Source: an uncultured Candidatus Rokubacteria bacterium | GTDB lineage: Bacteria > Methylomirabilota > Methylomirabilia > Rokubacteriales > CSP1-6 | DNA length: 64,000 bases | NCBI GenBank assembly: GCA_963762145.1 | Contig: CAVXJS010000011.1 | Coordinates: 576,001-640,000, forward strand | Direction of reading: 5' to 3' | Part shown: positions 1 to 64,000 of the stretch, piece after piece | Position numbering within the stretch: position 1 is the first letter of the stretch | Layout: each line of letters starts with the position of its first letter | The notes under the pieces: model-generated | Told to the model about the DNA's origin: nothing | The model's input: the letters and a program-made list of their open reading frames with translations, nothing else | Database searches by the model: none | Program-made: the position numbers and the translations under genes

Positions 1-188
1 TGGCGGTGCGGGAGGAGATGGGCGTCGACTGCTGCCACGCGAACCAGGACAAGTTCTGGGTGCAGGACCCGGACGGGGTGGAGTGGGAGGTCTACCACCT
101 CAACTACGACCTCGAGACCGAGGTCACCGCGCCTCGCATCATGGGACTGCCGCTGGCCAAGAGCGGTGGGGCCTGCTGCTCGTCGTGA
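1..188 (+). CDS. ArsI/CadI-family VOC metalloenzyme, C-terminal part (5' end outside window)
   Basis: DCCHANQDKFWVQDPDGVEWEVY resembles the ArsI/CadI CC...DK.WV.DPDG..WE motif; C-terminal CC; directly upstream of arsM. Confidence 0.8.
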   Translation, partial: AVREEMGVDCCHANQDKFWVQDPDGVEWEVYHLNYDLETEVTAPRIMGLPLAKSGGACCSS

Positions 189-199
189 GGAGATGAGCC

Positions 200-1015
200 A
201 TGAGCGATGACATCAAGGAGATCGTGAGGGAGAAGTACGCGCGGGCCGCGCTTCGCGTGACCGCGGTCGAGGACGCGTCCTGCTGCGGCTCGGCGTCTTC
301 TCGCGGGGAGTGCGACCCGATCACCTCGGGAATCTATGCGGGGAGCGACACGTCCGCGCTGCCGGCCGAGGCCAGGGCCGCCTCGCTCGGCTGCGGGAAC
401 CCGACGGCCCTGGCCGAGCTCGAGCCCGGTGAGACGGTGCTCGATCTCGGATCGGGAGGCGGCATCGACGTCCTGCTGTCCGCCGGTCGCGTGGGACCGA
501 CGGGCAAGGCCTACGGCCTCGACATGACCGACGAGATGCTCGCCCTCGCCCGCGAGAACCAGCGGAAGGCTGGCGCGACCAACGTGGAGTTCCTCAAGGG
601 TGAGATCGAGCAGATCCCTCTTCCCGGGAGCTCGGTGGACGTTGTCATCTCCAATTGCGTGATCAATCTCTCGGCCGACAAGGACCGCGTCCTGGCCGAG
701 GCGTTCCGGGTCCTGAAGCCGGGCGGGCGCCTGGCGGTGTCGGACGTGGTCGTGCGGGGCGAGGTGCCCGCCGAGATCCGGCGGAGCGTGGAGCTGTGGA
801 TCGGGTGCGTGGCCGGCGCGCTGGAGGAGAGCGAGTACCGGGGCAAGCTCGCCGCCGCAGGCTTCGAGGGAATCAGCCTCGAGCCGACCCGGGTCTATCG
901 GGTGGAGGAGGCGCGGGACTTCCTGACCGGAGCCGGGCTCGACGTCGATCGTATCGCGCCCCAGGTGGACGACAAGTTCATGAGCGCATTCGTCCGAGCC
1001 CGGAAGCCCGCATAG
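200..1015 (+). CDS. arsM: Arsenite S-adenosylmethionine methyltransferase
   Basis: SCCG N-terminal Cys pair, [18 protein letters not shown] motif, [17 protein letters not shown]; GAGGAG RBS. Confidence 0.93.
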
Positions 1016-1016
1016 G

Positions 1017-1697
1017 GTGTCTCCGGCGGGGGAGCGGGCAAGCCTCGGCCGTCGCGTCGCGGCAAAGGCGATGGGGACGGCGCTGCTCCTCGCCGCGGTG
1101 GTCGGATCCGGGATCATGGGCGAGCGCCTCGCGGGCGGCAACGTCGCGATCGCGCTGCTCGCCAACACCGTCGCCACCGGCGCGGCCCTGGTTGCGCTGA
1201 TCCTGACCTTCGGCCCGATCTCGGGCGCTCACTTCAACCCGGCGGTCACGCTGGCCGACGCGCTCCATGGCGGCCTCGCGTGGGTGGACGTGTCGCCGTA
1301 CCTCGGCGCGCAGGTCGTGGGCGCCTTCGCCGGCGTCGCCGCCGCGCACGTCATGTTCGAGCTGCCGCTCTTCTTCGCGTCACAGCACGTGCGCGCCGGG
1401 CCGGCCCAGATCTTCAGCGAGTTCGTGGCGACGTTCGGTCTGCTCGCGGTCATCTGGGGGTGCGCGCGCGGGTGGCCCGCGGTGGTGGTGCCCTTCGCGG
1501 TGGCCGGGTACATCACCGCCGCGTACTGGTTCACCGCCTCCACCTCGTTCGCCAATCCCGCCGTCACGCTGGCGCGCTCGGCCAGCGACACGTTCACGGG
1601 GATCCGGCCGGCCGACGTCCCCGGTTTCATCGTGGCGCAGCTCCTCGGGGCCGCCGCGGCAACCGGGTTGTTCCGGTGGCTCTTGCCGGGCCGATGA
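1017..1697 (+). CDS. MIP/aquaporin-family channel (ars-associated, AqpS-like)
   Basis: Two NPA motifs (SGAHFNPAVT, SFANPAVT); hydrophobic; ars context. Confidence 0.9.
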   Translation: MSPAGERASLGRRVAAKAMGTALLLAAVVGSGIMGERLAGGNVAIALLANTVATGAALVALILTFGPISGAHFNPAVTLADALHGGLAWVDVSPYLGAQVVGAFAGVAAAHVMFELPLFFASQHVRAGPAQIFSEFVATFGLLAVIWGCARGWPAVVVPFAVAGYITAAYWFTASTSFANPAVTLARSASDTFTGIRPADVPGFIVAQLLGAAAATGLFRWLLPGR

Positions 1698-2188
1698 CGA
1701 CGCTCCGCACGCGCCTCGCGACGGCCGGGGACGCCGCCGCCATCACCGCGATCTACAACGAGGGGATCGCCGACCGCGTGGCGACCTTCGAGACCGAGCC
1801 GCGGACGGCGGCCCAGATCGCCCAGCAGCTCGCGGACAAGGGCGACCGGTTCCCGACCGTGGTGGTCGAGCGGGACGGGCAGGTGGTCGCGTACGCCGGC
1901 GCGAGCGCGTACCGGAGCCGTCCCGCCTATGCGGGCGTGGCCGAGCACTCGGTCTACGTGGCGCGTCACGCGCGGGGCACGGGCGCGGGGCGCGCCGCGC
2001 TGGAGGCAATGTGCCAGACGTACGCGGAGCGCGGCTTCTGGAAGATCCTGTCCCGGATCTTCCCCGAGAACACCGCGAGCCTCCGCCTCCACGAGCGGTG
2101 CGGCTTCCGGGTGGTCGGCGTCTACCGGCGGCACGGCAAGCTCGACGGCGAGTGGCGCGACTGCGTGATCGTGGAGCGGCTCCTGTGA
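1694..2188 (+). CDS. arsN: GNAT N-acetyltransferase, ArsN/phosphinothricin acetyltransferase-like
   Basis: ATGA overlap with aquaporin; IYNEGI..R.ATFETEP, EHSVYV...ARG.G.G, IFPENTASLRLH, GKLDGEWRD. Confidence 0.8.
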   Translation: MTTLRTRLATAGDAAAITAIYNEGIADRVATFETEPRTAAQIAQQLADKGDRFPTVVVERDGQVVAYAGASAYRSRPAYAGVAEHSVYVARHARGTGAGRAALEAMCQTYAERGFWKILSRIFPENTASLRLHERCGFRVVGVYRRHGKLDGEWRDCVIVERLL

Positions 2189-2595
2189 CCCGCGTGCTGT
2201 TCCTCTGCACCCACAACTCGGCCCGGAGCCAGATGGCCGAGGGCTTCCTCCGCGCGATGGCGGGCGACCGCTTCGAGGTCGGGAGCGCCGGGACCGAGAA
2301 GACCTCGGTCAATCCGCTGGCGATCCGGGCGATGGCCGAGCTCGGCATCGACCTCGGCGGGCATACCTCGAAGCTCTACGCGGATGTGGCCCCGGAGGGC
2401 TGGGACTGTTTGAGCACGGTCTGCGACGACGCGAACGAGCGGTGCCCCTGGGTGCCCGGCTCGGTCGAGCGCATGCACTGGTCGTTCCCCGATCCTTCGC
2501 GCGCGACCGGAAGCGAGGAGGATCGGCTCGCCGTGTTCCGCCGGGTGCGCGATCAGATCCGCGAGCGCCTGACCGACTGGCTCCGCGGGAGATGA
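2185..2595 (+). CDS. arsC: Arsenate reductase, LMW-PTP fold
   Basis: GTGA overlap; VLFLCTHNSARSQMAEG P-loop, TVCDDANERCP, HWSFPDPS, FRRVRDQI. Confidence 0.88.
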   Translation: MTRVLFLCTHNSARSQMAEGFLRAMAGDRFEVGSAGTEKTSVNPLAIRAMAELGIDLGGHTSKLYADVAPEGWDCLSTVCDDANERCPWVPGSVERMHWSFPDPSRATGSEEDRLAVFRRVRDQIRERLTDWLRGR

Positions 2596-3083
2596 CCCCC
2601 GCCCGGCTCGTCGCCTGCGTCTGCGCCGCCCAGGTGTGCGCCCAGATCGGGGCCTACACCTGGCCGGCGCTGCGCGCGGTCATGGCCAGGCGCACGAGCC
2701 GGGCCGGCGCGCCCGCGCCCCAGACGCTCGGGGCCCGCTCCTACCTGGTGGCGGCGGCGCTCGTGCTCCTCTACGGCCTCCTGATCTGGCTCGACTCCTC
2801 CTCGCTCACCGCGGGCGCCGCGGGCAGCGCGGATCCCGAGCGGCGCGGCGCCACGCTGGCGCTGCACTCGATGGCCGGCTACGCGGGCGGGGCGGTCGGC
2901 CCGATCGTGATCGGGTGGATCCTCGATCTGAGCGGCGGCATGTCGCCCATGGGCTGGGGCTGGGCCTTCCTGCACGTCGCGGTGATCGCGCTGCTGGGGC
3001 AGGTGGCCTTCGTGCTCCTGGGGCCGCGCGATCTGGCCGGGGATCGTCGCAGCGCGCCGGGCCGATCTGTCGATCGCGCTTGA
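2592..3083 (+). pseudogene. MFS transporter remnant with a large internal deletion (N-terminal helix joined to C-terminal helices)
   Basis: ATGA overlap with arsC; 163 aa only; C-terminal part (DSSSLTAG, ERRGATLALHS, GP..IGWILD) is MFS-like. Confidence 0.55.
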
Positions 3084-3150
3084 CGAAGCCGCCCCGTCCG
3101 GAGGAGCATCGGGTGCCGCGCGCAATGTCGCGCCCAGGAGGCTGCCCCCC

Positions 3151-4767
3151 ATGCTCACACGCCGTGAGTTTCTCGCCGCCACCACCGCCGCCGCGGCTCT
3201 GGCCGCCGCGCCGTCGGGCGTAGCCGCCCAGACCCCCAAGCGCGGCGGTACCTTGTCCGTCCGGGCATGGGATCCGCCGCACTTCGACCAGAGTATGGTG
3301 CACGCCTACAAGACCCACGTGGTGGTCTCCTTCACCCACAGCCGGCTCCTGAAGCATCGGGCCGGCCCGGGCGTGCGCCCCGGCTCGCTGGTGCTCGAGG
3401 GCGACCTGGCCGAGTCGTGGACGCAGCCGAGCGACACCACCTACGTCTTCAAGCTGCGGCGGGGCGTGCGCTTCCACGCCAAGCCGCCGGTCAACGGACG
3501 GGAGCTCACCGCCGAGGACGTGAAGTACACGTTCGAACGGATGCTCACCGAGACCGGCAGCAACGCCTCGATGTACCGCTCGATCGCCAAGATCGAAGCG
3601 GTGGACCGCTACACGGTCCGGTTCACGCTCTCGGAGCCTTTCGCGTGGTTCCTGGAGATGGTGGCGAGCCCGATGGCGGGCGGCATCATCGCCCGCGAGT
3701 GCGTCGAGAAGTTCGGCGACCTCAAGAAGCCGGAGGCGGTGATCGGTACCGGCCCCTGGATGCTCGACAGCTACAAGCCGAACGTGTCCATCACCCTGGT
3801 GCGGAACCCCGCCTACTTCGTGGCCGGCCTGCCGTACATCGACCGCGTCGAGCTGATCGTCGACGAGGACAACGCCTCCCGCATGGCCGCCTTCCTCTCG
3901 GGCCGCTACGACCTCGGTTGGGAGTTCCCGGGGACGATCAACCGGACGGACTGGGTGCAGATCAAGGATCGGCTCGCCCGGACCCGGCCCTCCCTCCGGA
4001 CGGCCGAGTACCCGTCGAACGTGGTGAACGACCTCGCGATGCGCACCGACCAGAAGCCCTGGAGCGACGTGCGCGTGCGGCAGGCGGTCTCGATGGCGCT
4101 GGACCGGCGCGAGATCATCGAGTCCACGCTCGAGGGCGTGGGCGTCGTCAACGGCCCGATCCCGGCCGCGCTGACCGACTGGGCCCTGCCGATCGACCAG
4201 CTCGGCGAGGGCGCGCGCAACTACAAGCACGATCCCGCCGAGGCGAAGCGGCTGCTCGCGGCCGCCGGCTACCCGAACGGGTTCCCGGCCAGCGTGTGCT
4301 TCAACTCGTACGGCTCCACCGTGCTGGTGGACACCATGCAACTCGTCCTCAAGAATCTGAAGGCGATCGGCATCGACGCGCGACTCGATCAGAAGGAGTA
4401 CGGGGCCTACCAGGCCACGTGTCGGCTCGGGAAGTTCGACTCGCTGGTGTTCGGGCCCCTGACCCCGTTCCTCGACGCGGACAACTTCCTGTTCGGGCAG
4501 TACTACACCGGCGAGCCGCGCAACCGGAGCCACGTCAAGGACCCGGCGCTCGACGACCTGCTCGTCCGGCAGCGGCGCGCCATGGACGTGAAGGCCCGCC
4601 GCGAGATCATCAACGACATCCAGCGGCACCTGGCCAAGCAGCAGTACTACGTCCACGCGCCGGGAGGGACCTACATCGCGGTGTGGGACGGGGCGCTCAA
4701 GAACTACGGGCCGAACCTGGGCTACGACTACGGCGGGCGGCTCATCACCGCCTGGCTCGACCGCTGA
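3151..4767 (+). CDS. ABC transporter substrate-binding protein, family 5 (peptide/nickel), Tat signal
   Basis: LTRREFL Tat motif, PKRGGTL, GDLAESW, IGTGPW, DVRVRQAVSMALDR. Confidence 0.9.
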   Translation: MLTRREFLAATTAAAALAAAPSGVAAQTPKRGGTLSVRAWDPPHFDQSMVHAYKTHVVVSFTHSRLLKHRAGPGVRPGSLVLEGDLAESWTQPSDTTYVFKLRRGVRFHAKPPVNGRELTAEDVKYTFERMLTETGSNASMYRSIAKIEAVDRYTVRFTLSEPFAWFLEMVASPMAGGIIARECVEKFGDLKKPEAVIGTGPWMLDSYKPNVSITLVRNPAYFVAGLPYIDRVELIVDEDNASRMAAFLSGRYDLGWEFPGTINRTDWVQIKDRLARTRPSLRTAEYPSNVVNDLAMRTDQKPWSDVRVRQAVSMALDRREIIESTLEGVGVVNGPIPAALTDWALPIDQLGEGARNYKHDPAEAKRLLAAAGYPNGFPASVCFNSYGSTVLVDTMQLVLKNLKAIGIDARLDQKEYGAYQATCRLGKFDSLVFGPLTPFLDADNFLFGQYYTGEPRNRSHVKDPALDDLLVRQRRAMDVKARREIINDIQRHLAKQQYYVHAPGGTYIAVWDGALKNYGPNLGYDYGGRLITAWLDR

Positions 4768-4772
4768 GAACG

Positions 4773-5564
4773 ATGCATACCGGTGTGGCCCTCGCCGAGC
4801 GCGTCGCGATCGTCACCGGTGCCGGCAACGGCATCGGGAAGGCCATCGCGCTGGCCCTGGCCGAGGCCGGCGCGCACGTCGCGGCGGTGGACGTGGACGG
4901 GGGCGCCGCCAAGGTGACCGCGGACGCCGCGGCGTCGCGGGGGCCCCGCAGCCTGGCCCTCGACACCGACGTCGGCGATCTGGCCGCCATCGACCGGATG
5001 GTCCGGCGGGTGACCGAGACCTTCGGGCGCGTCGATATCCTGGTGAACAACGCCGGGGTCACGCGCCGCGCCTACATCATGGACCTCACCGAGCAGGACT
5101 GGGACCGCATCATGCGGGTCAACGCCAAGGGGGTCTTCTTCTGCCTGCAGCGGGTGGCGCGCGAGATGATCCCGGAGCGCCGCGGCACGATCATCAACAT
5201 CGCGTCGATCGCGGGGAAGGGCTACGCGGGCACCTCGAACGCGATCTACGCGGCCAGCAAGGGCAGCGTGATCTCGCTGACGCGCACCGCCGCGCTCCAG
5301 CTCGCGCGGCACGACGTCACCGTGAACGCGATCTGCCCCGGCATCACGGTCACCGCGCTGTCCGAGGCCAACGTGGCGGTCCGCGCCCGCGACGAGGGGC
5401 TGTCGGTCGAGGAGATGACGCGACGGCGCAACGCGGTCATCCCGCTCGGGCGGCCGAACGATCCGGAGGACCTGGCCGCGCTGGCGGTGTTCCTGGCCTC
5501 CCCGGGCGCGCGGAACATCACCGGCCAGTCCTTCAACGTGGACGGCGGCATCATCTTCGACTGA
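4773..5564 (+). CDS. SDR family oxidoreductase
   Basis: TGAGNGIG, NNAG, YAASK. Confidence 0.9.
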   Translation: MHTGVALAERVAIVTGAGNGIGKAIALALAEAGAHVAAVDVDGGAAKVTADAAASRGPRSLALDTDVGDLAAIDRMVRRVTETFGRVDILVNNAGVTRRAYIMDLTEQDWDRIMRVNAKGVFFCLQRVAREMIPERRGTIINIASIAGKGYAGTSNAIYAASKGSVISLTRTAALQLARHDVTVNAICPGITVTALSEANVAVRARDEGLSVEEMTRRRNAVIPLGRPNDPEDLAALAVFLASPGARNITGQSFNVDGGIIFD

Positions 5565-5587
5565 ACCTGGACCAAGGAGACCGCACC

Positions 5588-6436
5588 ATGAACATCGGCG
5601 TCTCGGTGCCCCTGCCGGCCTATCTCGTGGACGTGGGGGCGATGGCGCGCAAGGCGGAAGAGCTCGGCTTCGAATCCTTCTGGTGCGCCGAGCACCCGTT
5701 CATCCCGGTGCGGACCGCGAGCCGGTTCCCGGGATCGGCGGACGGGGTCATCCCGGAGGAGTACTCCCACTTCGTGGATCCCTTCATCGCGCTCGCGCGC
5801 GCCTCGGGGACGACCAGCCGGATCAAGCTCGCCACCGGCATCGTGCTGGTGCCGGAGCGGCATCCGCTGGTGCTGGCCAAGGAGGTGTCCACCCTCGACC
5901 TGTTCAGCGGCGGACGCTTCCTGTTCGGCATCGGGGCGGGCTGGCTGCGCGAGGAGACCCAGATCATGGGCGGGGACTTCGACCACCGCTGGACGCAGAC
6001 GCGGGAGTCGGTCCTGGCCATGAAGGAGCTGTGGACGAAGACGGAGGCCGAGCACCACGGCAAGTACTACGACTTCCCGCCGGTGCGCTCGTATCCGAAG
6101 CCGGTCCAGAAGCCGCACCCGCCGGTGCTCCTGGGCGGCGGGGCGAAGAACGTGCTCCAGCGCGTGGCGGCCTGGGGCGACGGCTGGCTGCCCAACCGGG
6201 TGACGCCGGATGAGCTCCGCGAGAGCCGCGCGACGCTCGACCGCCTCGCCAAGGAGAACGGCCGTGATCCGGCCGCCCTCACCATCTCGGTGCACGGCCA
6301 GCCCGCCGACCAGGATCTCGTCCGCCGCCTCCTCGACGCGGGCGCCACGCGCGTCATCATCCGGCCGGCCACGTCGAGATCGGAGCCGGACATGGTGCGC
6401 GAGCTGACCCGTATCGCGGAGACCGTGATGCGGTAG
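5588..6436 (+). CDS. LLM class F420-dependent oxidoreductase
   Basis: AEELGFESFWCAEH, DPFIALA, GRFLFGIGAGW, PKPVQKPHPP. Confidence 0.88.
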   Translation: MNIGVSVPLPAYLVDVGAMARKAEELGFESFWCAEHPFIPVRTASRFPGSADGVIPEEYSHFVDPFIALARASGTTSRIKLATGIVLVPERHPLVLAKEVSTLDLFSGGRFLFGIGAGWLREETQIMGGDFDHRWTQTRESVLAMKELWTKTEAEHHGKYYDFPPVRSYPKPVQKPHPPVLLGGGAKNVLQRVAAWGDGWLPNRVTPDELRESRATLDRLAKENGRDPAALTISVHGQPADQDLVRRLLDAGATRVIIRPATSRSEPDMVRELTRIAETVMR

Positions 6437-6456
6437 GGTGGGCCTGCCGGAAACGG

Positions 6457-7257
6457 TCAGGCGTTGGGAATCCAGGGCCAGTACTTGGCGATCGCGCCCG
6501 CGTCCACGCGGAGGTCGATGCCGGTGATCATCTCCGCGTCGTCGGAGGCCAGGAAGACCACCGCGCGGGCGTAGTGCCGCGGGCTCGGGAGCTTCCCCAT
6601 CGGCACCATCTTCGGGAAGTCGAGGCCGCGGGCGCGCGGCTCCGGCCGGGGCCGCCCCCAGGCCACCGTGCGATCGGCGGCCTCCTCGGTGTCGGTGGCG
6701 GTCGGGGTCAGGCTGTTCACCCGGATGCCGTGACGGGCCAGGTCCATCGCGGCGGCGCGCGTGAAGTTGAGCAGCCCGCTCTTGCTCGTCGAGTAGGCGA
6801 TGTTGCCGGCCTGGCCCTGGTGGCCGGCGGTGGACACCACCACCACGATCGTGCCGCGGCGGCGCTGCTCCACCATCAGCCGGGCCACGTGCTTGGTGCA
6901 GAGGAACGTCCCGGTGAGGTTGACCGCGAGCTGCCGGTTCCAGCGCTCCACCGGCATCTCGAGCACGCTCAGCCCGCCGAGGATGCCCGCGTTGTTGACC
7001 AGGATGTCCACTCCGCCGTAGACGTCCCGGACCTGGGCGACCATCGCCTCGACCTGCCCCTCGTCGGTGACGTCGCACGGGAGGCCCAGGGCCTCGCGAC
7101 CCCCGCGACGGATCGCCTCCGCGCACTGGAGCGCGTTGTCCCGGGTCACGTCCACGCACACCACGGTGGCCCCCTCCTCCGCGAGGCCCTCCGCGATGCC
7201 GCCGCCGATGTTGGGGCTGGTCCCGGTCACGATCGCGATCTTGCCGGCTAGACGCAC
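6457..7257 (-). CDS. SDR family oxidoreductase
   Basis: GTG start VRLAGKIAIVTGTSPNIGGGIA, NNAG, YSTSK; the ORF-track 5' extension belongs to the permease. Confidence 0.85.
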   Translation of the reverse strand: MRLAGKIAIVTGTSPNIGGGIAEGLAEEGATVVCVDVTRDNALQCAEAIRRGGREALGLPCDVTDEGQVEAMVAQVRDVYGGVDILVNNAGILGGLSVLEMPVERWNRQLAVNLTGTFLCTKHVARLMVEQRRRGTIVVVVSTAGHQGQAGNIAYSTSKSGLLNFTRAAAMDLARHGIRVNSLTPTATDTEEAADRTVAWGRPRPEPRARGLDFPKMVPMGKLPSPRHYARAVVFLASDDAEMITGIDLRVDAGAIAKYWPWIPNA

Positions 7258-7268
7258 GAGAGCGCTCC

Positions 7269-8988
7269 TCAGCCGAGACCGCTGCGCAGCCCGAGCAGGC
7301 GGGCGAGCAGGGCCCCGGCCAGCGAGACGAACATGATGATGCAGGCCACCACCACCGCTTCCTCGAACTTGCGCTGGGCGACGTAGTCGAGCTGGAGGAT
7401 CGAGAGGGGCCGGTTGGCGGTGGTGGTGAGCAGCGCGAAGTTGCCGATGTTGCGGGCCGCGCCCACGAACGTGATCATGCCCACCGCGAGCAGGGTCGGG
7501 GCCATCAACCGCAGGATGATACGCCGATACGTCGTCCACCACGACGCGCCCGCGATCCGCGAGGCCTCTTCCAGCTCGGCCCCGAGCTGCAGGAGCCCGC
7601 TCCGGATGATCTGCACGCCGAGCGGCATGCCCGCGATGACCCCCGCGATGATCAGGAGCGCGGTGGTGCCGTAGAGCGGGCGGAGGAAGGCCACCCCGAG
7701 GAAGAGCCAGAGCAGGGCCAGGCCCAGGATGATGCCCGGCACCGTGAAGGGCAGCCAGGAGACGAAGTCGAGCAGGCGGCGGCCCGCGTAGGACGTGCGC
7801 ACGATGATGTAGGCGATGAGGGAGTGCACGAGGATGGCGACCAGCCGCGGTGCCGATCGAGAGGACGAGGGTGTTGTGCAGCGAGCGGAGGAACAGCTCG
7901 TCGCCGAGGACGGTCTGCCAGTTCGCGATCGTCCACGGGTCGGGCACGTGGAAGAAGCCGAAGAGCTTCATGAAGGTGCCGAGCAGCGCGAACGCCACCG
8001 GGACGCCGAGCACCACCAGCGACCAGCGCCAGCACGACGATCGTCGCCGGGCATGCGCGGCGCGGCCGAGCGCGTGGACCCGGCTCTGGAACTGGCCGGT
8101 GACCGTGGTGTAGCGCCGGCCCGCGCGTCAGCCACTGCTGGGCGAAGACGAGCGGGAGCATGGCGGCCAGGATCAGGACCGCGAGCGCGGTGGCCGCGTC
8201 GTAGCGGGGCACGCGGGTGACGAGCAGGTCGTAGATCATGGTGCTGAACACGAAGAAGCGGAACGGCAGGCCCAGCACCTGCTCGACCTCGAAGGTCTGC
8301 AGCGACACCATCGTGCCGAGCAGCAGCACCGACAGGATGGCGGGGGCCATGACCGGCACCGTGATGCGCAGCGCGGTGCGGAGCGTGCTCGCGCCGGCCA
8401 CCCGCGAGGCCTCCTCGAACGCCGCGTTCATGTTGCGGAAGGCGGGGGTCGAGAAGGATCACCTTGACCGTCAGGGAGCCGGTCACGACGTGGACCCAGA
8501 CGATGCCCCAGAACGAGTAGATGTTGAACGGGCCCGTGCCCACGAACGGCAGCGGCGGCGAGCGACGGTGTTGACGAGCCCGTACTCGGGATCGAGGAGC
8601 AGGATCCAGCTGAGCGTCACCGTGAACGGCGGCAGGAAGAAGGCGGCCCAGAACGCGAACTCGATCCAGCTCGCGGCCGGGCAGGTCGGTGCGCGCGAGC
8701 AGCCAGGCGATGAGCACCGCGAGCGGCAGCGAGAGGAGCTGCCGCGCGAAGGTGACGGTGAGCGTGTTCCGAGCGCGGCGCGCAGGCCCGGCTCGCCGAG
8801 CGCGGCCCGCCAGCCGTCGAGCCCGTAGCGGGCCGGCTGGCCCGGCGGCGCGACCTGAAGGCTCTGCAGCGACGACGAGGAGCAGCGGGAACACCACGCA
8901 GAGGGCGACGCGCGGCGAGGACGAGCGTGCACAGCACGCCTGCGAGCTCGAGGCGCCGCGGGCGCGGCGCGGCGAGCGCGTCGCTCAG
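7269..8988 (-). CDS. ABC transporter permease, FbpB/iron-type with two TM domains (frameshifted; start approximate)
   Basis: Two EAA loops (FEEASRVAGAS, LEEASRIAGAS) spread over ORFs 7269-7829, 7652-8431, 7968-8897 and 8483-8932. Confidence 0.75.
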
Positions 8989-10138
8989 GCCGGCCACACG
9001 CTCACCAGCTCCGGCGGAAAGGCGAGGCGCACCCGCTCGCCCTCGCGCCACTCGCGCGCGCGGGTCAGGAGCAGCACGATGCGTGCTCGCCGCCCGAGCG
9101 TCACGCGGGCCTCGTAGCGGTCGCCCACGAAGGACAGGGCGTCGATGGCGCCGAGCAGGCGCGTGGGCATCCGGGCGAGCGCGGCGTCGTCCGGCGCGAC
9201 CCGGATGTCCTCGGGGCGGATCGCGACCGTCGCGGCCGACCCCGGCGCGAGGCGCGGCCTCCGCCGCGTTGCGGCCGGTGAGCGTGCAGCCGCCGAGCGT
9301 GCCGTTCATCGCCACCGTGACGGCACCCGCGGCGTGACCGGACGCGCGGGGCCGCGACGCGGCCGCGTCAGCAGCACGGTCTGGCCGAGGAAGTCGCGCA
9401 CGAAGGCGGAGGCGGGCCGCTCGTAGAGGGCGCGCGGCGAGCCGACCTGCTCGACGCGGCCGCGATGCATGACCGCGATGCGGTCGGAGAGGCTCAGCGC
9501 CTCGACCTGATCGTGGGTGACGAACAGCACCGTGATGCCGAGCCGGCGCTGCAGCAGCTTCACCTCCACCCGCATCTGCTCGCGCAGCTTGGCGTCCAGG
9601 TTGCTGAAGGGCTCGTCGAGCAGCAGCAGGTCCGGCTCGTAGACCAGCGCCCGGCAGAGGGCCAGGCGCTGCATCTGCCCGCCGCTCAGCAGCGTGGCCG
9701 GGCCGCGCGTCTCGAGTGCCGCTCGAGCCCGACCAGGCCCAGCACGCGGGCCACCTTGTCGCGGACCGCGGCCCGCGTGAGCCCGCGCAGCTGGAGCGGG
9801 TAGGCCACGTTCTCGAACACGGTCATGTGGGGCCAGATCGCGTAGGACTGGAAGACCATGCCGAGGTTGCGCTGGTTGGGCGGCACGAAGATGCCGGCGC
9901 GCCGCCGAGGCCACCACCCGGTCGCGCAGGGTGATCTCGCCCGCGTCGGGGTGCTCGAGCCCGGCCACGAGCCGCAGGGTGGTGGTCTTGCCGCAGCCGC
10001 TGGGGCCGAGCAGGGTGAAGACCTCGCCGCGCCTGATCGACGAGCGACGCCGAGTCCACCGCGGCCGCCTCGCCGAACAGCTTGCTGACGCCGTCGAGCG
10101 CGAGGACCGTCTCGCCGCGTCGGGCGCCGCGCCACCAT
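8985..10138 (-). CDS. ABC transporter ATP-binding protein (frameshifted)
   Basis: GPSGCGKTT Walker A, LSGGQ signature, LLLLDEPFSNLD, VTHDQ; TOBE-like tail in 8985-9170. Confidence 0.85.
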
Positions 10139-10144
10139 GGCTCC

Positions 10145-11243
10145 TTACTTGATCACCGCTTTGGCGATGTCCTGGGTCTTGACGACCTCGGCCAGATTCT
10201 CCTCCGCGTCCACCTGCAGAGCTTCCGCCGTTGCGGGGCACCGCGATCTGGCGGATTGCCCGGCTCGACGCCGATCCGCCGGCTGTTCGTCTCGACCTCG
10301 CGCGCCCAGACGACCTGGGCGTCCTTGGTCAGCAGCCAGTTGATGAACACCTTCGCCGCGGCCGGATGCGGGGCCTGGTTGACGAGCCAGAGTGACGCTG
10401 CTGCTGGAGTTGACGGTGTCCATCTCGGGGAAGTGGAAGGTCTTGAGGTTCTTGCCGAGCCCTTGCTTCTGGAACTGGCTCGAGCAGCAGCGGGTTGACG
10501 CCGAGCGCGATCGGGATAGCGGCCCCGCACCATGAACTCGGCGATCTGGCGGGTGTCGCGGCTCAGCGCCGGCTCCTGGTCGACGAAGAGCTTCTTGATG
10601 ATGTCGTCGCCCAGGTTGAGGCGGGCGCTCGTCATCGGCCAGAACGCGTCGCCCATCGTGCGCACGTCGGGCAGCAGCAGCTTGCCCTTCCAGCTGGGAT
10701 TCAGCAGGTCGGTGAGTCCCTTGATCTGCTCTTCCTTCACCAGGTCGGTGTTGACGGTGATGCCCGCGCCGCGCGACCGCGACGAAGCCGTAGGCGAGCG
10801 CGCGGTCCTTCACCGAGGCGAAGCCGCGCTCGAAGCCGCCCTCCCAGCCCGCGTCGTCCTTGACCTCGGCATGCACGATGGCCGGGCCGGACCGGGTCCC
10901 AGACCCCGGCCGGGCGCAGCACCTGCAGCGCGGTGCTGGTGGGGATCGTGGCCACGTCCCAGGTGAAGAGGTTCGCCTGGCGCTCCTGCATGATGCGCGG
11001 CGCGAAGTCCTGCGAGTGCAGCCCGGTGTGCTCGAGCTTGATGTCGGGATACGCCTGGGTGAAGGCCTTGAGCGCCCGCTTGTAGCCGTCGCCGGGGAAG
11101 GTGTTGACGACGACCTTGCCCTCCTTCTTGGCTGCCGCGAGGACCTGCGGCCATTCCGGCGGCACATTGGCCGCGGCGGCGGGTCGGGCGAGCGACGCCG
11201 CGACGCCCACCAAGACCGCGCGCATCAACTGTCGCCGGCTCAT
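10145..11243 (-). CDS. Extracellular solute-binding protein (frameshifted)
   Basis: MSRRQLM Tat-like start, AAKKEGKVVV, LLNPSWKGK, APHPAAAKVFINWLL. Confidence 0.8.
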
Positions 11244-11325
11244 CCGTCGTCGGCCATCTCGATCCTTTCTGACACCGCGTGGCTGACACGGGTCGTGGTA
11301 GTCACGGGCGTGGCGGCGGCGCGAT

Positions 11326-12660
11326 TCAGCCCGCGGCCGGCGGCGCGGCGCTGCTCTTCGCCGCATCTGCTCCTGGAGGTACCGGACGGAGACCCGCTCG
11401 AGGGGCACCGCGTCCGGGGACAGGCCGTCGGGGTTCTTGTACTCGAACGGCGCGTCGCGGCCGCCGAACTGCTTGGTGACGACCAGCCGCCGCCACTGGA
11501 TGACCTCGGCGTCGGTGCCCGAGAGCTTCTCCGGGGTGTCGTAGCGCTGGTTGAGCATCACCCGCTCGTCCTGGCGCGAGAAGTTGTACTCGATGATCCA
11601 CCGGTGGAGCGCCGCGTAGACGAGCCGCTCCCAGATCCGCCCGAGCGCGGTCTTCGGCCGCGTGCAGTGGTAGTACCAGACGCGCGTCAGGTGCTCCTCC
11701 ACCGGCACGCACATGCGGGTGTAGAGATCCCAGCCGAACTCGGCGCGGAACATGCCGGGCAGGTGATGGCCGCCGCACCACCGCGCGGACCGCGGCGGGG
11801 GAATGTGGCGCCGCGCCCGGTCGGCGAGCGGCTGGGTCAGCCACGTCCAGAGGCGGCGGTAGTTGTCTTCGGCCACTTGCGGCCGTCGGCGTAGACGTCC
11901 TGGACGCGGGTTCTGGCGCATGTAGTTGCTCTCGGCGACGTCGCCGCCGAACCCGTTGCCCACGAAGATCGGGTGCTCGCCCTGCGCGCCGCGCGCGATG
12001 AAGCCGCTGCGCGTGACCACCACCGCGTTGCGGTGCACGTAGTTGACGTGCGAGTCCATCGAGTTCTCGAGCGCGACCTCCCAGTTGCACCGCCAGTGCA
12101 CCTGGCCGATGAGGACCAGCGCGCTCGTCGTCGAAGAACTCCTCGGGCACGTCCTCCTCGATCGGCGCGGGCGTCGCCGTCGCCGATCCACACGAAGACG
12201 AGGCCCTTGAGCGTGCGGGTCGGGATAGGCCTTCGCCTCGGTGCCGGCCTTGCCGCACACGCCCGAGTTCGGGCCCTCGGAGAGCACCATCACGTTCTTG
12301 CCCGACTCGTCGTAGACCCAGCCGTGATACGGGCAGGCCACCGTGCCCCGGTAGTGGCAGTCGCCCTCGCTCAGGCGCGCGCCGCGGTGCGGGCAGATGT
12401 CCTGGATGGCCGCCACGTCGCCGTTGGCGCCCGCGGAAGAGGCAGATCTCCTCGCCGAGCAGCGAGACCTTCACCGGCTTGCGCGATGCCCGACCGCGCG
12501 GTCGCTCGATGGCCGGATACCAGTAGTTGCGCAGGCCGAGCTTGGGGATCAGGTGGCGGATGTCGCCGCTGAGCTTCGGGGATCGCGCCGTTGCCGATCG
12601 CGGTGCTCGGGTCGCGCGACGTGCAGGTGGGACGTGGAGTTGCGAGGTAGGTGTCGGCAC
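11326..12660 (-). CDS. Rieske non-heme iron oxygenase alpha subunit (frameshifted)
   Basis: GLRNYWYPA, CPHRG...CPYHGW Rieske motif, NWEVALENSMDSHVNYVH iron-binding motif; GAGGAG RBS before GTG. Confidence 0.82.
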   Translation of the reverse strand: MPTPTSQLHVPPARRATRAPRSATARSPKLSGDIRHLIPKLGLRNYWYPAIERPRGRASRKPVKVSLLGEEICLFRGRQRRRGGHPGHLPAPRRAPERGRLPLPGHGGLPVSRLGLRRVGQERDGALRGPELGRVRQGRHRGEGLSRPARSRASSSCGSATATPAPIEEDVPEEFFDDERAGPHRPGALAVQLGGRARELDGLARQLRAPQRGGGHAQRLHRARRAGRAPDLRGQRVRRRRRREQLHAPEPASRTSTPTAASGRRQLPPPLDVADPAARRPGAAPHSPAAVRAVVRRPSPARHVPRRVRLGSLHPHVRAGGGAPDARLVLPLHAAEDRARADLGAARLRGAPPVDHRVQLLAPGRAGDAQPALRHPGEALGHRRRGHPVAAAGRHQAVRRPRRAVRVQEPRRPVPGRGAPRAGLRPVPPGADAAKSSAAPPAAG

Positions 12661-12680
12661 GCCGATCTCCTCTGCCTGCC

Positions 12681-13743
12681 TCAGGGCTTGAACGATGGCG
12701 AAGCACTTGTTCGAGTTGAACGACCACGTCTCGATGAAGTCGCACTCGTCCGGCTTGCGCCCCAGCTCCTCCATGGCGCCGGCGAGCATGTACCAGTTCA
12801 GCATCTCCTGCTGGCCCGACGTCTCGATGGCCGCGAGCGGCGTCTGGCGCCACGTCTCGTAGTCGCCCGACGCGGAGCGCCTCGTAGAGCCGCCGGTCGG
12901 ACTCGATGTCGGGGTAGAGCTGGTGGTGCTTGTCGGTGAGGAAGGCGTGCGACCAGCTCGACGAGGCGATGAGCGCGGTGCGCCACGGGCTGTCGCGCAT
13001 CGACCCGCGCGGTCGCCGCGCCCACCTCCATGCAGCGCTTCGGCGACGGCGACGGCGGGTCGAGGTCGGCGTCGCCGAGCGGGTGGGCGAGGCTGCCGCG
13101 GCCGCCGCGCTGGGCGATGACCCGGCGCCCGTAGCAGTTGACCTGGAACGCGATGACCGGGTAGGGGAAGCCGACCCGGTCGTAGTCGAGGAACATGATC
13201 GTGTTCAGGAACGCGTGGGCGAGGCCCGGGATAGTGCAGGGGCTTGTAGGCGTACGCCATGTCCACGCCCTGCTCGAGGAGCGCCGGTCGCGAGGTACTT
13301 GCCGGCCTGCCGGTGCCCGGCGATGCGGAAGGTGGTGTCGGCGGGCTCGCCCCAGACGTTGGGCGGCGACGCCGGCGCGCTGCCACGGGCGCGCCTCGAT
13401 CTGGTCGTAGGCGAGCACGCAGAAGGGCGGGATGACGTCCTCGGTGAAGTTCTCGTGCTGGTCGTCGCCCCAGATCGACCACGACGTCCGGGCGGAACTC
13501 GTCGAGGATGCTGCCGGGCGTGCCGGAAGTGGCGGAGCAGGCCTCGCGATGCCCGGCCGCGCTCGCGGTGCCGCCGTCGTCGCCGTACTCGCGCCGCATC
13601 GCGGCCGGCCAGCTCGCGGGATCGCGGTAGCGCTCCGGGAGGCCGGGGTCCTGCAGGACGCGGCGGAGGATGCCGGCCATGTTCTCGTCCAGGCCGGTGA
13701 GCGGCGGGTAGTGCGTCATGCCCAGGCCGAGAATCTCGCCCAT
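12681..13743 (-). CDS. Extradiol ring-cleavage dioxygenase, LigB-like (frameshifted)
   Basis: LGLGMTHYP, GDDQHENF, GLAHAF, SSSWSHAF, SGQQEMLNW segments across frames. Confidence 0.8.
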
Positions 13744-13780
13744 GAGGGAGCCCTCCACGTCGGGTGCCAGCGCCTGCGCA

Positions 13781-13810
13781 ACCCTAGTCCCCGGGGCCGG
13801 GGATTGTCAA
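13781..13810 (-). promoter_or_regulatory. Putative sigma70 promoter for the LigB/Rieske/ABC operon
   Basis: TTGACA-N18-TAGGGT about 38 nt upstream of the ATG; spacer contains the inverted repeat TCCCCG/CGGGGA. Confidence 0.5.
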
Positions 13811-13828
13811 TCTACGCGACCGGCTCCG

Positions 13829-14593
13829 CTACTGCCCCCCGGTCACGTCGATGGTGACGCCGGTGACGAAGTCGGCGTCGGCCGAGGCCAGGAAGCAGAT
13901 GACCCGCGCCTGGTCCTCGGGGGTGGCGACCCGCCCCAGCGGGGTGCGCCCGATCTCGGCGGCCCGACCCTCCGCGGTGCGGCGCTCCCAGTGCGGCCGG
14001 ATGCGCTCGGAGAGCGTGAGGCTCGGGGCGATCGCGTTGACGGTGATGCCGTGGGGGCCCAGCTCGAACGCGAGCTTGCGGGTGAGGGCGATGATGCCGC
14101 CCTTCGCGGTGGCGTAGGCGCTCGAGCTCGACTGGCTGCGCCCGCGCCCGGCGATCGAGGAGAGGTTGACGATCTTGCCGCTCTGCTGCCGCTTCATCAC
14201 CGGGATCACCGCGTGCGAGAAGAGGAACGTTCCGGTCAGGTTGAAGTGGAGCAGCTTCTGCCACTCCTCGAGGGTGAGCTCGTCCAGGAGCGCGGCGGGG
14301 CGGCTCACCACGGTGCTGCCGCCCACCGCGTTGACCAGGATGTCGATGCGCCCGTAGGCGTCGACCGCCTGCCGGACCGCGCCCTCCACCGCCGCCGCGT
14401 CGAGGCCGTCGGCGCGGACCGCGAGCGCCCGCCCGCCCGCGGCGGTGACGTCGGCGGTCAGCCGGTCCAGCACCGCCGGCTCGAGGTCCACGCCCACCAC
14501 GGTCCCGCCCTCGCGCGCGATGATCATCGCGGTCGCGCGGCCGATGCCGGCTCCGGCCGCCGAGATCAGCGCCACCTTGCCCTGGAATCGCAT
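13829..14593 (-). CDS. SDR family oxidoreductase
   Basis: ISAAGAGIG, NAVGG, YATAK. Confidence 0.88.
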   Translation of the reverse strand: MRFQGKVALISAAGAGIGRATAMIIAREGGTVVGVDLEPAVLDRLTADVTAAGGRALAVRADGLDAAAVEGAVRQAVDAYGRIDILVNAVGGSTVVSRPAALLDELTLEEWQKLLHFNLTGTFLFSHAVIPVMKRQQSGKIVNLSSIAGRGRSQSSSSAYATAKGGIIALTRKLAFELGPHGITVNAIAPSLTLSERIRPHWERRTAEGRAAEIGRTPLGRVATPEDQARVICFLASADADFVTGVTIDVTGGQ

Positions 14594-14634
14594 GCCGTCG
14601 TCCTCCCGGGCGGGATCATACCTCAGCGCGTAGA

Positions 14635-14823
14635 ATGGAGTCCGTGACCTACGACTGCGTGTTCTGCGGCGAGGAGAACGACGTCTTCGTGGATCCGAGC
14701 GGAGGGCGGCACCAGACCTTCACCGAGGACTGCACGGTGTGCTGCCGCCCCAACCTGATCACGCTCGAGATCGACGACGACGGCGACGTGCAGATCCAGG
14801 TCGTCCAGGAGTACGAGGCCTAG
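14635..14823 (+). CDS. CPXCG-motif cysteine-rich small protein
   Basis: CVFCGE...EDCTVCCRPN zinc-ribbon pattern; acidic; 62 aa. Confidence 0.8.
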   Translation: MESVTYDCVFCGEENDVFVDPSGGRHQTFTEDCTVCCRPNLITLEIDDDGDVQIQVVQEYEA

Positions 14824-15794
14824 CGCGTCGAGGCGACCCGGGTGATGTAGTCGACGAAGCGGGCGGTCGGGTCGAAGCCGAGCACCTCCGGGGCGTTGGC
14901 CACGAAGTTCGACGTGGCGTTGATGTCGTAGTAGTAGATCTGCCCGTCGCGCCTGGCCACCAGGTACTCCACGCCGCCGATGTCGATGGAGGCGGCGCGC
15001 GTGAGCCGGAGCACGGTGTCGATGGCCTCCTGGGGGGCGTCGAAGCGCGTGACGGTGAGGCCCGACCGGGGCGCCGCGGGGCAGGCTTCGATCGGAGTGA
15101 CCGTGGGAGCGGTCGGCGCGTCGGGCACCTGGCAGATGTCGGCCGGGCACAGGTTGAAGCCGGCCTGCGGCTCCCGCACGATGCGGATCGCGTAGAGGTA
15201 GCGGCCGTCCATCACCTCCACCCGCACGATCGCGCCCTCGTCCGACTCGAGGTACTCCTGCACGAGCGCCGTCCCGTCGGGGCCGAAGTGAAGGTCGCCC
15301 AGGCCGGCTTCCAGATCCTCGCGTGAATCGAAGCGGACGATGCCCGCCCCCGAGCCGCCGACGTTCGGCTTGACCACGAGCGGGAAGGGGATCTGATCGA
15401 GGGCCTTCAGGATCTTGTCCCGGTGATTGACCACGACTGTTCTCGGATAGGGGGCGGCCATCCGCTCGAACAGATCGAGCTGGAGCGCCTTCGACTTCTC
15501 GCCGCGATAGGCCTGGACCGGGTTGATGACCGGCACGCCGAGCGAGGCGTAGTGGTTGAGCAGCGCCTCGGCATAGAACAGCACGCCGGCGTGCCCGCGG
15601 GTGGCCGACGAGGGACTCGTGCGGTTCACGATCACGGAGTAGCGGGGGTCCCGGTCGCGCGGGTCGTAGGCGTGATTGGAGTGATCCACCTTCTCGTACG
15701 GGAGCCGCCGGGCTTCGAGCTCGGCGATCAGACGGCTCGACCAGTCCGGGTGCTCGTCCAGGATCGCGATGGGACCGCGCAAGGTCGTGTTCAT
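14820..15794 (-). CDS. ATP-grasp protein (RimK/glutathione synthetase-like)
   Basis: VVKPNVGGSGAGI, LVQEY, GGVEY, YDINATSNF; GAGGAG RBS. Confidence 0.82.
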   Translation of the reverse strand: MNTTLRGPIAILDEHPDWSSRLIAELEARRLPYEKVDHSNHAYDPRDRDPRYSVIVNRTSPSSATRGHAGVLFYAEALLNHYASLGVPVINPVQAYRGEKSKALQLDLFERMAAPYPRTVVVNHRDKILKALDQIPFPLVVKPNVGGSGAGIVRFDSREDLEAGLGDLHFGPDGTALVQEYLESDEGAIVRVEVMDGRYLYAIRIVREPQAGFNLCPADICQVPDAPTAPTVTPIEACPAAPRSGLTVTRFDAPQEAIDTVLRLTRAASIDIGGVEYLVARRDGQIYYYDINATSNFVANAPEVLGFDPTARFVDYITRVASTR

Positions 15795-15838
15795 ATGGGG
15801 CTCCTCGGCTATTACACTATTCTTGACCGGCAAAGAGG

Positions 15839-15867
15839 ATAATGCCTACCAGCGCGGCGCCTGTCAA
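15839..15867 (-). promoter_or_regulatory. Putative sigma70 promoter for the ATP-grasp gene
   Basis: TTGACA-N17-CATTAT in an AT-richer intergenic region. Confidence 0.45.
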
Positions 15868-15900
15868 GCTGGAGCCCGGAGGACTTGTGCGGAGGGGGAC

Positions 15901-16374
15901 CTAGAGGCGGCGCGCGCCGACCCAGCGCGTCCGGAACCAGTCGTCGTCCAGCCGCGCGATCTTCACACCGCCCGGCTTGGTGGCATGGACGAATCGCCCG
16001 TCGCCCAGATAGATGCCGTTGTGGCGGAGCTGATTGAAGAAGACGACGTCGCCGGGCACCAGGCGATCGCGCGCGACCGGGACGCCGAGGCGGAACTGCT
16101 GCGCGGCATTGTGGGGAACCGCGACGCCGACCTGGCCGAAGGCATACATGACGAGGCCGGAGCAGTCGAAGCCGGACGGGCTCGCGCCGGCCCACACGTA
16201 GGGCGCGCCGAGATATCGGGTCGCCAGCCGCGCGGCGGTGGCATTGCGGGAAGGCGCGGACTCCACGGACGCCCCGGTGGTCGGGGAAGAATCCGGCGAG
16301 AGGACCTGCTTCGCGCAGCCGGTGACCGCAAGGCCGAGGGACAGGGCGAGGATGCCGCGGCGGAGCGCGCTCAT
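15901..16374 (-). CDS. NlpC/P60 (C40) peptidase, lipoprotein
   Basis: Lipobox VTGC; PYVWAG..P.GFDCSG; HNGIYLG..FVHA. Confidence 0.9.
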   Translation of the reverse strand: MSALRRGILALSLGLAVTGCAKQVLSPDSSPTTGASVESAPSRNATAARLATRYLGAPYVWAGASPSGFDCSGLVMYAFGQVGVAVPHNAAQQFRLGVPVARDRLVPGDVVFFNQLRHNGIYLGDGRFVHATKPGGVKIARLDDDWFRTRWVGARRL

Positions 16375-16476
16375 CGTGGATCACCGTAGCACGAGCCGTC
16401 CGCGGATCGGGAGACCTGGGACGCGCGGGACGGCGCTTGCGACGCGGGGCCGCGCGCCCGTATACTTCGCGCACCC

Positions 16477-18501
16477 GTGGCTCTCCGGATCGGCATCGAC
16501 ATCGGCGGCACCTTCACGGACCTGGTCGCGCTGGACGAGGCGACCGGAGCGGTGGTGGACACGAAGGCCCTCTCGACGCCGCACGATCTGCTCGAGGGCA
16601 TCCTCCGCTGCGTGGACCAGGCGGGGACGCGCCTGGCCGACTGCCGCCTCGTCATCCACGGGACCACCATCGGGATCAACGCCCTGCTCGAGCGAAAGGG
16701 CGTGGTGACCGGGCTCCTCACCACCGAGGGGTTCCGGGACGTGCTCGAGATCGGGCGCGGCAACTTCCTGCGCATGTACGACGTCCTGTATCGGCGGCCC
16801 GCCTCCCTCGTTCCCCGCGGCCGTCGCCTCGAGGTGAGCGAGCGGGTGACCGCGCGGGGCGAGGTGCTGATCCCGCTGGACGAGGCGGCGGTGCGCGACG
16901 CGGCCCGGCGGCTCGCCGACGATGGCGTCGAGTCGGTCGCGATCTCGTTCCTGTTCTCGTTCCGCAACCCGGAGCACGAGCGGCGCGCGGCGGAGCTCGT
17001 GGCCGAGGTCCTCCCGACGGCATCGGTGTCGGTCTCGCACCGGATCACCCAGGAATGGCGCGAGTACGAGCGCACCAGCACCACGGTGGTGAACGCCTAC
17101 ATCCGGCCCATCATGGACCGCTACCTGGGCGCCTTCGAGCGCGGGCTGGCCGGGCGCGGCTTCGGGGGCCAGCTCCTGATCACCCAGTCGAACGGCGGCG
17201 CGTTCTCGGTGGCGGCCGCGGCCTCCAAGCCGGTGCACACCATCGAGTCGGGCCCCGCGGCGGGGGCCATCGGCTGCGCGGCGCTCGCGCAGGCGCTCGG
17301 CGCGGACCGGCTCATCTCCTTCGACATGGGCGGGACCACCGCCAAGTGCGCGATCGTCGCGGGCGGGCTCGTGCAGACCACCGACGAGTACCACGCGGAC
17401 GGCCACCCGCTGCGCATCCCGGTCATCGACATCACCGAGGTGAGCGCGGGGGGCGGCACCATCGCCTGGATCGACGCGGGCGGCGCGCTCGCCCTGGGCC
17501 CGCAGAGCGCGGGCGCGGCCCCGGGTCCGGTCTGCTACGGGCGCGGCGGGGTCGAGCCCACCGTCACCGACGCGAACCTGGTGCTGGGGCGCATCGCGGC
17601 CGGCCGCTTCCTCGGCGGCACCATGCCGCTCGACCACGCGGCGGCGTCGCGGGCCATCGAGGAGCGCCTCGGGCTCGCCGCTCGGGCCTCGCGCGCGACA
17701 ACGCGGCCGCCGGCGTCGTGCGGCTGGCGGACGTGAAGATGGCGCTCGCGGTGCGCAGCATCACGACCGAGCGCGGCCTGGATCCGCGGGACTACGCGCT
17801 GGTGGCCTACGGCGGGGGCGGCCCGCTCCACGCGGTGGCGATCGCGCGCGAGCTCGGGATCCCGCGGGTCATCATCCCGCCCGCGCCGTCCACGTTCTCG
17901 GCGTGGGGGATGCTCGCCACCGATCTCCGGCACGATCTGGTGCGCACGGTGCTCGAGCCCCTCGAGCGCACCGACGGGGCGTGGGCCGAGGCGCGGTATC
18001 GCGAGATGGAGCGCGAGATCGAGTCCATCCTGCCGCCGGTGGGCGCGGCGACCCTTCACCGGGCCGCGGACCTGCGCTACCTGGGCCAGGAGCACACCGT
18101 CACGGTGGAGGTCGGGGAGCCTGGCGGACTGGGCGTCGCTGCGCGGCCGCTTCGACGCCGCGCACCAGCGCGCCTACGGCTACGCGGCGGCCGACGTGGA
18201 GGTGCAGCTCCTGAACCTGCGCCTGGCCGTCGTGTACCCGCTCGATCGGGCGCCGCTCCCGGCTCTCGATCGCGGGACGGGGCGTGGGCCGGCGTTCGAG
18301 ACGCGCAAGATCTACTCCACGCTGCTCCGCGACGTGCTCGAGTACCGCGTGTTCCCGCGCGAGCGGCTGCGGGCGGGGGACGTGGTCGAGGGGCCGGCCG
18401 CGATCGAGGAGGCGGGTACGACCACGATGCTGGAGCCGGGCGACCGCCTCCAGGTCGAGAGCAACGCGTGCCTCGTGATCGACGTGGTGAAGGGAGGCTG
18501 A
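16477..18501 (+). CDS. Hydantoinase A/oxoprolinase family (frameshifted near 17690 and 18120)
   Basis: GIDIGGTFTD, HGTT, ESGPAAG, DMGGTT, GAAPGPVCYG, TDANLVLG, GGGGPLHA, GPAAIEE. Confidence 0.88.
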
Positions 18502-18504
18502 GCC

Positions 18505-20193
18505 ATGGGCAACGTCCCGCTCGACGCGGTGACCGTCGAGGTGGTCCGCGCCGCGCTCAACGCGGCGGCCGAGCGCATGCGGATCACCATGATCAAGACC
18601 GCCTACAACCACATCATCAGCGAGAGCCTCGACTTCGGCTGCGCGATCTTCGATGCCGACGTGCAGATGATCGCCCAGGGGATCGGGCTGCCCGTGTTCC
18701 AGGGGCACCTCGGGTTTCCCATCCAGGCCACCCTGGCCGATCGGGGCCTCGAGGCCTTCCGCGAGGGCGACGTCTTCATCCACAACGATCCCTACGCGGG
18801 CAACGGCAACCACCTGAACGACGTGGCGATGTACGCGCCGGTGTTCTGGGAGGGCCAGCTCACCGGCTTCGTGTCGGTGAAGGCCCACTGGAGCGACGTG
18901 GGCGGCCCGGTGCCGAGCTCCATGCAGGTGGGCTCGCGGGAGTTCCGGCAGGAGGGGCTCCGCTTCCAGTCGGTGCGGCTCTTCGATCGCGGTGAGCTGA
19001 ACGAGGAAGTGATGCGGATGATCCGGGGCAACATCCGCACCGAGAGCGGCACGATGAAGGACGTCCAGGCCATGATCGCGGTCTGTCGCGCCGGGCTGGC
19101 CTACTTCCACGAGATTCTCGGGAAGTACGGCCGCGACACCGTGCTCGACTCCACGAAGGTCTACCTCGAGCAGTCCGAGCGGCGCACGCGCGCCGAGCTG
19201 GCCCGCATCCCCTCCGGGACCTACCGCGCGGTGGCCCACTTCGACAACGACGGCATCAGCCTCGAGCAGCCGGTGCGGATCGAGATGGCGATCACGGTGG
19301 ACGCGGGCGCGATGACGGTGGACTTCGAGGGCTCGAGCCCGCAGGTGGTGGGGCCGTTCAACTGCGGCGACGCGATCACGGTCAGCGCGTGCCGGCTCCT
19401 GATCAAGTGCCTGACCACGCCGCTCACGCCGGTCGACGAGGGCTGCTTCCGGCCCCTCACGGTGCGCATCCCGGCGCGCTCGGTGCTGGCCTGCGAGGAG
19501 CCCGCCCCGACCGCGCGCTACTACGTGCCGATCAACCTGCTCATCGATCTGGGCCTGCGCGCGCTCTCCGAGGCGATGCCCGAGGGCATCCCGGCCGGCT
19601 CCTACGGCGACCAGATGCCCACCATCGCGTTCGGGACCCATCCCGACACCGGGCGCCTCTTCATCCAGGGCGATCTCAACGCGGGCGGCACCGGGGCGCG
19701 GCCGGCGTACGACGGCGAGTCGGGCATGATCATCTTCGCGGGCTCGACCGCCCGGAACAACCCGGTCGAGGTGGTGGAGTCGCGCATCCCGACCATGCGC
19801 ATCCTCAAGTACGGCCTCCGGCCCGATTCGGGCGGCGCCGGGCGGCACCGGGGCGGCCTCGGCATCGAGCGGCTCTACGAGTTCCTCGCGCCCGCCTTCA
19901 TCACCTTCAGCCTCGAGCGCAAGGTCAATCCGCCCTGGGGCCTGCGGGGCGGGAAGGACGGCGCGGTCAACGGCGTGGAGATCACCGCGCCCGACGGGGC
20001 GGTGCGCCACGTGCGCAAGGCGACCCAGCATCCGATCGCGGCGGGGGAGCGGGTGCGGATCATGACCGGCGGCGGCGGGGGCTTCGGCCCGGCCGCCGAG
20101 CGCGACCCGGAGTCGGTCCGGCGGGACGTCCACGAGGGCTACGTGACGGCCGAGGCGGCCCGCCGCGACTACGGCGCGCGCGCGGACGCCTAG
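18505..20193 (+). CDS. Hydantoinase B/oxoprolinase family
   Basis: HNDPY..GNHLNDV, HWSDVGG, QEG, DSGGAGRHRGG, GGGGGFG. Confidence 0.92.
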   Translation: MGNVPLDAVTVEVVRAALNAAAERMRITMIKTAYNHIISESLDFGCAIFDADVQMIAQGIGLPVFQGHLGFPIQATLADRGLEAFREGDVFIHNDPYAGNGNHLNDVAMYAPVFWEGQLTGFVSVKAHWSDVGGPVPSSMQVGSREFRQEGLRFQSVRLFDRGELNEEVMRMIRGNIRTESGTMKDVQAMIAVCRAGLAYFHEILGKYGRDTVLDSTKVYLEQSERRTRAELARIPSGTYRAVAHFDNDGISLEQPVRIEMAITVDAGAMTVDFEGSSPQVVGPFNCGDAITVSACRLLIKCLTTPLTPVDEGCFRPLTVRIPARSVLACEEPAPTARYYVPINLLIDLGLRALSEAMPEGIPAGSYGDQMPTIAFGTHPDTGRLFIQGDLNAGGTGARPAYDGESGMIIFAGSTARNNPVEVVESRIPTMRILKYGLRPDSGGAGRHRGGLGIERLYEFLAPAFITFSLERKVNPPWGLRGGKDGAVNGVEITAPDGAVRHVRKATQHPIAAGERVRIMTGGGGGFGPAAERDPESVRRDVHEGYVTAEAARRDYGARADA

Positions 20194-20206
20194 CCGGGCC
20201 GCCTCG

Positions 20207-21406
20207 ATGGCCCCGCTCCGCGCGATCCGCTGCGGCACCCTGTTCGACGGCACCGGCGCGCCGCCCGTCCGCTCCGCGCTCGTGGTGGTGGACGGGGCGC
20301 GGATCACCGCGGTCGGCCCCGCCGACACCACGCCGATGCCCGCGGGCGCCGCGGTGCTCGACTGGAGCGACCGCTTCGTGATGCCGGGGCTGGTGGACGC
20401 GCACAGCCACATCTCGATCGTGCCGGGGGACGGCGACCAGATCGGCCAGCTCCGCCAGGAGCCGGTGCCCCAGGCCCTGCGCGCGACGTCGAACCTGCGC
20501 CGCGACCTCGCCTCGGGGACGACCACGCTGCGGGTGATGACCGAGGAGCACTTCCTCGACGTGGCGGTGCGGGAGGCGATCGAGGCGGGGGTGATCCCGG
20601 GCCCGCGCCTGCTCTGCGGCACGCGCGGCATCACCTCGAGCAACGGGCACGGCCGCGCGCACTCCGCCTTCGACGGCGTGGACGAGATCCGGCGCGGGGT
20701 GCGCGAGAACTTCCAGCGCGGGGCCGATCACGTCAAGATCTTCGCCACCGGCGGGGTCAGCTCGCCGGGCACCACGCTGAACGCGAGCGTCTACTCGCGC
20801 GAGGAGATCCGGGCCGCGGTCGAGGAGGCGGAGCGGGCCGGGAAGTACGCGGCGGCCCACGCCCACGGGGGCCCCGGGCTCCGTCTGTGCGTGGAGGAGG
20901 GCGTGTCCACCATCGAGCACGCGGGGCTCGCCACCGACGACGACGTGGCGCTGATGAAGGAGCACCGCGCGTGGCTCATCTGCACGTTCTCGATCTTCAT
21001 GCACGCGCGCGGGATCGAGCAGGGCGACGGGCGCAACCCCGCGATCATGGCCAAGCTGGCCGCGGCGCGCCGGACCATCGCGGAGACCTTCCCGCGCCAC
21101 CTGGCCTCGGGGGTGCGCTACGCGTCCGGCACCGACGGGGTGCACGGCGCGATGCCCTTCGAGCTGGAGACCCTGGTGCGCTTCGGCGTCTCCCCGCGGG
21201 ACGCGCTGCTGTCGGGCACGCGCTGGGCCGCCGAGGCCTGCCGGGTGGACTCCGAAGTGGGCAGCCTGGCGCCCGGCAAGCGCGCGGATCTGATCGCGAT
21301 CGAGGGTGACCCGCTGGCGGACATCGAGGTGCTCCGCCGGGTGCGCCTGGTCATGAAGGACGGAGAAGTCCAGGATGTCATGTCGACCAACCATGGGAAC
21401 AGCTGA
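20207..21406 (+). CDS. Amidohydrolase (Xaa-Pro dipeptidase-like)
   Basis: PGLVDAHSH, VKIFATGG, AHAHG, IEH, GTD, GKRADL. Confidence 0.9.
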   Translation: MAPLRAIRCGTLFDGTGAPPVRSALVVVDGARITAVGPADTTPMPAGAAVLDWSDRFVMPGLVDAHSHISIVPGDGDQIGQLRQEPVPQALRATSNLRRDLASGTTTLRVMTEEHFLDVAVREAIEAGVIPGPRLLCGTRGITSSNGHGRAHSAFDGVDEIRRGVRENFQRGADHVKIFATGGVSSPGTTLNASVYSREEIRAAVEEAERAGKYAAAHAHGGPGLRLCVEEGVSTIEHAGLATDDDVALMKEHRAWLICTFSIFMHARGIEQGDGRNPAIMAKLAAARRTIAETFPRHLASGVRYASGTDGVHGAMPFELETLVRFGVSPRDALLSGTRWAAEACRVDSEVGSLAPGKRADLIAIEGDPLADIEVLRRVRLVMKDGEVQDVMSTNHGNS

Positions 21407-21445
21407 ATGGGGAAGAACCACTGAATGGGGAGGAACGGCTGATGG
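21396..21445 (+). repeat. Imperfect 18-bp tandem repeat, about 2.8 copies
   Basis: GGAACAGCTGAATGGGGA / AGAACCACTGAATGGGGA / GGAACGGCTGA-TGG. Confidence 0.8.
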
Positions 21446-23026
21446 CGGATCGGGCACGGACGGGCGACGGTAACCGGAGCACGCGGCGGGAGTGGCTGGC
21501 GCAAATGGGCGGGCTGGCCGCGGGAGCGGGGCTGGCCTCGATGGGCGGGGCGGGCCTCGCGGCGCGTCCGGCGTGGGCCCAGGGGCAGCCCAAGCGCGGC
21601 GGCATCCTGAAGGTGGCCACCGTGGACAAGCCGGTGAACATGGATCCCGGCTTCGCCCAGCTCTACTCGTCGCTCCAGGTCTACCAGAACGTCTACAACA
21701 AGCTCGTCTACGTGGACGACGCGGGCCAGTTCGCCCCGGGGCTCGCCAAGTCCTGGAAGCAGGACGGCGAGAAGACCTGGGTCTTCGACCTGGTGGACAA
21801 CGCCACCTTCCACAACGGCGAGCCGTTCACGGCCAAGGACGTGGCCTTCACCTTCAACCGGCTGCTCGACGCGAAGAACAAGCTGCCGATGCGCGTGTTC
21901 TTCTCGCCGGTGGAGGGGGTGGAGGCGGTCGGGGCGCACCAGGTGCGGTTCAGCCTGAGCCGGCCGTTCGGGCCGCTCTTCGCGATGCTGTCGCAGGCCA
22001 CCGAGATCGTCAACGAGAAGGCGCTCGCCGAGAAGGATCCGAAGCTGTTCCCGATCGGCACCGGCCCGTACAAGTTCGTGGAGTGGGTGAAGGACGACCA
22101 CATCACGCTCGAGCGCTGGGACAAGTACTTCCGGCCCAACCGCCCGTACCTCGACCGCATCATCTTCCATGCGCCCGCCGACGACACGGTGCGGCTCACC
22201 GGGCTTCAGACCGGGCGCTTCAACTGGATCCAGACCGTGCCGCCCCAGCGCATCGCCGAGCTCGAGCGGCTGCCGCGGGAGATGAAGTCATCGCCCGGCC
22301 GGCCCTACTTCCCGTTCTACCTGATGCTCAACGCGAGCCGGTCGCCGCTCAACGACAAGAGGCTGCGGCAGGCCCTGGCGTGGACGATCGACCGCTCCGA
22401 GATCGTGAAGCTCGTGTACTTCGATACCCACGTGGTCACCGCGGAGCCGACCCCGGCGCCGAGCCCGTGGGCCACCGGGGTCAACGCCCACAAGGGCGGC
22501 CCCGACCTCGCGAAGGCCAAGCAGCTCCTCGCGGAGGCCGGCCACGGGAACGGGCTCACCCTGACCTACCTCGTGAAGTCGCAGGTGCCGGTGCTGGTCA
22601 AGACCGGCGAGATCCTGCGCGAGCAGCTCAAGAAGGTGGGCATCACGCTCGACGTGCGGCCGCTCGAGTCCGGACAGTACTTCGAGGAGCTGGTCGGCAA
22701 GAAGTTCGACATCGCGGGCGGGTGGTGGAGCGTCACGGTGGACCCCGACATGTTCTACTACCCGATGCAGCACTCCTCGTCGGCGTGGAACTTCTGCGGC
22801 TTCAAGTCGGAGGAGGCGGACAGGCGGCTCGACGCCTTCCGCTTCACCGCGAACCCGGCCGCGCGCAAGAAGATGTACCCGGAGCTGGTGCGCTGGTTCC
22901 AGGAGGAGGGCTCGCTGATCGTCTTCAGCAACGAGCTGCAGCGCTACTGGATGAAGCCGAACGTGCAGGGCTCGGCGCCCTTGTCGCTCGCTCGAGCTGC
23001 GCTTCGAGGACACCTGGCTGGCTTGA
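21442..23026 (+). CDS. ABC substrate-binding protein, family 5, Tat signal (frameshift near the C-terminus)
   Basis: STRREWL, PKRGGIL, PGLAKSW, IGTGPYKF; probable true end LELRFEDTWLA* lies in another frame. Confidence 0.85.
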
Positions 23027-23087
23027 TCAAACTGGGGACGGCGCCGCTCCTCCCCCAGCCCCCCCACCGCTTTCGAACGCGGCCGAG

Positions 23088-24031
23088 ATGATCGTCTATG
23101 CGGCGCGGCGGCTGGCCTTGGCGGTGCCGCTGCTGCTCGGCATGAGCGTGCTGATCTTCGCGCTCATGCGCCTGGTGCCGGGCGACCCGGCGGTGGCGGT
23201 GCTGGGCTACAAGGCCACGCCCGACGGCATCCGGGCGCTGCGCGAGGCCTTTCACCTCGACGAGCCGGTGCCGCAGCAGTACCTGCGCTGGCTCGGGAAG
23301 GCCGCGCGCGGCGACCTCGGCCACGACTTCCGCCAGAACGAGCCCATCGGCCGGATGATCCTCGACCGGCTGCCGGTGACGCTCGAGCTGACCCTGCTCG
23401 CCGCGCTCTGCACCGTCCTGATCGGGGTGCCGCTCGGCCTGCTGGCCGGCGGGCAGCGCGGCGGGGCCGCGGACCGCGCCGCCCTCGCGGTGGGGCTGCT
23501 CGGGGTCTCGGTGCCCGACTTCTGGCTCGGCATCATGCTCATCCTGGGCCTCTCGCTGGGCGCCGGCCTGCTGCCCTCGGGCGGCTGGGTGCCCTTCGGC
23601 GAGAGCCCGATGGACAATCTGGTCCACATGGCGCTGCCGGCCCTGACCCTGGCCGTGAGCCGGGCGGCGGTGCTCGGGCGTCTCACCCGCGCCGCGGTGC
23701 TCGACACCATGCACCGGAGCTTCGTGCAGTACGCGCGCGCCAAGGGCCTGGGCGAGCGCGCCATCCTGTTCCGCCACGTGCTGCCGAACGCGGCGATCCC
23801 GATCGTCACGGTGCTCGGGCTCCAGGTCGGCTACATGCTGGGCGGCGCCATCGTGGTCGAGATGATCTTCACGCTGCCCGGCCTCGGGCGCATGACGCTG
23901 GACGCGGTGCTCGAGCGCAACTACCCGGTGGTGCAGGCGCGGTCCTGGTGATCGGCGCGATGTTCATGCTGGTGAACCTGATCACGGACGTTCTCTACGG
24001 CGCGATCGACCCGCGCATGCGGCGGCGCTGA
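23088..24031 (+). CDS. Peptide ABC permease, DppB-like (frameshift near 23938)
   Basis: LVPGDPA, ARAKGL, LGGAIVVE.IF..PGLG, IDPR. Confidence 0.85.
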
Positions 24032-24850
24032 TGGGCCGTCGCGGGGTCGACGGCGGCCGGGCTGCTCGTGATCGGCATCCTCGCCCTGATCGCGGCGCTC
24101 GCGCCGCATGTCGTGCCGGGCAGCCCGACCGAGATCGCCAAGGATCACGCGCTGCGCGGCCCGACCTGGAGCCAGCCGTTCGGCATGGACGATCTCGGGC
24201 GGTCCATCCTGAGCCGGGTCGCGCACGCCTACCGCGTCTCGCTCGGCGTCGCGCTGGCCTCGGTGGCGCTGGCCCTGCTGGTCGGCCTCCCGCTCGGGCT
24301 GGTGGCGGGCTACGCGGAAGGCGCGCTCGATCAGCTCATCATGCGGCCCCTCGACGTGCTGATGGCCTTCCCCGCGATCCTCCTCGCGATCGCCCTCATG
24401 AGCGTGTTCGGCACCGGCGTGGTGCTGGTGGCCGCCTCGCTCGCGGTGGTCTACACGCCGATCGTGGCGCGCGTGGTCCGGGCCGCGGTGCTCGCGGTCA
24501 AGGCGGAGATCTACGTGGACGGCGCGCGAGCGCTCGGCGCGCCCGGGGCCCGGCTCGTGCTCCGCCACATCCTCCCCAACGCGGCCACTCCGGTGCTGGT
24601 GCAGGCCTCGGTGCTGATGGCGATCGCGATCCTGGTCGAGGCCTCGCTGTCGTTCCTGGGCGTCGGCGTGCGCCCGCCGACCCCATCGCTCGGGCTCATG
24701 CTGGCCGACGGCCGCGGCTTCATGGTGCAGGCGCCCTGGATGGTGATCTTCCCCGGGCTCGCGATCATGGCCGCGGTGCTCGGCTTCAACATGGTGGCCG
24801 ACGGCCTGCGCGACTGGCTCGACCCTCAGCAGGCCGCGGGGCGCTCGTGA
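24031..24850 (+). CDS. Peptide ABC permease, DppC-like (5' end frameshifted)
   Basis: FGMDDLGRSI, ARALGA, HILPN, EASLSFLG, DGLRDWLDP. Confidence 0.85.
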
Positions 24851-24877
24851 TGGCCGGGGCCTGATTCGAGGCGTAGC

Positions 24878-26134
24878 ATGAGCCCCATGAAGACCGGACG
24901 GTTCGTCATCGTCGGGGCCGCGCTGGCGGGAGCGAGCGCGGCGGCGGCCCTCCGCGAGGAGGGCTTCGAAGGGGAGATCACCCTGGTCGGCGCCGAGCCG
25001 GTCATGCCCTATAACCGCCCGCCGCTGTCGAAGGGGTATCTCCGCGGCCACGACCGCTTCGAGGATCAGCTCGTCAACCCGGCCGAGTTCTATGCCGAGC
25101 ATCGCATCGACCTGCGGCTGGGCGTCCGCGCCGAGGCTGTCGACCCGACGCGAAAGGTGGTGTCCCTGGAGCGCGGCGACGAGGTCGCGTACGACCGCCT
25201 GCTGGTGGCCACCGGCGGGCGCAACCGGGCGCTGACGACCCCCGGGGCCGACCTTTCCGGCATCTTCCAGCTCCGCACCGTGGAGGACTGCGACCGCATC
25301 CGGGCCGTGGCCAAGCCCGGACGTCGTGCGGTCGTGATCGGGCTCGGCTTCATCGGCTCCGAGGTGACCGCGTCGCTCCGGCAGATGGGCGTCGAGGTCA
25401 CCGCGGTGGAGGGCAACCCGGTGCCGCTGGCGCGCGTGCTGGGCCCGGAGGTCGGCGCGGTGCTGGCCGGTATCCATCGCGAGAAGGGGGTGGAGCTGGT
25501 CCTCGAGGATCACGTGGCGGCCTTCGAGGGCGGCAGCGCGGTGGAGCGCGTGCGCACCAAGAAGGGACGGGTGCTCCCGTGCGATTTCGTGGTGGCCGGC
25601 ATCGGCATCGTGCCCAACACGGAGGTGCTGGCCGCGGCGGGAGCGGCGGTGGACAACGGCGTGCTGGTGGACGAGCACTGCCGCACCTCGCTGCCCGACG
25701 TCTACGCGGCGGGTGACGTGGCGAACCACCTCCATCCCGTGTTCGGGCGGCTGCGCGTCGAGCACTGGAACAACGGCTACCGGCAGGGCCGGGCCGCGGC
25801 CCACGCCATGGCGGGGGGCGCCCAGCCGTACGACTACATGCACTCCTTCTGGTCCGATCAGTACGAGCACGTGGTCGAGTACATCGGCTTCGCGGCGACC
25901 TGGGACCGGCTCGTGTTCCGGGGCGATTTGGCCAGCCGGAAGTTCCTCGGCTTCTACATGAAGGACGGGGTGGTGCGCGCGGCGATGGGACTCGATCGGG
26001 GCGGCGACCCCGAGGACCCCAAGGGCGGCAGCGAGCTGGGCGCGGTCGCGGGCTTTATCCGGGATCGGGTTCCGGTGGACCCCGCGCGCCTCGCCGACGA
26101 GGGCGTGGACCTCAAGCGCATCGCCCGTCCGTAG
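24878..26134 (+). CDS. FAD-dependent NAD(P)H:ferredoxin reductase-like oxidoreductase
   Basis: GAALAG, PYNRPPLSK, LVATGG, GLGFIGSE, AAGDVA, RVEHW, FWSDQY. Confidence 0.9.
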   Translation: MSPMKTGRFVIVGAALAGASAAAALREEGFEGEITLVGAEPVMPYNRPPLSKGYLRGHDRFEDQLVNPAEFYAEHRIDLRLGVRAEAVDPTRKVVSLERGDEVAYDRLLVATGGRNRALTTPGADLSGIFQLRTVEDCDRIRAVAKPGRRAVVIGLGFIGSEVTASLRQMGVEVTAVEGNPVPLARVLGPEVGAVLAGIHREKGVELVLEDHVAAFEGGSAVERVRTKKGRVLPCDFVVAGIGIVPNTEVLAAAGAAVDNGVLVDEHCRTSLPDVYAAGDVANHLHPVFGRLRVEHWNNGYRQGRAAAHAMAGGAQPYDYMHSFWSDQYEHVVEYIGFAATWDRLVFRGDLASRKFLGFYMKDGVVRAAMGLDRGGDPEDPKGGSELGAVAGFIRDRVPVDPARLADEGVDLKRIARP

Positions 26135-26152
26135 TGGTAAACTCCTGACACC

Positions 26153-27111
26153 ATGAGCTTCGACTACGGCAAGTACTTCGGCGAGATCAAGCTGACCCAC
26201 GACCTCCTCACGAAGAAGGAGGAGCGCACGTGGCTGCTGAAGCCGCCGCGCGACGGCGAGCGCCACGACATCGTCCTCTACCTGGGCTGCAACGTGCTGC
26301 GCACCTCGCACATGGTCCAGACGGTGAGCGCGATCTTCGACCGGCTCGGCCTGGACTACGTGGCCGCCGGCGGGCCGACGTACTGCTGCGGCATCCAGCA
26401 CCACCGGCGCGGGCAGGAGGCCTCGGGCGAGCGCTACGCCAACCACACGGTCGAGCTGCTGCAGAAGCATGGCGCCGCGCGAGGTGGTCATGTGGTGCCC
26501 GTCGTGCATCCAGTTCTACGACGAGGTGCTCGAGGCCGACCTGCCGTTCCCCAAGCGCCACACCGCCGAGTTCCTCGCCGACCGCCTGGACCGCGGCGAG
26601 TTCACGTTCACCCAGCGGGTCGAGGCCACCGTCGCGCTGCACTATCACCGCGCGACCGAGCCCCGGCAGCGCGAGGGGCTGGCCGCGCGCCGGCTGCTCG
26701 AGGCGATCCCGGCGTCACGGTCGTGGACTTCGAGCCCGACGCGCGCTGGGGCCGCACCTGCACGCCGGCGCTGCAGGAGCAGCTCGGGCCCGAGGTCTGG
26801 CGGCAGATGGTGCTCGACGACATCGACCGCGCGCTCGGCCGCCGGGGCCACCCACATGGCCGGCATCTACCACGGCTGCCACCGCGACCTCTGCCGGTTC
26901 GAGGCCGAGCGGCCGATCGTGTTCGAGCACTACCTGACGCTGTTCGGGCGCGCCCTCGGCATCGAGTTCGAGGACACCTACAAGAAGTACATGCACATGG
27001 GGCGACCCCGACCGGATCCTCGAGGACGCCACGCCCCTGCATGGCCGCCAACGGCGTCGAGCGCCGAGGCGGCGCGCGGGCTCGTCATCAAGACCTTCTC
27101 GCCAAGCGTGA
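26153..27111 (+). CDS. CCG-domain Fe-S protein, heterodisulfide reductase B-like (frameshifted; end approximate)
   Basis: YLGCN, YCCG, WCPSC, then RTC and YHGCHR in a second, degenerate CCG repeat. Confidence 0.7.
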
Positions 27112-27120
27112 GGGCGCGCC

Positions 27121-28063
27121 ATGGCGACGATCGCGCCGTCGATGAAGGCCGCGTTCGCCGCGGAGCACGACGTGCCGATCCCGTACATGCAGCGGACGCG
27201 CGACTACTACCAGGCCCTCGGCTTCGCCCCGTACCGCTGGGCGCACTTCGTCGACGCGCCGTTCACGCCGCTGCGACGTGCCGCTCGCGCCGGGCGCGCG
27301 TCGCGCTGATCACGACCGCGGCGCCGTTCCAGCCGGAGGCCGGCGACCAGGGGCCGCGGCGCCGCGTACAACGCCGCCGCGAAGTTCTACCAGGTGTACT
27401 CGATCGCCGACGGACACCGAGCCCGATCTCCGCATCTCGCACGTCGGCTACGACCGCCGCGCACACGTCGCGCCGAGGACATCAACACCTACTTCCCGCT
27501 GGCGCGCCTGAAGGACGCGGTCGGCGGCCGGGCGGATCGGCGGCGCTCGGCGCCGCGCGTCCACGGCGCGCCGACGAATCGCAGCCACCGGGTGACGATG
27601 GAGACCGACGCGCCCGAGCTGCTGCGCCGCTGCCGGGAGGACGGCGTCGACGCGGTCGTGCTCGTCCCGAGCTGACCGGTCTGCCACCAGACCGTGGGTC
27701 TGGCCGCGCGGCACCTCGAGGCGAACGGCATCCCGACCGTGATCATGGGCTGCGCCAAGGACATCGTCGAGCACTGCGGCGTCCCGCGCTTTCTGTGGAG
27801 CGACTTCCCGCTCGGCAACTCGGCCGGGCGGCCGTTCGACGTGGAGTCCCAGGCCGAGACGCTCGAGCTGGCGCTGCGCGTGCTCGAGACCGCGCCGGCG
27901 GCCCGCACCACCGTGCAGTCGCCGCTCCGCTGGACCGAGGACGCGGCGTGGAAGCATCGACTTCAACGACCTCTCGAAGCTCTCTCCGGAGGAGATCGCC
28001 GAGCGGCGCAAGGAGTTCGAGGTGGTGAAGGCGGTGGCGAAGGCCAAGCGCGAGGGCGCATGA
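27121..28063 (+). CDS. Glycine/sarcosine/betaine/D-proline reductase selenoprotein B (GrdB/PrdB)-like protein; Sec at 27673-27675; several frameshifts
   Basis: RVALITTA, LRISHVGYD, D.NTYFPL, REDGVDAVVLVPS-TGA-PVCHQTVGLAARHLEANGIPTV, FPLGN; the frame continues across the TGA. Confidence 0.82.
27687..27703 (+). promoter_or_regulatory. Putative bacterial SECIS hairpin
   Basis: CCAGACC-GTG-GGTCTGG perfect 7-bp stem beginning after an 11-nt spacer following the TGA. Confidence 0.7.
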
Positions 28064-29256
28064 GCAAGCCGTTCGCCGGCGTCCGCATCCTCGACTTCAC
28101 CCGCTATCTGGCCGGCCCGTACGGCACCTACCAGCTCGCGCTCCTCGGCGCCGACGTCGTCAAGATCGAGTCGCACGAGGGCGACGAGACGCGCGGCCAG
28201 CTCGCCGACCGAAGTGGGCGGAGCGCAAGATGGCGCCGTCCTTCCTGGCCGTGAACGGCAACAAGCGCAGCATCACGCTCGACCTCCGTAAGCCGGAGGC
28301 GATCGAGATCGTCAAGCGGCTCGTGGTCGGCGCCGACGTGGTCTGGGAGAACTTCCGCGGCGGCGTCATGGACCGGCTCGGCCTCGGCTACGAGGCGCTC
28401 GTCCGCCATCAATCCGCGGCTCATCTACTGCGGCGTCTCGGGCTTCGGCCGGACCGGGCCGGAGCAGACGACCGCGGCCTTCGACGGCAAGCTGCAGGCG
28501 ATGTCCGGGATCATGTCGATCACCGGCGAGCCCGCGTCGGGCCCGACGCGCGCGGGCTTCGCGATCTGCGACACCATCGGCGGCATGACCGCGGCGCTCG
28601 CGGTGGCGAGCGCGCTCTTCCAGCGCACGCACACCGGGCGCGGGCAGCTCGTGGACGTGGCGATGCTGGACGCGGCGCTCGCCTTCATCCGCGGGGCCGG
28701 TGTCCGAGTACACGGTGGCCGGCATCGAGCAGAAGCAGATCGGCAACGGCTCGGTGAGCCGCAAGCCGACCGCGAGCCGCTTCCGCGCGCGCGACGGCTA
28801 CATCGTGCTGGCCGTCCTCACCGAGAAGCAGTTCGCGAGCCTGATGAAGGCGCTCGGCCGGCCCGACGCGCTCGCCGATCCGCGCTTCAAGGACTGGCCG
28901 GCGCGCACCGCGAACGAGCCCGCCCTGCGCGAGATCATCGAGCAGCGCGCTCGCCACCGACGACGCGCGCAGCGTGGGAGGCGCGGCTGACCGCGGCCGA
29001 CGTGCCCTGCGGCTCGATCTGGAAGATCGACGAGATCGTCGGCCACCCGCAGCTCGAGCACCGCGACGTGCTGCAGACCATCGACTCGCGCTACGGGCCG
29101 ATGCGGCTGGTCGGCGCGGGCTTCCGCCTCGAGCACGGCAGCCCGGGCATCGACCGGGAGCCGCCGACGCTCGGCGAGCACACCGACGAGATCCTGGACG
29201 AGGCCGGCTACAGCGCGGAGGAGATCGAGCGGCTTCGGCGCGACGCGGTGGTGTGA
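28060..29256 (+). CDS. CoA-transferase family III (CaiB/BaiF) (frameshifted)
   Basis: GVRILDFTRYLAGPY, LGADVVKIE, NKRSITLDL, ENFR.G...LGLGY, PPTLGEHTDEIL; ATGA overlap. Confidence 0.88.
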
Positions 29257-29269
29257 GGGGTCGCGGGGC

Positions 29270-30298
29270 GTGAGGCTCGCGGTGACGGACGGGGTCGTGA
29301 AGACGGACCGGCACAGCACCTTCTACCTGGATGCCGGCGCGCCCGACGCGCCCGTCATCGTGTTCGTGCACGGGTGGCCCGAGCTCTCGCTCTCCTGGCG
29401 GCACCAGCTCCGGTGCTTCGCGGACCTCGGGTTCCGCGCGGTCGCGCCCGACATGCGCGGCTACGGCCGCTCCGGCGTGTACCGGCGCCACGAGGACTAC
29501 GCGATCGAGCACGCGGTGGCCGACATGCTCGAGCTGCTCGACGCGCTCGGGCGGGAGAAGGCGGTCTGGGTCGGCCACGACTGGGGGAGCCCGGTGGTCT
29601 GGAGCCTCGCGAGCCATCACCCGGAGCGCTGCTGGGGGGTGGCCAACCTGTGCGTCCCGTACCTGTCGGGCGGCTTTTCTCCGCGCAACCTGATCCCGCT
29701 CGTGAACCGCGCGGTCTATCCGGAGGCGCAGTACCCGGCGGGGCAGTGGGACTACATGCTCTTCTACGAGGAGAGCTTCGAGAAGGCCTGTACCGGCTTC
29801 GACGCCGACCCGCGCAACCTGGTCAAGGCGCTCTTCCGGAAGGGAAGCCCCGGCGGCAAGGGAAAGCCGTCGCGCACCGCGCAGACCCGGAAGGACGGTG
29901 GCTGGTTCGGAGGCACCGGCCAGGTGCCCGACGTGCCCATGGACGCGGACGTGGTGACCGCGGAGGAGCTGGAGACGTACGCGGCCGGTCTCGCGCGCAA
30001 CGGCTTCTTCGGTCCGGATTCCTGGTACATGAACGCGGAGCGCAATCTAGAGTACGCGAAGCTTGCGAAGGATGGCGGCGTGCTGAGCCTGCCCGCCCTG
30101 TTCCTGCACGGCGAGTACGACTACACCTGCGAGACCGTCGAGTCCCGGCTCGCCGAGCCGATGCGGCGCGATTGCCGGAACCTCACCGAGGTGGTCGTGT
30201 CCTCGGGACACTGGATGGCGCAGGAGAAGCCGCGGGCCGTGAATGCCGCCCTTGCGAAGTGGCTGGTGACCCAGCTGCCGGAGATCTGGCCCGTCTGA
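29270..30298 (+). CDS. Alpha/beta hydrolase, epoxide hydrolase-like
   Basis: HGWPE, PDMRGYG, GHDWG, GHWMAQEKP. Confidence 0.88.
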   Translation: MRLAVTDGVVKTDRHSTFYLDAGAPDAPVIVFVHGWPELSLSWRHQLRCFADLGFRAVAPDMRGYGRSGVYRRHEDYAIEHAVADMLELLDALGREKAVWVGHDWGSPVVWSLASHHPERCWGVANLCVPYLSGGFSPRNLIPLVNRAVYPEAQYPAGQWDYMLFYEESFEKACTGFDADPRNLVKALFRKGSPGGKGKPSRTAQTRKDGGWFGGTGQVPDVPMDADVVTAEELETYAAGLARNGFFGPDSWYMNAERNLEYAKLAKDGGVLSLPALFLHGEYDYTCETVESRLAEPMRRDCRNLTEVVVSSGHWMAQEKPRAVNAALAKWLVTQLPEIWPV

Positions 30299-30330
30299 CG
30301 TCACCGCTCCAGCCGGAGGAGGTCCCGATC

Positions 30331-31305
30331 ATGTTGCGTACACGCATCTGCGAGCTGCTGGGTATCGAGCACCCGATCGTCCTCGGCGGCATGGGCACCG
30401 GGACCTCGCCGGCGCTGGTGGCCGCCGTCTCGGCCGCGGGCGGCCTCGGCGTGCTCGGCGCGACCCGCCAGGATCCCGCCGAGGTGGGCCGCGACGCCGC
30501 GGCGATTCGCGCCCTGACCGGCACGCCGTTCGGGCTGAACCTGCTCCTGTTCATGGAGCGACCCGGGCAGTACGACGGCCTCCTGGCCGCCCGCCCCCGG
30601 GTGATCTCAACCGCCTGGCCGGGGCTGGAGCAGGATCTCGGCGGCTACGTCGCCCGGGCGCACAAGATCGGCGCCCTGTTCATGCACATGGTCTCCACGG
30701 TGGCCGAGGCGAAAGCCGCGGCTCGCGCCGGGGCGGACGTGATCGTGGCGCAGGGGACCGAGGGCGGCGGCCACATCGGCCTCATGGGTACGATGCCGCT
30801 CGTCCCGATGGTGGTCAGCGCGGTGGCGCCGACGCCAGTGCTGGCGGCCGGCGGCGTCGCGGACGGGCGGGGGCTGGCCGCGGCCCTGGCCCTGGGCGCG
30901 GATGGGGTGCTCCTGGGCACACGCTTCCTGGCCACGGAGGAGGCGCCGATCGCCAAGGGCTTCAAGCAGGCGATCGTGGAGAGCGACGGCCACGACACGC
31001 TGGTGACCGACATCCCCGACGTGGCGAACGACCAGGTCTGGCCCGGCGCCTACGTGCGCGTTCGGCGCAATCGCTTCATCGAAGAGTGGATGGGGCGTGG
31101 CCATGAGCTGCGCCGGCACCGCGCCGAGGTGAGCGCCCAGCTCCGGGAGGCCGCCAAGGCGGGCGACCCGGACCGGGGCGCGATCATGATCGGCCAGACC
31201 GCCGGCCTCATCGACCGCGTCGAGCCGGCCGCGGACCTGGTGCGGCAGATCAGCCGCGACGCCGAGACCATCCTGCGCGAGCGCCTGCCGCGCCTGCTTG
31301 CCTGA
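30331..31305 (+). CDS. Nitronate monooxygenase family flavin oxidoreductase
   Basis: GIEHPIVLGGM, QGTEGGGH, AAGGVADG, GTRF, GQTAGLI. Confidence 0.88.
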   Translation: MLRTRICELLGIEHPIVLGGMGTGTSPALVAAVSAAGGLGVLGATRQDPAEVGRDAAAIRALTGTPFGLNLLLFMERPGQYDGLLAARPRVISTAWPGLEQDLGGYVARAHKIGALFMHMVSTVAEAKAAARAGADVIVAQGTEGGGHIGLMGTMPLVPMVVSAVAPTPVLAAGGVADGRGLAAALALGADGVLLGTRFLATEEAPIAKGFKQAIVESDGHDTLVTDIPDVANDQVWPGAYVRVRRNRFIEEWMGRGHELRRHRAEVSAQLREAAKAGDPDRGAIMIGQTAGLIDRVEPAADLVRQISRDAETILRERLPRLLA

Positions 31306-31312
31306 GGGAGAC

Positions 31313-32974
31313 ATGACCGAAAAGAGACCGGCGACGGCGTCACGCGGCATGGTGGTCACCAATCACCCGCTCGGCTCGGCGGCGGGAGCGGAGATGCTCG
31401 CGGCGGGCGGCAACGCGGTGGACGCGGCCATCGGCGCGCTCTTCGCGCTCACCGTGGTGGAGCCGATGATGGTGGGCATCTTCGGCGCGGGCATGACCCA
31501 CCTGCGGCTGGCCGACGGCCGGCACCTCGTCATCGACAACTACACGACGGCGCCGGCCGCCTCGCGGCCCGACATGTTCAAGCCGGTCTCGGACACCTGG
31601 CCCGACTACCTGCGCGCCGAGGGCGACGTGAACCTGGTCGGCCTGCTCTCGGTGGGCGTGCCCGGCACGCTGAAGGCCTGGACGGAGGCGGTGGCGCGCT
31701 TCGGGCGCCTCGACCTCGAGACCGTGATGCAGCCCGCGATCCGCCACGCCGAGCGCGGCTTCCGCGCCACCCCGTACCTGGTGGCGGCGGTGACGGAGAC
31801 CGCGCCCGAGCTCGCGCGCTTCCCCGAGACCGCGCGGACCTTCCTGCCCGGAGGTGCCCCCATCAAGGCGGGCGACCTGATCGTGATGCCGGAGTATGCG
31901 GCCACGCTGCGGCTGATCGCGGCCAAGGGGGCCGGCGTGCTCTACGGCGGCGACCTCGGCGCAACGGTGGCGGACTACATGCGCCAGGACGGCGGCATCA
32001 TCACGCTGGACGACCTGGCGGGCTACGCCACGATCGAGCGGCAGCCGATTCGCGGCCGCTACCGTGGCTTCGAGATCACGGGCCCTCCGCCGCCGACTGC
32101 GGGCGGGCTGCACCTGGTCGAGATGCTGAACATCCTCGAGGGCTTCGACCCGCGCGGCCTGGGCTTCGGCACCGCGGACTACTTCCACCTGATGGCCGAG
32201 GTGCTCAAGATCGGCTTCGCGGACCGGAACGCGTGCACTGGAGATCCGGCCTTCGTGGACATTCCCGTCGAGCGCCTGCTCTCGAAGGAGCACGCGGCGG
32301 CGCGGCGCGCGCAGATCCGCCCGGACCGGGCGGGGGACTACGCAGTGGGTGTCACGGCGGATGTGGGGGCCGGCTCCGCGCACACCACCCACGTCACGAC
32401 CGCCGACGCGGACGGCAACGTGGTCGCGATGACCCAGACCATCAACAACCTGTTCGGCTCGAAGGCCACGGTGCCCGGCACCGGCATGCTGCTCAACAAC
32501 ACGATGGCCCTCTTCGACCCGCACCCCGGGACGCCCGCCTCCGTCGCGCCGGGCAAGCGGGTGACCAGCAGCATGGCGCCCACGATCGTGCTGCGCGACG
32601 GCAAGCCCGCATGGGCCCTCGGGCTGCCCGGCGGCGTGCGCATCTTCACCTCGGTGTTCCAGGCGGTGGTCAACCTGATCGACCACCGCATGAGCCTTCA
32701 AGAAGCGGTGGAGGCCCCGCGGATCTGGAGCCAGGGCCAGGAGCTCGAGATGGAGCAGGATATTCCGGTGGCCGTCCGGGCCGCGGTCGCCGCGCGCGGC
32801 CACGACGTGGTGGCGGTCGGGGGCGTGGCGGGCGGGATGAACGCGGTGGCCTTCGCGGCCGACGGCGCGCTCGAGGGCGCGGCCTGCTGGCGCGCCGACG
32901 GCACGCCGATCGGCGTGAGCGGCGGGCTCGCCCGGCCGGGGAGCCGGTTCCGGCCGGACGTGAAGCGGCGCTAG
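31313..32974 (+). CDS. ggt: Gamma-glutamyltransferase
   Basis: GGNAVDAA, VGVPG, HTTHVT nucleophile, FGS, PGKRVTSSMAP, GLPGG. Confidence 0.92.
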   Translation: MTEKRPATASRGMVVTNHPLGSAAGAEMLAAGGNAVDAAIGALFALTVVEPMMVGIFGAGMTHLRLADGRHLVIDNYTTAPAASRPDMFKPVSDTWPDYLRAEGDVNLVGLLSVGVPGTLKAWTEAVARFGRLDLETVMQPAIRHAERGFRATPYLVAAVTETAPELARFPETARTFLPGGAPIKAGDLIVMPEYAATLRLIAAKGAGVLYGGDLGATVADYMRQDGGIITLDDLAGYATIERQPIRGRYRGFEITGPPPPTAGGLHLVEMLNILEGFDPRGLGFGTADYFHLMAEVLKIGFADRNACTGDPAFVDIPVERLLSKEHAAARRAQIRPDRAGDYAVGVTADVGAGSAHTTHVTTADADGNVVAMTQTINNLFGSKATVPGTGMLLNNTMALFDPHPGTPASVAPGKRVTSSMAPTIVLRDGKPAWALGLPGGVRIFTSVFQAVVNLIDHRMSLQEAVEAPRIWSQGQELEMEQDIPVAVRAAVAARGHDVVAVGGVAGGMNAVAFAADGALEGAACWRADGTPIGVSGGLARPGSRFRPDVKRR

Positions 32975-33725
32975 CCCTTCGCGCCCGCCGCCGCGCGGTC
33001 GATCAGGTCCTTCGCGCCGGCCTGGATCCACGGGAAGAAGCTGGTCATGATGCAGCGCACGCCCTTGCGCGTGTAGCTCTCCACGTTGGCCGAGCTGACC
33101 AGCGTGCCCGCGGTGCGCCCCGCCTGCACGATCTTGGCGATCGCGCCGTCCACCGTCTTCTGGACCTCCGGATGCGTCATGTTGCCGATGTGGCCCATCG
33201 ACGTCGCCAGGTCGTTGGGGGCGACGAAGAAAACGTCGATGTGGTCCACGGTCAGGATCGCGTCGAGGTTGTTGACGGCCACGATGTCCTCGATCAGGAC
33301 GATGAGCAGGCTCTGGTCGTTGGCGGTCTTCAGGTAGTCGCCCACCCCGAAGCCCTGGCGGCTCGTGAACATGCCGCGCTTGCCGAGCGGGGCGAACTTG
33401 GCGCCCTCCACCACCGCCTGGGCCTCCGCACGGGTGTTGACGTGCGGCACGACGATTCCTTGCGCTCCCCGGTCGAGCGTCCGGTAGATGGTGGCGTAGT
33501 CGTTGTCCATCACGCGCACCACGCTGGTCACGTCCCAGAGATCGCAGGCCCGGGTGAGGTTGCCCAGGTCGGCGTAGTCCACCCCGCCGTGCTCGCCCTC
33601 GAGCCAGATGCCGTCGGCGCCGAGCGGGCCGAGCTGGTCGATCAGGTCCGGATCGTTGGTGCCCGACAGGATGGTCGCCACCTGTCCCGCGGCCAGACGC
33701 TGCTTCACCTTGTTCGCTCGGATGC

Positions 33726-33729
<4 letters not shown>
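32971..33729 (-). CDS. HpcH/HpaI aldolase family
   Basis: LEGEHG, LDRGAQGIVVPHV, FAPLGKRG, LIE, FVAPNDL. Confidence 0.88.
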
Positions 33730-37381
<3,652 letters not shown>

Positions 37382-37455
37382 GCCTGTTCTTCCCTTCCTT
37401 GGGAGCGCGAGAGCCCGGCTGCTCGAGCCGACCGGACTGGTGCGAGGACGCGCGG

Positions 37456-37533
37456 ATTATCGGCTCGCGGCGTCGAGCCTGTCAAGGAACGCGGCCGGCC
37501 GCGCATTGACCGCGGCGGCTCGCCTGATAGCAT
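37456..37533. promoter_or_regulatory. Divergent sigma70-like promoters (dctP on the minus strand, histidine kinase on the plus strand)
   Basis: Minus: TTGACA-N18-GATAAT (37485-37456); plus: TTGACC-N16-TAGCAT (37506-37533). Confidence 0.5.
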
Positions 37534-37560
37534 CCCGCCGGGTCGCCAGGAGCGCGCCGC

Positions 37561-39227
37561 ATGTGCCCAAACGAGAGCGAGACGCCGCGTCGGGTCCACC
37601 GGTCCGGTCCCGGAGACGACGCCGGGCTGGGCGAGCGGATCCCGCGCCTCCTGCTCGCCTACTGGCCCCTGGGCCCGCTCGTGCGGCGCGTCGCCCGCCT
37701 CCGCGCGTCGGTCCACTCGAAGCTCCTCGGCGCGTTCCTCCTGATCGCCCTGCTCCTGATCGCGATGGGGGCCATGAGCCTCCAGTCGATCGCGAGCGTG
37801 GCCCGGCAGAGCCGCCTCCTGGACCAGGCGCGCGAGCGGGTGGACGCCTCCCGCCAGATCGAGCACGCGCTCGGGCCTGCAGATGAACTTCACCCGCAAC
37901 GCGCTGCTCTTGCGGGACGACGCCACCATCGAGAGCATCTTCCGCGAGAACAATCGCTTCCACGACACCTTCGACCGCCTCGAGGCGGCCGCCACCGCCG
38001 ACCAGCGGGAGACGATCCAGCGCCTTCGCAACACGCAGGACAAGGTCATGGCCACGGTGGCCCGCATCGCGGCGCTGATCCGCGAGGACAAGGCCGACGA
38101 GGCGATGGCGCTCCACCTCGAACGAAGGCTATCCGCTGTACCGGGAGATCGCGACCCTCGTCACCCGGGCCGTCCGGAACGAGGAGGCGGGAATGGGCCA
38201 GCTCCGGGAGGGCGTCGAGACCACCTATCGTCGAGCCCTGCTGCTCACCGGCGGCTTCGCGGCCGCGTCCATCGTCCTGGCCCTGGGCCTCGGCTTCGTC
38301 ATCTCCTGGTCCTTCATCCTCCCGGTCCGCGAGGCGGAGGGGTTCCTCGGCCAGGTCGCCAAGGGCGACTTCAGCGCGAGCATCGACGTGCCGAACCGCG
38401 ACGAGTTCGGGGCCCTGGCCCGCCAGATGAACGAGATGAGCCGCGAGCTGCACCAGCTCTACGACGACCAGCGGCGGGCCGCCCACCAGCTCCGGGTGCT
38501 CAACGCGGAGCTCGAGCAGGCCAGCCGGGCCAAGTCCAACTTCCTCGCCAGCATGAGCCACGAGCTCCGCACGCCGATGAACGCGATCCTGGGCTTCACC
38601 GAGATGATCCGCGACGGGCTGTACGGGGAGATCCCGCCCGAGATCCAGGAGCCGGTGTCGGACATCCACACCTGCGGCAAGCAGCTCCTCGGCCTGATCA
38701 ACAACGTGCTCGATCTCTCCAAGATCGAGGCCGGGCACATGGAGCTGGCCCTCGGGGAATACGTGGTCGAGGACGTCGTGAACACCGTGAAGCTCTCGCT
38801 GCGGGCCCTGGCCGCGACCAAGGGGCTGGACCTCGTCACCGCGGTCGCTCCCGACCTGCCGCTCGCGGTGGGCGACGGCAAGCGGATCACGCAGTGCCTG
38901 ATGAACCTGGCCGGCAACGCGCTCAAGTTCACGCGCGAGGGCCGCGTGGAGATCCGCGTGGAGCTCGAGGGCGAGCACCTGCTCTTCGCGGTGGCCGACA
39001 CCGGGATCGGCATCCCGGCCGATCAGATCGACAGCATCTTCGAGGAGTTCCGGCAGGCGGACGCCACCGTCAGCCGGGACTTCGGGGGCACCGGGCTCGG
39101 CCTGTCGATCACCCGGAAGCTGGTCGAGCTGCACGGCGGGCGGATCTGGGTCGAGAGCGTGCCGGGCAAGGGCTCGACCTTCTTCTTCTCGATCCCGGTG
39201 CGGGTGGCGAAGGAGGCGGCCGCGTGA
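37561..39227 (+). CDS. HAMP-domain sensor histidine kinase (frameshifted in the sensor region)
   Basis: TM-sensor-TM, DEFGALA HAMP, MSHELRTPMN H-box, NALKFT, DTGIGI, GTGLGL. Confidence 0.88.
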
Positions 39228-39592
39228 AGACCGTCCTGTACGTCGAGGACAACGAGTTCAACCGGAAGATCGTCCGGCACCTGCTGGGCCGCACGGCCTA
39301 CCGCCTGATCGAGGCGGTGGACGGGGAGGCGGGCGTGACGAGCGCGCGCGAGGCGGTTCCGGACCTGATCATCATGGACATCCAGCTCCCGAAGCTCTCC
39401 GGGCTCGAGGCCACCCGCCAGCTCCACGCCGACCCGGTGACCGCGTCAATCCCCGTCATCGTCATCACCTCGTTCGCGCTGGCCGGGGACGAGGAGAAGG
39501 CGCGGGAGGCGGGGGCCGCCGCCTACCTGGCGAAGCCCTACAGCCCACGCGAGCTGCTCCAGATGATCCGGCAGCTCGCTCCGGAGAGCTGA
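39224..39592 (+). CDS. Single-domain response regulator (DivK-like)
   Basis: YVEDN, MDIQLP, TSFAL.GD, KP; GTGA overlap. Confidence 0.9.
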   Translation: MKTVLYVEDNEFNRKIVRHLLGRTAYRLIEAVDGEAGVTSAREAVPDLIIMDIQLPKLSGLEATRQLHADPVTASIPVIVITSFALAGDEEKAREAGAAAYLAKPYSPRELLQMIRQLAPES

Positions 39593-39608
39593 CGTCGCGC
39601 AGCCTTCC

Positions 39609-40769
39609 GTGAAGGGCGCCGAAGCGAGCCCGTGGCGCGTGCTGGCGGCTTCCACCGCGCTCAACGCCCCGATCGGCTCGCTCTACGCGTTCAGCGTGTT
39701 CCTGCAGCCGCTGGAGGCGTTGCTCGGGCTGACCCGCGCGGACCTGGCATTTGTCTTTGCCCTGGCCGCCGCCGCGTTCGGTGTCGGCATGATGGTGGCG
39801 CCGAGCCTCTACCGTGTCGCGTCGACACCGCTCCTGGTGACGGCCTGCGCGGTCGCCAACGCGGTGGGGCTGACGCTGGCCGCGACCGCGGGCGGCCTGA
39901 CCCAGCTCGCGATCGGCTACGGGGTGCTCTTCGGGCTCGGCGGCGGCGCGGCCTACATCCTCGTGCAGCAGATGGTGAACCTGGCGGTGACTCGCCGCCA
40001 GGGCCTGGTCAACGGCTACATCGTGAGCCTGCTGCCCGCCGGCGCGATGATCGCGGCGCCGATGTTCGGCTGGGCGATCCGCGCCTTCGGTGTCCGCGCC
40101 GCGCTCGGCGGCTTCGCCGCGGTCCTGGCCGTCACCGGCGTCGTCAGCGCGTGGCTGGTGGCCAGTGCCGGCGTGGCCATCTCGGCCGAGACCGGGAGCG
40201 TCACGCTCGGGGCAGAGGAGCGCCGCCGGGCCGTGTTCTGGCGGCTCTCGATCGTCTTCTTCCTGGCCGCCTCCGCCGGGCTGATGGTGCTGAGCCAGGC
40301 CGCGGGGATGATCGCCGCGTACGGCGGAGCGGCCGCGCTCGCGGTGTACGGGACCACGTTCATCACCGCCACCATCGCGGTGGCGCGCCTGGGCGGCGGC
40401 TGGATGGTGGACTGGCTCGCCATCCCCACAGTTGCGGCCGGCGCGCACGCGGTCGCCCTGGCCGGCAATGTCGCGCTGACGCTCTGGCCCGGGCCGCTGG
40501 TGTCCGTCTTCTCGCTGGCCCTGGTGGGGATGGGCTACGGGGTGATCTCCGGCGTGACCGCGGCCTCCGTCGCCGTCTACTGGCGGCGGGCGCTCTACGG
40601 TCGCATGGCCAGCCGCGTCTACATCGCGTGGAGCGCGGCGGCCATCGTCCTGCCCGTCGTCGCGGGCCGCCTCTTCGACCTCACGCAGGGCTACGGCAGC
40701 GCGGTGCTCATCGCGGCGGGGGCCAACGCGCTCGGCATCCTCGTCTCCCTCGGGCTGCCGCGGCGCTGA
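39609..40769 (+). CDS. MFS transporter (OFA-like)
   Basis: GSLYAFSVF, YGVLFGLGGG; about 12 hydrophobic segments. Confidence 0.8.
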   Translation: MKGAEASPWRVLAASTALNAPIGSLYAFSVFLQPLEALLGLTRADLAFVFALAAAAFGVGMMVAPSLYRVASTPLLVTACAVANAVGLTLAATAGGLTQLAIGYGVLFGLGGGAAYILVQQMVNLAVTRRQGLVNGYIVSLLPAGAMIAAPMFGWAIRAFGVRAALGGFAAVLAVTGVVSAWLVASAGVAISAETGSVTLGAEERRRAVFWRLSIVFFLAASAGLMVLSQAAGMIAAYGGAAALAVYGTTFITATIAVARLGGGWMVDWLAIPTVAAGAHAVALAGNVALTLWPGPLVSVFSLALVGMGYGVISGVTAASVAVYWRRALYGRMASRVYIAWSAAAIVLPVVAGRLFDLTQGYGSAVLIAAGANALGILVSLGLPRR

Positions 40770-40784
40770 GGTACTATCTCTGCC

Positions 40785-41606
40785 ATGCCGACCACGTCCC
40801 GGCCGATCTCCCTCGCGCACCTCACCGTGCTGGACGCGACGCCTCCCGAGCTGATCACGGTGGCGGCGGCCGCGGGGTTCCGGACGGTCGGCATCCGCCT
40901 GACCGCGACGCCGAGCGTGGGCGTGCCGCCGTACGACGTGCTCCACGAGGGGCCGATGCTGCGGGAGACCCTGCTGCGCCTGAAGGATACCGGCGTCTCC
41001 GTGCTCGACACCGAGTTCCTCCGCTTCGAGCCCGAGCACCCGATCGGCATCCCGGAGGGCTTCCTCGAGGTCTCGGCGCGGCTGGGCGCCAAGCACGTGC
41101 TCGTCATGAGCGCCGAGCCGGAGGAGGCGCGCACGCTCGAGCGCTTCGGCGAGCTCTGCGACCGGGCCGCCCAGTACGGCCTGTCCGTCGGCCTGGAGTT
41201 CGCGGTCTACACGGGGGTCCGTACGCTCGCCCACGCCGCGCAGGTGGTGGCCCAGTCGAAGCGGGCGAACGTCTCGGTGGTGGTGGACGCGCTCCACTTC
41301 AGCCGGTCCGGCGGGCTGCCGGCCCACGTCGGGACGGTGGATCCGGCGCTCTTCCGCTACGCGCAGATCTGCGACGCGGCGGCGGACATGCCGGGCCCCA
41401 CCGATACGCCGAACCTGATCCGCGAGGCGCGCACCGGGCGGCTGCTTCCCGGCGAAGGCGTGTTGCCGCTTCGGGAGCTGGTGGCGGCGCTGCCCGCCGG
41501 CATCCCGCTGGCGATCGAGGCGCCGTCCCGGGCTACCGCCGATCTGCCCGCGCTCGAACGGGCCCGGCGCGCGTACCGGACGATGTCGGACCTGCTGGCT
41601 ACCTGA
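40785..41606 (+). CDS. Sugar phosphate isomerase/epimerase (TIM barrel)
   Basis: SLAHLT, LEF, DALHFSRSG, QICDA, RLLPGEG.LPL, IEAP. Confidence 0.82.
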   Translation: MPTTSRPISLAHLTVLDATPPELITVAAAAGFRTVGIRLTATPSVGVPPYDVLHEGPMLRETLLRLKDTGVSVLDTEFLRFEPEHPIGIPEGFLEVSARLGAKHVLVMSAEPEEARTLERFGELCDRAAQYGLSVGLEFAVYTGVRTLAHAAQVVAQSKRANVSVVVDALHFSRSGGLPAHVGTVDPALFRYAQICDAAADMPGPTDTPNLIREARTGRLLPGEGVLPLRELVAALPAGIPLAIEAPSRATADLPALERARRAYRTMSDLLAT

Positions 41607-41609
41607 CCG

Positions 41610-42543
41610 CTAGCCGACCTCGACCAGCTCGAGCGCCTCGCGGCTCGGGCCCTCGATCATCACCGCGCGCGTGTCGCCGAGCGCGTAGGGCTCCTCGAGG
41701 AACCGCACGCCCTCGCCGCGCAGCTTGGCGACCCACGCGTCGAGATCGGTGACGCTGAGCGCGATGTGGTCGTAGAGCTGCCCGCGCGTGCTCGCGAGCG
41801 GCCGGTCGCCCTGGCGCATGTACCAGGGCAAGGCCACGTCGCCGAACACGACGGCGGCCGACGGCGTGCGGAACATCCCCTCGCGGTCCAGCGCCGGCCA
41901 GCTCCGGTCGGGCCCGCGCGGCACCGTGCAGGTGGACTCGGTCAGCGGCGCGCGGCTGGTGCGCCCGGCGTAGATCGGCGCGTTGAGGTGCGTCTGGTAC
42001 CAGAGCTGCGCGCAGAACGGGTCGTCCTGGTAGAGATGCACGTGGTTGAAGCGCTCGGCCGGGTGATTGCCGGCGTATTCCACCAGGGCGTCGTCGGGGC
42101 CCCGCATGTAGCCGAAGCCGCCGGTGCGGGTCGGCTGCACGCCGGTGGCCCGGGCCTCGGCGATCTGCGCCTTCGTCAGGCCGGGCGTGCGGTCCCTTGC
42201 TCGGCCACGTATCGCTGCTGACGAGGACGGAGCCGCCTTCGTCGGTCCCCGGTGTAGAGCGGCAGGAGCTCGACATCCGGCCGGGCCTGGTAGACCGCGA
42301 GGCTGGCCCGCGTGTCCGGCACGTGCCAGCCGAAGTGCCAGATCGCGGTCTGCGGGGACGTCGCGGGCGGCGTCGCGACGCGGGTGAAGAGGATCAGCAC
42401 GTTGTTCGGCGCCGCGAGCGCGGGTCAGGCCGCCCCAGCGCGTCTTCGTGGAGGTCGGGAACGTGCCGGACGTAGAACTCGATCGCCGCGTCGGGGTCGA
42501 CCGAGTTCAGGTGGAGATGATGGAAGCCCGGCGCGGGGAGCAT
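41610..42543 (-). CDS. Tandem VOC/glyoxalase-like protein (frameshifted)
   Basis: FHHLHLNSVDPDAAIEFY, IWHFGW, FNHVHL, YDHIALSV.DLD, EGPSREALELVE. Confidence 0.72.
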
Positions 42544-42544
42544 C

Positions 42545-43174
42545 TCAGCGCGCCTCTCCCGCCGCCTCGGCCCTGGCCTGCTTCACGAGCTGCTCCAGGA
42601 CCTCGTAGGGCTGCGCGCCCACCACGCCGCGGTGGCCCGCGACGAAGGTCGGCACGCCGGTGATGCCGTACTGGCGCGAGAGCGCCCAGTCCCGGTCCAC
42701 CGCGTCCTTGAACGTCCGCTTCTCCAGCACCTCGCGGGCGCCGGCGACCGGCAGGCCCACCTCCGCCACGATCTCGAGGAGCACCGCGGGCTCGGAGATG
42801 TTGCGCGCCTGCACGAAGTAGGCGCGGAACATCGCGTCGTGGAACGCGTCGCCCCCCGGCTGGGTGTCGGCCCACTTGCCGAGCTCCTGGGCCAGGCGGC
42901 TGTTGTAGGTCATCGTGCGCTCGCCATAGGGGAGGCCCTCGGCGTCCATGCGCGCCTTCATCTGCGCGTGCATGGCCTTGCGGTCCACGTTGCGGCCGCG
43001 GAACAGATCCTCGAGCGACTGGCCTTCCGGCGGCGTCTCCGGGTGCAGCGGGAAGTGCACCCACTCGATCGTGACGTCGTGCTCGGTCCGGAGCTTCTCA
43101 ATACGCACGGTACTGAGATAGCACCAGGGTCAGACGTAGTCGGAGAAGACCTGAACCGTGATGGGCGTGGTCAT
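42545..43174 (-). CDS. DsbA/FrnE-family thioredoxin-fold selenoprotein (Sec at codon 15, TGA 43132-43130)
   Basis: ATG at 43174 overlaps the upstream stop (ATGA) with an AAGGAGG RBS; MTTPITVQVFSDYV-TGA-PWCY in frame with ORF 42545-43108 (FPLHP, ITGVPTF, GAQPYE). Confidence 0.87.
43096..43118 (-). promoter_or_regulatory. Putative bacterial SECIS hairpin
   Basis: UCUCAGUAC-CGUGC-GUAUUGAGA 9-bp stem (one GU pair) beginning after an 11-nt spacer following the UGA. Confidence 0.72.
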
Positions 43175-44136
43175 GTGGCCTCCTTGATGAGCTTCTGCAG
43201 GCTTCGCAGGCCGGGCGGGATCGGCTGGCCCTTGTAGCGATTGCCCCAGTTAGTGTACGACACCTCGCCGACGTAGATGTCCCCGCGCGAATCCACCGCG
43301 AGGCCGTGCGGGGAGACGAACTGGCCCGGCTCGAGGCCGGCCAGGCGGTCGCCGAGGCGCGCCAGCCGCTCGCCGCGGTGGCTGTAGATGCTGACCCGCG
43401 GCCCGATGTTGGGGACGTCGTAGTTGACGGGCAGCGCGCCGCCGATCTCCCCCACGTAGAAGCGGCCCTGGCCGCCGCGCTCCATGAAGAGGCCGGAGGG
43501 GCGGTGCATGTCGTGCCACTGCGTCTCGAAGCGGCCGTCGCCGTCGAAGACCTGGATGCGATGGTTCTCGCGGTCGGCCACGTAGACCCAGCCGTCGGCG
43601 TCGCAGCAGATGTTGTGGGGGATGTTGAACTGGCCGGGATCGGTGCCCGGCTCGCCCCACGAGCGGAGCAGGGTGCCGTCCGGCGCGAACTTGTGGATGC
43701 GCGCGTTGCCGTAGCCGTCGGAGACGTAGAGATCGCCCTGCGGGGACAGCGCGGTGTGCGTGCAGCGATGGAACGGCTCGCCGCTCATGTAGGGCTTGGG
43801 CGTGCCGGGGATGCCGATGGTCAGGAGCACCTTGCCGTCGAGCGTGCAGTGGCGGACGGTGTGATCGCCGTCGTCGGTCAGCCAGAGCGTGTCGTCGGGC
43901 GCCACGTGGACGCCGTGCGCGCGGTGGAAGACCCCCTCGCCCCAGGAGCGCAGGAAGTTGCCCTCGCGGTCGAGGACGACCATCGGGTGCGCGCCGCGGT
44001 TGAACGCGTAGACCCGGTCCTGCCGATCCACCCCGACCGCGGCCACGTCGGCGTTGAACTCCCGGCCGGGCGGCAGCTTCGCCCAGTCGCCCACCACCCG
44101 GTAGCGGTAGGCGCCGCTCCCCAGGATGGCCGCCAT
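43171..44136 (-). CDS. NHL-repeat protein, peptidyl-alpha-hydroxyglycine alpha-amidating lyase-like
   Basis: SDGYGNARIHKF, WGEPG..PGQFNIPH, ADRENHRIQVFD, SPHGLAVDSRGD. Confidence 0.87.
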   Translation of the reverse strand: MAAILGSGAYRYRVVGDWAKLPPGREFNADVAAVGVDRQDRVYAFNRGAHPMVVLDREGNFLRSWGEGVFHRAHGVHVAPDDTLWLTDDGDHTVRHCTLDGKVLLTIGIPGTPKPYMSGEPFHRCTHTALSPQGDLYVSDGYGNARIHKFAPDGTLLRSWGEPGTDPGQFNIPHNICCDADGWVYVADRENHRIQVFDGDGRFETQWHDMHRPSGLFMERGGQGRFYVGEIGGALPVNYDVPNIGPRVSIYSHRGERLARLGDRLAGLEPGQFVSPHGLAVDSRGDIYVGEVSYTNWGNRYKGQPIPPGLRSLQKLIKEAT

Positions 44137-45092
44137 CACGCGCCTCCCGGCCCGCGCGCCTCGAAGATCGCGCGCGGGTTGCCGACCAGCATCTGCTGGA
44201 TCTGCGCCTCGGTGACCCCCGCCTGGCGGAGCGCGGGCAGGATGTCGTCGGGGATGTGGTTGTAGTTCCACCGGGGCCGCGTCCGCCGCTTGTCGTCCTC
44301 GGAGAGCATGTCGCTCCAGCAGTTGGCGTCGTGCGAGAGGACCATGCGCTCCGCGTAGCCCTCCGCGCACAGGCGGGCGATGACCTCGACCCGCTTCGGC
44401 GTCGGCAGGAAGTGCTCGAGGCCGAAGCGGTCCATGCCGATGGTGCTGCCGCGGTCCATCAGTCCGCGGAGGTAGCCCAGGTCCTCGCTGTCGCCGCTGT
44501 GGCCGATGATGACCCGGCGGAGGTCCACGCCCTCCTGGGCGAAGATCGCCTGCTGCGCCTCCCCGGTCCGGCCCGCGGCCCAGGTGTGGGTCGAGATCGG
44601 CACCCCGGTCGCCTTCTGGGCCCGCGCGGAGGCGCGCAGGATGTTCTCGATGACCGGGGTCACCCCCGCGGTGTCGGTCGCGCACTTGATGATGGCGGCC
44701 TTGACGCCGCTGTCCCCGATGCCCTGCGTGATGTCGCGGACGAAGAGGTCGGCGACCGCGTCCACCCCGTGGCCGCTGAAGTACCGCTGCGGCATCCACC
44801 AGACGCCGGTGGCCACGATCACGTGGACGCGGGAGCGGCGGGCCACGTCGAGGATCAGGCCGATGTCGCGTCCCAGGTCCACGGTGGTCAGGTCCACGAT
44901 CGTGCGGATGCCGCGCGCGTGGAGATCGGCCATCTTCCGCTCCGCCATCGCGAGGATGCCGGCGCGGTCCCAGAGGTGCGGCCAGTTCTCCTGGACGCCG
45001 GGCGAGCGGGTGACGATGTGCTCGTGCATCAGCGTGGCGCCGAGCTCGGCGGTGGCCAGCGGACCGAGGGCCGTCTCTACCGTGGTGGTCAT
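44136..45092 (-). CDS. Phosphotriesterase-related protein
   Basis: TLMHEH, DLGRD, IIKCA, ISTH, IIGH, DRFG, LSHD. Confidence 0.9.
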   Translation of the reverse strand: MTTTVETALGPLATAELGATLMHEHIVTRSPGVQENWPHLWDRAGILAMAERKMADLHARGIRTIVDLTTVDLGRDIGLILDVARRSRVHVIVATGVWWMPQRYFSGHGVDAVADLFVRDITQGIGDSGVKAAIIKCATDTAGVTPVIENILRASARAQKATGVPISTHTWAAGRTGEAQQAIFAQEGVDLRRVIIGHSGDSEDLGYLRGLMDRGSTIGMDRFGLEHFLPTPKRVEVIARLCAEGYAERMVLSHDANCWSDMLSEDDKRRTRPRWNYNHIPDDILPALRQAGVTEAQIQQMLVGNPRAIFEARGPGGA

Positions 45093-45106
45093 TCCGGATC
45101 TCCTAT

Positions 45107-46276
45107 CTATCCCGCGACCGCGCGCACGAAGCGCTCGACCTCGGCTTCGTCGTTGTAGTAGTGGACGCTCGCGCGGACGAGCGCGTCGAACCCGCGCGCG
45201 GGCAGGTCGAGCCGCGAGGAGCGGGCCTGGGTGTGGGTGACGTTGATGTTCATGGCGCGGAGGCGCCGGCGGGTGGCCTCCGGGGCCTCGCCGGCCTTGA
45301 GAAAGGTGACGATCCCGCACTGCTCGACACCCAGGTCGTGGACGGTCACGCCGGGCAGTCTCGCGAGGTCCCGCCGGAGCCGGGCGGCGAGCCCCTTCAC
45401 GCGGACCTCGATCGGCTCGATGCCGAGCGCCAGGGCGTAGCGCACCGCGACGCCGAGGCCGATCTGGCCGGCCACGAAGCGCTCCCAGTTCTCGAAGCGC
45501 CGGGCGTCGTCGCGGAGCGTGTAGGTGTCGGCGTCGATCCACGCGGCGGCCTCCAGATCGATGAAGGGCGGCTCCAGCCCGCCGATGGTGTCGCGCCGCA
45601 CGTAGAGGAAGCCGGTGCCGCGCGGGCCGCGCAGGTACTTGCGCCCGGTCGCGGAGAGCATGTGGCAGCCGATGCGGCGCACGTCCACCGCGAGCTGGCC
45701 GACCGACTGGCAGGCGTCGAGCAGATACAGGATGCCGTGCCGCGCCGCGATCCGGCCGACCTCGGCGGCCGGGTTCACGAGCCCGCCCTGGGTGGGCACG
45801 TGGGTGATCGCGACGAGCCGGGTGCGCGGGCGGATCGCGCGCTCGAGGGCGGCCACGTCGAGCTGGCCCGAGGCGTCGTCGTCGACCACGTCGATCTCCA
45901 CGCCCGCGCGCCGCTTCATCTGGAGGAACGCGAGGTAGTTGGACGCGTACTCGGCCCGCGCGGTGATGATCCGGTCCCCGGCGCGGAAGGGGATGGCGTA
46001 GAAGGCCATGTCCCAGGCCCGCGTCGCGTTCTCCACGAACGCGATCTCGTCCGGGCCCGCGCCGATCAGCGCGGCGACCGCGTCGTAGACGTCGGCGATC
46101 CGGTCCTCGGCCTCCGCGGCCGCCTCGTAGCCGCCGATGGCCGCCTCGCGCTGGAGGTGGCCGACCACCGCGTCGAGCACCGGGCGCGGGGGCAATGCGG
46201 CGCCCGCGTTGTTGAAGTGCAGGACGTCGGCCACGCCGGGCGTGTCCGCTCGAAGACGCGGCACGTCGAGCGTCAT
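45107..46276 (-). CDS. Class V PLP enzyme (C-S lyase/EgtE-like or selenocysteine lyase-like)
   Basis: [41 protein letters not shown]; no GHHC-type catalytic Cys loop. Confidence 0.85.
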
Positions 46277-47034
46277 CGCCCGCAGACCTCGAGCACCGGG
46301 TCCGGCCCGCGCACGGCGGCCAGCACCACCGCATGGATCGCCGGCTCGCGCAGGAGGCACCGGGCCGTCTCGCGCGCCGGGGTCCGGTCCGGGAGCGTGT
46401 CGACCTTGTTGATCAGGACGACGACCCGGGCGCCGGCCGGCACGCCCTTGCGCCCTCCGTCCGGATGGGCCAGGACGCGGGCCACGATCGCGGGCGTGAT
46501 CGGCGTCCCCAGCGACGCTCCCGAGAGCGCGCTGACGAGCTCCGGACGGTGCACGTGCTCGGCGTCCAGGGGAGCGCCGAAGACGTCCGCGCCGACCACG
46601 GGAACGACCAGCGTCGTGGCCGCCGGGATGACCGGCTCGTACCCGGCGGGGGCCTTGAAGGGACGCATGCGCGAGCCGTCCGCCTCGTTCAGGAGGCAGG
46701 CGTCCGGGAACCACGCGCGCAGGTGCCGGAAGAGATCGAGGGCAATGCCCTCGGCCTTGCCGCTCCCGGCCTCGGTCGGGCCGATGACGAGCACGTGCCC
46801 GTGGGCGGCCAGGGCGGCCGCGACGCGGTCCCGCGTCAGGTCGGCGGCGGGGACGTGGGCGGGGGCCAGCGCGATCTGCGCGCCGAAGATGCGGGTGGTC
46901 GTGGTGGTGATCGCGCGCCCGCCGCGGTCCACCACCTCGCGCGCCAGGCGGAACATCGCGGTGGTCTTGCCGCCACCCCCGACGAGCGCGACGCTCTCGT
47001 CCGCCGCCATCCGCAGCGCGTCCGCCAGCGTCAT
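46273..47034 (-). CDS. yqeC: Selenium cofactor biosynthesis protein YqeC
   Basis: [39 protein letters not shown]; ATGA overlaps on both sides. Confidence 0.85.
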
Positions 47035-49220
47035 CGACGCGCGCGGAAGCGGTCCAGGACGTTGCGGAGGATGCGCGAGACGTTGTTGTCGTAGCGGTTG
47101 TGCGACAGGCTGCCGCAGAAGGTGATGGAGCCCACCGCGAAGACCGCGCCCCCGCCGGGCAGCTCGGCGTAGGTCATGTCGGCGCGCAGGAGCCGGGCCG
47201 GCTTCTCCCCGGTCACCGTGGCCAGGTGCGAGAGCAGCTCCTCGGGCACCACGATGAAGCTCGGGCCGTGTCCCTCGGAGCTGGCCACCACGATGGCGCC
47301 CGCGGGCGTGCCGAGCGCGGGGTCGGCGCGGTCGAGCTCGAAGCCGGCCGCTCCGCCGCCCGAGAGGCCGAAGTCGCCGATGACCTCGTCGGTGACGCCG
47401 TCCAGGATCCAGGCCGCCCTCGGATCGTCCGCCCCGGGCTGGCGGCGATAGTACGAGCCCTCGAAGAGGCCCTGGCCCGAGAAGCCCACCGTCGCGATCC
47501 GCTGCGGCGGGCGCCCGTTGCGGCGCCAGAGGCCGCCGTAGGCGCCGTCGAGCGCGTGGTAGTACTCGCCGGTCTGCGCGTCCCACGCCCGGATGCCGCC
47601 CTCGGCGCGCCGCACCTCGATGACGCCGGGCACCGCGGCGCTGGTGGCGATGCGCCAGTAGAATCCGTTGCCGCCCAGGTAGACCAGCCGGCCGCCGCCG
47701 TCCAGGTAGCCCTGGTGCGCGTCGAGCGTGCGCGCGGTGTGGTACTCGGGATGCGAGCCGGTGAGCACCGCCGCGTACGGGGCGAGCAGGGCCGCGCCCT
47801 CGGCCTCCACGTCCTCGTCGGTGACGACGTCGACGCGGATGCCCTGCGCCTCGAGCCAGTCGAGCAGATGGGTGTCCGCCGAGTAGTGGCGCAGGCCCGA
47901 GCCGCGCGCGTCGAGGAAGGTGAGATAGCGGGGCCGGAAGGTCAGCACGGGGCGGAGGCGGGACGAATAGCAGATGCCGCTGCCGTCCCGGTGCCGGTTG
48001 TACGTGGACCAGCCGTAGTCCGGATGATCGTCCGGGGTGTGGGGCGCGGCGCCCCACGCGGCGACGCGCTCCCGGTACGCGGCGTTGGTGGAGCCGCGCG
48101 CGTGATTCGCGTAGGCCTGATACGTGTAGGTGGACGCGATGTAGCACACGTCCGCGCGGGGCCCGCCGCGGGGCGGCCGCACGTAGAACGGCAGGTCGTC
48201 GGCGTGGCCCTCCGCGGACAGCCGCATGAGGTAGGCGCCGCTCGGCAGGTCGTCCGGCACCGTGAACTCGAAATCGGTGGCCCAGCCCGCGTCGTGGACG
48301 TCGTCGTCGTGGAAGTGGATGGCCGCGTACTCCCGCGGGGCGTGACGCCAGCACATCTCGTGTCCCGTCCAGCGCGCGCCGGTCACCGCGCGCGTCGGGA
48401 GGTTGACGAGCCGGCCCCCGAGGCGGTGCGGGCCCACGTCGGTGACGGCGAGCCCGTCGATGCCGCGGGAGAAGTCCCAGCCCGCGACCAGCTCCGCGGG
48501 CGGGAGCAGGGGATCGAGCACCAGCGCCTCCGGCGCGCTCGCCGCCGCGGCGAGCAGCAGCGGGTCCTCGATCTTGCCGTTGTAGTGCTCGCGCGCGTCG
48601 GGCGCCAGGCGCGCGCCGATCAGCAGCGGCGCGGCGGTGTCGAGCCGGGCCGCGGGCGGCAGCGGCGCCGACGCGTCCTCCCGGCCGCCGCCGACGAGCG
48701 GCGCGTGGCCGACGCGCAGCGTGCCCGCGGCCGGGTCGGCCACCAGCCAGATGCGGTGCCAGCGCCGGAGCGGGAGCGCCCGGCCGGTGGAGACGGTGAG
48801 CGGGCCGCCACCCGGCGCGCCGACCCGCGCGGTGACGCCGCCGGGGCCGAGCGACAGGGCCCAGCCCGCGTGGCCGGTCTCGTCCCAGCGGGAGATCACG
48901 CACTGCTCGCGCGGCGCCGCGTAGGTCGGCCAGACCAGGGCGGAGACGGTGAGCGGTCCCGGCGTGCGCAGGGCCGTCGCGGCGTCGACGCGGACATAGG
49001 AGCCCTGGGCGAGCGGCTGGACGCGGGAGGGGCGCTCGATCGCGAAGCGGGCGGCGAGATCCTCGATCTTCACGCCGGGCCCGGCCGGGTTCGGATCGGC
49101 GTGGATGACCCGCGCGAGGCGGGCGCGATACGGTCCCGCCGCCGTGCTCGAGACCTTGAAGGCGATGCGCTCGCCGGGCGCGGCGGAGAGCCGGTCGCTA
49201 TAGCCGGTGAGCGGGATCAC
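47031..49220 (-). CDS. N,N-dimethylformamidase large (beta) subunit family
   Basis: GYSDRLS, LamG-like insert, [42 protein letters not shown]. Confidence 0.87.
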
Positions 49221-50568
49221 TTAGCCGAGGAACTGCTCGCACACCTCGAGCCAGGCCTGGGTGGTGAGGGCCAGGGATTCGACGTCGATGCGCTCGTCGT
49301 TGCCGTGGAAGCGGCCGGACATCGCCTCCGCGGTCAGCGTGCGCGAGAAGAGCCCGAAGCCGTAGGCCACCGCGCCCTTCTCGCGGAAGTAGGGCGCGTC
49401 GGTGAAGCCCACGATCATCTTGGGCAGGAGCTTCGCCCCCGGGTAGTGCGCGTCCACCACGCGGCCCAGCACGTGCCAGAGCGGGGTGCCGGTGGGGGAG
49501 GTGGAGGCGGGCTTGGAGAAGAGCTTCTCGACCTCGATCTCCTCGGCGAGGCCGCCCAGGGCCTTGTCGAGATGCCGGCGCACCTCGTCCTCGTTGTCGC
49601 CGGGGACGGTGCGGATGTCCACCTCGACGTCCACCGCGTCCGGGATCACGTTGGTCTTCACGCCGCCGTGGCAGACGTTCGGGGAGAACGTGGTGTGGGT
49701 GGCCGACCACGAGAGCTTGGCGAGGGCGGGCGCGAGGCCTTCGATGGCCTCGTCCACCCGCGAGGGATCGGCGAGGGCTTCCTTCACCGCGGGAGCGAGG
49801 TGCAGCGTGTCCACGAAGGCGCGCCACAGCTCGTCGACGTAGGGCGAGGGCCGGTAGTCGGCCAGGCGGCTCACCACCTGCGCGGCCTTGACCAGGGCGT
49901 TGTTCGAGCCGTAGGGCATCGAGCCGTGCCCGGGCGTGCCCTTGACGCGAAGGCGGCGCCACGCCACGCCCTTCTCGCCGACGTGCACGGTGACGTTCAG
50001 CTCGTCGCCCCGGGTTCCGCGGCTCACGGTGCCGCCGTTCTCGGTCAGGCAGTAGTCGGCCCGGAGCGCGTCCCAGTGCCGCTCGACCACGTGCCCGGCG
50101 CCGAGGGTGCCGCCGGCCTCCTCGTCGGCGCAGGCCAGGTAGACGAGCGTGCCGCGCGGCCGCCAGCCGCGGACGGCCAGGGTCTTGAGCGCGACCGCCT
50201 GCGAGGCGGTGAGGTTCAGCATGTCCACCGCGCCGCGCCCCCACACCTCGCCGTCGACGAGCTCGCCGCCGAAGGGATCGCGCGTCCAGGTCTTGGGGTT
50301 CACCGGCACCACGTCGGTGTGGCCCATCAGGCACAGCGTGGGCGCCTTGGGATCGGTGCCCTCGATGCGGGCCACGAGGCTGCCGCGGCCGGGGGCGTGC
50401 GCGGGCTCGTAGACCTCGAGGTCGAGGCCGCTGCCCTCGAAGTAGCTGCGGAGCGTGTCGCTGTTGCGGGTCTCCTGGCCGGAGAGCAGCGGTGCCGTCG
50501 TTCACGCACTGGTTGCGGATCATGTGCTGCAGCAGCTCCACCGTCTGTCCGGTCAGGGCATCGCTCAT
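49221..50568 (-). CDS. M20/M25/M40 metallo-hydrolase (frameshifted near the N-terminus)
   Basis: GHTDVVP, WGRGAVDM, ADEEAGG, TENGG, GHGSMP, GFTDA, HGNDERI. Confidence 0.88.
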
Positions 50569-50579
50569 GGATCGGTATC

Positions 50580-51419
50580 CTAGCCAGCGGGCGCGGTCTT
50601 GTCGAGGGGCCGCTCGAAGACCGCCTGGATCGAGACGAGCCGGCCCTCGTCGCGATTGCGATGGCCGACGCGGATGATCTCGTCGATGGCGTCCCCCATC
50701 ACGAGGCGCTGGATGCTGTGCGCGGGGATCGCGGCCGCGGTCGCGGGGCCTGCGGTCTCCGCGGTCACGTCGTCCCACGCGCGGAGCCGGAATCCGGCGG
50801 CCTCGATCACCGCGCGCATCTCGGCCGGCGGGCGCAGGAAGGTCGTCGAGGCATCGCGCGCCCACATCACCGGATAGAGCAGGGGCTGCACCGGGCCGGT
50901 CATCGGCTCCTGCAGCGCCAGCAGGCCGCCGGGCCGCAGCACCCGATGGAAGCCCGCGTAGAGGCGCTCCTTGTCCGCGATGTTCATGCCGCTGTTCTGC
51001 GTCCACACGAGATCGAAGGCCCCGTCGGGGAAGGGCAGGGCGAGCGCGTTGCCCACGTGGTGGCTGACGCGATCGTCGAGGCGCATCCGCGTGGTCAACG
51101 TCTGCGCGGCGCGCACGTAGGAGGCGGTCAGGTCCACGGTCGTGACGAGGCAGCCGAACTCCACCGCCAGCGTGCGGGCGGGGCCGCCGAATCCGCCGCC
51201 GACGTCGAGGACCCGCATGCCGCGCGCGGCCCCGGCGAGGCGCGCGAGGCGGTCGGTGGCGGGCTTGCCGCCGCCGTGGAACTGGTCCACCGGTGCCACC
51301 GCGTCGGGCGTGAGCGCGTCGAGGTCGGCGCCGCGCGCGGTGAGGGCGGCCAGGATGGCCTCCGCGAGGTTCTCGCGCCCCCAGTAGGCCTCGATGGTGC
51401 GCGCGTCGAATTCGGGCAT
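50580..51419 (-). CDS. Class I SAM methyltransferase (sarcosine/dimethylglycine N-methyltransferase-like)
   Basis: DQFHGGG, VLDVGGGFGGPAR, MNIADK, VLRPGG. Confidence 0.85.
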   Translation of the reverse strand: MPEFDARTIEAYWGRENLAEAILAALTARGADLDALTPDAVAPVDQFHGGGKPATDRLARLAGAARGMRVLDVGGGFGGPARTLAVEFGCLVTTVDLTASYVRAAQTLTTRMRLDDRVSHHVGNALALPFPDGAFDLVWTQNSGMNIADKERLYAGFHRVLRPGGLLALQEPMTGPVQPLLYPVMWARDASTTFLRPPAEMRAVIEAAGFRLRAWDDVTAETAGPATAAAIPAHSIQRLVMGDAIDEIIRVGHRNRDEGRLVSIQAVFERPLDKTAPAG

Positions 51420-51420
51420 T

Positions 51421-52257
51421 TCAGCCGGCGAGCGCGGCCATGCGGTCGAGGAAGGGCAGCGCGTCGTCGAGGCGGCGCGGCGCCACCAGGGTGACGCGCG
51501 TCACGCCCAGGTCCTCCAGGCGCCTCACCGCGTCGGGGGTGGGTGGCTTGAACGCGAAGACCGAGACCGAGAGGTCGTCGGGCCGGCGGCCCGCGACCCG
51601 GGCCCGCTCCTGGAGGTCGGCGATGGCGGCGGGCAGGTCGTCCAGCAGCACGTCGATCGGGATCCACCCGTCGCAGTACTCCACCACGCGCGCCCGGCCC
51701 TGAGCGGTGGCGCCGCCGAACAGGATCGGCGGATGCGGGGTCTGCACCGGCTTGGGGAAGGAGATCGCGCGGTCGAAGTTGACGAACTCCCCGTGAAACG
51801 ACGCCTCGTCCTGGGTCCAGAGGGCCTTCATGGCGAGCACGCGCTCGCGCAGCACGCGCCACCGCTTGGCGAACGGCGTGCCGTGATGCTCCATCTCCTC
51901 CCGGTTCCACCCCCCGCCGATGCCGAAGAGCACGCGGCCGCGGGAGAGCCAGTCGAGGGTGGCGACCGCCTTGGCGAGGACGATCGGGTCGTGCTCGACC
52001 ACCAGGCAGATGCCGGTGCCGAGCTTGATCGTCCGCGTCGCGGCCGCCGCCGCCATCAGGGAGACGAACGGATCGGCCATGTGATAGTACGGCTTGGGCA
52101 GCGGCTCGCCGCCCGGGTACGGCGTCTGCCGGGCGGCCGGGATGTGGGTGTGCTCGCCGACCCAGAAGGACTCGAACCCGCGGTCCTCCGCGGCGCGGGC
52201 CAGCTCGTCCGGCCGCGCGCCGTACTCCACGTTGTAGCTGAAGACGCCGAGGTGCAT
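51421..52257 (-). CDS. LLM class F420-dependent oxidoreductase
   Basis: FESFWVGEHTH, DPFVSL, GIGGGWNREEM, PKPVQ. Confidence 0.88.
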   Translation of the reverse strand: MHLGVFSYNVEYGARPDELARAAEDRGFESFWVGEHTHIPAARQTPYPGGEPLPKPYYHMADPFVSLMAAAAATRTIKLGTGICLVVEHDPIVLAKAVATLDWLSRGRVLFGIGGGWNREEMEHHGTPFAKRWRVLRERVLAMKALWTQDEASFHGEFVNFDRAISFPKPVQTPHPPILFGGATAQGRARVVEYCDGWIPIDVLLDDLPAAIADLQERARVAGRRPDDLSVSVFAFKPPTPDAVRRLEDLGVTRVTLVAPRRLDDALPFLDRMAALAG

Positions 52258-52276
52258 CGCGGGCGCCGGGCCGCGC

Positions 52277-53287
52277 CTACCTGCCCCGGCGCGCGCGCCC
52301 GGGCGCGTAGACCTCGGGGTTGACCACGTTGATCGGGCGCTCCCGGAGCAGCACGCGGGCGATCTCCTCGCCGCAGCGCTTCGGCACCTGGGCCACCGCG
52401 GGAGAGGAGAAGTAGGCCGCGTGCGGCGTGAGGATCACGTTGTCCATGCGGCGCAACGGGCTGTCGGCCGCGAGCGGCTCCTCCTCGAAGACGTCGAGCG
52501 CCGCGCCGGCCAGCTGCCCCGCCTGCAGCGCGCGGACCAGGGCGCGCTCGTCGACCACCGGACCGCGGGAGGTATTGACGAGACAGGCGGTCGGCTTCAT
52601 GCGCTTGAAGAAGGCGTCGTTGATCAGGCCGCGCGTCTCCGCGTTCAGCAGCGCGTGGACCGAGACGTAGTCCGCCCGCGCGGCCAGCGTGAGCAGGTCC
52701 ACCCGCTCGACGCCGAGGGCGGCGAAGCGGGCGTCGTCCACGTGGGGGTCGCAGGCGATGACGTGCGTCTCGAGCGCGGCGATCCGGCGGGCGAAGGCGC
52801 TGCCGATGTTGCCGAGCCCGACGATGCCCACCGTCTCGCCGTGGAGCGAGCCGGTGACCGCCCCCGGGACCCGCGAGCTCCACGTGCCGGCGTGCACCTC
52901 GCGGTCGAGCGTGACGATCTTGCGGTTCCAGGCCAGCAGCAGGGCGAGCGCGTGGTTGGCCACCTCGCGGATCCAGACGTCGGGCACGTTGATCACCACC
53001 ACGCCCAGCTCCGTCGCGGCCGGCACGTCGATGACGTCGTAGCCCACGCCGGTACGCATCACCGCCTTGACGCCCTCGAGCGACTCCATCACGCGACGGG
53101 TGACCGGCGACGAGGAGATGATGAGCGCGTCGGCGTCGCGGGTGCGGGCGATCACCTCGTCGGCGTCGCCGATGAAGGGCAGCGAGACCAGCTGGGCGGG
53201 CACGCGGTCGAGCGCGGTCTGGCAGTCGGCGTAGTCGCGCTCGCCGCGGCCCTGGATGACGTACACCTTGAACGGTCGGTCGGGCAC
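52277..53287 (-). CDS. D-2-hydroxyacid dehydrogenase (CtBP-like)
   Basis: GVGYDVID, NVPD, GLGNIG, NTSRG, LDVFEEEP, TPHAA. Confidence 0.88.
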   Translation of the reverse strand: MPDRPFKVYVIQGRGERDYADCQTALDRVPAQLVSLPFIGDADEVIARTRDADALIISSSPVTRRVMESLEGVKAVMRTGVGYDVIDVPAATELGVVVINVPDVWIREVANHALALLLAWNRKIVTLDREVHAGTWSSRVPGAVTGSLHGETVGIVGLGNIGSAFARRIAALETHVIACDPHVDDARFAALGVERVDLLTLAARADYVSVHALLNAETRGLINDAFFKRMKPTACLVNTSRGPVVDERALVRALQAGQLAGAALDVFEEEPLAADSPLRRMDNVILTPHAAYFSSPAVAQVPKRCGEEIARVLLRERPINVVNPEVYAPGRARRGR

Positions 53288-53325
53288 TGGTCTCTCCGTC
53301 GGAATGGGATGTGGGTCAGAATCGG

Positions 53326-54087
53326 TCAGAATTGGCCGTGGCGGCCGGCGCCCGTCGCGAAGCGTTCCGCGCCCGCCTGGCTCTCGCCGGTGTCGTGGGT
53401 GGCCTTGCCCAGCCGGAACTCGTTGGCCATGGCCGCGGGCAGGGGCAGGCCCGCGCTCTCCCATGCGGAGCGCCGGTCGCTGCGCACGCAGTGCGGGGGG
53501 AAGGCCGCGATGTCCCGGGCCAGCGCCTCCGCCGCCTCGCGGGCCCGGCCGGCCGGGACCACGCGGTTGGCCAGCCCGAAGCCGAGCGCCTCCCGCGCAT
53601 CCACCGGGCGGCCGGTCAGGATCAAGTCGAGCGCGCGCGACAGGCCGATCAGCTGGGGTAGCCTGACCGTTCCGCCGTCGATCAGCGGCACGCCCCAGCG
53701 GCGGCAGAAGACCCCGAAGATCGCGGTGTCGCCGGCCACGCGCAGGTCGCACATCAGCGAGAGCTCGAGCCCGCCCGCCACCGCGTGGCCCTCCACCGCG
53801 GCGATCGTCGGCTTGGTGAACGCCATCCGCGTGGGGCCCATGGGCCCGGGGCCGTCGGCGGCCAGGCGCAGGCCGCGCCCGGTCCCCCGGGCCTTGAGGT
53901 CCGCCCCCGCGCAGAACGTGCCGCCCGCGCCCCAGAGCACGGCGACCCGCAGGGTCTCGTCCCGCTCGAACTCCTCGAAGGCCTCGATCAGGGCCCGCGC
54001 CGCGGGCCCGTCCACCGCGTTCCGGGCCTCGGGGCGGTCCATGACGATCGTCGCCACCATGTCGCTTCGCTCGATTCGAATGGCCAT
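53326..54087 (-). CDS. Enoyl-CoA hydratase/crotonase
   Basis: FCAGADL, AVAGGLEL, RRWGVPLIDGGT. Confidence 0.9.
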   Translation of the reverse strand: MAIRIERSDMVATIVMDRPEARNAVDGPAARALIEAFEEFERDETLRVAVLWGAGGTFCAGADLKARGTGRGLRLAADGPGPMGPTRMAFTKPTIAAVEGHAVAGGLELSLMCDLRVAGDTAIFGVFCRRWGVPLIDGGTVRLPQLIGLSRALDLILTGRPVDAREALGFGLANRVVPAGRAREAAEALARDIAAFPPHCVRSDRRSAWESAGLPLPAAMANEFRLGKATHDTGESQAGAERFATGAGRHGQF

Positions 54088-54226
54088 CGGGTCTCTCCTC
54101 GTGCCGGTCGCGGCCCCGGAAGAATCTATCACCTTTCGCCGGGGGGCCTTTCACACCGGAGCCCGGCCGGGGTCACACGAGCAGAAGCGAGACCCCACCA
54201 CCCGGCCCACCAAGAGGGAGGACACG

Positions 54227-54676
54227 ATGAGCGAGAAGGCGACGATGCTGCGGGATGCGGACCTGGCGTTCGGGGAGCTGCGTGCAGCGATCGAGGGGTT
54301 GAGCGACGAGGACATGCGCCGGGTCTGGCTCGGGACCTGGGGCGTGCGCGAGATCCTGATCCACATCACGGGCTGGCACGACGAGATGGCGGTCGCGCTC
54401 GGCCGGGTCGCGAAAGGGGATGCGCCGTATCCGAAGGGGACGTACGATGACTTCGATGCGTGGAACGCGCGCTTCGTGGAGCAGAAGGCAGGCGTGAAGA
54501 CCGCCGACGTGGTGGCCGACGTGGAGGCCTCCCACCGCAAGCTGGTGGCCGCGGCCGCCGCGCTGCCGGAGACCCTCTTCGCCGCCGACGGCGCCGCGCG
54601 GGGCCCGTTCGACGGAGCCGGCGCCGGGCACTACCGCGAGCACACGGAGCAGATCCGTCAATGGCGACAGGGCTAG
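54227..54676 (+). CDS. ClbS/DfsB (DinB-like) four-helix bundle protein
   Basis: WGVREILIHITGW, DAWNARF, HYREH; GGAGG RBS. Confidence 0.75.
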   Translation: MSEKATMLRDADLAFGELRAAIEGLSDEDMRRVWLGTWGVREILIHITGWHDEMAVALGRVAKGDAPYPKGTYDDFDAWNARFVEQKAGVKTADVVADVEASHRKLVAAAAALPETLFAADGAARGPFDGAGAGHYREHTEQIRQWRQG

Positions 54677-55241
54677 GGACCGGCTTCACCCTCTTCGACA
54701 CCGCGATCGGCGCGTGCGGCATCGCGTGGAACGCCCGCGGAATCGTGGGCGTGCAGCTTCCCGAGCCGAGCCCATCGGAGACACGGGCGCGGCTCGGCGC
54801 CGGTTCCCGGAGGCGCGCGAAGCGCTCCCACCGGGGCCGGTCCGGGAGGCCATCGAGGGTGTCGTGGCCCTGCTGCGGGGTGAGCCGTGCGCGCTCGATA
54901 CGGTGACCCTCGACATGGACGGCGTCCCGCCGTTTCACCGGCGGGTGTACGAGGTCGCGCGCACGATCCCGCCCGGCACGACGGTGTCCTACGGCGAGGT
55001 CGCGGCGCGCCTGGGCGAGCCCGGCGCCGCGCGCGACGTGGGCCAGGCGCTCGGCCAGAACCCGTTCGCGATCATCGTGCCGTGCCATCGCGTGCTCGCC
55101 GCCAACGGCAAGGTCGGAGGCTTCTCCGCGCGGGGCGGGGTCCGGACCAAGCTCCGGCTGATCTCGAGCGAGCGGGCGGGAGGGCACGGCGCGTTGCCTC
55201 TCTTCCGCGGCGTCCCGGAGAACCCGCCGCCGTCGCGCTAG
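54661..55241 (+). CDS. ogt: Methylated-DNA-protein-cysteine S-methyltransferase (frameshift near 54797)
   Basis: FDTAIG.CGIAW, SYGEVA, VGQALGQNP, IVPCHRV. Confidence 0.85.
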
Positions 55242-55265
55242 GACCCATCGTGCTAGACTCCCGCC

Positions 55266-56135
55266 GTGCACATCGGCGTGGTCTTTCCGCAGGTCGAGAT
55301 CGGCGCGGATCCGGGCGCGATCCGTGACTACGCGCAGGCGGTCGAGGCGATGGGCTACACGCACATCCTCACCTTCGACCACGTGCTCGGGGCGAACCCG
55401 GAGCGGCCCGGTGGCTGGAAGGGCCCGTACACGTACCGTCATGCGTTCCACGAGCCGTTCGTGCTGTTCGGCTTCCTGGCCGCGGCCACCCGCCGCGTGG
55501 AGCTGGTCACCGGGATCCTGATCCTGCCCCAGCGCCAGACCGCGCTCGTGGCGAAGCAGGCCGCCGCGGTGGACGTGCTCTCGGCCGGGCGGCTGCGCCT
55601 CGGGGTCGGGGTCGGCTGGAACGCGGTCGAGTTCGAGGCCCTCGGCGAGCGTTTCACGAATCGGGGCGCGCGCATCGAGGAGCAGATCGCGGTGCTGCGC
55701 GCGCTCTGGGCCCGCGACCTCGTGACGATCGAGGGCCAGTGGCACCGGGTCACCGACGCGGGCCTCAACCCCTTGCCGCCGCGGCCCACGATCCCGATCT
55801 GGATGGGCGGCGAGAGCGAGCCCGTCGTGCGTCGCGCGGCGCGCCTGGCGGACGGGTGGATGCCCCACTTCCGCCCGGGACCCCCGGCGCAGGCCATCGT
55901 GGATCGGCTGCACGGCCTGATCCGGGAGGCCGGGCGCGACCCGGCGGCCTTCGGCATCGAGGGGCGCATGACGCTGGCGCAGGTGCCGGCCGACGAGCGT
56001 CAGGCCGAGCTGGCGGCATGGCGCGGGATGCGAGGAATCACGCATCTTTCCGTCCACACGGTGGGACTGGGCTTGAAGACGCCGGCGGAGCACGTGCAGG
56101 CGCTCGAACGCTTCAAGAAGGACCTCCTGACCTAG
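55266..56135 (+). CDS. LLM class F420-dependent oxidoreductase
   Basis: FDHVLG, HEPFVLFG, ILPQRQT, GVGVGWN. Confidence 0.88.
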   Translation: MHIGVVFPQVEIGADPGAIRDYAQAVEAMGYTHILTFDHVLGANPERPGGWKGPYTYRHAFHEPFVLFGFLAAATRRVELVTGILILPQRQTALVAKQAAAVDVLSAGRLRLGVGVGWNAVEFEALGERFTNRGARIEEQIAVLRALWARDLVTIEGQWHRVTDAGLNPLPPRPTIPIWMGGESEPVVRRAARLADGWMPHFRPGPPAQAIVDRLHGLIREAGRDPAAFGIEGRMTLAQVPADERQAELAAWRGMRGITHLSVHTVGLGLKTPAEHVQALERFKKDLLT

Positions 56136-56141
56136 GCTCCG

Positions 56142-56729
56142 ATGCGGGGGATCGAGCAGATCCCGTGGCTCTACGACGCGCTCTGTGCCCTGTGCGAAGC
56201 CACGGGCCTGGCGCGCTGGCGGAGCTGGCTCGTGGACGGCGCGCGCGGGTGCGTGCTCGACCTGGGATGCGGCACCGGGCGAAACCTGCCGCTCCTGCCG
56301 GGCGGTGCCCGTGCGGTAGGGCTCGAGCCGTCGTGGCCCGCGCTCCAGCGTGCCCGCCGTCGGGCCCCCGGGGTGCCGCTCGTGGTCGGAAGCGCCGAGG
56401 CCCTCCCGTTCCGCGACGCCGTCTTCGACACGGTCCTGAGCGGCCTCGTCTTCTGCAGCGTGCCCGATCCACGCCAGGGCCTGCGGGAGGTCCGGCGCGT
56501 GCTGCGGCCGGACGGCCAGCTCCGGATGCTCGAGCACGTCCGCGCGACCCGGGCCTGGAAGGCCCGGCTCCAGGACCTGCTGCAGCCGGCCTGGACGCGG
56601 ATCACCGGCGGCTGCCATCCGAACCGCGAGACCGAGCGGGTGGTGGAGGCCGCCGGGCTCCGCATCGATCCGACGAGCCGGCGGGCGAAGGGCGAGATGC
56701 GCCGGTTCGCGGCGCGTCCGGTCGCCTAG
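56142..56729 (+). CDS. Class I SAM methyltransferase
   Basis: LDLGCGTG, FCSVPDP, LEHV, GCHPNR. Confidence 0.85.
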   Translation: MRGIEQIPWLYDALCALCEATGLARWRSWLVDGARGCVLDLGCGTGRNLPLLPGGARAVGLEPSWPALQRARRRAPGVPLVVGSAEALPFRDAVFDTVLSGLVFCSVPDPRQGLREVRRVLRPDGQLRMLEHVRATRAWKARLQDLLQPAWTRITGGCHPNRETERVVEAAGLRIDPTSRRAKGEMRRFAARPVA

Positions 56730-56832
56730 CCGGGATGGGCTCGGGAACCGCCGGGGCGGTCCCGGGGTTTAGTGCCAGACGTCCGCCTTCGCGCCGTTCC
56801 ACCACCGTCACCCACCGACCGAGGAGGAAGAC

Positions 56833-57327
56833 ATGACGAGGCAACGACTGCTGTCCCTGGCCATCGGCACGGCACTGGTCTTCACCGCAGCCACCGCGGG
56901 CGCGCAGGCGCCGCCGCCTCCGCCGTATGGCCCCGGCATCACGCTCGACCAGGCGAAGAAGGCCATGGCGGGCGCGGAGGCGGAGGCCAAGAAGAACAAC
57001 TGGCCGGTGGTGATCACCATTCTCGATTCCGGCGGAAATCTCGTGATGTCCCAGCGCCTGGACGGGGCCCAGTTCGGCAGCGTCGAGGTCGCTCGCGACA
57101 AGGCGTACTCCGCCGTGGCGTTCCGCCGGCCCACGAAGGCCTTCGAGGACGGGCTCGCTCAGGGCGGCGCCAATCTGCGGCTACTCAATCTGAAGGGCGC
57201 GAGCATGCTCGACGGCGGGTGGCCGATCATCGTCGACGGCAAGATCGTCGGCGGGATCGGCGTGTCGGGCGTGACCGGGGCCCAGGATGCCCAGATCGGG
57301 AAAGCGGGCGTCGACGCCCTCAAGTAA
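56833..57327 (+). CDS. GlcG/HbpS heme-binding protein, secreted
   Basis: Signal peptide; DSGGNLV, KAYSA, GG.PI.VDG.IVGGIGVSG. Confidence 0.88.
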   Translation: MTRQRLLSLAIGTALVFTAATAGAQAPPPPPYGPGITLDQAKKAMAGAEAEAKKNNWPVVITILDSGGNLVMSQRLDGAQFGSVEVARDKAYSAVAFRRPTKAFEDGLAQGGANLRLLNLKGASMLDGGWPIIVDGKIVGGIGVSGVTGAQDAQIGKAGVDALK

Positions 57328-57356
57328 GTTCTTAGCTATTGACGGCTAGCCCCTCA

Positions 57357-57390
57357 CCCCACCCTCTCCTCCCATCGGGAGAGGGTGGGG
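57357..57390. terminator. 13-bp perfect hairpin between convergent genes (terminator or REP-like repeat)
   Basis: CCCCACCCTCTCC-N8-GGAGAGGGTGGGG; no clear U-tract. Confidence 0.6.
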
Positions 57391-57394
57391 GAGA

Positions 57395-58597
57395 CTAGAA
57401 CTCGACCGGGAGGGCCTTGAGGCCCCGGAGCGTCGAGGACTCGCGCCACTCGAGGTCCGGGCCGGCGAGCCGGAGCTTCGGCATGCGCCGCATCAGCGCG
57501 CCCAGGGCGAGCTGGCCCTCCACCCGGGCCAGGGGGGCCCCAAGGCAGAAGTGGATCCCGAACCCGAAGGCGATGTGGCGGTTCTCACTGCGGCCGATGT
57601 CCAGCCGGTCGGGATCGGGGAAGTAGCGCGGATCCCGGTTGGCCGCGCCGATCGCGGTGACCACGAAGGCGCCCGCGGGCAGGGTCTTGCCGCCCACCTC
57701 CACCTCCGCGTTGGTGATGCGGGCGGTGCGCTGCACGGGGCTGTCGAAGCGGAGCAGCTCCTCCACCGCGGAGCCGAGCAGTCCGGGCGTCACGCGGAGG
57801 CGCTCCAGCTCGGCGGGATGCCGCAGCAGCGCCAGCAGGCCATTGCCGATCAGGTTGACGGTGGTCTCGTGGCCCGCGATGAAGAGCAGCACGCAGGTGG
57901 CAAGCAGCTCGCCCTCGGTGAGGCGGTCGCCCTGCTCCTCCACCGCGATCAGCGAGGAGAGGAGATCGGCGCGCGGGTGCCGGCGTCGCTCGGGCAGGAG
58001 CGCGCGGAAGTAATCCGCGATGCCCCGCCGCCCGACCCGCCCGCGCTCGATCACCGAGTCGTCCGAGGGGATCCCGATGGCGTCGAGGCTCCGGATGATG
58101 TCGGAGGACCACTCCCGCATCTGCTCGTGGTCGCCTTCCGGCACCCCCAGCATGTCGCAGATCACGGTGACCGGCAGCGGATAGGCCAGGTCGCCGATGA
58201 TGTCCATGTGGCCGCGCCCCTCGACCCGGTCGAGCAGCCGGTCCACCACGGCCTGGATCTGCCCGCGCATGCCCTCGATCACCCGCGGGGTGAACGCGCG
58301 GTTGACGAGCGCGCGCAGGCGCGTGTGATCCGGCGGATCGCGAAATAGCATCGACCGGGGCAGGCGGCCGGTCTCGGACTCCTCGCCGTACTGGGCGGCC
58401 AGGATGGCCTCGAAGCCGTCGCGCCCGAAGCGCGGATCGCGCAGTGACGTCACGCAGTCGTCGTAGCGCGTGAGGACCCAGAGCCCGAGCGGACTGAGGT
58501 GGACCGGATCGCTCTCGCGCAGGCGCCGGTAGAACGGGTACGGGTCGGCGTGGAACTCCGGCGTGAGTGGGTTGAAGATCGCTTCGTCCGCGGCCAT
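57395..58597 (-). CDS. Cytochrome P450
   Basis: AGHETT, EELLR, FGFGIHFCLG heme motif. Confidence 0.95.
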   Translation of the reverse strand: MAADEAIFNPLTPEFHADPYPFYRRLRESDPVHLSPLGLWVLTRYDDCVTSLRDPRFGRDGFEAILAAQYGEESETGRLPRSMLFRDPPDHTRLRALVNRAFTPRVIEGMRGQIQAVVDRLLDRVEGRGHMDIIGDLAYPLPVTVICDMLGVPEGDHEQMREWSSDIIRSLDAIGIPSDDSVIERGRVGRRGIADYFRALLPERRRHPRADLLSSLIAVEEQGDRLTEGELLATCVLLFIAGHETTVNLIGNGLLALLRHPAELERLRVTPGLLGSAVEELLRFDSPVQRTARITNAEVEVGGKTLPAGAFVVTAIGAANRDPRYFPDPDRLDIGRSENRHIAFGFGIHFCLGAPLARVEGQLALGALMRRMPKLRLAGPDLEWRESSTLRGLKALPVEF

Positions 58598-58604
58598 CGC
58601 GCGG

Positions 58605-59601
58605 TCAGCTCACCATCGGGTAGGTGCGCTCGATGTTGCCGAGGAGGCCCTGGCGCCACGGGCGGTAGTGCTGATACGCGGCGAACGCGGCCTCGTAGCG
58701 TGGGCGCCAGGCGCGCGGTCACGCGCTGCTTGACCTCGTCCAGGCTCGCCCCCGTCGCGGCTTCCTCGCGCACCGCCGCGACCATGTCGTGGATGTAGCC
58801 GCGGAAGATGCGCAGCCAGTCCCGGCCCGCCGGCTCGCCGTGTCCCATGATGAGCGTGTCCCACTCGAGCTCGGCGAGCCGATCCAGGGTCGTGACCCAG
58901 TCCTCCGGGTAGCCGTCGCCCATGAAGGGCGTCCAGCCGATGACCGCGTCGCCGGTGATGACGACCTTCTCCTTCGGCAGGTAGACGAAGACGTCGCCCT
59001 CGGTGTGGGCCCGGCCCAGGTAGAGGAGCTGGATCTCCCGGTCCCGCCGATAGAGCGTCATCGTCCGCTCGAAGGCCATCGTGGGCAGCGCGGGTTTCAT
59101 CGCCCGCACCTCGGCGAGATACGACTCGGCCAGGCGCAGGTCGGCCTGGAGCTTCGCGCGCGGCTCGGCGCCGGCCGCCGCGGCCAGCTCGGCGCGGAGC
59201 CGCGCGATCTCCGCGGGGACCTGGCGGACGTGGTCCTGGATGCGCTTGAGGCCCTTCTTGACCATGGCCTCGCGGGTGAGCTGGTTGGTGATGATCTCCG
59301 CGCCCGGGTACGCGGCGGGATAGACCTCGTTGCCGTGCCAGTGGTCCCAGTGAAAGTGGGTGTTGACCACGTAGCGCACCGGGCGCGCCGTGATGTCGCG
59401 GAGGCGGTCCACGATCACCCGCGCCGCGGAGGGCTTCGAGTGGGTGTCCACGATCACCGCCCCGTCGTCGCTCTCGATGATCGCGGTGTTGGAGTTCACC
59501 TTGTAGGCGGGAGCGGCGACCGCGACGTGGACGCCGTCGGCCACCCGGCGGAAGTCGAAGCGGGCGTCGCCGCCCGGGCCCTCGTGGCCGCAGCAGTCCA
59601 T
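58605..59601 (-). CDS. MBL-fold metallo-hydrolase (frameshift near the C-terminus)
   Basis: [23 protein letters not shown]. Confidence 0.85.
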
Positions 59602-59656
59602 GGCGGGATACTATGCGAAGGCGGCGAGTGGCTCAAGCCAGTCGCGGGAGGTCTCG

Positions 59657-61048
<1,392 letters not shown>

Positions 61049-61055
61049 CCCGCCG

Positions 61056-62243
61056 ATGCCGGACCCGATCGGGTCGATCTTCGGCGTGTTCCTGCGCCTG
61101 GGCCTCACGTCCTTCGGCGGCCCGATCGCGCACCTGGGGTACTTCCGGCGGGAGTTCGTCGAGCGACGCCGCTGGCTGAGCGAGGCGGCCTACGCGGACC
61201 TGGTGGCCCTCGGCCAGCTCCTGCCCGGGCCGGCGAGCAGCCAGGTGGGCTTCGCGGTGGGCCTCTCGCGTGGCGGGCTCGCGGGCGGGCTGGCCGCCTG
61301 GCTCGGCTTCACGCTCCCGTCCGCGGTGGCCATGGTCCTCTTCGCGCGGGGCGCTGCCGAGTGGAGCGGTCCGCTGAGCCGCGGAGTGCTCCACGGGCTG
61401 CAGGTGGCCGCGGTGGCGGTGGTGGCCCAGGCGGTGTGGAGCATGGCGCGGAGCCTCTGTCCGGATCGGCCGCGGGCCACCATCGCGGTGGCCGCCACCC
61501 TCATCGTCACCGCGGCTCCCACCGCGCTCGGCCAGCTCGGCGCGATCCTCGCGGGGTCCGTCGCCGGCGCGTGGTGCTGCCGCGGCGCGCCCGCGCTCGC
61601 GGCGCCCGAGCGCCTGTCGGTGCCGGTGCCGCGCGCCCACGCGCTGGCCGCGCTCGCCCTGTTCGCGATCCTGCTGGTCGGGCTGCCGATCGCCACGGCC
61701 GTCTCGCCCGTCCCGGCCCTCGCGGTGACGGACGCGTTCTACCGGGCCGGTGCGCTCGTCTTCGGCGGGGGACACGTCGTGCTGCCGCTGCTGCACGCCT
61801 CGGTGGTGGAGCCCGGCTGGGTGAGCGAGGACGCGTTTCTCTCCGGCTACGGCGCCGCCCAGGCGGTGCCCGGCCCGCTCTTCACGTTCGCGGCGTACCT
61901 GGGCGCGATCATGACCGCGCCGCCCGCGGGGTGGCCGGGCGCGGCGCTGTCCCTGGTCGCGATCTTCCTGCCCGGCCTGCTGCTGGTGCTGGGCGTGCTG
62001 CCGTTCTGGACGGCGCTCGGGCGGATGGCGCTCATGCCCGCCGCCCTGCGGGGCGTCAACGCCGCGGTGGTCGGCGTGCTGCTGGGCGCGCTCTACGACC
62101 CGGTGTGGACCAAGGGCATCGGGGGACCCGCGGATTTCGCGCTGGCCCTGGTGGCCTTCGCCCTGCTGGTGATCTGGCAGGCGCCCGCGTGGCTGGTGGT
62201 GCTGGTCAGCGCGGCGGGGGGCGCGGCCGTCTTCGGCCGCTGA
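61056..62243 (+). CDS. chrA: Chromate efflux transporter
   Basis: FGGPIAH, PGPASSQ, FGGGHVVLP, AVPGPLF. Confidence 0.92.
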   Translation: MPDPIGSIFGVFLRLGLTSFGGPIAHLGYFRREFVERRRWLSEAAYADLVALGQLLPGPASSQVGFAVGLSRGGLAGGLAAWLGFTLPSAVAMVLFARGAAEWSGPLSRGVLHGLQVAAVAVVAQAVWSMARSLCPDRPRATIAVAATLIVTAAPTALGQLGAILAGSVAGAWCCRGAPALAAPERLSVPVPRAHALAALALFAILLVGLPIATAVSPVPALAVTDAFYRAGALVFGGGHVVLPLLHASVVEPGWVSEDAFLSGYGAAQAVPGPLFTFAAYLGAIMTAPPAGWPGAALSLVAIFLPGLLLVLGVLPFWTALGRMALMPAALRGVNAAVVGVLLGALYDPVWTKGIGGPADFALALVAFALLVIWQAPAWLVVLVSAAGGAAVFGR

Positions 62244-62249
62244 GCCGCG

Positions 62250-64000
62250 TCAGGCGGTGGTCTCGGCCTCGGCGGCCCGCGTGGGATCGGTCATCTTGGA
62301 GAGGACCTCGCGGAGGGTGGCGAGACGGATCGGCTTCTTGACCACCATGTCGACGCCGTCCGGCTTCTCGCCCGCCGCGTTCATGAGGTCGCCGAAGCCG
62401 GTGAGCAGGATGATCGGCGTGTCGGGCGAGACTTCCTTGACCATCGCGGCGAGCTGATCCCCGCCCACTTCCGGCATGGCCCGGTCGGTGATGACGAGCG
62501 CGTAGCGGCCCGCCTTGAACTTCTCGAACGCCTCGCGCCCGTTGACCGCGGTGTCCACCGTGTGCCCGTCGCCCATGAGGTACTCGCTGAGCACGTCGCG
62601 GGCGATCGGCTCGTCGTCGACCACCAGGACGTGGAGCGGTCCGGAGGAGGGCGCCTGCGCCCGCTGCTGGACCTCGCGGGCGAGGCTGGTGTCGGCCGGC
62701 AGCAGGACGATGAACGTGGTGCCCTTGCCGACGGTGGACTCGATGTCCATGGTGCCGCGGTGGCGCTTGACGATGCCGTACACCATGGGCAGGCCGAGGC
62801 CGGTGCCCCGCTCGCCCTTGGTGGAGAAGAAGGGCTCCAGGCAACGTCGCCGGACGTCCTCGGTCATCCCGGTACCCGTATCGCTCACCTCCAGGAAGAC
62901 CTGGGGCACCCGCGGGGCGAGCGGCGTCTCCTCGCTCGCGGAGGCCTCGCGCATGCCGGTGCGGATGCGGATCAGGCCGCCTTCGGGCATCGCGTCCACT
63001 GCGTTGAAGATGAGGTTGGCGAGCATCTCGCGCATCTCGGACTCGCTGCCCAGGATGCGGGGCACCGGCCGCATGTCGGCCTCGACCAGGATGGTGCGGC
63101 CGCTGCCGAGGGCCTCGTCGCGCCAGCGGGGGCGGGTGAGGGCCACCGCCTGCTCCACCATCTGGTTGAGGGAGAGCGGGCGGTACGTCTCGCCTTCCTC
63201 GCGCTTGCGGTAGAACTCGCGCAGCCGGCTCACCACGCTGGCCGCGTCCTCCACGCCGGTCATGATCAGCTTCAGGTACTTGGTGGACTTGACCGCGTCC
63301 TGGAGGATCTCGGGGTGCTCGAGCAGCATCTCCGCGTAGCCGGAGATCGGCACCAGCGCGTTGTTGAAGTCGTGGGCGAGGCCGCTCGCCATCTTGCCGA
63401 CCGCGTTGAGCCGCTCCTGCTCGATGATGTGCCGCTGCGTGCGGTGCAGCTCGATAGCCACCGCGGCCTGCTTGGCGATGCCGTCGGCCAGGCGGAGGTC
63501 GTCCATCGTGAAGACGTGCGCGTCGCGCACCCAGGAGATGGCGAAGATGCCCAGGAGCTCGTCGCTGACCTGGACCGGCTGGATCAGGAGCGACGCCTGG
63601 GGCAGGAGCTGCAGCGCGGCCTGGTTGAAGCGCGGGTCCGTCTTGCTGTTGCTCGAGTGCAGCGCGGTGCGCAGCCGCTTCACGAGGTCGAGCAGCGGGT
63701 CGTCCGGGGCCAGAGGCAGGCCCGAGAGCGGCTCGCGCAGCTCGCGCGGCACGTGATAGCCCGCGAGGGGGATGAAGCGGTCGCCGCCGCCGGTCACGCA
63801 CCACGCCACGCCGGTGTCGGCCCCCAGGATACGCACCATTTCCCGGGTGGTCCGGCGGACCGCTTCGGGGAGATCGGGAGCCGAGCCGATGGCCTGGCTG
63901 ACCGCGAGCAGCGTCTCGGTCTGTTGCAGCCGCTGCTGGATCTCGTCGTAGAGCCGCGCCTTCTCGAGCGCCACCGCGGCCTGGGCGGCCAGCGTGGTGG
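62250..64000 (-). CDS. GAF-domain hybrid histidine kinase/response regulator (5' end outside window)
   Basis: GAF, AHDFNNAL, NAVDAM, GTGLGL, receiver VVDDE...TDRAMP. Confidence 0.9.
   Translation of the reverse strand, partial: TTLAAQAAVALEKARLYDEIQQRLQQTETLLAVSQAIGSAPDLPEAVRRTTREMVRILGADTGVAWCVTGGGDRFIPLAGYHVPRELREPLSGLPLAPDDPLLDLVKRLRTALHSSNSKTDPRFNQAALQLLPQASLLIQPVQVSDELLGIFAISWVRDAHVFTMDDLRLADGIAKQAAVAIELHRTQRHIIEQERLNAVGKMASGLAHDFNNALVPISGYAEMLLEHPEILQDAVKSTKYLKLIMTGVEDAASVVSRLREFYRKREEGETYRPLSLNQMVEQAVALTRPRWRDEALGSGRTILVEADMRPVPRILGSESEMREMLANLIFNAVDAMPEGGLIRIRTGMREASASEETPLAPRVPQVFLEVSDTGTGMTEDVRRRCLEPFFSTKGERGTGLGLPMVYGIVKRHRGTMDIESTVGKGTTFIVLLPADTSLAREVQQRAQAPSSGPLHVLVVDDEPIARDVLSEYLMGDGHTVDTAVNGREAFEKFKAGRYALVITDRAMPEVGGDQLAAMVKEVSPDTPIILLTGFGDLMNAAGEKPDGVDMVVKKPIRLATLREVLSKMTDPTRAAEAETTA

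Follow-up and report, generated by a model that had tools for sequence, protein, structure and literature searches.

The window analysed here, a 64,000-nucleotide stretch of a soil Rokubacteria genome (88% complete), harbors four genes on the forward strand between positions 24,878 and 29,256, all of which could be placed by domain profile matches in the families named in the preliminary description of this DNA. The first gene (24878..26134) is intact and encodes a 418 amino acid FAD/NAD(P)H flavoprotein with Pyr_redox_2 (Bitscore: 225; e-value: 1.6e-66) and Reductase_C (Bitscore: 62) domains. In NCBIfam it best matches the ferredoxin-NAD+ reductases that serve oxygenase systems, without reaching any cut-off, and no CxxxxC motif occurs in its sequence; it is a flavoprotein of the ferredoxin-reductase type. 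The second gene (26153..27120, the 3′ end being approximate) is located 18 nt downstream and codes for an HdrB-like CCG-domain iron-sulfur protein, identified from a Pfam match on its first piece and by following the path of its reading frame. In an intact ortholog (P0002) the CCG domain (PF02754) scores 34 bits, above the cut-off of 20.6, and a complete C-X31-CC-X35-C-X2-C site is formed by C46, C78, C79, C115 and C118, which are invariant in 27 sequences. In HdrB, this pattern binds non-cubane [4Fe-4S] clusters. A second CCG domain was not found, the Pfam match being confined to a single stretch, while the C-terminal half contains four other invariant cysteines (203, 242, 247 and 295). Among the NCBIfam models, the protein best matches GlpC and LdhH, a lactate dehydrogenase subunit, and it also matches weakly (e-value: 4.2e-5) the model diclust_near_Sec, which describes a fused pyridine nucleotide-disulfide oxidoreductase/dicluster-binding protein.

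The third gene (27121..28063), recognized by a match to TIGR04483 and read through to its stop codon, encodes a PrdB-like selenoprotein, and the fourth (28060..29256) a family III (CaiB/BaiF/Frc-type) CoA-transferase, whose CoA_transf_3 domain (PF02515) is full-length, with five pieces together covering profile positions 2-366 of 366. In relatives, the products of the second to fourth genes are 316, 306 and 397 amino acids long, respectively. The ATG of the CoA-transferase gene at 28060 overlaps the selenoprotein stop codon (28061..28063) by 4 nt, and the same overlap occurs in the intact relative locus L016, where the selenoprotein start is itself overlapped by 4 nt by the stop of the CCG gene. 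Both the 18 nt gap and the 4-nt overlap given in the preliminary description are thus confirmed, while a further gap of about 9 nt is spurious, since the 330 amino acid CCG reading frame ending at 27145, from which it was derived, arises from read-through of frameshifts and was rejected. Downstream of the four genes lies an intact gene (29270..30298, forward strand) for an alpha/beta hydrolase resembling epoxide hydrolases and haloalkane dehalogenases, with NCBIfam matches below cut-off. This gene is clade-specific, being present downstream in 14/44 Rokubacteria-type loci and 0/19 others. As previously stated, no Grd or Prd partner of the Stickland reductases can be observed within the 64-kb window.

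Frame breaks in the second to fourth genes

Alignment with four relatives revealed 20 frame-changing indels in the second to fourth genes, comprising 18 insertions and two deletions, with six located in the CCG gene, nine in the selenoprotein gene, five in the CoA-transferase gene and none in the two flanking genes. Tracking of GC3 by frame places about 12 frame switches between 26470 and 28958, with a GC3 of 0.95-1.0 within every shifted piece, and the CoA_transf_3 pieces (profile positions 2-42, 54-108, 111-202, 209-291 and 293-366) follow one another in order across three frames. The restriction of some 20 indels to three genes between intact neighbors could be read as a sign that these genes are true pseudogenes of a module decaying in this organism. 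This is, however, quite unlikely, given the predominance of insertions (18/20), the undiminished GC3, and the similarity of the in-frame pieces to the relative G013 (86-97% identity), which shows no excess amino acid divergence when compared with the intact neighboring genes (87-96%). Further frameshift clusters are found in the same window, at 7244-13783 and in a split hydantoinase gene, and the highly contiguous G013 assembly (40 contigs) is also frame-broken at this locus. As the short-read relatives carry all the genes intact, the approximately 20 frameshifts are most likely consensus errors of the long-read assembly rather than gene decay, and the locus illustrates how a conserved operon can be disguised where a contiguous metagenome assembly contains local indel errors.

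Probable selenocysteine decoding and relationship to PrdB

The selenoprotein gene contains an in-frame TGA codon (27673..27675, forward strand), read as the selenocysteine of a U-P-V-C motif in the context V-P-S-U-P-V-C-H-Q-T, of which P-x-C-H-Q-T is invariant in 13 sequences. Across 80 related loci this site is occupied by TGA in 64 and by a cysteine codon (TGC/TGT) in 16. Cultured carriers of the cysteine form include Belnapia, Siccirubricoccus and Xanthobacter sp. The TGA is furthermore in frame in all 42 matches found in 27 of 41 related genomes, and selA, selB, selD and tRNA-Sec are all present in the genome. A SECIS-like hairpin (27687..27703, forward strand), predicted by folding and consisting of a 7-bp stem (CCAGACC/GGTCTGG) and a GTG loop, starts 11 nt past the TGA. 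By folding energy alone it does not reach significance (z -0.16), while a hairpin of at least 6 bp is found at this position in 62/64 TGA loci versus 2/16 cysteine loci. The codon alignment, the TGA-specific hairpin and the selenocysteine machinery are in agreement, and the TGA very probably encodes selenocysteine, in line with the selenocysteine-containing, GrdB-like protein originally proposed. In a structure model, U178 is predicted to lie at the N-terminus of a helix following a strand, as in redox CxxC motifs.

The 162 amino acid in-frame piece of the window matches the PrdB profile TIGR04483 (Bitscore: 66.5; e-value: 2.4e-18), and an intact ortholog (P0001) does so over profile positions 18-235 of 238 (Bitscore: 92.1; e-value: 3.6e-26), without reaching the equivalog cut-off of 300. 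Matches to the GrdB-type profiles are likewise below cut-off (PF07355: 16.3 bits versus 22; TIGR01918: 28.8 versus 65.45; TIGR01917: 29.7 versus 602). A second selenoprotein of the PrdB/GrdB family, sharing approximately 35% identity, is encoded in the same genome and is also clustered with a family III CoA-transferase, in the order TPP enzyme, CoA-transferase, Zn-ADH and selenoprotein. Among 14 further loci of this paralogous cluster, all four genes are present in five, three are short contigs with parts of the cluster and one is without the ADH gene, while in the more distant loci L133, L136 and L141 no CoA-transferase was found with the query used. The paralog in G000:C8 passes PF07355 (32.3 bits), and a 7-bp hairpin of different sequence is located at an equal distance from its TGA.

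Conserved and clade-specific neighbors

Neighborhood counts were based on the 80 selenoprotein loci, with denominators that vary by neighbor (78, 74 and 66), and do not represent independent events since the loci are relatives. The selenoprotein gene is immediately followed by a CoA-transferase gene in 70/78 loci, with 0-71 nt between the matches, including 56/57 Rokubacteria-type loci and 14/21 other, mostly alphaproteobacterial, loci; the CoA-transferase gene is not downstream in the remaining 7/21. The pair formed by the PrdB-like protein and the CoA-transferase thus travels together across Rokubacteria and Alphaproteobacteria and, as the CoA-transferase is the only general partner across the 80 loci, represents a conserved unit. 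The best matches of the CoA-transferase are succinate-glutarate and formyl-CoA transferases, the highest being NF052585 (269 bits versus a cut-off of 750), and with scores below every equivalog cut-off the protein falls in no substrate class named among the NCBIfam profiles.

The remaining two genes are distributed more narrowly, and of the partners in the four-part module of the preliminary description only the CoA-transferase proved general. The CCG gene is located upstream of the selenoprotein gene in 17/74 loci (17/52 Rokubacteria-type and 0/22 non-Rokubacteria) and is absent from the selenoprotein locus in the sister genus g10. The adjacency is nevertheless not unique to one genome, with CCG and selenoprotein genes adjoining on one contig in 17 of 20 genomes of the same genus. 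The flavoprotein gene is upstream in 12/66 loci, exclusively of the Rokubacteria type, and within the clade of the window it is not upstream in L054, L060 and L072, while in L049 it is 1.8 kb away with three genes between. When viewed from the CCG gene, the selenoprotein gene is directly downstream in 49 of the 72 metagenome loci examined, with unrelated genes in this position in the other 23. The flavoprotein gene adjoins the CCG gene in 23/36 CCG loci at 88% identity or higher and in 0/29 below 88%. CCG orthologs also occur in two genomes in which no PrdB-like gene was found, and an NMO gene, which in the window is located beyond the cassette, directly follows the CCG gene in L188 and L208. 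This suggests that the selenoprotein/CoA-transferase pair may simply have been inserted beside the CCG gene.

Proposed function and comparison with known systems

We favor, with a probability of approximately 0.6, a reading in which an orphan PrdB-like selenoprotein with a UxxC redox center and its translationally coupled CoA-transferase form the functional unit, the CCG protein and flavoprotein are a lineage-specific addition, and the frameshifts are assembly errors. The near-constant CoA-transferase partner suggests CoA-activated acids as substrates, and the pair probably acts on such an acid, an idea which can be tested in the cultured carriers of the cysteine form. The CoA-transferase would convert a carboxylic acid into its CoA thioester, and the selenolate would then attack at or beside the activated alpha-carbon and reductively remove a substituent, by analogy with D-proline reductase (Prd), whose selenocysteine makes such an attack on the alpha-carbon once the substrate is bound (PMC11229817). 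By the same analogy, the thioester would take the activating role played in the Stickland reductases by the pyruvoyl group of PrdA or GrdE, and the neighboring cysteine would resolve the intermediate to a selenenylsulfide requiring re-reduction. In the clade of the window, the upstream CCG protein, often together with the flavoprotein, may pass electrons from NAD(P)H to this selenenylsulfide, while other lineages would have to employ a different reductant. Such an NADH-flavoprotein-CCG chain is chemically coherent, given the ferredoxin-reductase type of the flavoprotein and the complete CCG site. On these sequence features it is a plausible candidate for a lineage-specific addition, and with the two neighbors there is one concrete candidate for the electron donor that the pair lacks.

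Three other explanations were weighed against this reading. Relatives of the selenoprotein are publicly annotated as 'D-proline reductase (dithiol) PrdB' and, with the homology to TIGR04483, this would be consistent with the subunit of a canonical Stickland reductase for D-proline or glycine, with its partners encoded elsewhere. A score of 92 bits where the cut-off is 300, the sub-cut-off matches to the GRDB Pfam and TIGR01918 profiles, and the conservation of a CoA-transferase as partner instead make this highly improbable. Among the neighboring genes, in the window as well as in 13 related loci with annotation, no PrdA is present, and the genome search for grdA and prdA envisaged earlier returned no PF09338 or PF04723 match, although in a genome 88% complete, and with control genomes equally silent, this does not establish a genome-wide absence.

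The CCG protein and flavoprotein could alternatively be bystanders, or act on the small-molecule substrate, for example by dehydrogenating a hydroxyacid or amine in the manner of LutA, GlcF or GlpC, with thioredoxin or another general thiol system recycling the selenoprotein. A neighborhood that varies in all but the CoA-transferase, the NMO gene that directly follows the CCG gene where the cassette is missing, the best matches of the CCG protein to GlpC and LdhH, and the 2-hydroxyacid dehydrogenases near some loci (L072 and L118) all point in this direction. The overlap of the CCG stop with the selenoprotein start in L016 does not, nor does the position of the selenoprotein gene directly downstream in 49/72 CCG loci, which exceeds the expectation for chance neighbors within one clade, and we regard this explanation as possible but rather unlikely. 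A dedicated four-component reductase, in which electrons flow from NADH through the flavoprotein and the CCG cluster to the selenenylsulfide of the PrdB-like protein acting on a CoA-linked substrate, would account for the single strand and tight junctions of the four genes (18-nt, overlapping and 4-nt-overlapping), the conservation of this layout within the genus, the flavoprotein beside 23/36 of the closest CCG genes, the ferredoxin-reductase type of the flavoprotein, the complete CCG motif and the existence of the fused diclust_near_Sec model, which the CCG protein matches weakly. This must, however, be considered doubtful in view of the clade members in which the flavoprotein gene is displaced or not upstream, its position beside none of the 29 more divergent CCG genes, the pairs without either gene in g10 and Alphaproteobacteria, and the CCG orthologs without a selenoprotein. 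Similarly doubtful is the specific proposal that, in one Rokubacteria clade, a CCG protein fed by an NAD(P)H-flavoprotein serves as dedicated selenenylsulfide reductase for a pyruvoyl-independent PrdB-type enzyme that cleaves the alpha-substituent of a CoA thioester. If true, this would provide the first assigned function for the abundant environmental 'PrdB' family and a new kind of substrate for CCG clusters.

The selenoprotein belongs to a family already described. UxxC 'proline reductase PrdB' selenoproteins have been catalogued since 2005 (Zhang, Fomenko & Gladyshev 2005, PMC1088965; Zhang & Gladyshev 2008, PMC2398784), with 42 genes in the Sargasso Sea, where the family ranks third in the catalogue, and 235 in GOS, which makes it one of the most abundant selenoprotein families of the environment. 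The descriptions of the family in these papers treat it as proline reductase PrdB and mention no partner genes. By these descriptions, the protein of the window resembles the environmental family in its PrdB homology, U-x-x-C selenocysteine, cysteine homologs and non-Stickland hosts, and it displays the TGA aligned with cysteine in homologs and the downstream SECIS-like hairpin by which that family is recognized; it differs in its partner CoA-transferase and, in one clade, the CCG protein. With the PrdB of Clostridioides difficile and C. sticklandii D-proline reductase (PMC11229817), it shares homology over nearly the whole profile and a Sec-x-x-Cys type motif, but it scores far below the equivalog cut-off, carries approximately 40 extra residues at each end and has natural cysteine forms, whereas the PrdB variant U151C is described as inactive (PMC11229817). 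D-proline reductase also possesses the pyruvoyl subunit PrdA, none of which was found for the protein of the window, whose gene is coupled to a CoA-transferase instead. The latter shares a full-length CoA_transf_3 domain with the family III enzymes (Frc, CaiB, BaiF and succinate-glutarate CoA-transferases), but differs in scoring below every equivalog cut-off. The CCG protein resembles the PF02754 proteins HdrB, GlpC, LutA, GlcF and TfrB in one complete C-X31-CC-X35-C-X2-C site. Unlike HdrB, which has two CCG domains, it has one, with the four other invariant cysteines replacing the second site, and it is encoded without the HdrA/C, GlpA/B, LutB/C or GlcD/E partners of these relatives, while its proposed substrate, a protein selenenylsulfide, would set it apart from known CCG proteins.

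Gene layout and reading frames of the cluster

The cluster lies in a window of 72% G+C, part of a genome of 6.26 Mb in 25 contigs (88% complete), and the nearest public relatives are metagenome-assembled genomes of Rokubacteria/Methylomirabilota. Peptide-type ABC transporter and hydantoinase genes are located 5′ of it. The first gene (24878-26134, + strand) encodes an intact flavoprotein of 418 aa with Pyr_redox_2 and Reductase_C domains, the top NCBIfam matches of which are ferredoxin-NAD+ reductases of oxygenase systems, every one of them below cut-off. The flavoprotein type is clear, as is the CCG motif of the second gene product, which is intact and in which C46, C78, C79, C115 and C118 are invariant. 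As the CxxxxC motif is absent from its sequence, the flavoprotein is predicted to be an electron donor to Fe-S proteins rather than a disulfide reductase. The close spacing reported in the preliminary description is borne out on the + strand at two of the three junctions: the CCG-domain gene starts at 26153, 18 nt past the flavoprotein gene, and the start of the family III CoA-transferase gene (28060-29256) overlaps the stop of the PrdB-like selenoprotein gene (27121-28063) by 4 nt. An α/β hydrolase gene (29270-30298, + strand) lies 3′ of the CoA-transferase gene and is followed by a gene for an NMO-type flavoenzyme. Further 3′, a conserved trio (31299-34576) is shared with loci L052 and L054, comprising a γ-glutamyltranspeptidase (Pfam-confirmed only in L052 and L054, and presumed in the window), an HpcH/HpaI aldolase or citrate-lyase-like gene and, on the opposite strand, a DehI-like gene of the haloacid dehalogenase family.

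A plot of G+C at third codon positions, together with a six-state frame path, places about a dozen switches of coding frame between 26470 and 28958; the genes flanking this region on either side hold a single frame. The CoA-transferase is split into five pieces in three frames, which match successive parts of the Pfam profile (2-42, 54-108, 111-202, 209-291 and 293-366). Alignment of 24850-30320 with four relatives identified 18 frame-changing insertions (1 nt long in 17 cases and 2 nt in the other) as well as two frame-changing deletions of 1 nt each, at positions that are approximate given a MAFFT alignment of sequences encoding proteins ~75-95% identical. The CCG gene carries six of these, the selenoprotein gene nine and the CoA-transferase gene five, with none in the flavoprotein or hydrolase genes; in the same alignment, the CCG/selenoprotein junction also differs by 11 nt from the relatives. 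We attribute the frame changes to assembly errors, with a probability of about 85-90%, because they are almost all insertions, GC3 stays at 0.95-1.0 within every shifted piece, the in-frame pieces share 86-97% identity with the related genome G013, as the intact neighbours do (87-96%), and relatives carry the same genes intact. That the three genes are true pseudogenes is improbable on the same evidence. The highly contiguous G013 likewise has frame breaks at this locus. On the assembly-error reading, the operon itself is probably intact and its copy in the window riddled with errors.

Two further disruptions are found elsewhere in the window. Frame switches with the same signature recur in a larger cluster on the minus strand (7244-13783; ~25 short segments), which extends across a VanA_C-like oxygenase gene as well as genes of ABC transporters (BPD_transp_1, ABC_tran). 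The hydantoinase/oxoprolinase A gene (16486-18119, + strand) is split over two frames, matching profile positions 1-201 and then 211-290 in the next, and represents a further isolated frameshift.

Selenocysteine decoding and family placement

The PrdB-like gene is very probably decoded with selenocysteine, at a TGA codon (27673-27675, + strand) in the motif V-P-S-U-P-V-C-H-Q-T. A 162-aa piece used as query found matches in 27 of 41 related genomes, including 19 of the 20 of the same genus, and all 42 matches carry an in-frame TGA. Among 80 public-genome loci (omitting L111, which is missing the exact motif, and counting two copies from L069), the Sec site has TGA in 64 cases and a Cys codon, TGC or TGT, in the other 16. 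The Cys forms belong to Alphaproteobacteria, including cultured Belnapia, Siccirubricoccus, Pseudoroseomonas and Xanthobacter sp. A SECIS-like hairpin of 7 bp (27687-27703, + strand) begins 11 nt past the TGA, and a hairpin of at least 6 bp occurs at the SECIS-like position in 62/64 TGA loci compared with 2/16 Cys loci. The folding energy of this region is no better than that of shuffles (z: -0.16 to -1.0, in G+C-rich DNA); what supports a SECIS element is its position, together with its prevalence in TGA as opposed to Cys loci. The genome's own selB, selA and tRNA-Sec genes are grouped on contig 9 (G000:C9:751777-756726), while selD (G000:C11:419505-420437) contains an in-frame TGA and hence itself encodes a selenoprotein. 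A Methylomirabilota genome has been predicted to hold 63 selenoprotein genes, according to the available text of a 2026 review (PMC13188914).

The intact orthologue at locus L016 (306 aa) matches the PrdB profile TIGR04483 over positions 18-235 of 238, but scores no more than 92 bits (cut-off: 300), and is also below the PF07355 and TIGR01918 cut-offs. Because its scores fall short and no PrdA gene adjoins it, PrdB/GrdB proper is excluded. The Stickland partners, which the preliminary description had reported as missing from the window, were also unmatched across the genome (88% complete; PF09338 for GrdE/PrdA and PF04723 for GrdA), but the control genomes were equally silent, leaving their absence unproven. 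The selenoprotein family comprises at least 8000 database proteins at E up to 1e-5, which are named in their sources as PrdB, 'selenoprotein B family' or hypothetical. Two papers, the earlier from 2005, list a 'proline reductase PrdB' UxxC family as an abundant environmental selenoprotein (PMC1088965; PMC2398784). This is presumably the family of the window's protein, and we place the latter in an orphan environmental 'PrdB' family.

A search of PDB sequences with the family profile gave no matches at E up to 1. The AlphaFold2 model (pLDDT: 77.8; pTM: 0.83) has a generic three-layer α/β fold, with U178 predicted to lie at a helix start, and Foldseek comparison of the model against the PDB gave nothing at E up to 0.001. 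A wide VIA-align search returned nothing more specific than generic folds of the Rossmann-like or periplasmic-binding-protein-like kind (best match: Z 11.1; 140 residues aligned; rmsd 4.4), which point to no particular function.

Gene neighbourhoods of the selenoprotein and the CCG protein

The selenoprotein and CoA-transferase genes form a pair. Neighbours were counted over 80 loci, in each case only where sufficient flanking DNA was present, and the loci not of Rokubacteria type are mostly alphaproteobacterial. The CoA-transferase is located directly downstream of the selenoprotein in 56/57 Rokubacteria-type and 14/21 other loci (70/78 together). Of the four-gene module initially proposed, this general partner therefore stands, but the remaining two genes are limited to Rokubacteria-type loci, the CCG gene lying directly upstream in 17/52 (0/22 of the others) and the flavoprotein upstream in 12/45 (0/21). 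The α/β hydrolase is downstream in 14/44 and 0/19, respectively. Pfam annotation of 13 diverse loci revealed no further recurrent partner, with MFS transporters nearby in five. The sister genus g10 has the pair and is missing the CCG and flavoprotein genes. Within the clade, the flavoprotein is not upstream in L054, L060 and L072, and in L049 it lies three unrelated genes away from the CCG gene.

Cys-form (TGC) orthologues with a CoA-transferase gene directly 3′ are found in cultured Alphaproteobacteria (L108, L112, L117, L120, L123 and L125), namely Belnapia, Siccirubricoccus and Xanthobacter sp. strains, where MFS transporter genes are common nearby. These carriers are possible experimental models.

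Another PrdB/GrdB-family selenoprotein in the same genome (G000:C8) adds to the evidence for a link to CoA. It is ~35% identical to the first, passes PF07355 and has its own in-frame TGA, with a different hairpin sequence at an equal distance from it. It is encoded together with a TPP enzyme, a family III CoA-transferase and a Zn-ADH (G000:C8:67750-72810; L131 3751-8808). All loci of this cluster are from one genus; it is complete in five of 14 further paralogue loci (L135, L137, L143, L144 and L146), present in parts on three short contigs, and lacks the ADH in L139. The CoA-transferase of this cluster appears frame-broken in G000.

The CCG family numbers only 704 proteins at E up to 1e-10. 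Few of these bear an organism name, and those that do come from Rokubacteria/Methylomirabilota or 'Candidatus Acidoferrum' MAGs; a PDB sequence search with the CCG protein gave chance-level matches only. Among the best 80 of 515 metagenome loci, grouped by CCG identity to the L016 orthologue, the selenoprotein is directly downstream in 32/37 loci at ≥88% identity, 14/26 at 80-88% and 3/9 at <80%, and the flavoprotein is adjacent upstream in 23/36, 0/21 and 0/8, respectively. In the other 23 of these 72 scored loci the selenoprotein is absent from this place and unrelated genes lie downstream, including those for a DAO oxidoreductase, an aminotransferase and a DNA glycosylase, so that CCG-selenoprotein adjacency is frequent in one clade, not obligatory. 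The related genomes G022 and G038 have CCG orthologues (56-60% identity), with a PrdB-like gene found in neither, and the CCG neighbours are unrelated in the two genomes annotated, G022 and G032. In two metagenome contigs of the same set, L188 (82-2052) and L208 (890-2839), the NMO gene directly follows the CCG gene; in the window the selenoprotein, CoA-transferase and hydrolase genes stand between them, and look as if they were an insertion. In G021 the selenoprotein/CoA-transferase pair is located between a PIN-domain gene and the NMO gene. The adjacency could thus reflect a two-gene cassette inserted beside the CCG gene.

Putative mechanism and relation to known systems

No paper tying PrdB-like proteins to CoA-transferases was found among the article texts searched, and a CCG partner is not discussed in the available text of the selenoprotein papers examined. 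Neither 'dicluster' nor NF045663 nor 'CoA-transferase' occurs in a 2022 preprint that covers eight selenoprotein families, literature combining Rokubacteria and selenocysteine comprises unrelated work only, and GrdB-like together with selenocysteine led to a paper on fluoroacetate dehalorespiration.

In the Prd system, as described in the available text of PMC11229817, the Sec of PrdB attacks the α-carbon of D-proline bound through the pyruvoyl group, with PrdC serving to regenerate the enzyme. By analogy, the CoA-transferase would activate an acid as a thioester, the selenolate could reductively cleave an α-substituent, and the resulting adduct would be resolved by Cys181, leaving a selenenylsulfide. 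To close the cycle, a reductant would be needed; in the window's clade this may be the CCG protein, supplied with electrons by the flavoprotein. A functional link of whatever kind between CCG protein and selenoprotein is less likely than not, and the full chain from flavoprotein via CCG protein to selenoprotein, as initially proposed, appears unlikely. Relative to the known 'PrdB' family, what is new here is its clade-specific extension with a CCG protein and a flavoprotein.

Follow-up and report, generated by a model that had tools for sequence, protein, structure and literature searches.

The window analysed here, a 64,000-nt stretch of the genome of an uncultured soil-type Candidatus Rokubacteria, contains an array of 12 co-directional genes on the minus strand between positions 41610 and 54087 (Table 1). 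Opposite-strand genes flank it, one ending at 41606 and another starting at 54714. Using Pfam and NCBIfam profile matches we confirmed the gene order and families listed in a first-pass annotation, and all 11 spacings (38, 19, 1, 11, 0, -4, -4, 14, -1, -4 and 1 nt) were reproduced from the start and stop coordinates. Because these spacings lie between -4 and 38 nt and no terminator-like site was found within the cluster, the sequence suggests that the array forms a single transcript. As had been stated, a search of the window revealed no yqeB, selD or xdh-type gene.

Table 1 Positions and profile matches of the array genes, the selenocysteine elements and two genes outside the array
Feature	Position	Strand	Evidence
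Crotonase/enoyl-CoA hydratase family, first of array	53326..54087	-	PF00378 140.8 bits; NF006108 389.9 bits (cut-off 273)
D-isomer 2-hydroxyacid dehydrogenase	52277..53287	-	PF02826 204.5 bits; PF00389 78.6 bits
F420-type luciferase-like oxidoreductase (LLM)	51421..52257	-	TIGR03619 275.9 bits (cut-off 166.9)
SAM-dependent methyltransferase	50580..51419	-	Methyltransf_11/25
M20 metallopeptidase	49221..50568	-	PF01546 and PF07687, on the part from 50468
DMFA2_C-domain amide hydrolase	47031..49220	-	PF20254 319.5 bits
yqeC, stand-alone, 253 aa	46273..47034	-	TIGR03172 177.1 bits (cut-off 73)
Class V PLP enzyme	45107..46276	-	PF00266 207 bits
Phosphotriesterase-family (PLL-type) hydrolase (PTE)	44136..45092	-	PF02126 282 bits
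NHL-repeat beta-propeller	43171..44136	-	PF01436 73 bits
FrnE-type DsbA selenoprotein, 209 aa, U-P-W-C	42545..43174	-	PF01323 124.8 bits (TGA read as Cys)
Sec codon (TGA), first Cys position of CxxC	43130..43132	-	
SECIS-like hairpin	43088..43128	-	9-bp upper stem 43096-43118
Two-domain VOC/glyoxalase-fold gene	41610..42543	-	PF00903 25.5 bits, on the C-terminal ORF
Amidase-signature enzyme, outside array	34600..36228	-	PF01425 310.6 bits
HpcH/HpaI-type aldolase, outside array	32974..33729	-	82% identity to L017 HpcH gene

Two of the genes are frameshifted. The M20 gene carries a 1-nt insertion past about codon 27, near 50486, compared with all three relatives (L024, L029 and L132), and within the first ~140 codons of the VOC gene there are four insertions (1, 1, 4 and 1 nt) compared with two relatives that have a single open frame. 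The VOC relative in L028 is intact (314 aa, 43.8 bits to PF00903). These frameshifts may be assembly errors, because many further genes are split in the same Rokubacteria genome. Both had been overlooked: the 11-nt gap between the methyltransferase and M20 genes is correct as coordinate arithmetic but spans two M20 frames.

Enzymes of the array and the DsbA selenoprotein gene

No array gene passed a substrate-defined equivalog cut-off in NCBIfam. For the 2-hydroxyacid dehydrogenase every equivalog fell under its cut-off, and the top methyltransferase matches, the DVU_1556 family (71.7 bits) and sarcosine/dimethylglycine N-methyltransferase (62.5 bits), were both far below theirs. The DMFase-like gene, judged by structure matches, is closest to N-acetyl-(R)-beta-phenylalanine acylase. 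Its product aligned at full length, with the DMFA2_C domain, to this acylase (PDB 8huy, 802 bits) and to the N,N-dimethylformamidase large subunit (6lvb, 479 bits), but it matched no NCBIfam model. The PTE resembles phosphotriesterase-like lactonases and the M. tuberculosis phosphotriesterase homology protein, its closest PDB entry (4if2, 318 bits), with PF02126 matched at full length; it passes none of the three NCBIfam equivalogs (OPH, 198 bits; cut-off 500). We presume that its PLL-type group has lactonase activity. The NHL protein matched TRIM-type NHL domains at up to 153 bits and the PAL domain of PAM (3fvz) at 81 bits.

The class V PLP enzyme had been read as a possible Se-liberating lyase, an assignment that was not supported. 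Aligned to four cysteine-bearing SufS-type structures, the enzyme has no Cys at the HC position and so lacks the catalytic residue of desulfurases and Sec lyases. Its scores to SufS (178 bits; cut-off 475), EgtE (160; 400) and SclA (84; 525) are all far under the cut-offs. Its PDB matches include the Cys-less C-S lyases C-DES (95 bits) and EgtE (81 bits), and no gene resembles EgtE more closely in its genome, which also has EgtD and an EgtB-like gene. In other genera the PLP orthologues are separated from the module by 96-118 kb or placed on different contigs, adjoining peptide-binding proteins (SBP_bac_5 in three of six loci), DAO, CoA-transferase and class IV aminotransferase genes.

The DsbA gene, on the other hand, is a genuine selenoprotein gene, as had been proposed, because the genome has the full Sec machinery (tRNA-Sec, selA, selB and two selD genes, one 156 kb from the cluster and one on another contig), a TGA stands in place of the first CxxC cysteine, a position it keeps in 16 of 16 orthologous loci, and the hairpin that follows is nearly invariant in these loci. 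An in-frame TGA was present in all 78 family matches spanning DsbA residue 15, with no Cys form among them. The hairpin has a 5-nt loop that begins 20 nt past the UGA and carries G as its second nucleotide; it folds at -23.1 kcal/mol (z -1.97) and had no Rfam match. Its stem is identical in 15 of the 16 orthologues, with the outermost pair broken in one, and the loop differs in three. UxxC DsbA-like selenoproteins are already described in the accessible parts of two reports (PMC1088965; PMC13188914). By domain (PF01323), placement of Sec and hairpin, the protein looks like an ordinary member of this type, specifically DsbA-like selenoprotein form 1 (UxxC, PF01323/COG2761) of the Sargasso Sea selenoproteome, and its closest solved structure is FrnE of Deinococcus radiodurans (5cp1, 93 bits). 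It differs from both in its Rokubacteria lineage, its near-invariant SECIS and the adjoining NHL propeller gene, a neighbour kept in most relatives.

Family and origin of yqeC

The genome has one copy of yqeC, and the earlier assignment as a true family member with neither yqeB nor xdh adjacent stands. It shares 4 nt with each neighbour, its start overlapping the stop of the acylase gene and its own stop the PLP start. The Walker A motif G-G-G-G-K-T and the motif E-A-D-G-S are invariant in 18 aligned YqeC sequences, the yqeB-linked type included. The structural model (pLDDT 95.5) predicts a SIMIBI-class P-loop NTPase, with SRP GTPase/FlhF as the best folds (Z 13) and the metallochaperones UreG, HypB, CooC and MeaB-type domains at Z 9-10.

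As a stand-alone protein of ~250 aa that passes the family model, it resembles the YqeC of Se-dependent molybdenum hydroxylase loci (TIGR03172/PF19842; E. coli, Clostridia and Enterococcus). Unlike those loci, the window has no Mo hydroxylase, XdhC or MobA-like gene, and its yqeC is embedded in a hydrolase cluster. We found no yqeB in the genome or in any of the 21 genomes of the genus. Among 159 family genomes just six have yqeB over the cut-off. Four of these belong to one genus (g17), and in three of the four yqeB shares a contig with a different yqeC, 36-38% identical to the cluster type and outside its clade; at one annotated locus a Mo hydroxylase lies beside this pair.

In the tree, cluster-type yqeC forms one yqeB-less clade (33 rows, SH-aLRT 98) that is limited to one Rokubacteria family and nested among Chloroflexota yqeC genes, whose neighbours or fusion partners are Mo-hydroxylase maturation genes. 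Two Anaerolineales sequences adjoining Mo hydroxylases are the closest sisters of the clade. Outside the family, 58 of 68 yqeC loci have a MobA-like (50 loci, 38 apparently fused), XdhC (18), Mo hydroxylase (20) or MoCF (8) gene within 6 kb, and none of the 68 has cluster genes. One 26% PTE-family match 7 kb away and one 27% M20 match were seen at these loci. Near cluster-type yqeC, a Mo-hydroxylase ORF was found in just 2 of 35 loci, both among the 11 with unassigned ORFs run through Pfam, a scarcity that weighs against the reading favoured below. Orthologues of the single yqeC-adjacent Mo hydroxylase do not track yqeC. In the available part of one source, yqeC by itself does not mark the Se-cofactor trait (PMC5029168), and a second, as far as its accessible text goes, describes no obvious phenotype for C. 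difficile delta-yqeC (PMC11448449).

Linkage across relatives and the likely nature of the cluster

Linkage was counted within a 9-kb radius at 35 relatives' loci holding cluster-type yqeC. The PTE gene was present in 23 loci from seven genera, in all 23 within 6 kb and in most directly downstream, followed by NHL (19 loci, six genera), HpcH (18, seven), Sec-DsbA (17, six), amidase (13, seven), PLP (10, four) and the DMFA-like gene (7, one genus, g1). The linkage of yqeC, PLP, DMFase-like and Sec-DsbA genes, a test suggested earlier, extends over six genera for Sec-DsbA, but over four for PLP and a single one for the DMFase-like gene. Since Sec-DsbA lies this close in 17 of 35 loci, the neighbours of yqeC do not vary freely within the family, part of a contrary case that had been raised.

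Four of four yqeC-less sister genomes keep the cluster, showing that yqeC is dispensable for it. In L132 and L134 the acylase is followed directly by PLP, in L133 M20 by PLP and in L135 M20 by PTE; L029 retains a yqeC stump of residues 1-95 only. Sec-DsbA occurs in 81 of the 159 family genomes and cluster-type yqeC in 46. By hand comparison Sec-DsbA is present in 42 of the 46 genomes that carry cluster-type yqeC and in 39 of the 113 that lack it, an excess that counts against the reading favoured below, although related genomes are not independent. The family tallies include the unpublished genomes G135, G243 and G029 (one genome each), on which no conclusion rests.

These results bear on the proposal, prompted by two selenium-use traits in one transcript, of an undescribed pathway for the salvage or modification of organoselenium or organosulfur compounds, in which the hydrolases would supply a substrate, the PLP enzyme would liberate its Se or S, YqeC would handle labile Se and Sec-DsbA would participate. 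The EgtE- and C-DES-like character of the PLP enzyme and the co-occurrence of yqeC with Sec-DsbA are in its favour, and a class V PLP gene near yqeC recalls the Enterococcus faecalis locus sclA-selD-yqeB-yqeC-xdh, as given in the accessible part of its report (10.1101/2020.02.07.939272). Compared with that locus as given there, however, ours lacks selD, yqeB and xdh, and its PLP enzyme has neither the active-site Cys nor a passing SclA score. Clusters that are otherwise identical differ in whether they hold the PLP, DMFA-like and yqeC genes, 39 genomes have Sec-DsbA but no yqeC, and the genus without yqeB, the remote selD genes and the scattered PLP orthologues also argue against it. Nor does the DMFase-like gene lend support, being linked to yqeC in one genus. 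The nearest yqeC genes outside the family sit among Mo-hydroxylase maturation genes. We consider such a pathway very improbable; yqeC in the array is no sign of a labile-Se cofactor or of an organoselenium pathway, and the data agree better with the caveat already attached to the proposal, that of a possibly incidental link.

Co-directional packing of genes is common in large, gene-dense soil genomes such as Rokubacteria, and the array might be 12 unrelated enzymes with no common pathway, linked across genera by shared descent only. In keeping with this, DMFA, PLP, yqeC, LLM and VOC are gained or lost between species, the five upstream genes are genus-limited (crotonase occurs only in g1 cluster versions), inserts of 1-6 kb divide the module in several genera, and no gene has a defined substrate. 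However, PTE, NHL and Sec-DsbA, with amidase and HpcH, stay together in six to seven genera through many rearrangements at 65-90% protein identity, and the predicted single transcript also speaks for a unit. Packing alone is a doubtful explanation.

Somewhat less doubtful, but still unlikely, is that YqeC, having lost its MobA fusion and Mo-hydroxylase context, was recruited to the module, where it would use NTP to load or mature a cluster enzyme, raising its activity without being essential. The candidate partners are the PLP enzyme or the binuclear-metal PTE-type hydrolase, whose gene is the most constant neighbour of yqeC. PLP follows yqeC directly in all 10 loci holding both, in seven genera yqeC has HpcH on one side and PTE (or PLP) on the other, and its intact motifs, 65-90% identity across genera and metallochaperone-like fold, like the frequent PTE neighbour and the 4-nt overlaps on both sides, would suit such a role. 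On the other hand, sister species without yqeC keep PTE, PLP, NHL and DsbA, yqeC stands without any of these nearby in L026, L030, L033, L035 and L055, and no one neighbour is constant; position can be inherited without function, and fold similarity is no proof of function.

The array is, with moderate confidence, best explained as a lineage-specific amide/lactone-hydrolase catabolic cluster with a selenoprotein of known type and a facultative yqeC; an organoselenium pathway finds no support. It combines a family-wide module of PTE-type hydrolase, NHL propeller and cytoplasmic FrnE-type Sec-DsbA, often with VOC, F420 LLM, amidase and HpcH aldolase close by, and a genus-specific block of crotonase, 2-hydroxyacid dehydrogenase, F420 LLM, methyltransferase, M20 and the N-acyl-beta-amino-acid-acylase-like enzyme. 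Together they may degrade N-acylated, amide- or lactone-bearing, amino-acid-derived compounds, a substrate class guessed from family names, with Sec-DsbA as a putative thiol/selenol redox helper. yqeC is an optional rider derived from a Chloroflexota-like lineage with YqeC fused or adjacent to Mo-hydroxylase maturation genes. With its conserved motifs all kept, its yqeB partner absent and its loss tolerated by the cluster, YqeC is most likely a dispensable accessory NTPase, and may still serve the genome's many Mo hydroxylases in trans. The kept place of yqeC and its overlaps would also fit a role within the module.

Two genes of the window outside the array match companions of yqeC in other genera and are displaced here. 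The amidase, 80% identical to that of L017, is the orthologue of the amidase accompanying yqeC elsewhere, and the HpcH aldolase is orthologous to the gene that immediately precedes yqeC in those genera, whose L017 counterpart scores 92 bits to PF03328.

Gene content and conservation of the yqeC neighbourhood

The window, C11:576001-640000, comes from a metagenome-assembled genome of 6.26 Mb in 25 contigs (72% G+C, 88% complete, 5.4% contamination). Public named relatives of its genes bear the labels Candidatus Rokubacteria, Rokuibacteriota or Methylomirabilota. Parts of the stretch occur in 20 sequencing runs, among which a soil metagenome ranks first with 0.54 of the words sampled. Third-position G+C profiles revealed a single unbroken minus-strand coding run bracketed by plus-strand genes. 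A terminator scan found no terminator-like site within the run, one weak promoter-like site lies inside the end of the methyltransferase gene, and an Rfam scan of 41000-55000 with E up to 1 gave no match. No regulator adjoins the cluster among its annotated neighbours. The families named in the first-pass annotation (crotonase, 2-hydroxyacid dehydrogenase, LLM, methyltransferase, M20, dimethylformamidase-like, yqeC, class V PLP enzyme, phosphotriesterase-like, NHL, Sec-DsbA and VOC) were all borne out by Pfam and NCBIfam, and its eleven spacings all follow from the gene coordinates, but it had missed frameshifts in the M20 and VOC genes.

Compared with 3 of 3 relatives, the M20 gene has one inserted nucleotide past about codon 27, and the VOC gene carries four small insertions within its first ~140 codons compared with two relatives readable in one frame. 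On several contigs of this genome many genes are broken into adjacent fragments; its 32 MoCoBD_1 matches include at least seven adjacent fragment pairs, and a second low-contig relative (L019) has split matches in six of its cluster genes. The split genes suggest frequent indel errors in the assembly. Because such genes are common both here and in L019, assembly indels are the likelier cause of the two frameshifts.

Linkage was analysed over a span of 9 kb in 35 relatives' loci from 13 genera, many of them cut by contig ends, that carry the window-type yqeC, a clade lacking yqeB.

Cluster and neighbouring genes within 9 kb of window-type yqeC in relatives' loci
Gene	Loci	Genera
Phosphotriesterase-family (PTE)	23/35	7
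NHL	19/35	6
HpcH/HpaI aldolase (HpcH)	18/35	7
Sec-DsbA	17/35	6
Amidase	13/35	7
Class V PLP enzyme (PLP)	10/35	4
Dimethylformamidase-like acylase	7/35	1

The five upstream cluster genes were limited to g1, the genus of the window, except M20, which was also found in two loci of genus g15. In other genera the usual order is amidase, HpcH, yqeC, PTE, a 326-aa ORF of no family, NHL, F420 LLM and Sec-DsbA. Neither the 326-aa and 461-aa ORFs that this module has in other genera nor the intact VOC gene had an NCBIfam match. The window has orthologues of the amidase and the aldolase downstream of the cluster, past an inserted plus-strand block. It had been proposed that yqeC, the PLP gene, the dimethylformamidase-like gene and the Sec-DsbA gene form a linked core. 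We found that the yqeC neighbourhood is indeed kept inside the family, but that its core is a different one, made up of PTE, NHL and Sec-DsbA.

Four sister species without yqeC retain the cluster with a clean junction, the acylase gene being followed by PLP in L132 and L134, M20 by PLP in L133, and M20 by PTE in L135. In a fifth sister (L029) only residues 1-95 of yqeC are left. Thus, yqeC is optional for the cluster. Conversely, five loci have yqeC with no module gene nearby. By hand comparison, of the 46 genomes with window-type yqeC, 42 also have the Sec-DsbA gene, versus 39 of the 113 without it; this is an association and not a test, related genomes being non-independent. In 22 of the 42, both genes are on one contig and no more than 14 kb apart. 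Recruitment of YqeC to a role in the module appears unlikely.

Coordinates of features in the window, elsewhere in its genome (contigs C11 and C14) and in relatives' loci
Feature	Location	Strand	Detail
Twelve-gene cluster	window 41610-54087	-	
Flanking gene	window, ends 41606	+	
Flanking gene	window, starts 54714	+	
UGA codon of Sec-DsbA	window 43130-43132	-	in-frame TGA
HpcH aldolase orthologue	window 32974-33729		
Amidase orthologue	window 34600-36228		
Histidine kinase	window 38193-39227		
Four-gene group	window 54714-57327	+	O6-methylguanine-DNA methyltransferase domain protein, second LLM, methyltransferase, HbpS-like protein; divergent from the cluster
P450 and metallo-beta-lactamase-fold genes	window 57395-59601	-	
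selD with in-frame TGA	C11:419505-420437		156 kb from window start
Region of this selD	C11:418000-423200 (L131:8373-13195)		selenium-metabolism LysR regulator (309 bits, cut-off 250), then SelD with in-frame TGA
Oxidoreductase-SelD fusion	C14:136600-141400 (L130:8628-13353)		pyridine-nucleotide-disulfide oxidoreductase; TIGR03169 393 bits (cut-off 310), SelD 278 bits (cut-off 125)
EgtD and EgtB-like genes	C14:517261-519565		divergent; EgtD 356 bits (cut-off 291), EgtB-like 250 bits (cut-off 360)
yqeC beside Mo hydroxylase	L030:9923-13957 (G153)		window-type yqeC 20 nt upstream of large subunit, CoxG and 2Fe-2S subunit
AhpC/TSA-like ORF	L017:8332-8565 (G033, other genus)		signal-like N-terminus; stops at TGA where peroxidatic Cys is expected
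Rdx/SelW-like fragment	L028:5186-5404 (G042, other family)		ORF without N-terminus, as expected of a Sec form

YqeC and the selenium and molybdenum genes of the genome

The yqeC gene, single-copy in this genome, was confirmed as a true member of its family (TIGR03172, 177.1 bits against a cut-off of 73.05; PF19842, 132.6 bits against 27.6), and neither yqeB nor a molybdenum (Mo) hydroxylase lies in the window, as the first-pass annotation had it. All 18 of 18 aligned sequences keep the P-loop residues G19, G21, G22 and K23 and the acidic motif E117-A118-D119-G120-S121 unchanged. The predicted structure (pLDDT 95.5) is that of a SIMIBI-class NTPase. Its best structural matches, at Z 13, are to SRP GTPases and FlhF; MinD/ParA, UreG, HypB, CooC and BioD come next at Z 9-11. 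A PDB sequence search gave a chance-level match only (E 0.038) and no close solved relative.

No match to yqeB (TIGR03309) was found in this 88% complete genome or in any of 20 other g1 genomes. Across the family, yqeB scored above its cut-off in 6 of 159 genomes, four of which belong to genus g17. In three of these four, yqeB lies on the contig of a different yqeC, 36-38% identical to that of the window, and the only annotated g17 locus (L027) has a Mo hydroxylase beside the yqeB-yqeC pair. A quick maximum-likelihood tree (IQ-TREE, SH-aLRT support, drawn with a midpoint root) placed window-type yqeC in one clade of 33 rows (SH-aLRT 98), with two Anaerolineales sequences, whose genes directly follow Mo-hydroxylase genes, as its successive sisters; the g17-type sequences fell in the other half of the tree. 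From these sequences we infer the direction of yqeC transfer, by which the gene would have been inherited from a Mo-cofactor context.

None of the 68 yqeC loci outside the family has a cluster gene, the nearest likenesses being one 26% PTE-family match 7 kb away and one 27% M20 match. In 58 of the 68, a MobA-like (50), XdhC (18), Mo-hydroxylase (20) or MoCF (8) gene lies within 6 kb, the Mo-hydroxylase counts leaving out two shadow ORFs from gene calling (L061 and L063). The MobA-like transferase is apparently fused to yqeC in 38 of those 50 loci.

Elsewhere in the window's genome, we found two selD genes above the cut-off. One has an in-frame TGA and is itself a selenoprotein gene; beyond it come an IS110 transposase and then a GT4 glycosyltransferase weakly like SenB (90 bits, cut-off 300). 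The other, an oxidoreductase-SelD fusion present in 33 of 159 family genomes (E up to 1e-60), adjoins a Mo hydroxylase of the XDH family that is broken up into ORFs of 606 and 222 aa; genes for ModE, TupA/B, ModB and thioredoxin reductase lie close by. This hydroxylase scored 293 bits against Se_dep_XDH (cut-off 830), and sequence does not tell whether such an enzyme depends on selenium. In all, at least 20 Mo-hydroxylase genes and a single XdhC occur in the genome, every one of them outside the window. Thus, of the genes sought beyond the window, selD and Mo hydroxylases turned up but yqeB did not, and of the labile selenium-cofactor trait (SelD, YqeB and YqeC) SelD is present in the genome whereas YqeB was not found. 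According to the available part of one source, that trait is marked only by yqeB and yqeC together (PMC5029168).

As a gene that yqeC might track, the SelD fusion was rejected: it is present in 15 of 20 g1 and 0 of 17 g15 genomes, compared with 7 of 20 and 14 of 17 for yqeC. In a single case, locus L030, window-type yqeC precedes Mo-hydroxylase genes, all of them coming after hydantoinase A/B and SDR genes. The L030 hydroxylase was rejected likewise, its orthologues (at least 78% identity) being absent from the window's genome and present in the yqeC-less G001 and G012; in four g15 genomes they lie on contigs other than that of yqeC (hand comparison).

YqeC is a counted marker of the least understood selenium trait, yet no activity is known for it; C. 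difficile deleted for yqeC showed no obvious phenotype, as far as the available text of that report goes (PMC11448449). At least 46 Rokubacteria genomes carry a yqeC clade without yqeB and outside Mo-hydroxylase loci, so that genome surveys should not take yqeC by itself as evidence of selenium-cofactor use.

The PLP enzyme, the hydrolases and the role of the cluster

The PLP enzyme retains the PLP lysine. No cysteine aligns to H-C of the four best-scoring SufS-type structures, and in a fifth alignment (7e6a) the target itself has no cysteine at that position. Scores fell below the desulfurase and Sec-lyase cut-offs (sufS, 178 bits against 475.1; SufS NF006791, 120 against 661; SclA, 84 against 525), as they did for EgtE (TIGR04343, 159.9 bits against 400; PDB EgtE, 81 bits). 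The C-terminal 130 aa alone found no match in a PDB search. Because it has no catalytic cysteine and scores far below the SufS, SclA and EgtE cut-offs, the protein is, judged by sequence, not a persulfide-forming desulfurase. It may possibly be a C-S lyase or catalyse another amino-acid reaction.

PLP orthologues were found in 60 of 159 genomes (E up to 1e-60). Away from yqeC, an SBP_bac_5 peptide-binding protein gene adjoins them in 3 of 6 loci examined, and other neighbours are DAO, CoA-transferase III and class IV aminotransferase genes. The genome also has divergent EgtD and EgtB-like genes on contig C14. The PLP gene is its best EgtE-like gene, none passing the EgtE model, and Egt domains are absent from the neighbours of PLP orthologues in the loci examined; that it is the missing EgtE appears improbable.

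The dimethylformamidase-like protein, whose gene lies between M20 and yqeC, has the large-subunit C-terminal domain (PF20254, 319.5 bits) but scored higher against N-acetyl-(R)-beta-phenylalanine acylase (802 bits) than against dimethylformamidase (479 bits). The nearest match of the PTE protein is the phosphotriesterase homology protein of M. tuberculosis; at 197.9 bits it is below the OPH equivalog cut-off of 500 and is a PF02126 family member only. The NHL protein shows a weak likeness to a PAL domain (81 bits).

The simplest account is a catabolic cluster with an inherited, dispensable yqeC. The cluster would be a variable set acting on amino-acid-related compounds that bear amides and lactones, and yqeC would be under purifying selection where present, yet not needed by the cluster; its current role, the substrate class and the redox role of the DsbA are what we infer. 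The dedicated organoselenium pathway of the first-pass annotation finds little support, yqeC being optional, yqeB absent and the PLP enzyme without the desulfurase cysteine. A more specific proposal, which we regard as quite improbable, is that this YqeC clade was cut loose from YqeB and Mo hydroxylases and co-opted in soil Rokubacteria as an NTP-driven helper of the PTE, NHL and Sec-DsbA module, where it would perhaps pass on to a partner the sulfur or selenium set free by the Cys-less PLP lyase. If true, this would be the first function of the orphan YqeC family outside Mo-cofactor biology. Apart from yqeC and the Sec-DsbA gene, the cluster is an ordinary, variable catabolic gene set.

The selenocysteine-containing DsbA

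The DsbA protein (PF01323, 124.8 bits) has a U-P-W-C motif in which the in-frame TGA replaces the first cysteine of CxxC. A predicted hairpin follows (-23.1 kcal/mol, z -1.97), its upper stem 9 bp long and its 5-nt loop starting 20 nt past the UGA; of 200 shuffled sequences, 6 fold equally well. A G within the first two loop bases is the rule for bacterial SECIS elements, and this hairpin has one and lies just past the UGA. All 16 of the orthologous loci, drawn from 6 genera, have the TGA at the same position. Fifteen of them share an identical 9-bp stem, the outermost pair being broken in the remaining one, and the loop differs in three, while the flanking codons vary freely. The support for a SECIS element is thus conservation at synonymous sites and not covariation, no compensatory change being available.

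The genome encodes Sec machinery, with tRNA-Sec, selA (577 bits) and selB (363 bits) side by side on contig C9, plus selD. Across the family, Sec-DsbA is present in 81 of 159 genomes, and the in-frame TGA in 78 of 78 matches spanning residue 15; both tallies take in the unpublished genomes G135 and G243. Together, the in-frame TGA, the conserved hairpin and the full Sec machinery bear out the selenoprotein of the first-pass annotation, and the gene reads from its sequence as a real selenoprotein gene of an already known kind. UxxC DsbA-like selenoproteins (PF01323/COG2761) were reported from the Sargasso Sea (PMC1088965, available part) and are listed in the accessible portion of a 2026 review (PMC13188914). 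The closest solved structure is FrnE, and the protein would act as a cytoplasmic selenol/thiol oxidoreductase within the catabolic cluster. These data document a DsbA/FrnE lineage that is Sec-only and whose SECIS has hardly changed; half of the genomes of this soil bacterial family carry it, usually with the gene for an NHL propeller next to it.

In locus L017, the NHL gene is directly preceded by the truncated AhpC/TSA-like ORF, which probably encodes another selenoprotein beside an NHL propeller. In locus L028, the Rdx/SelW-like fragment lies 4.6 kb from a window-type yqeC.
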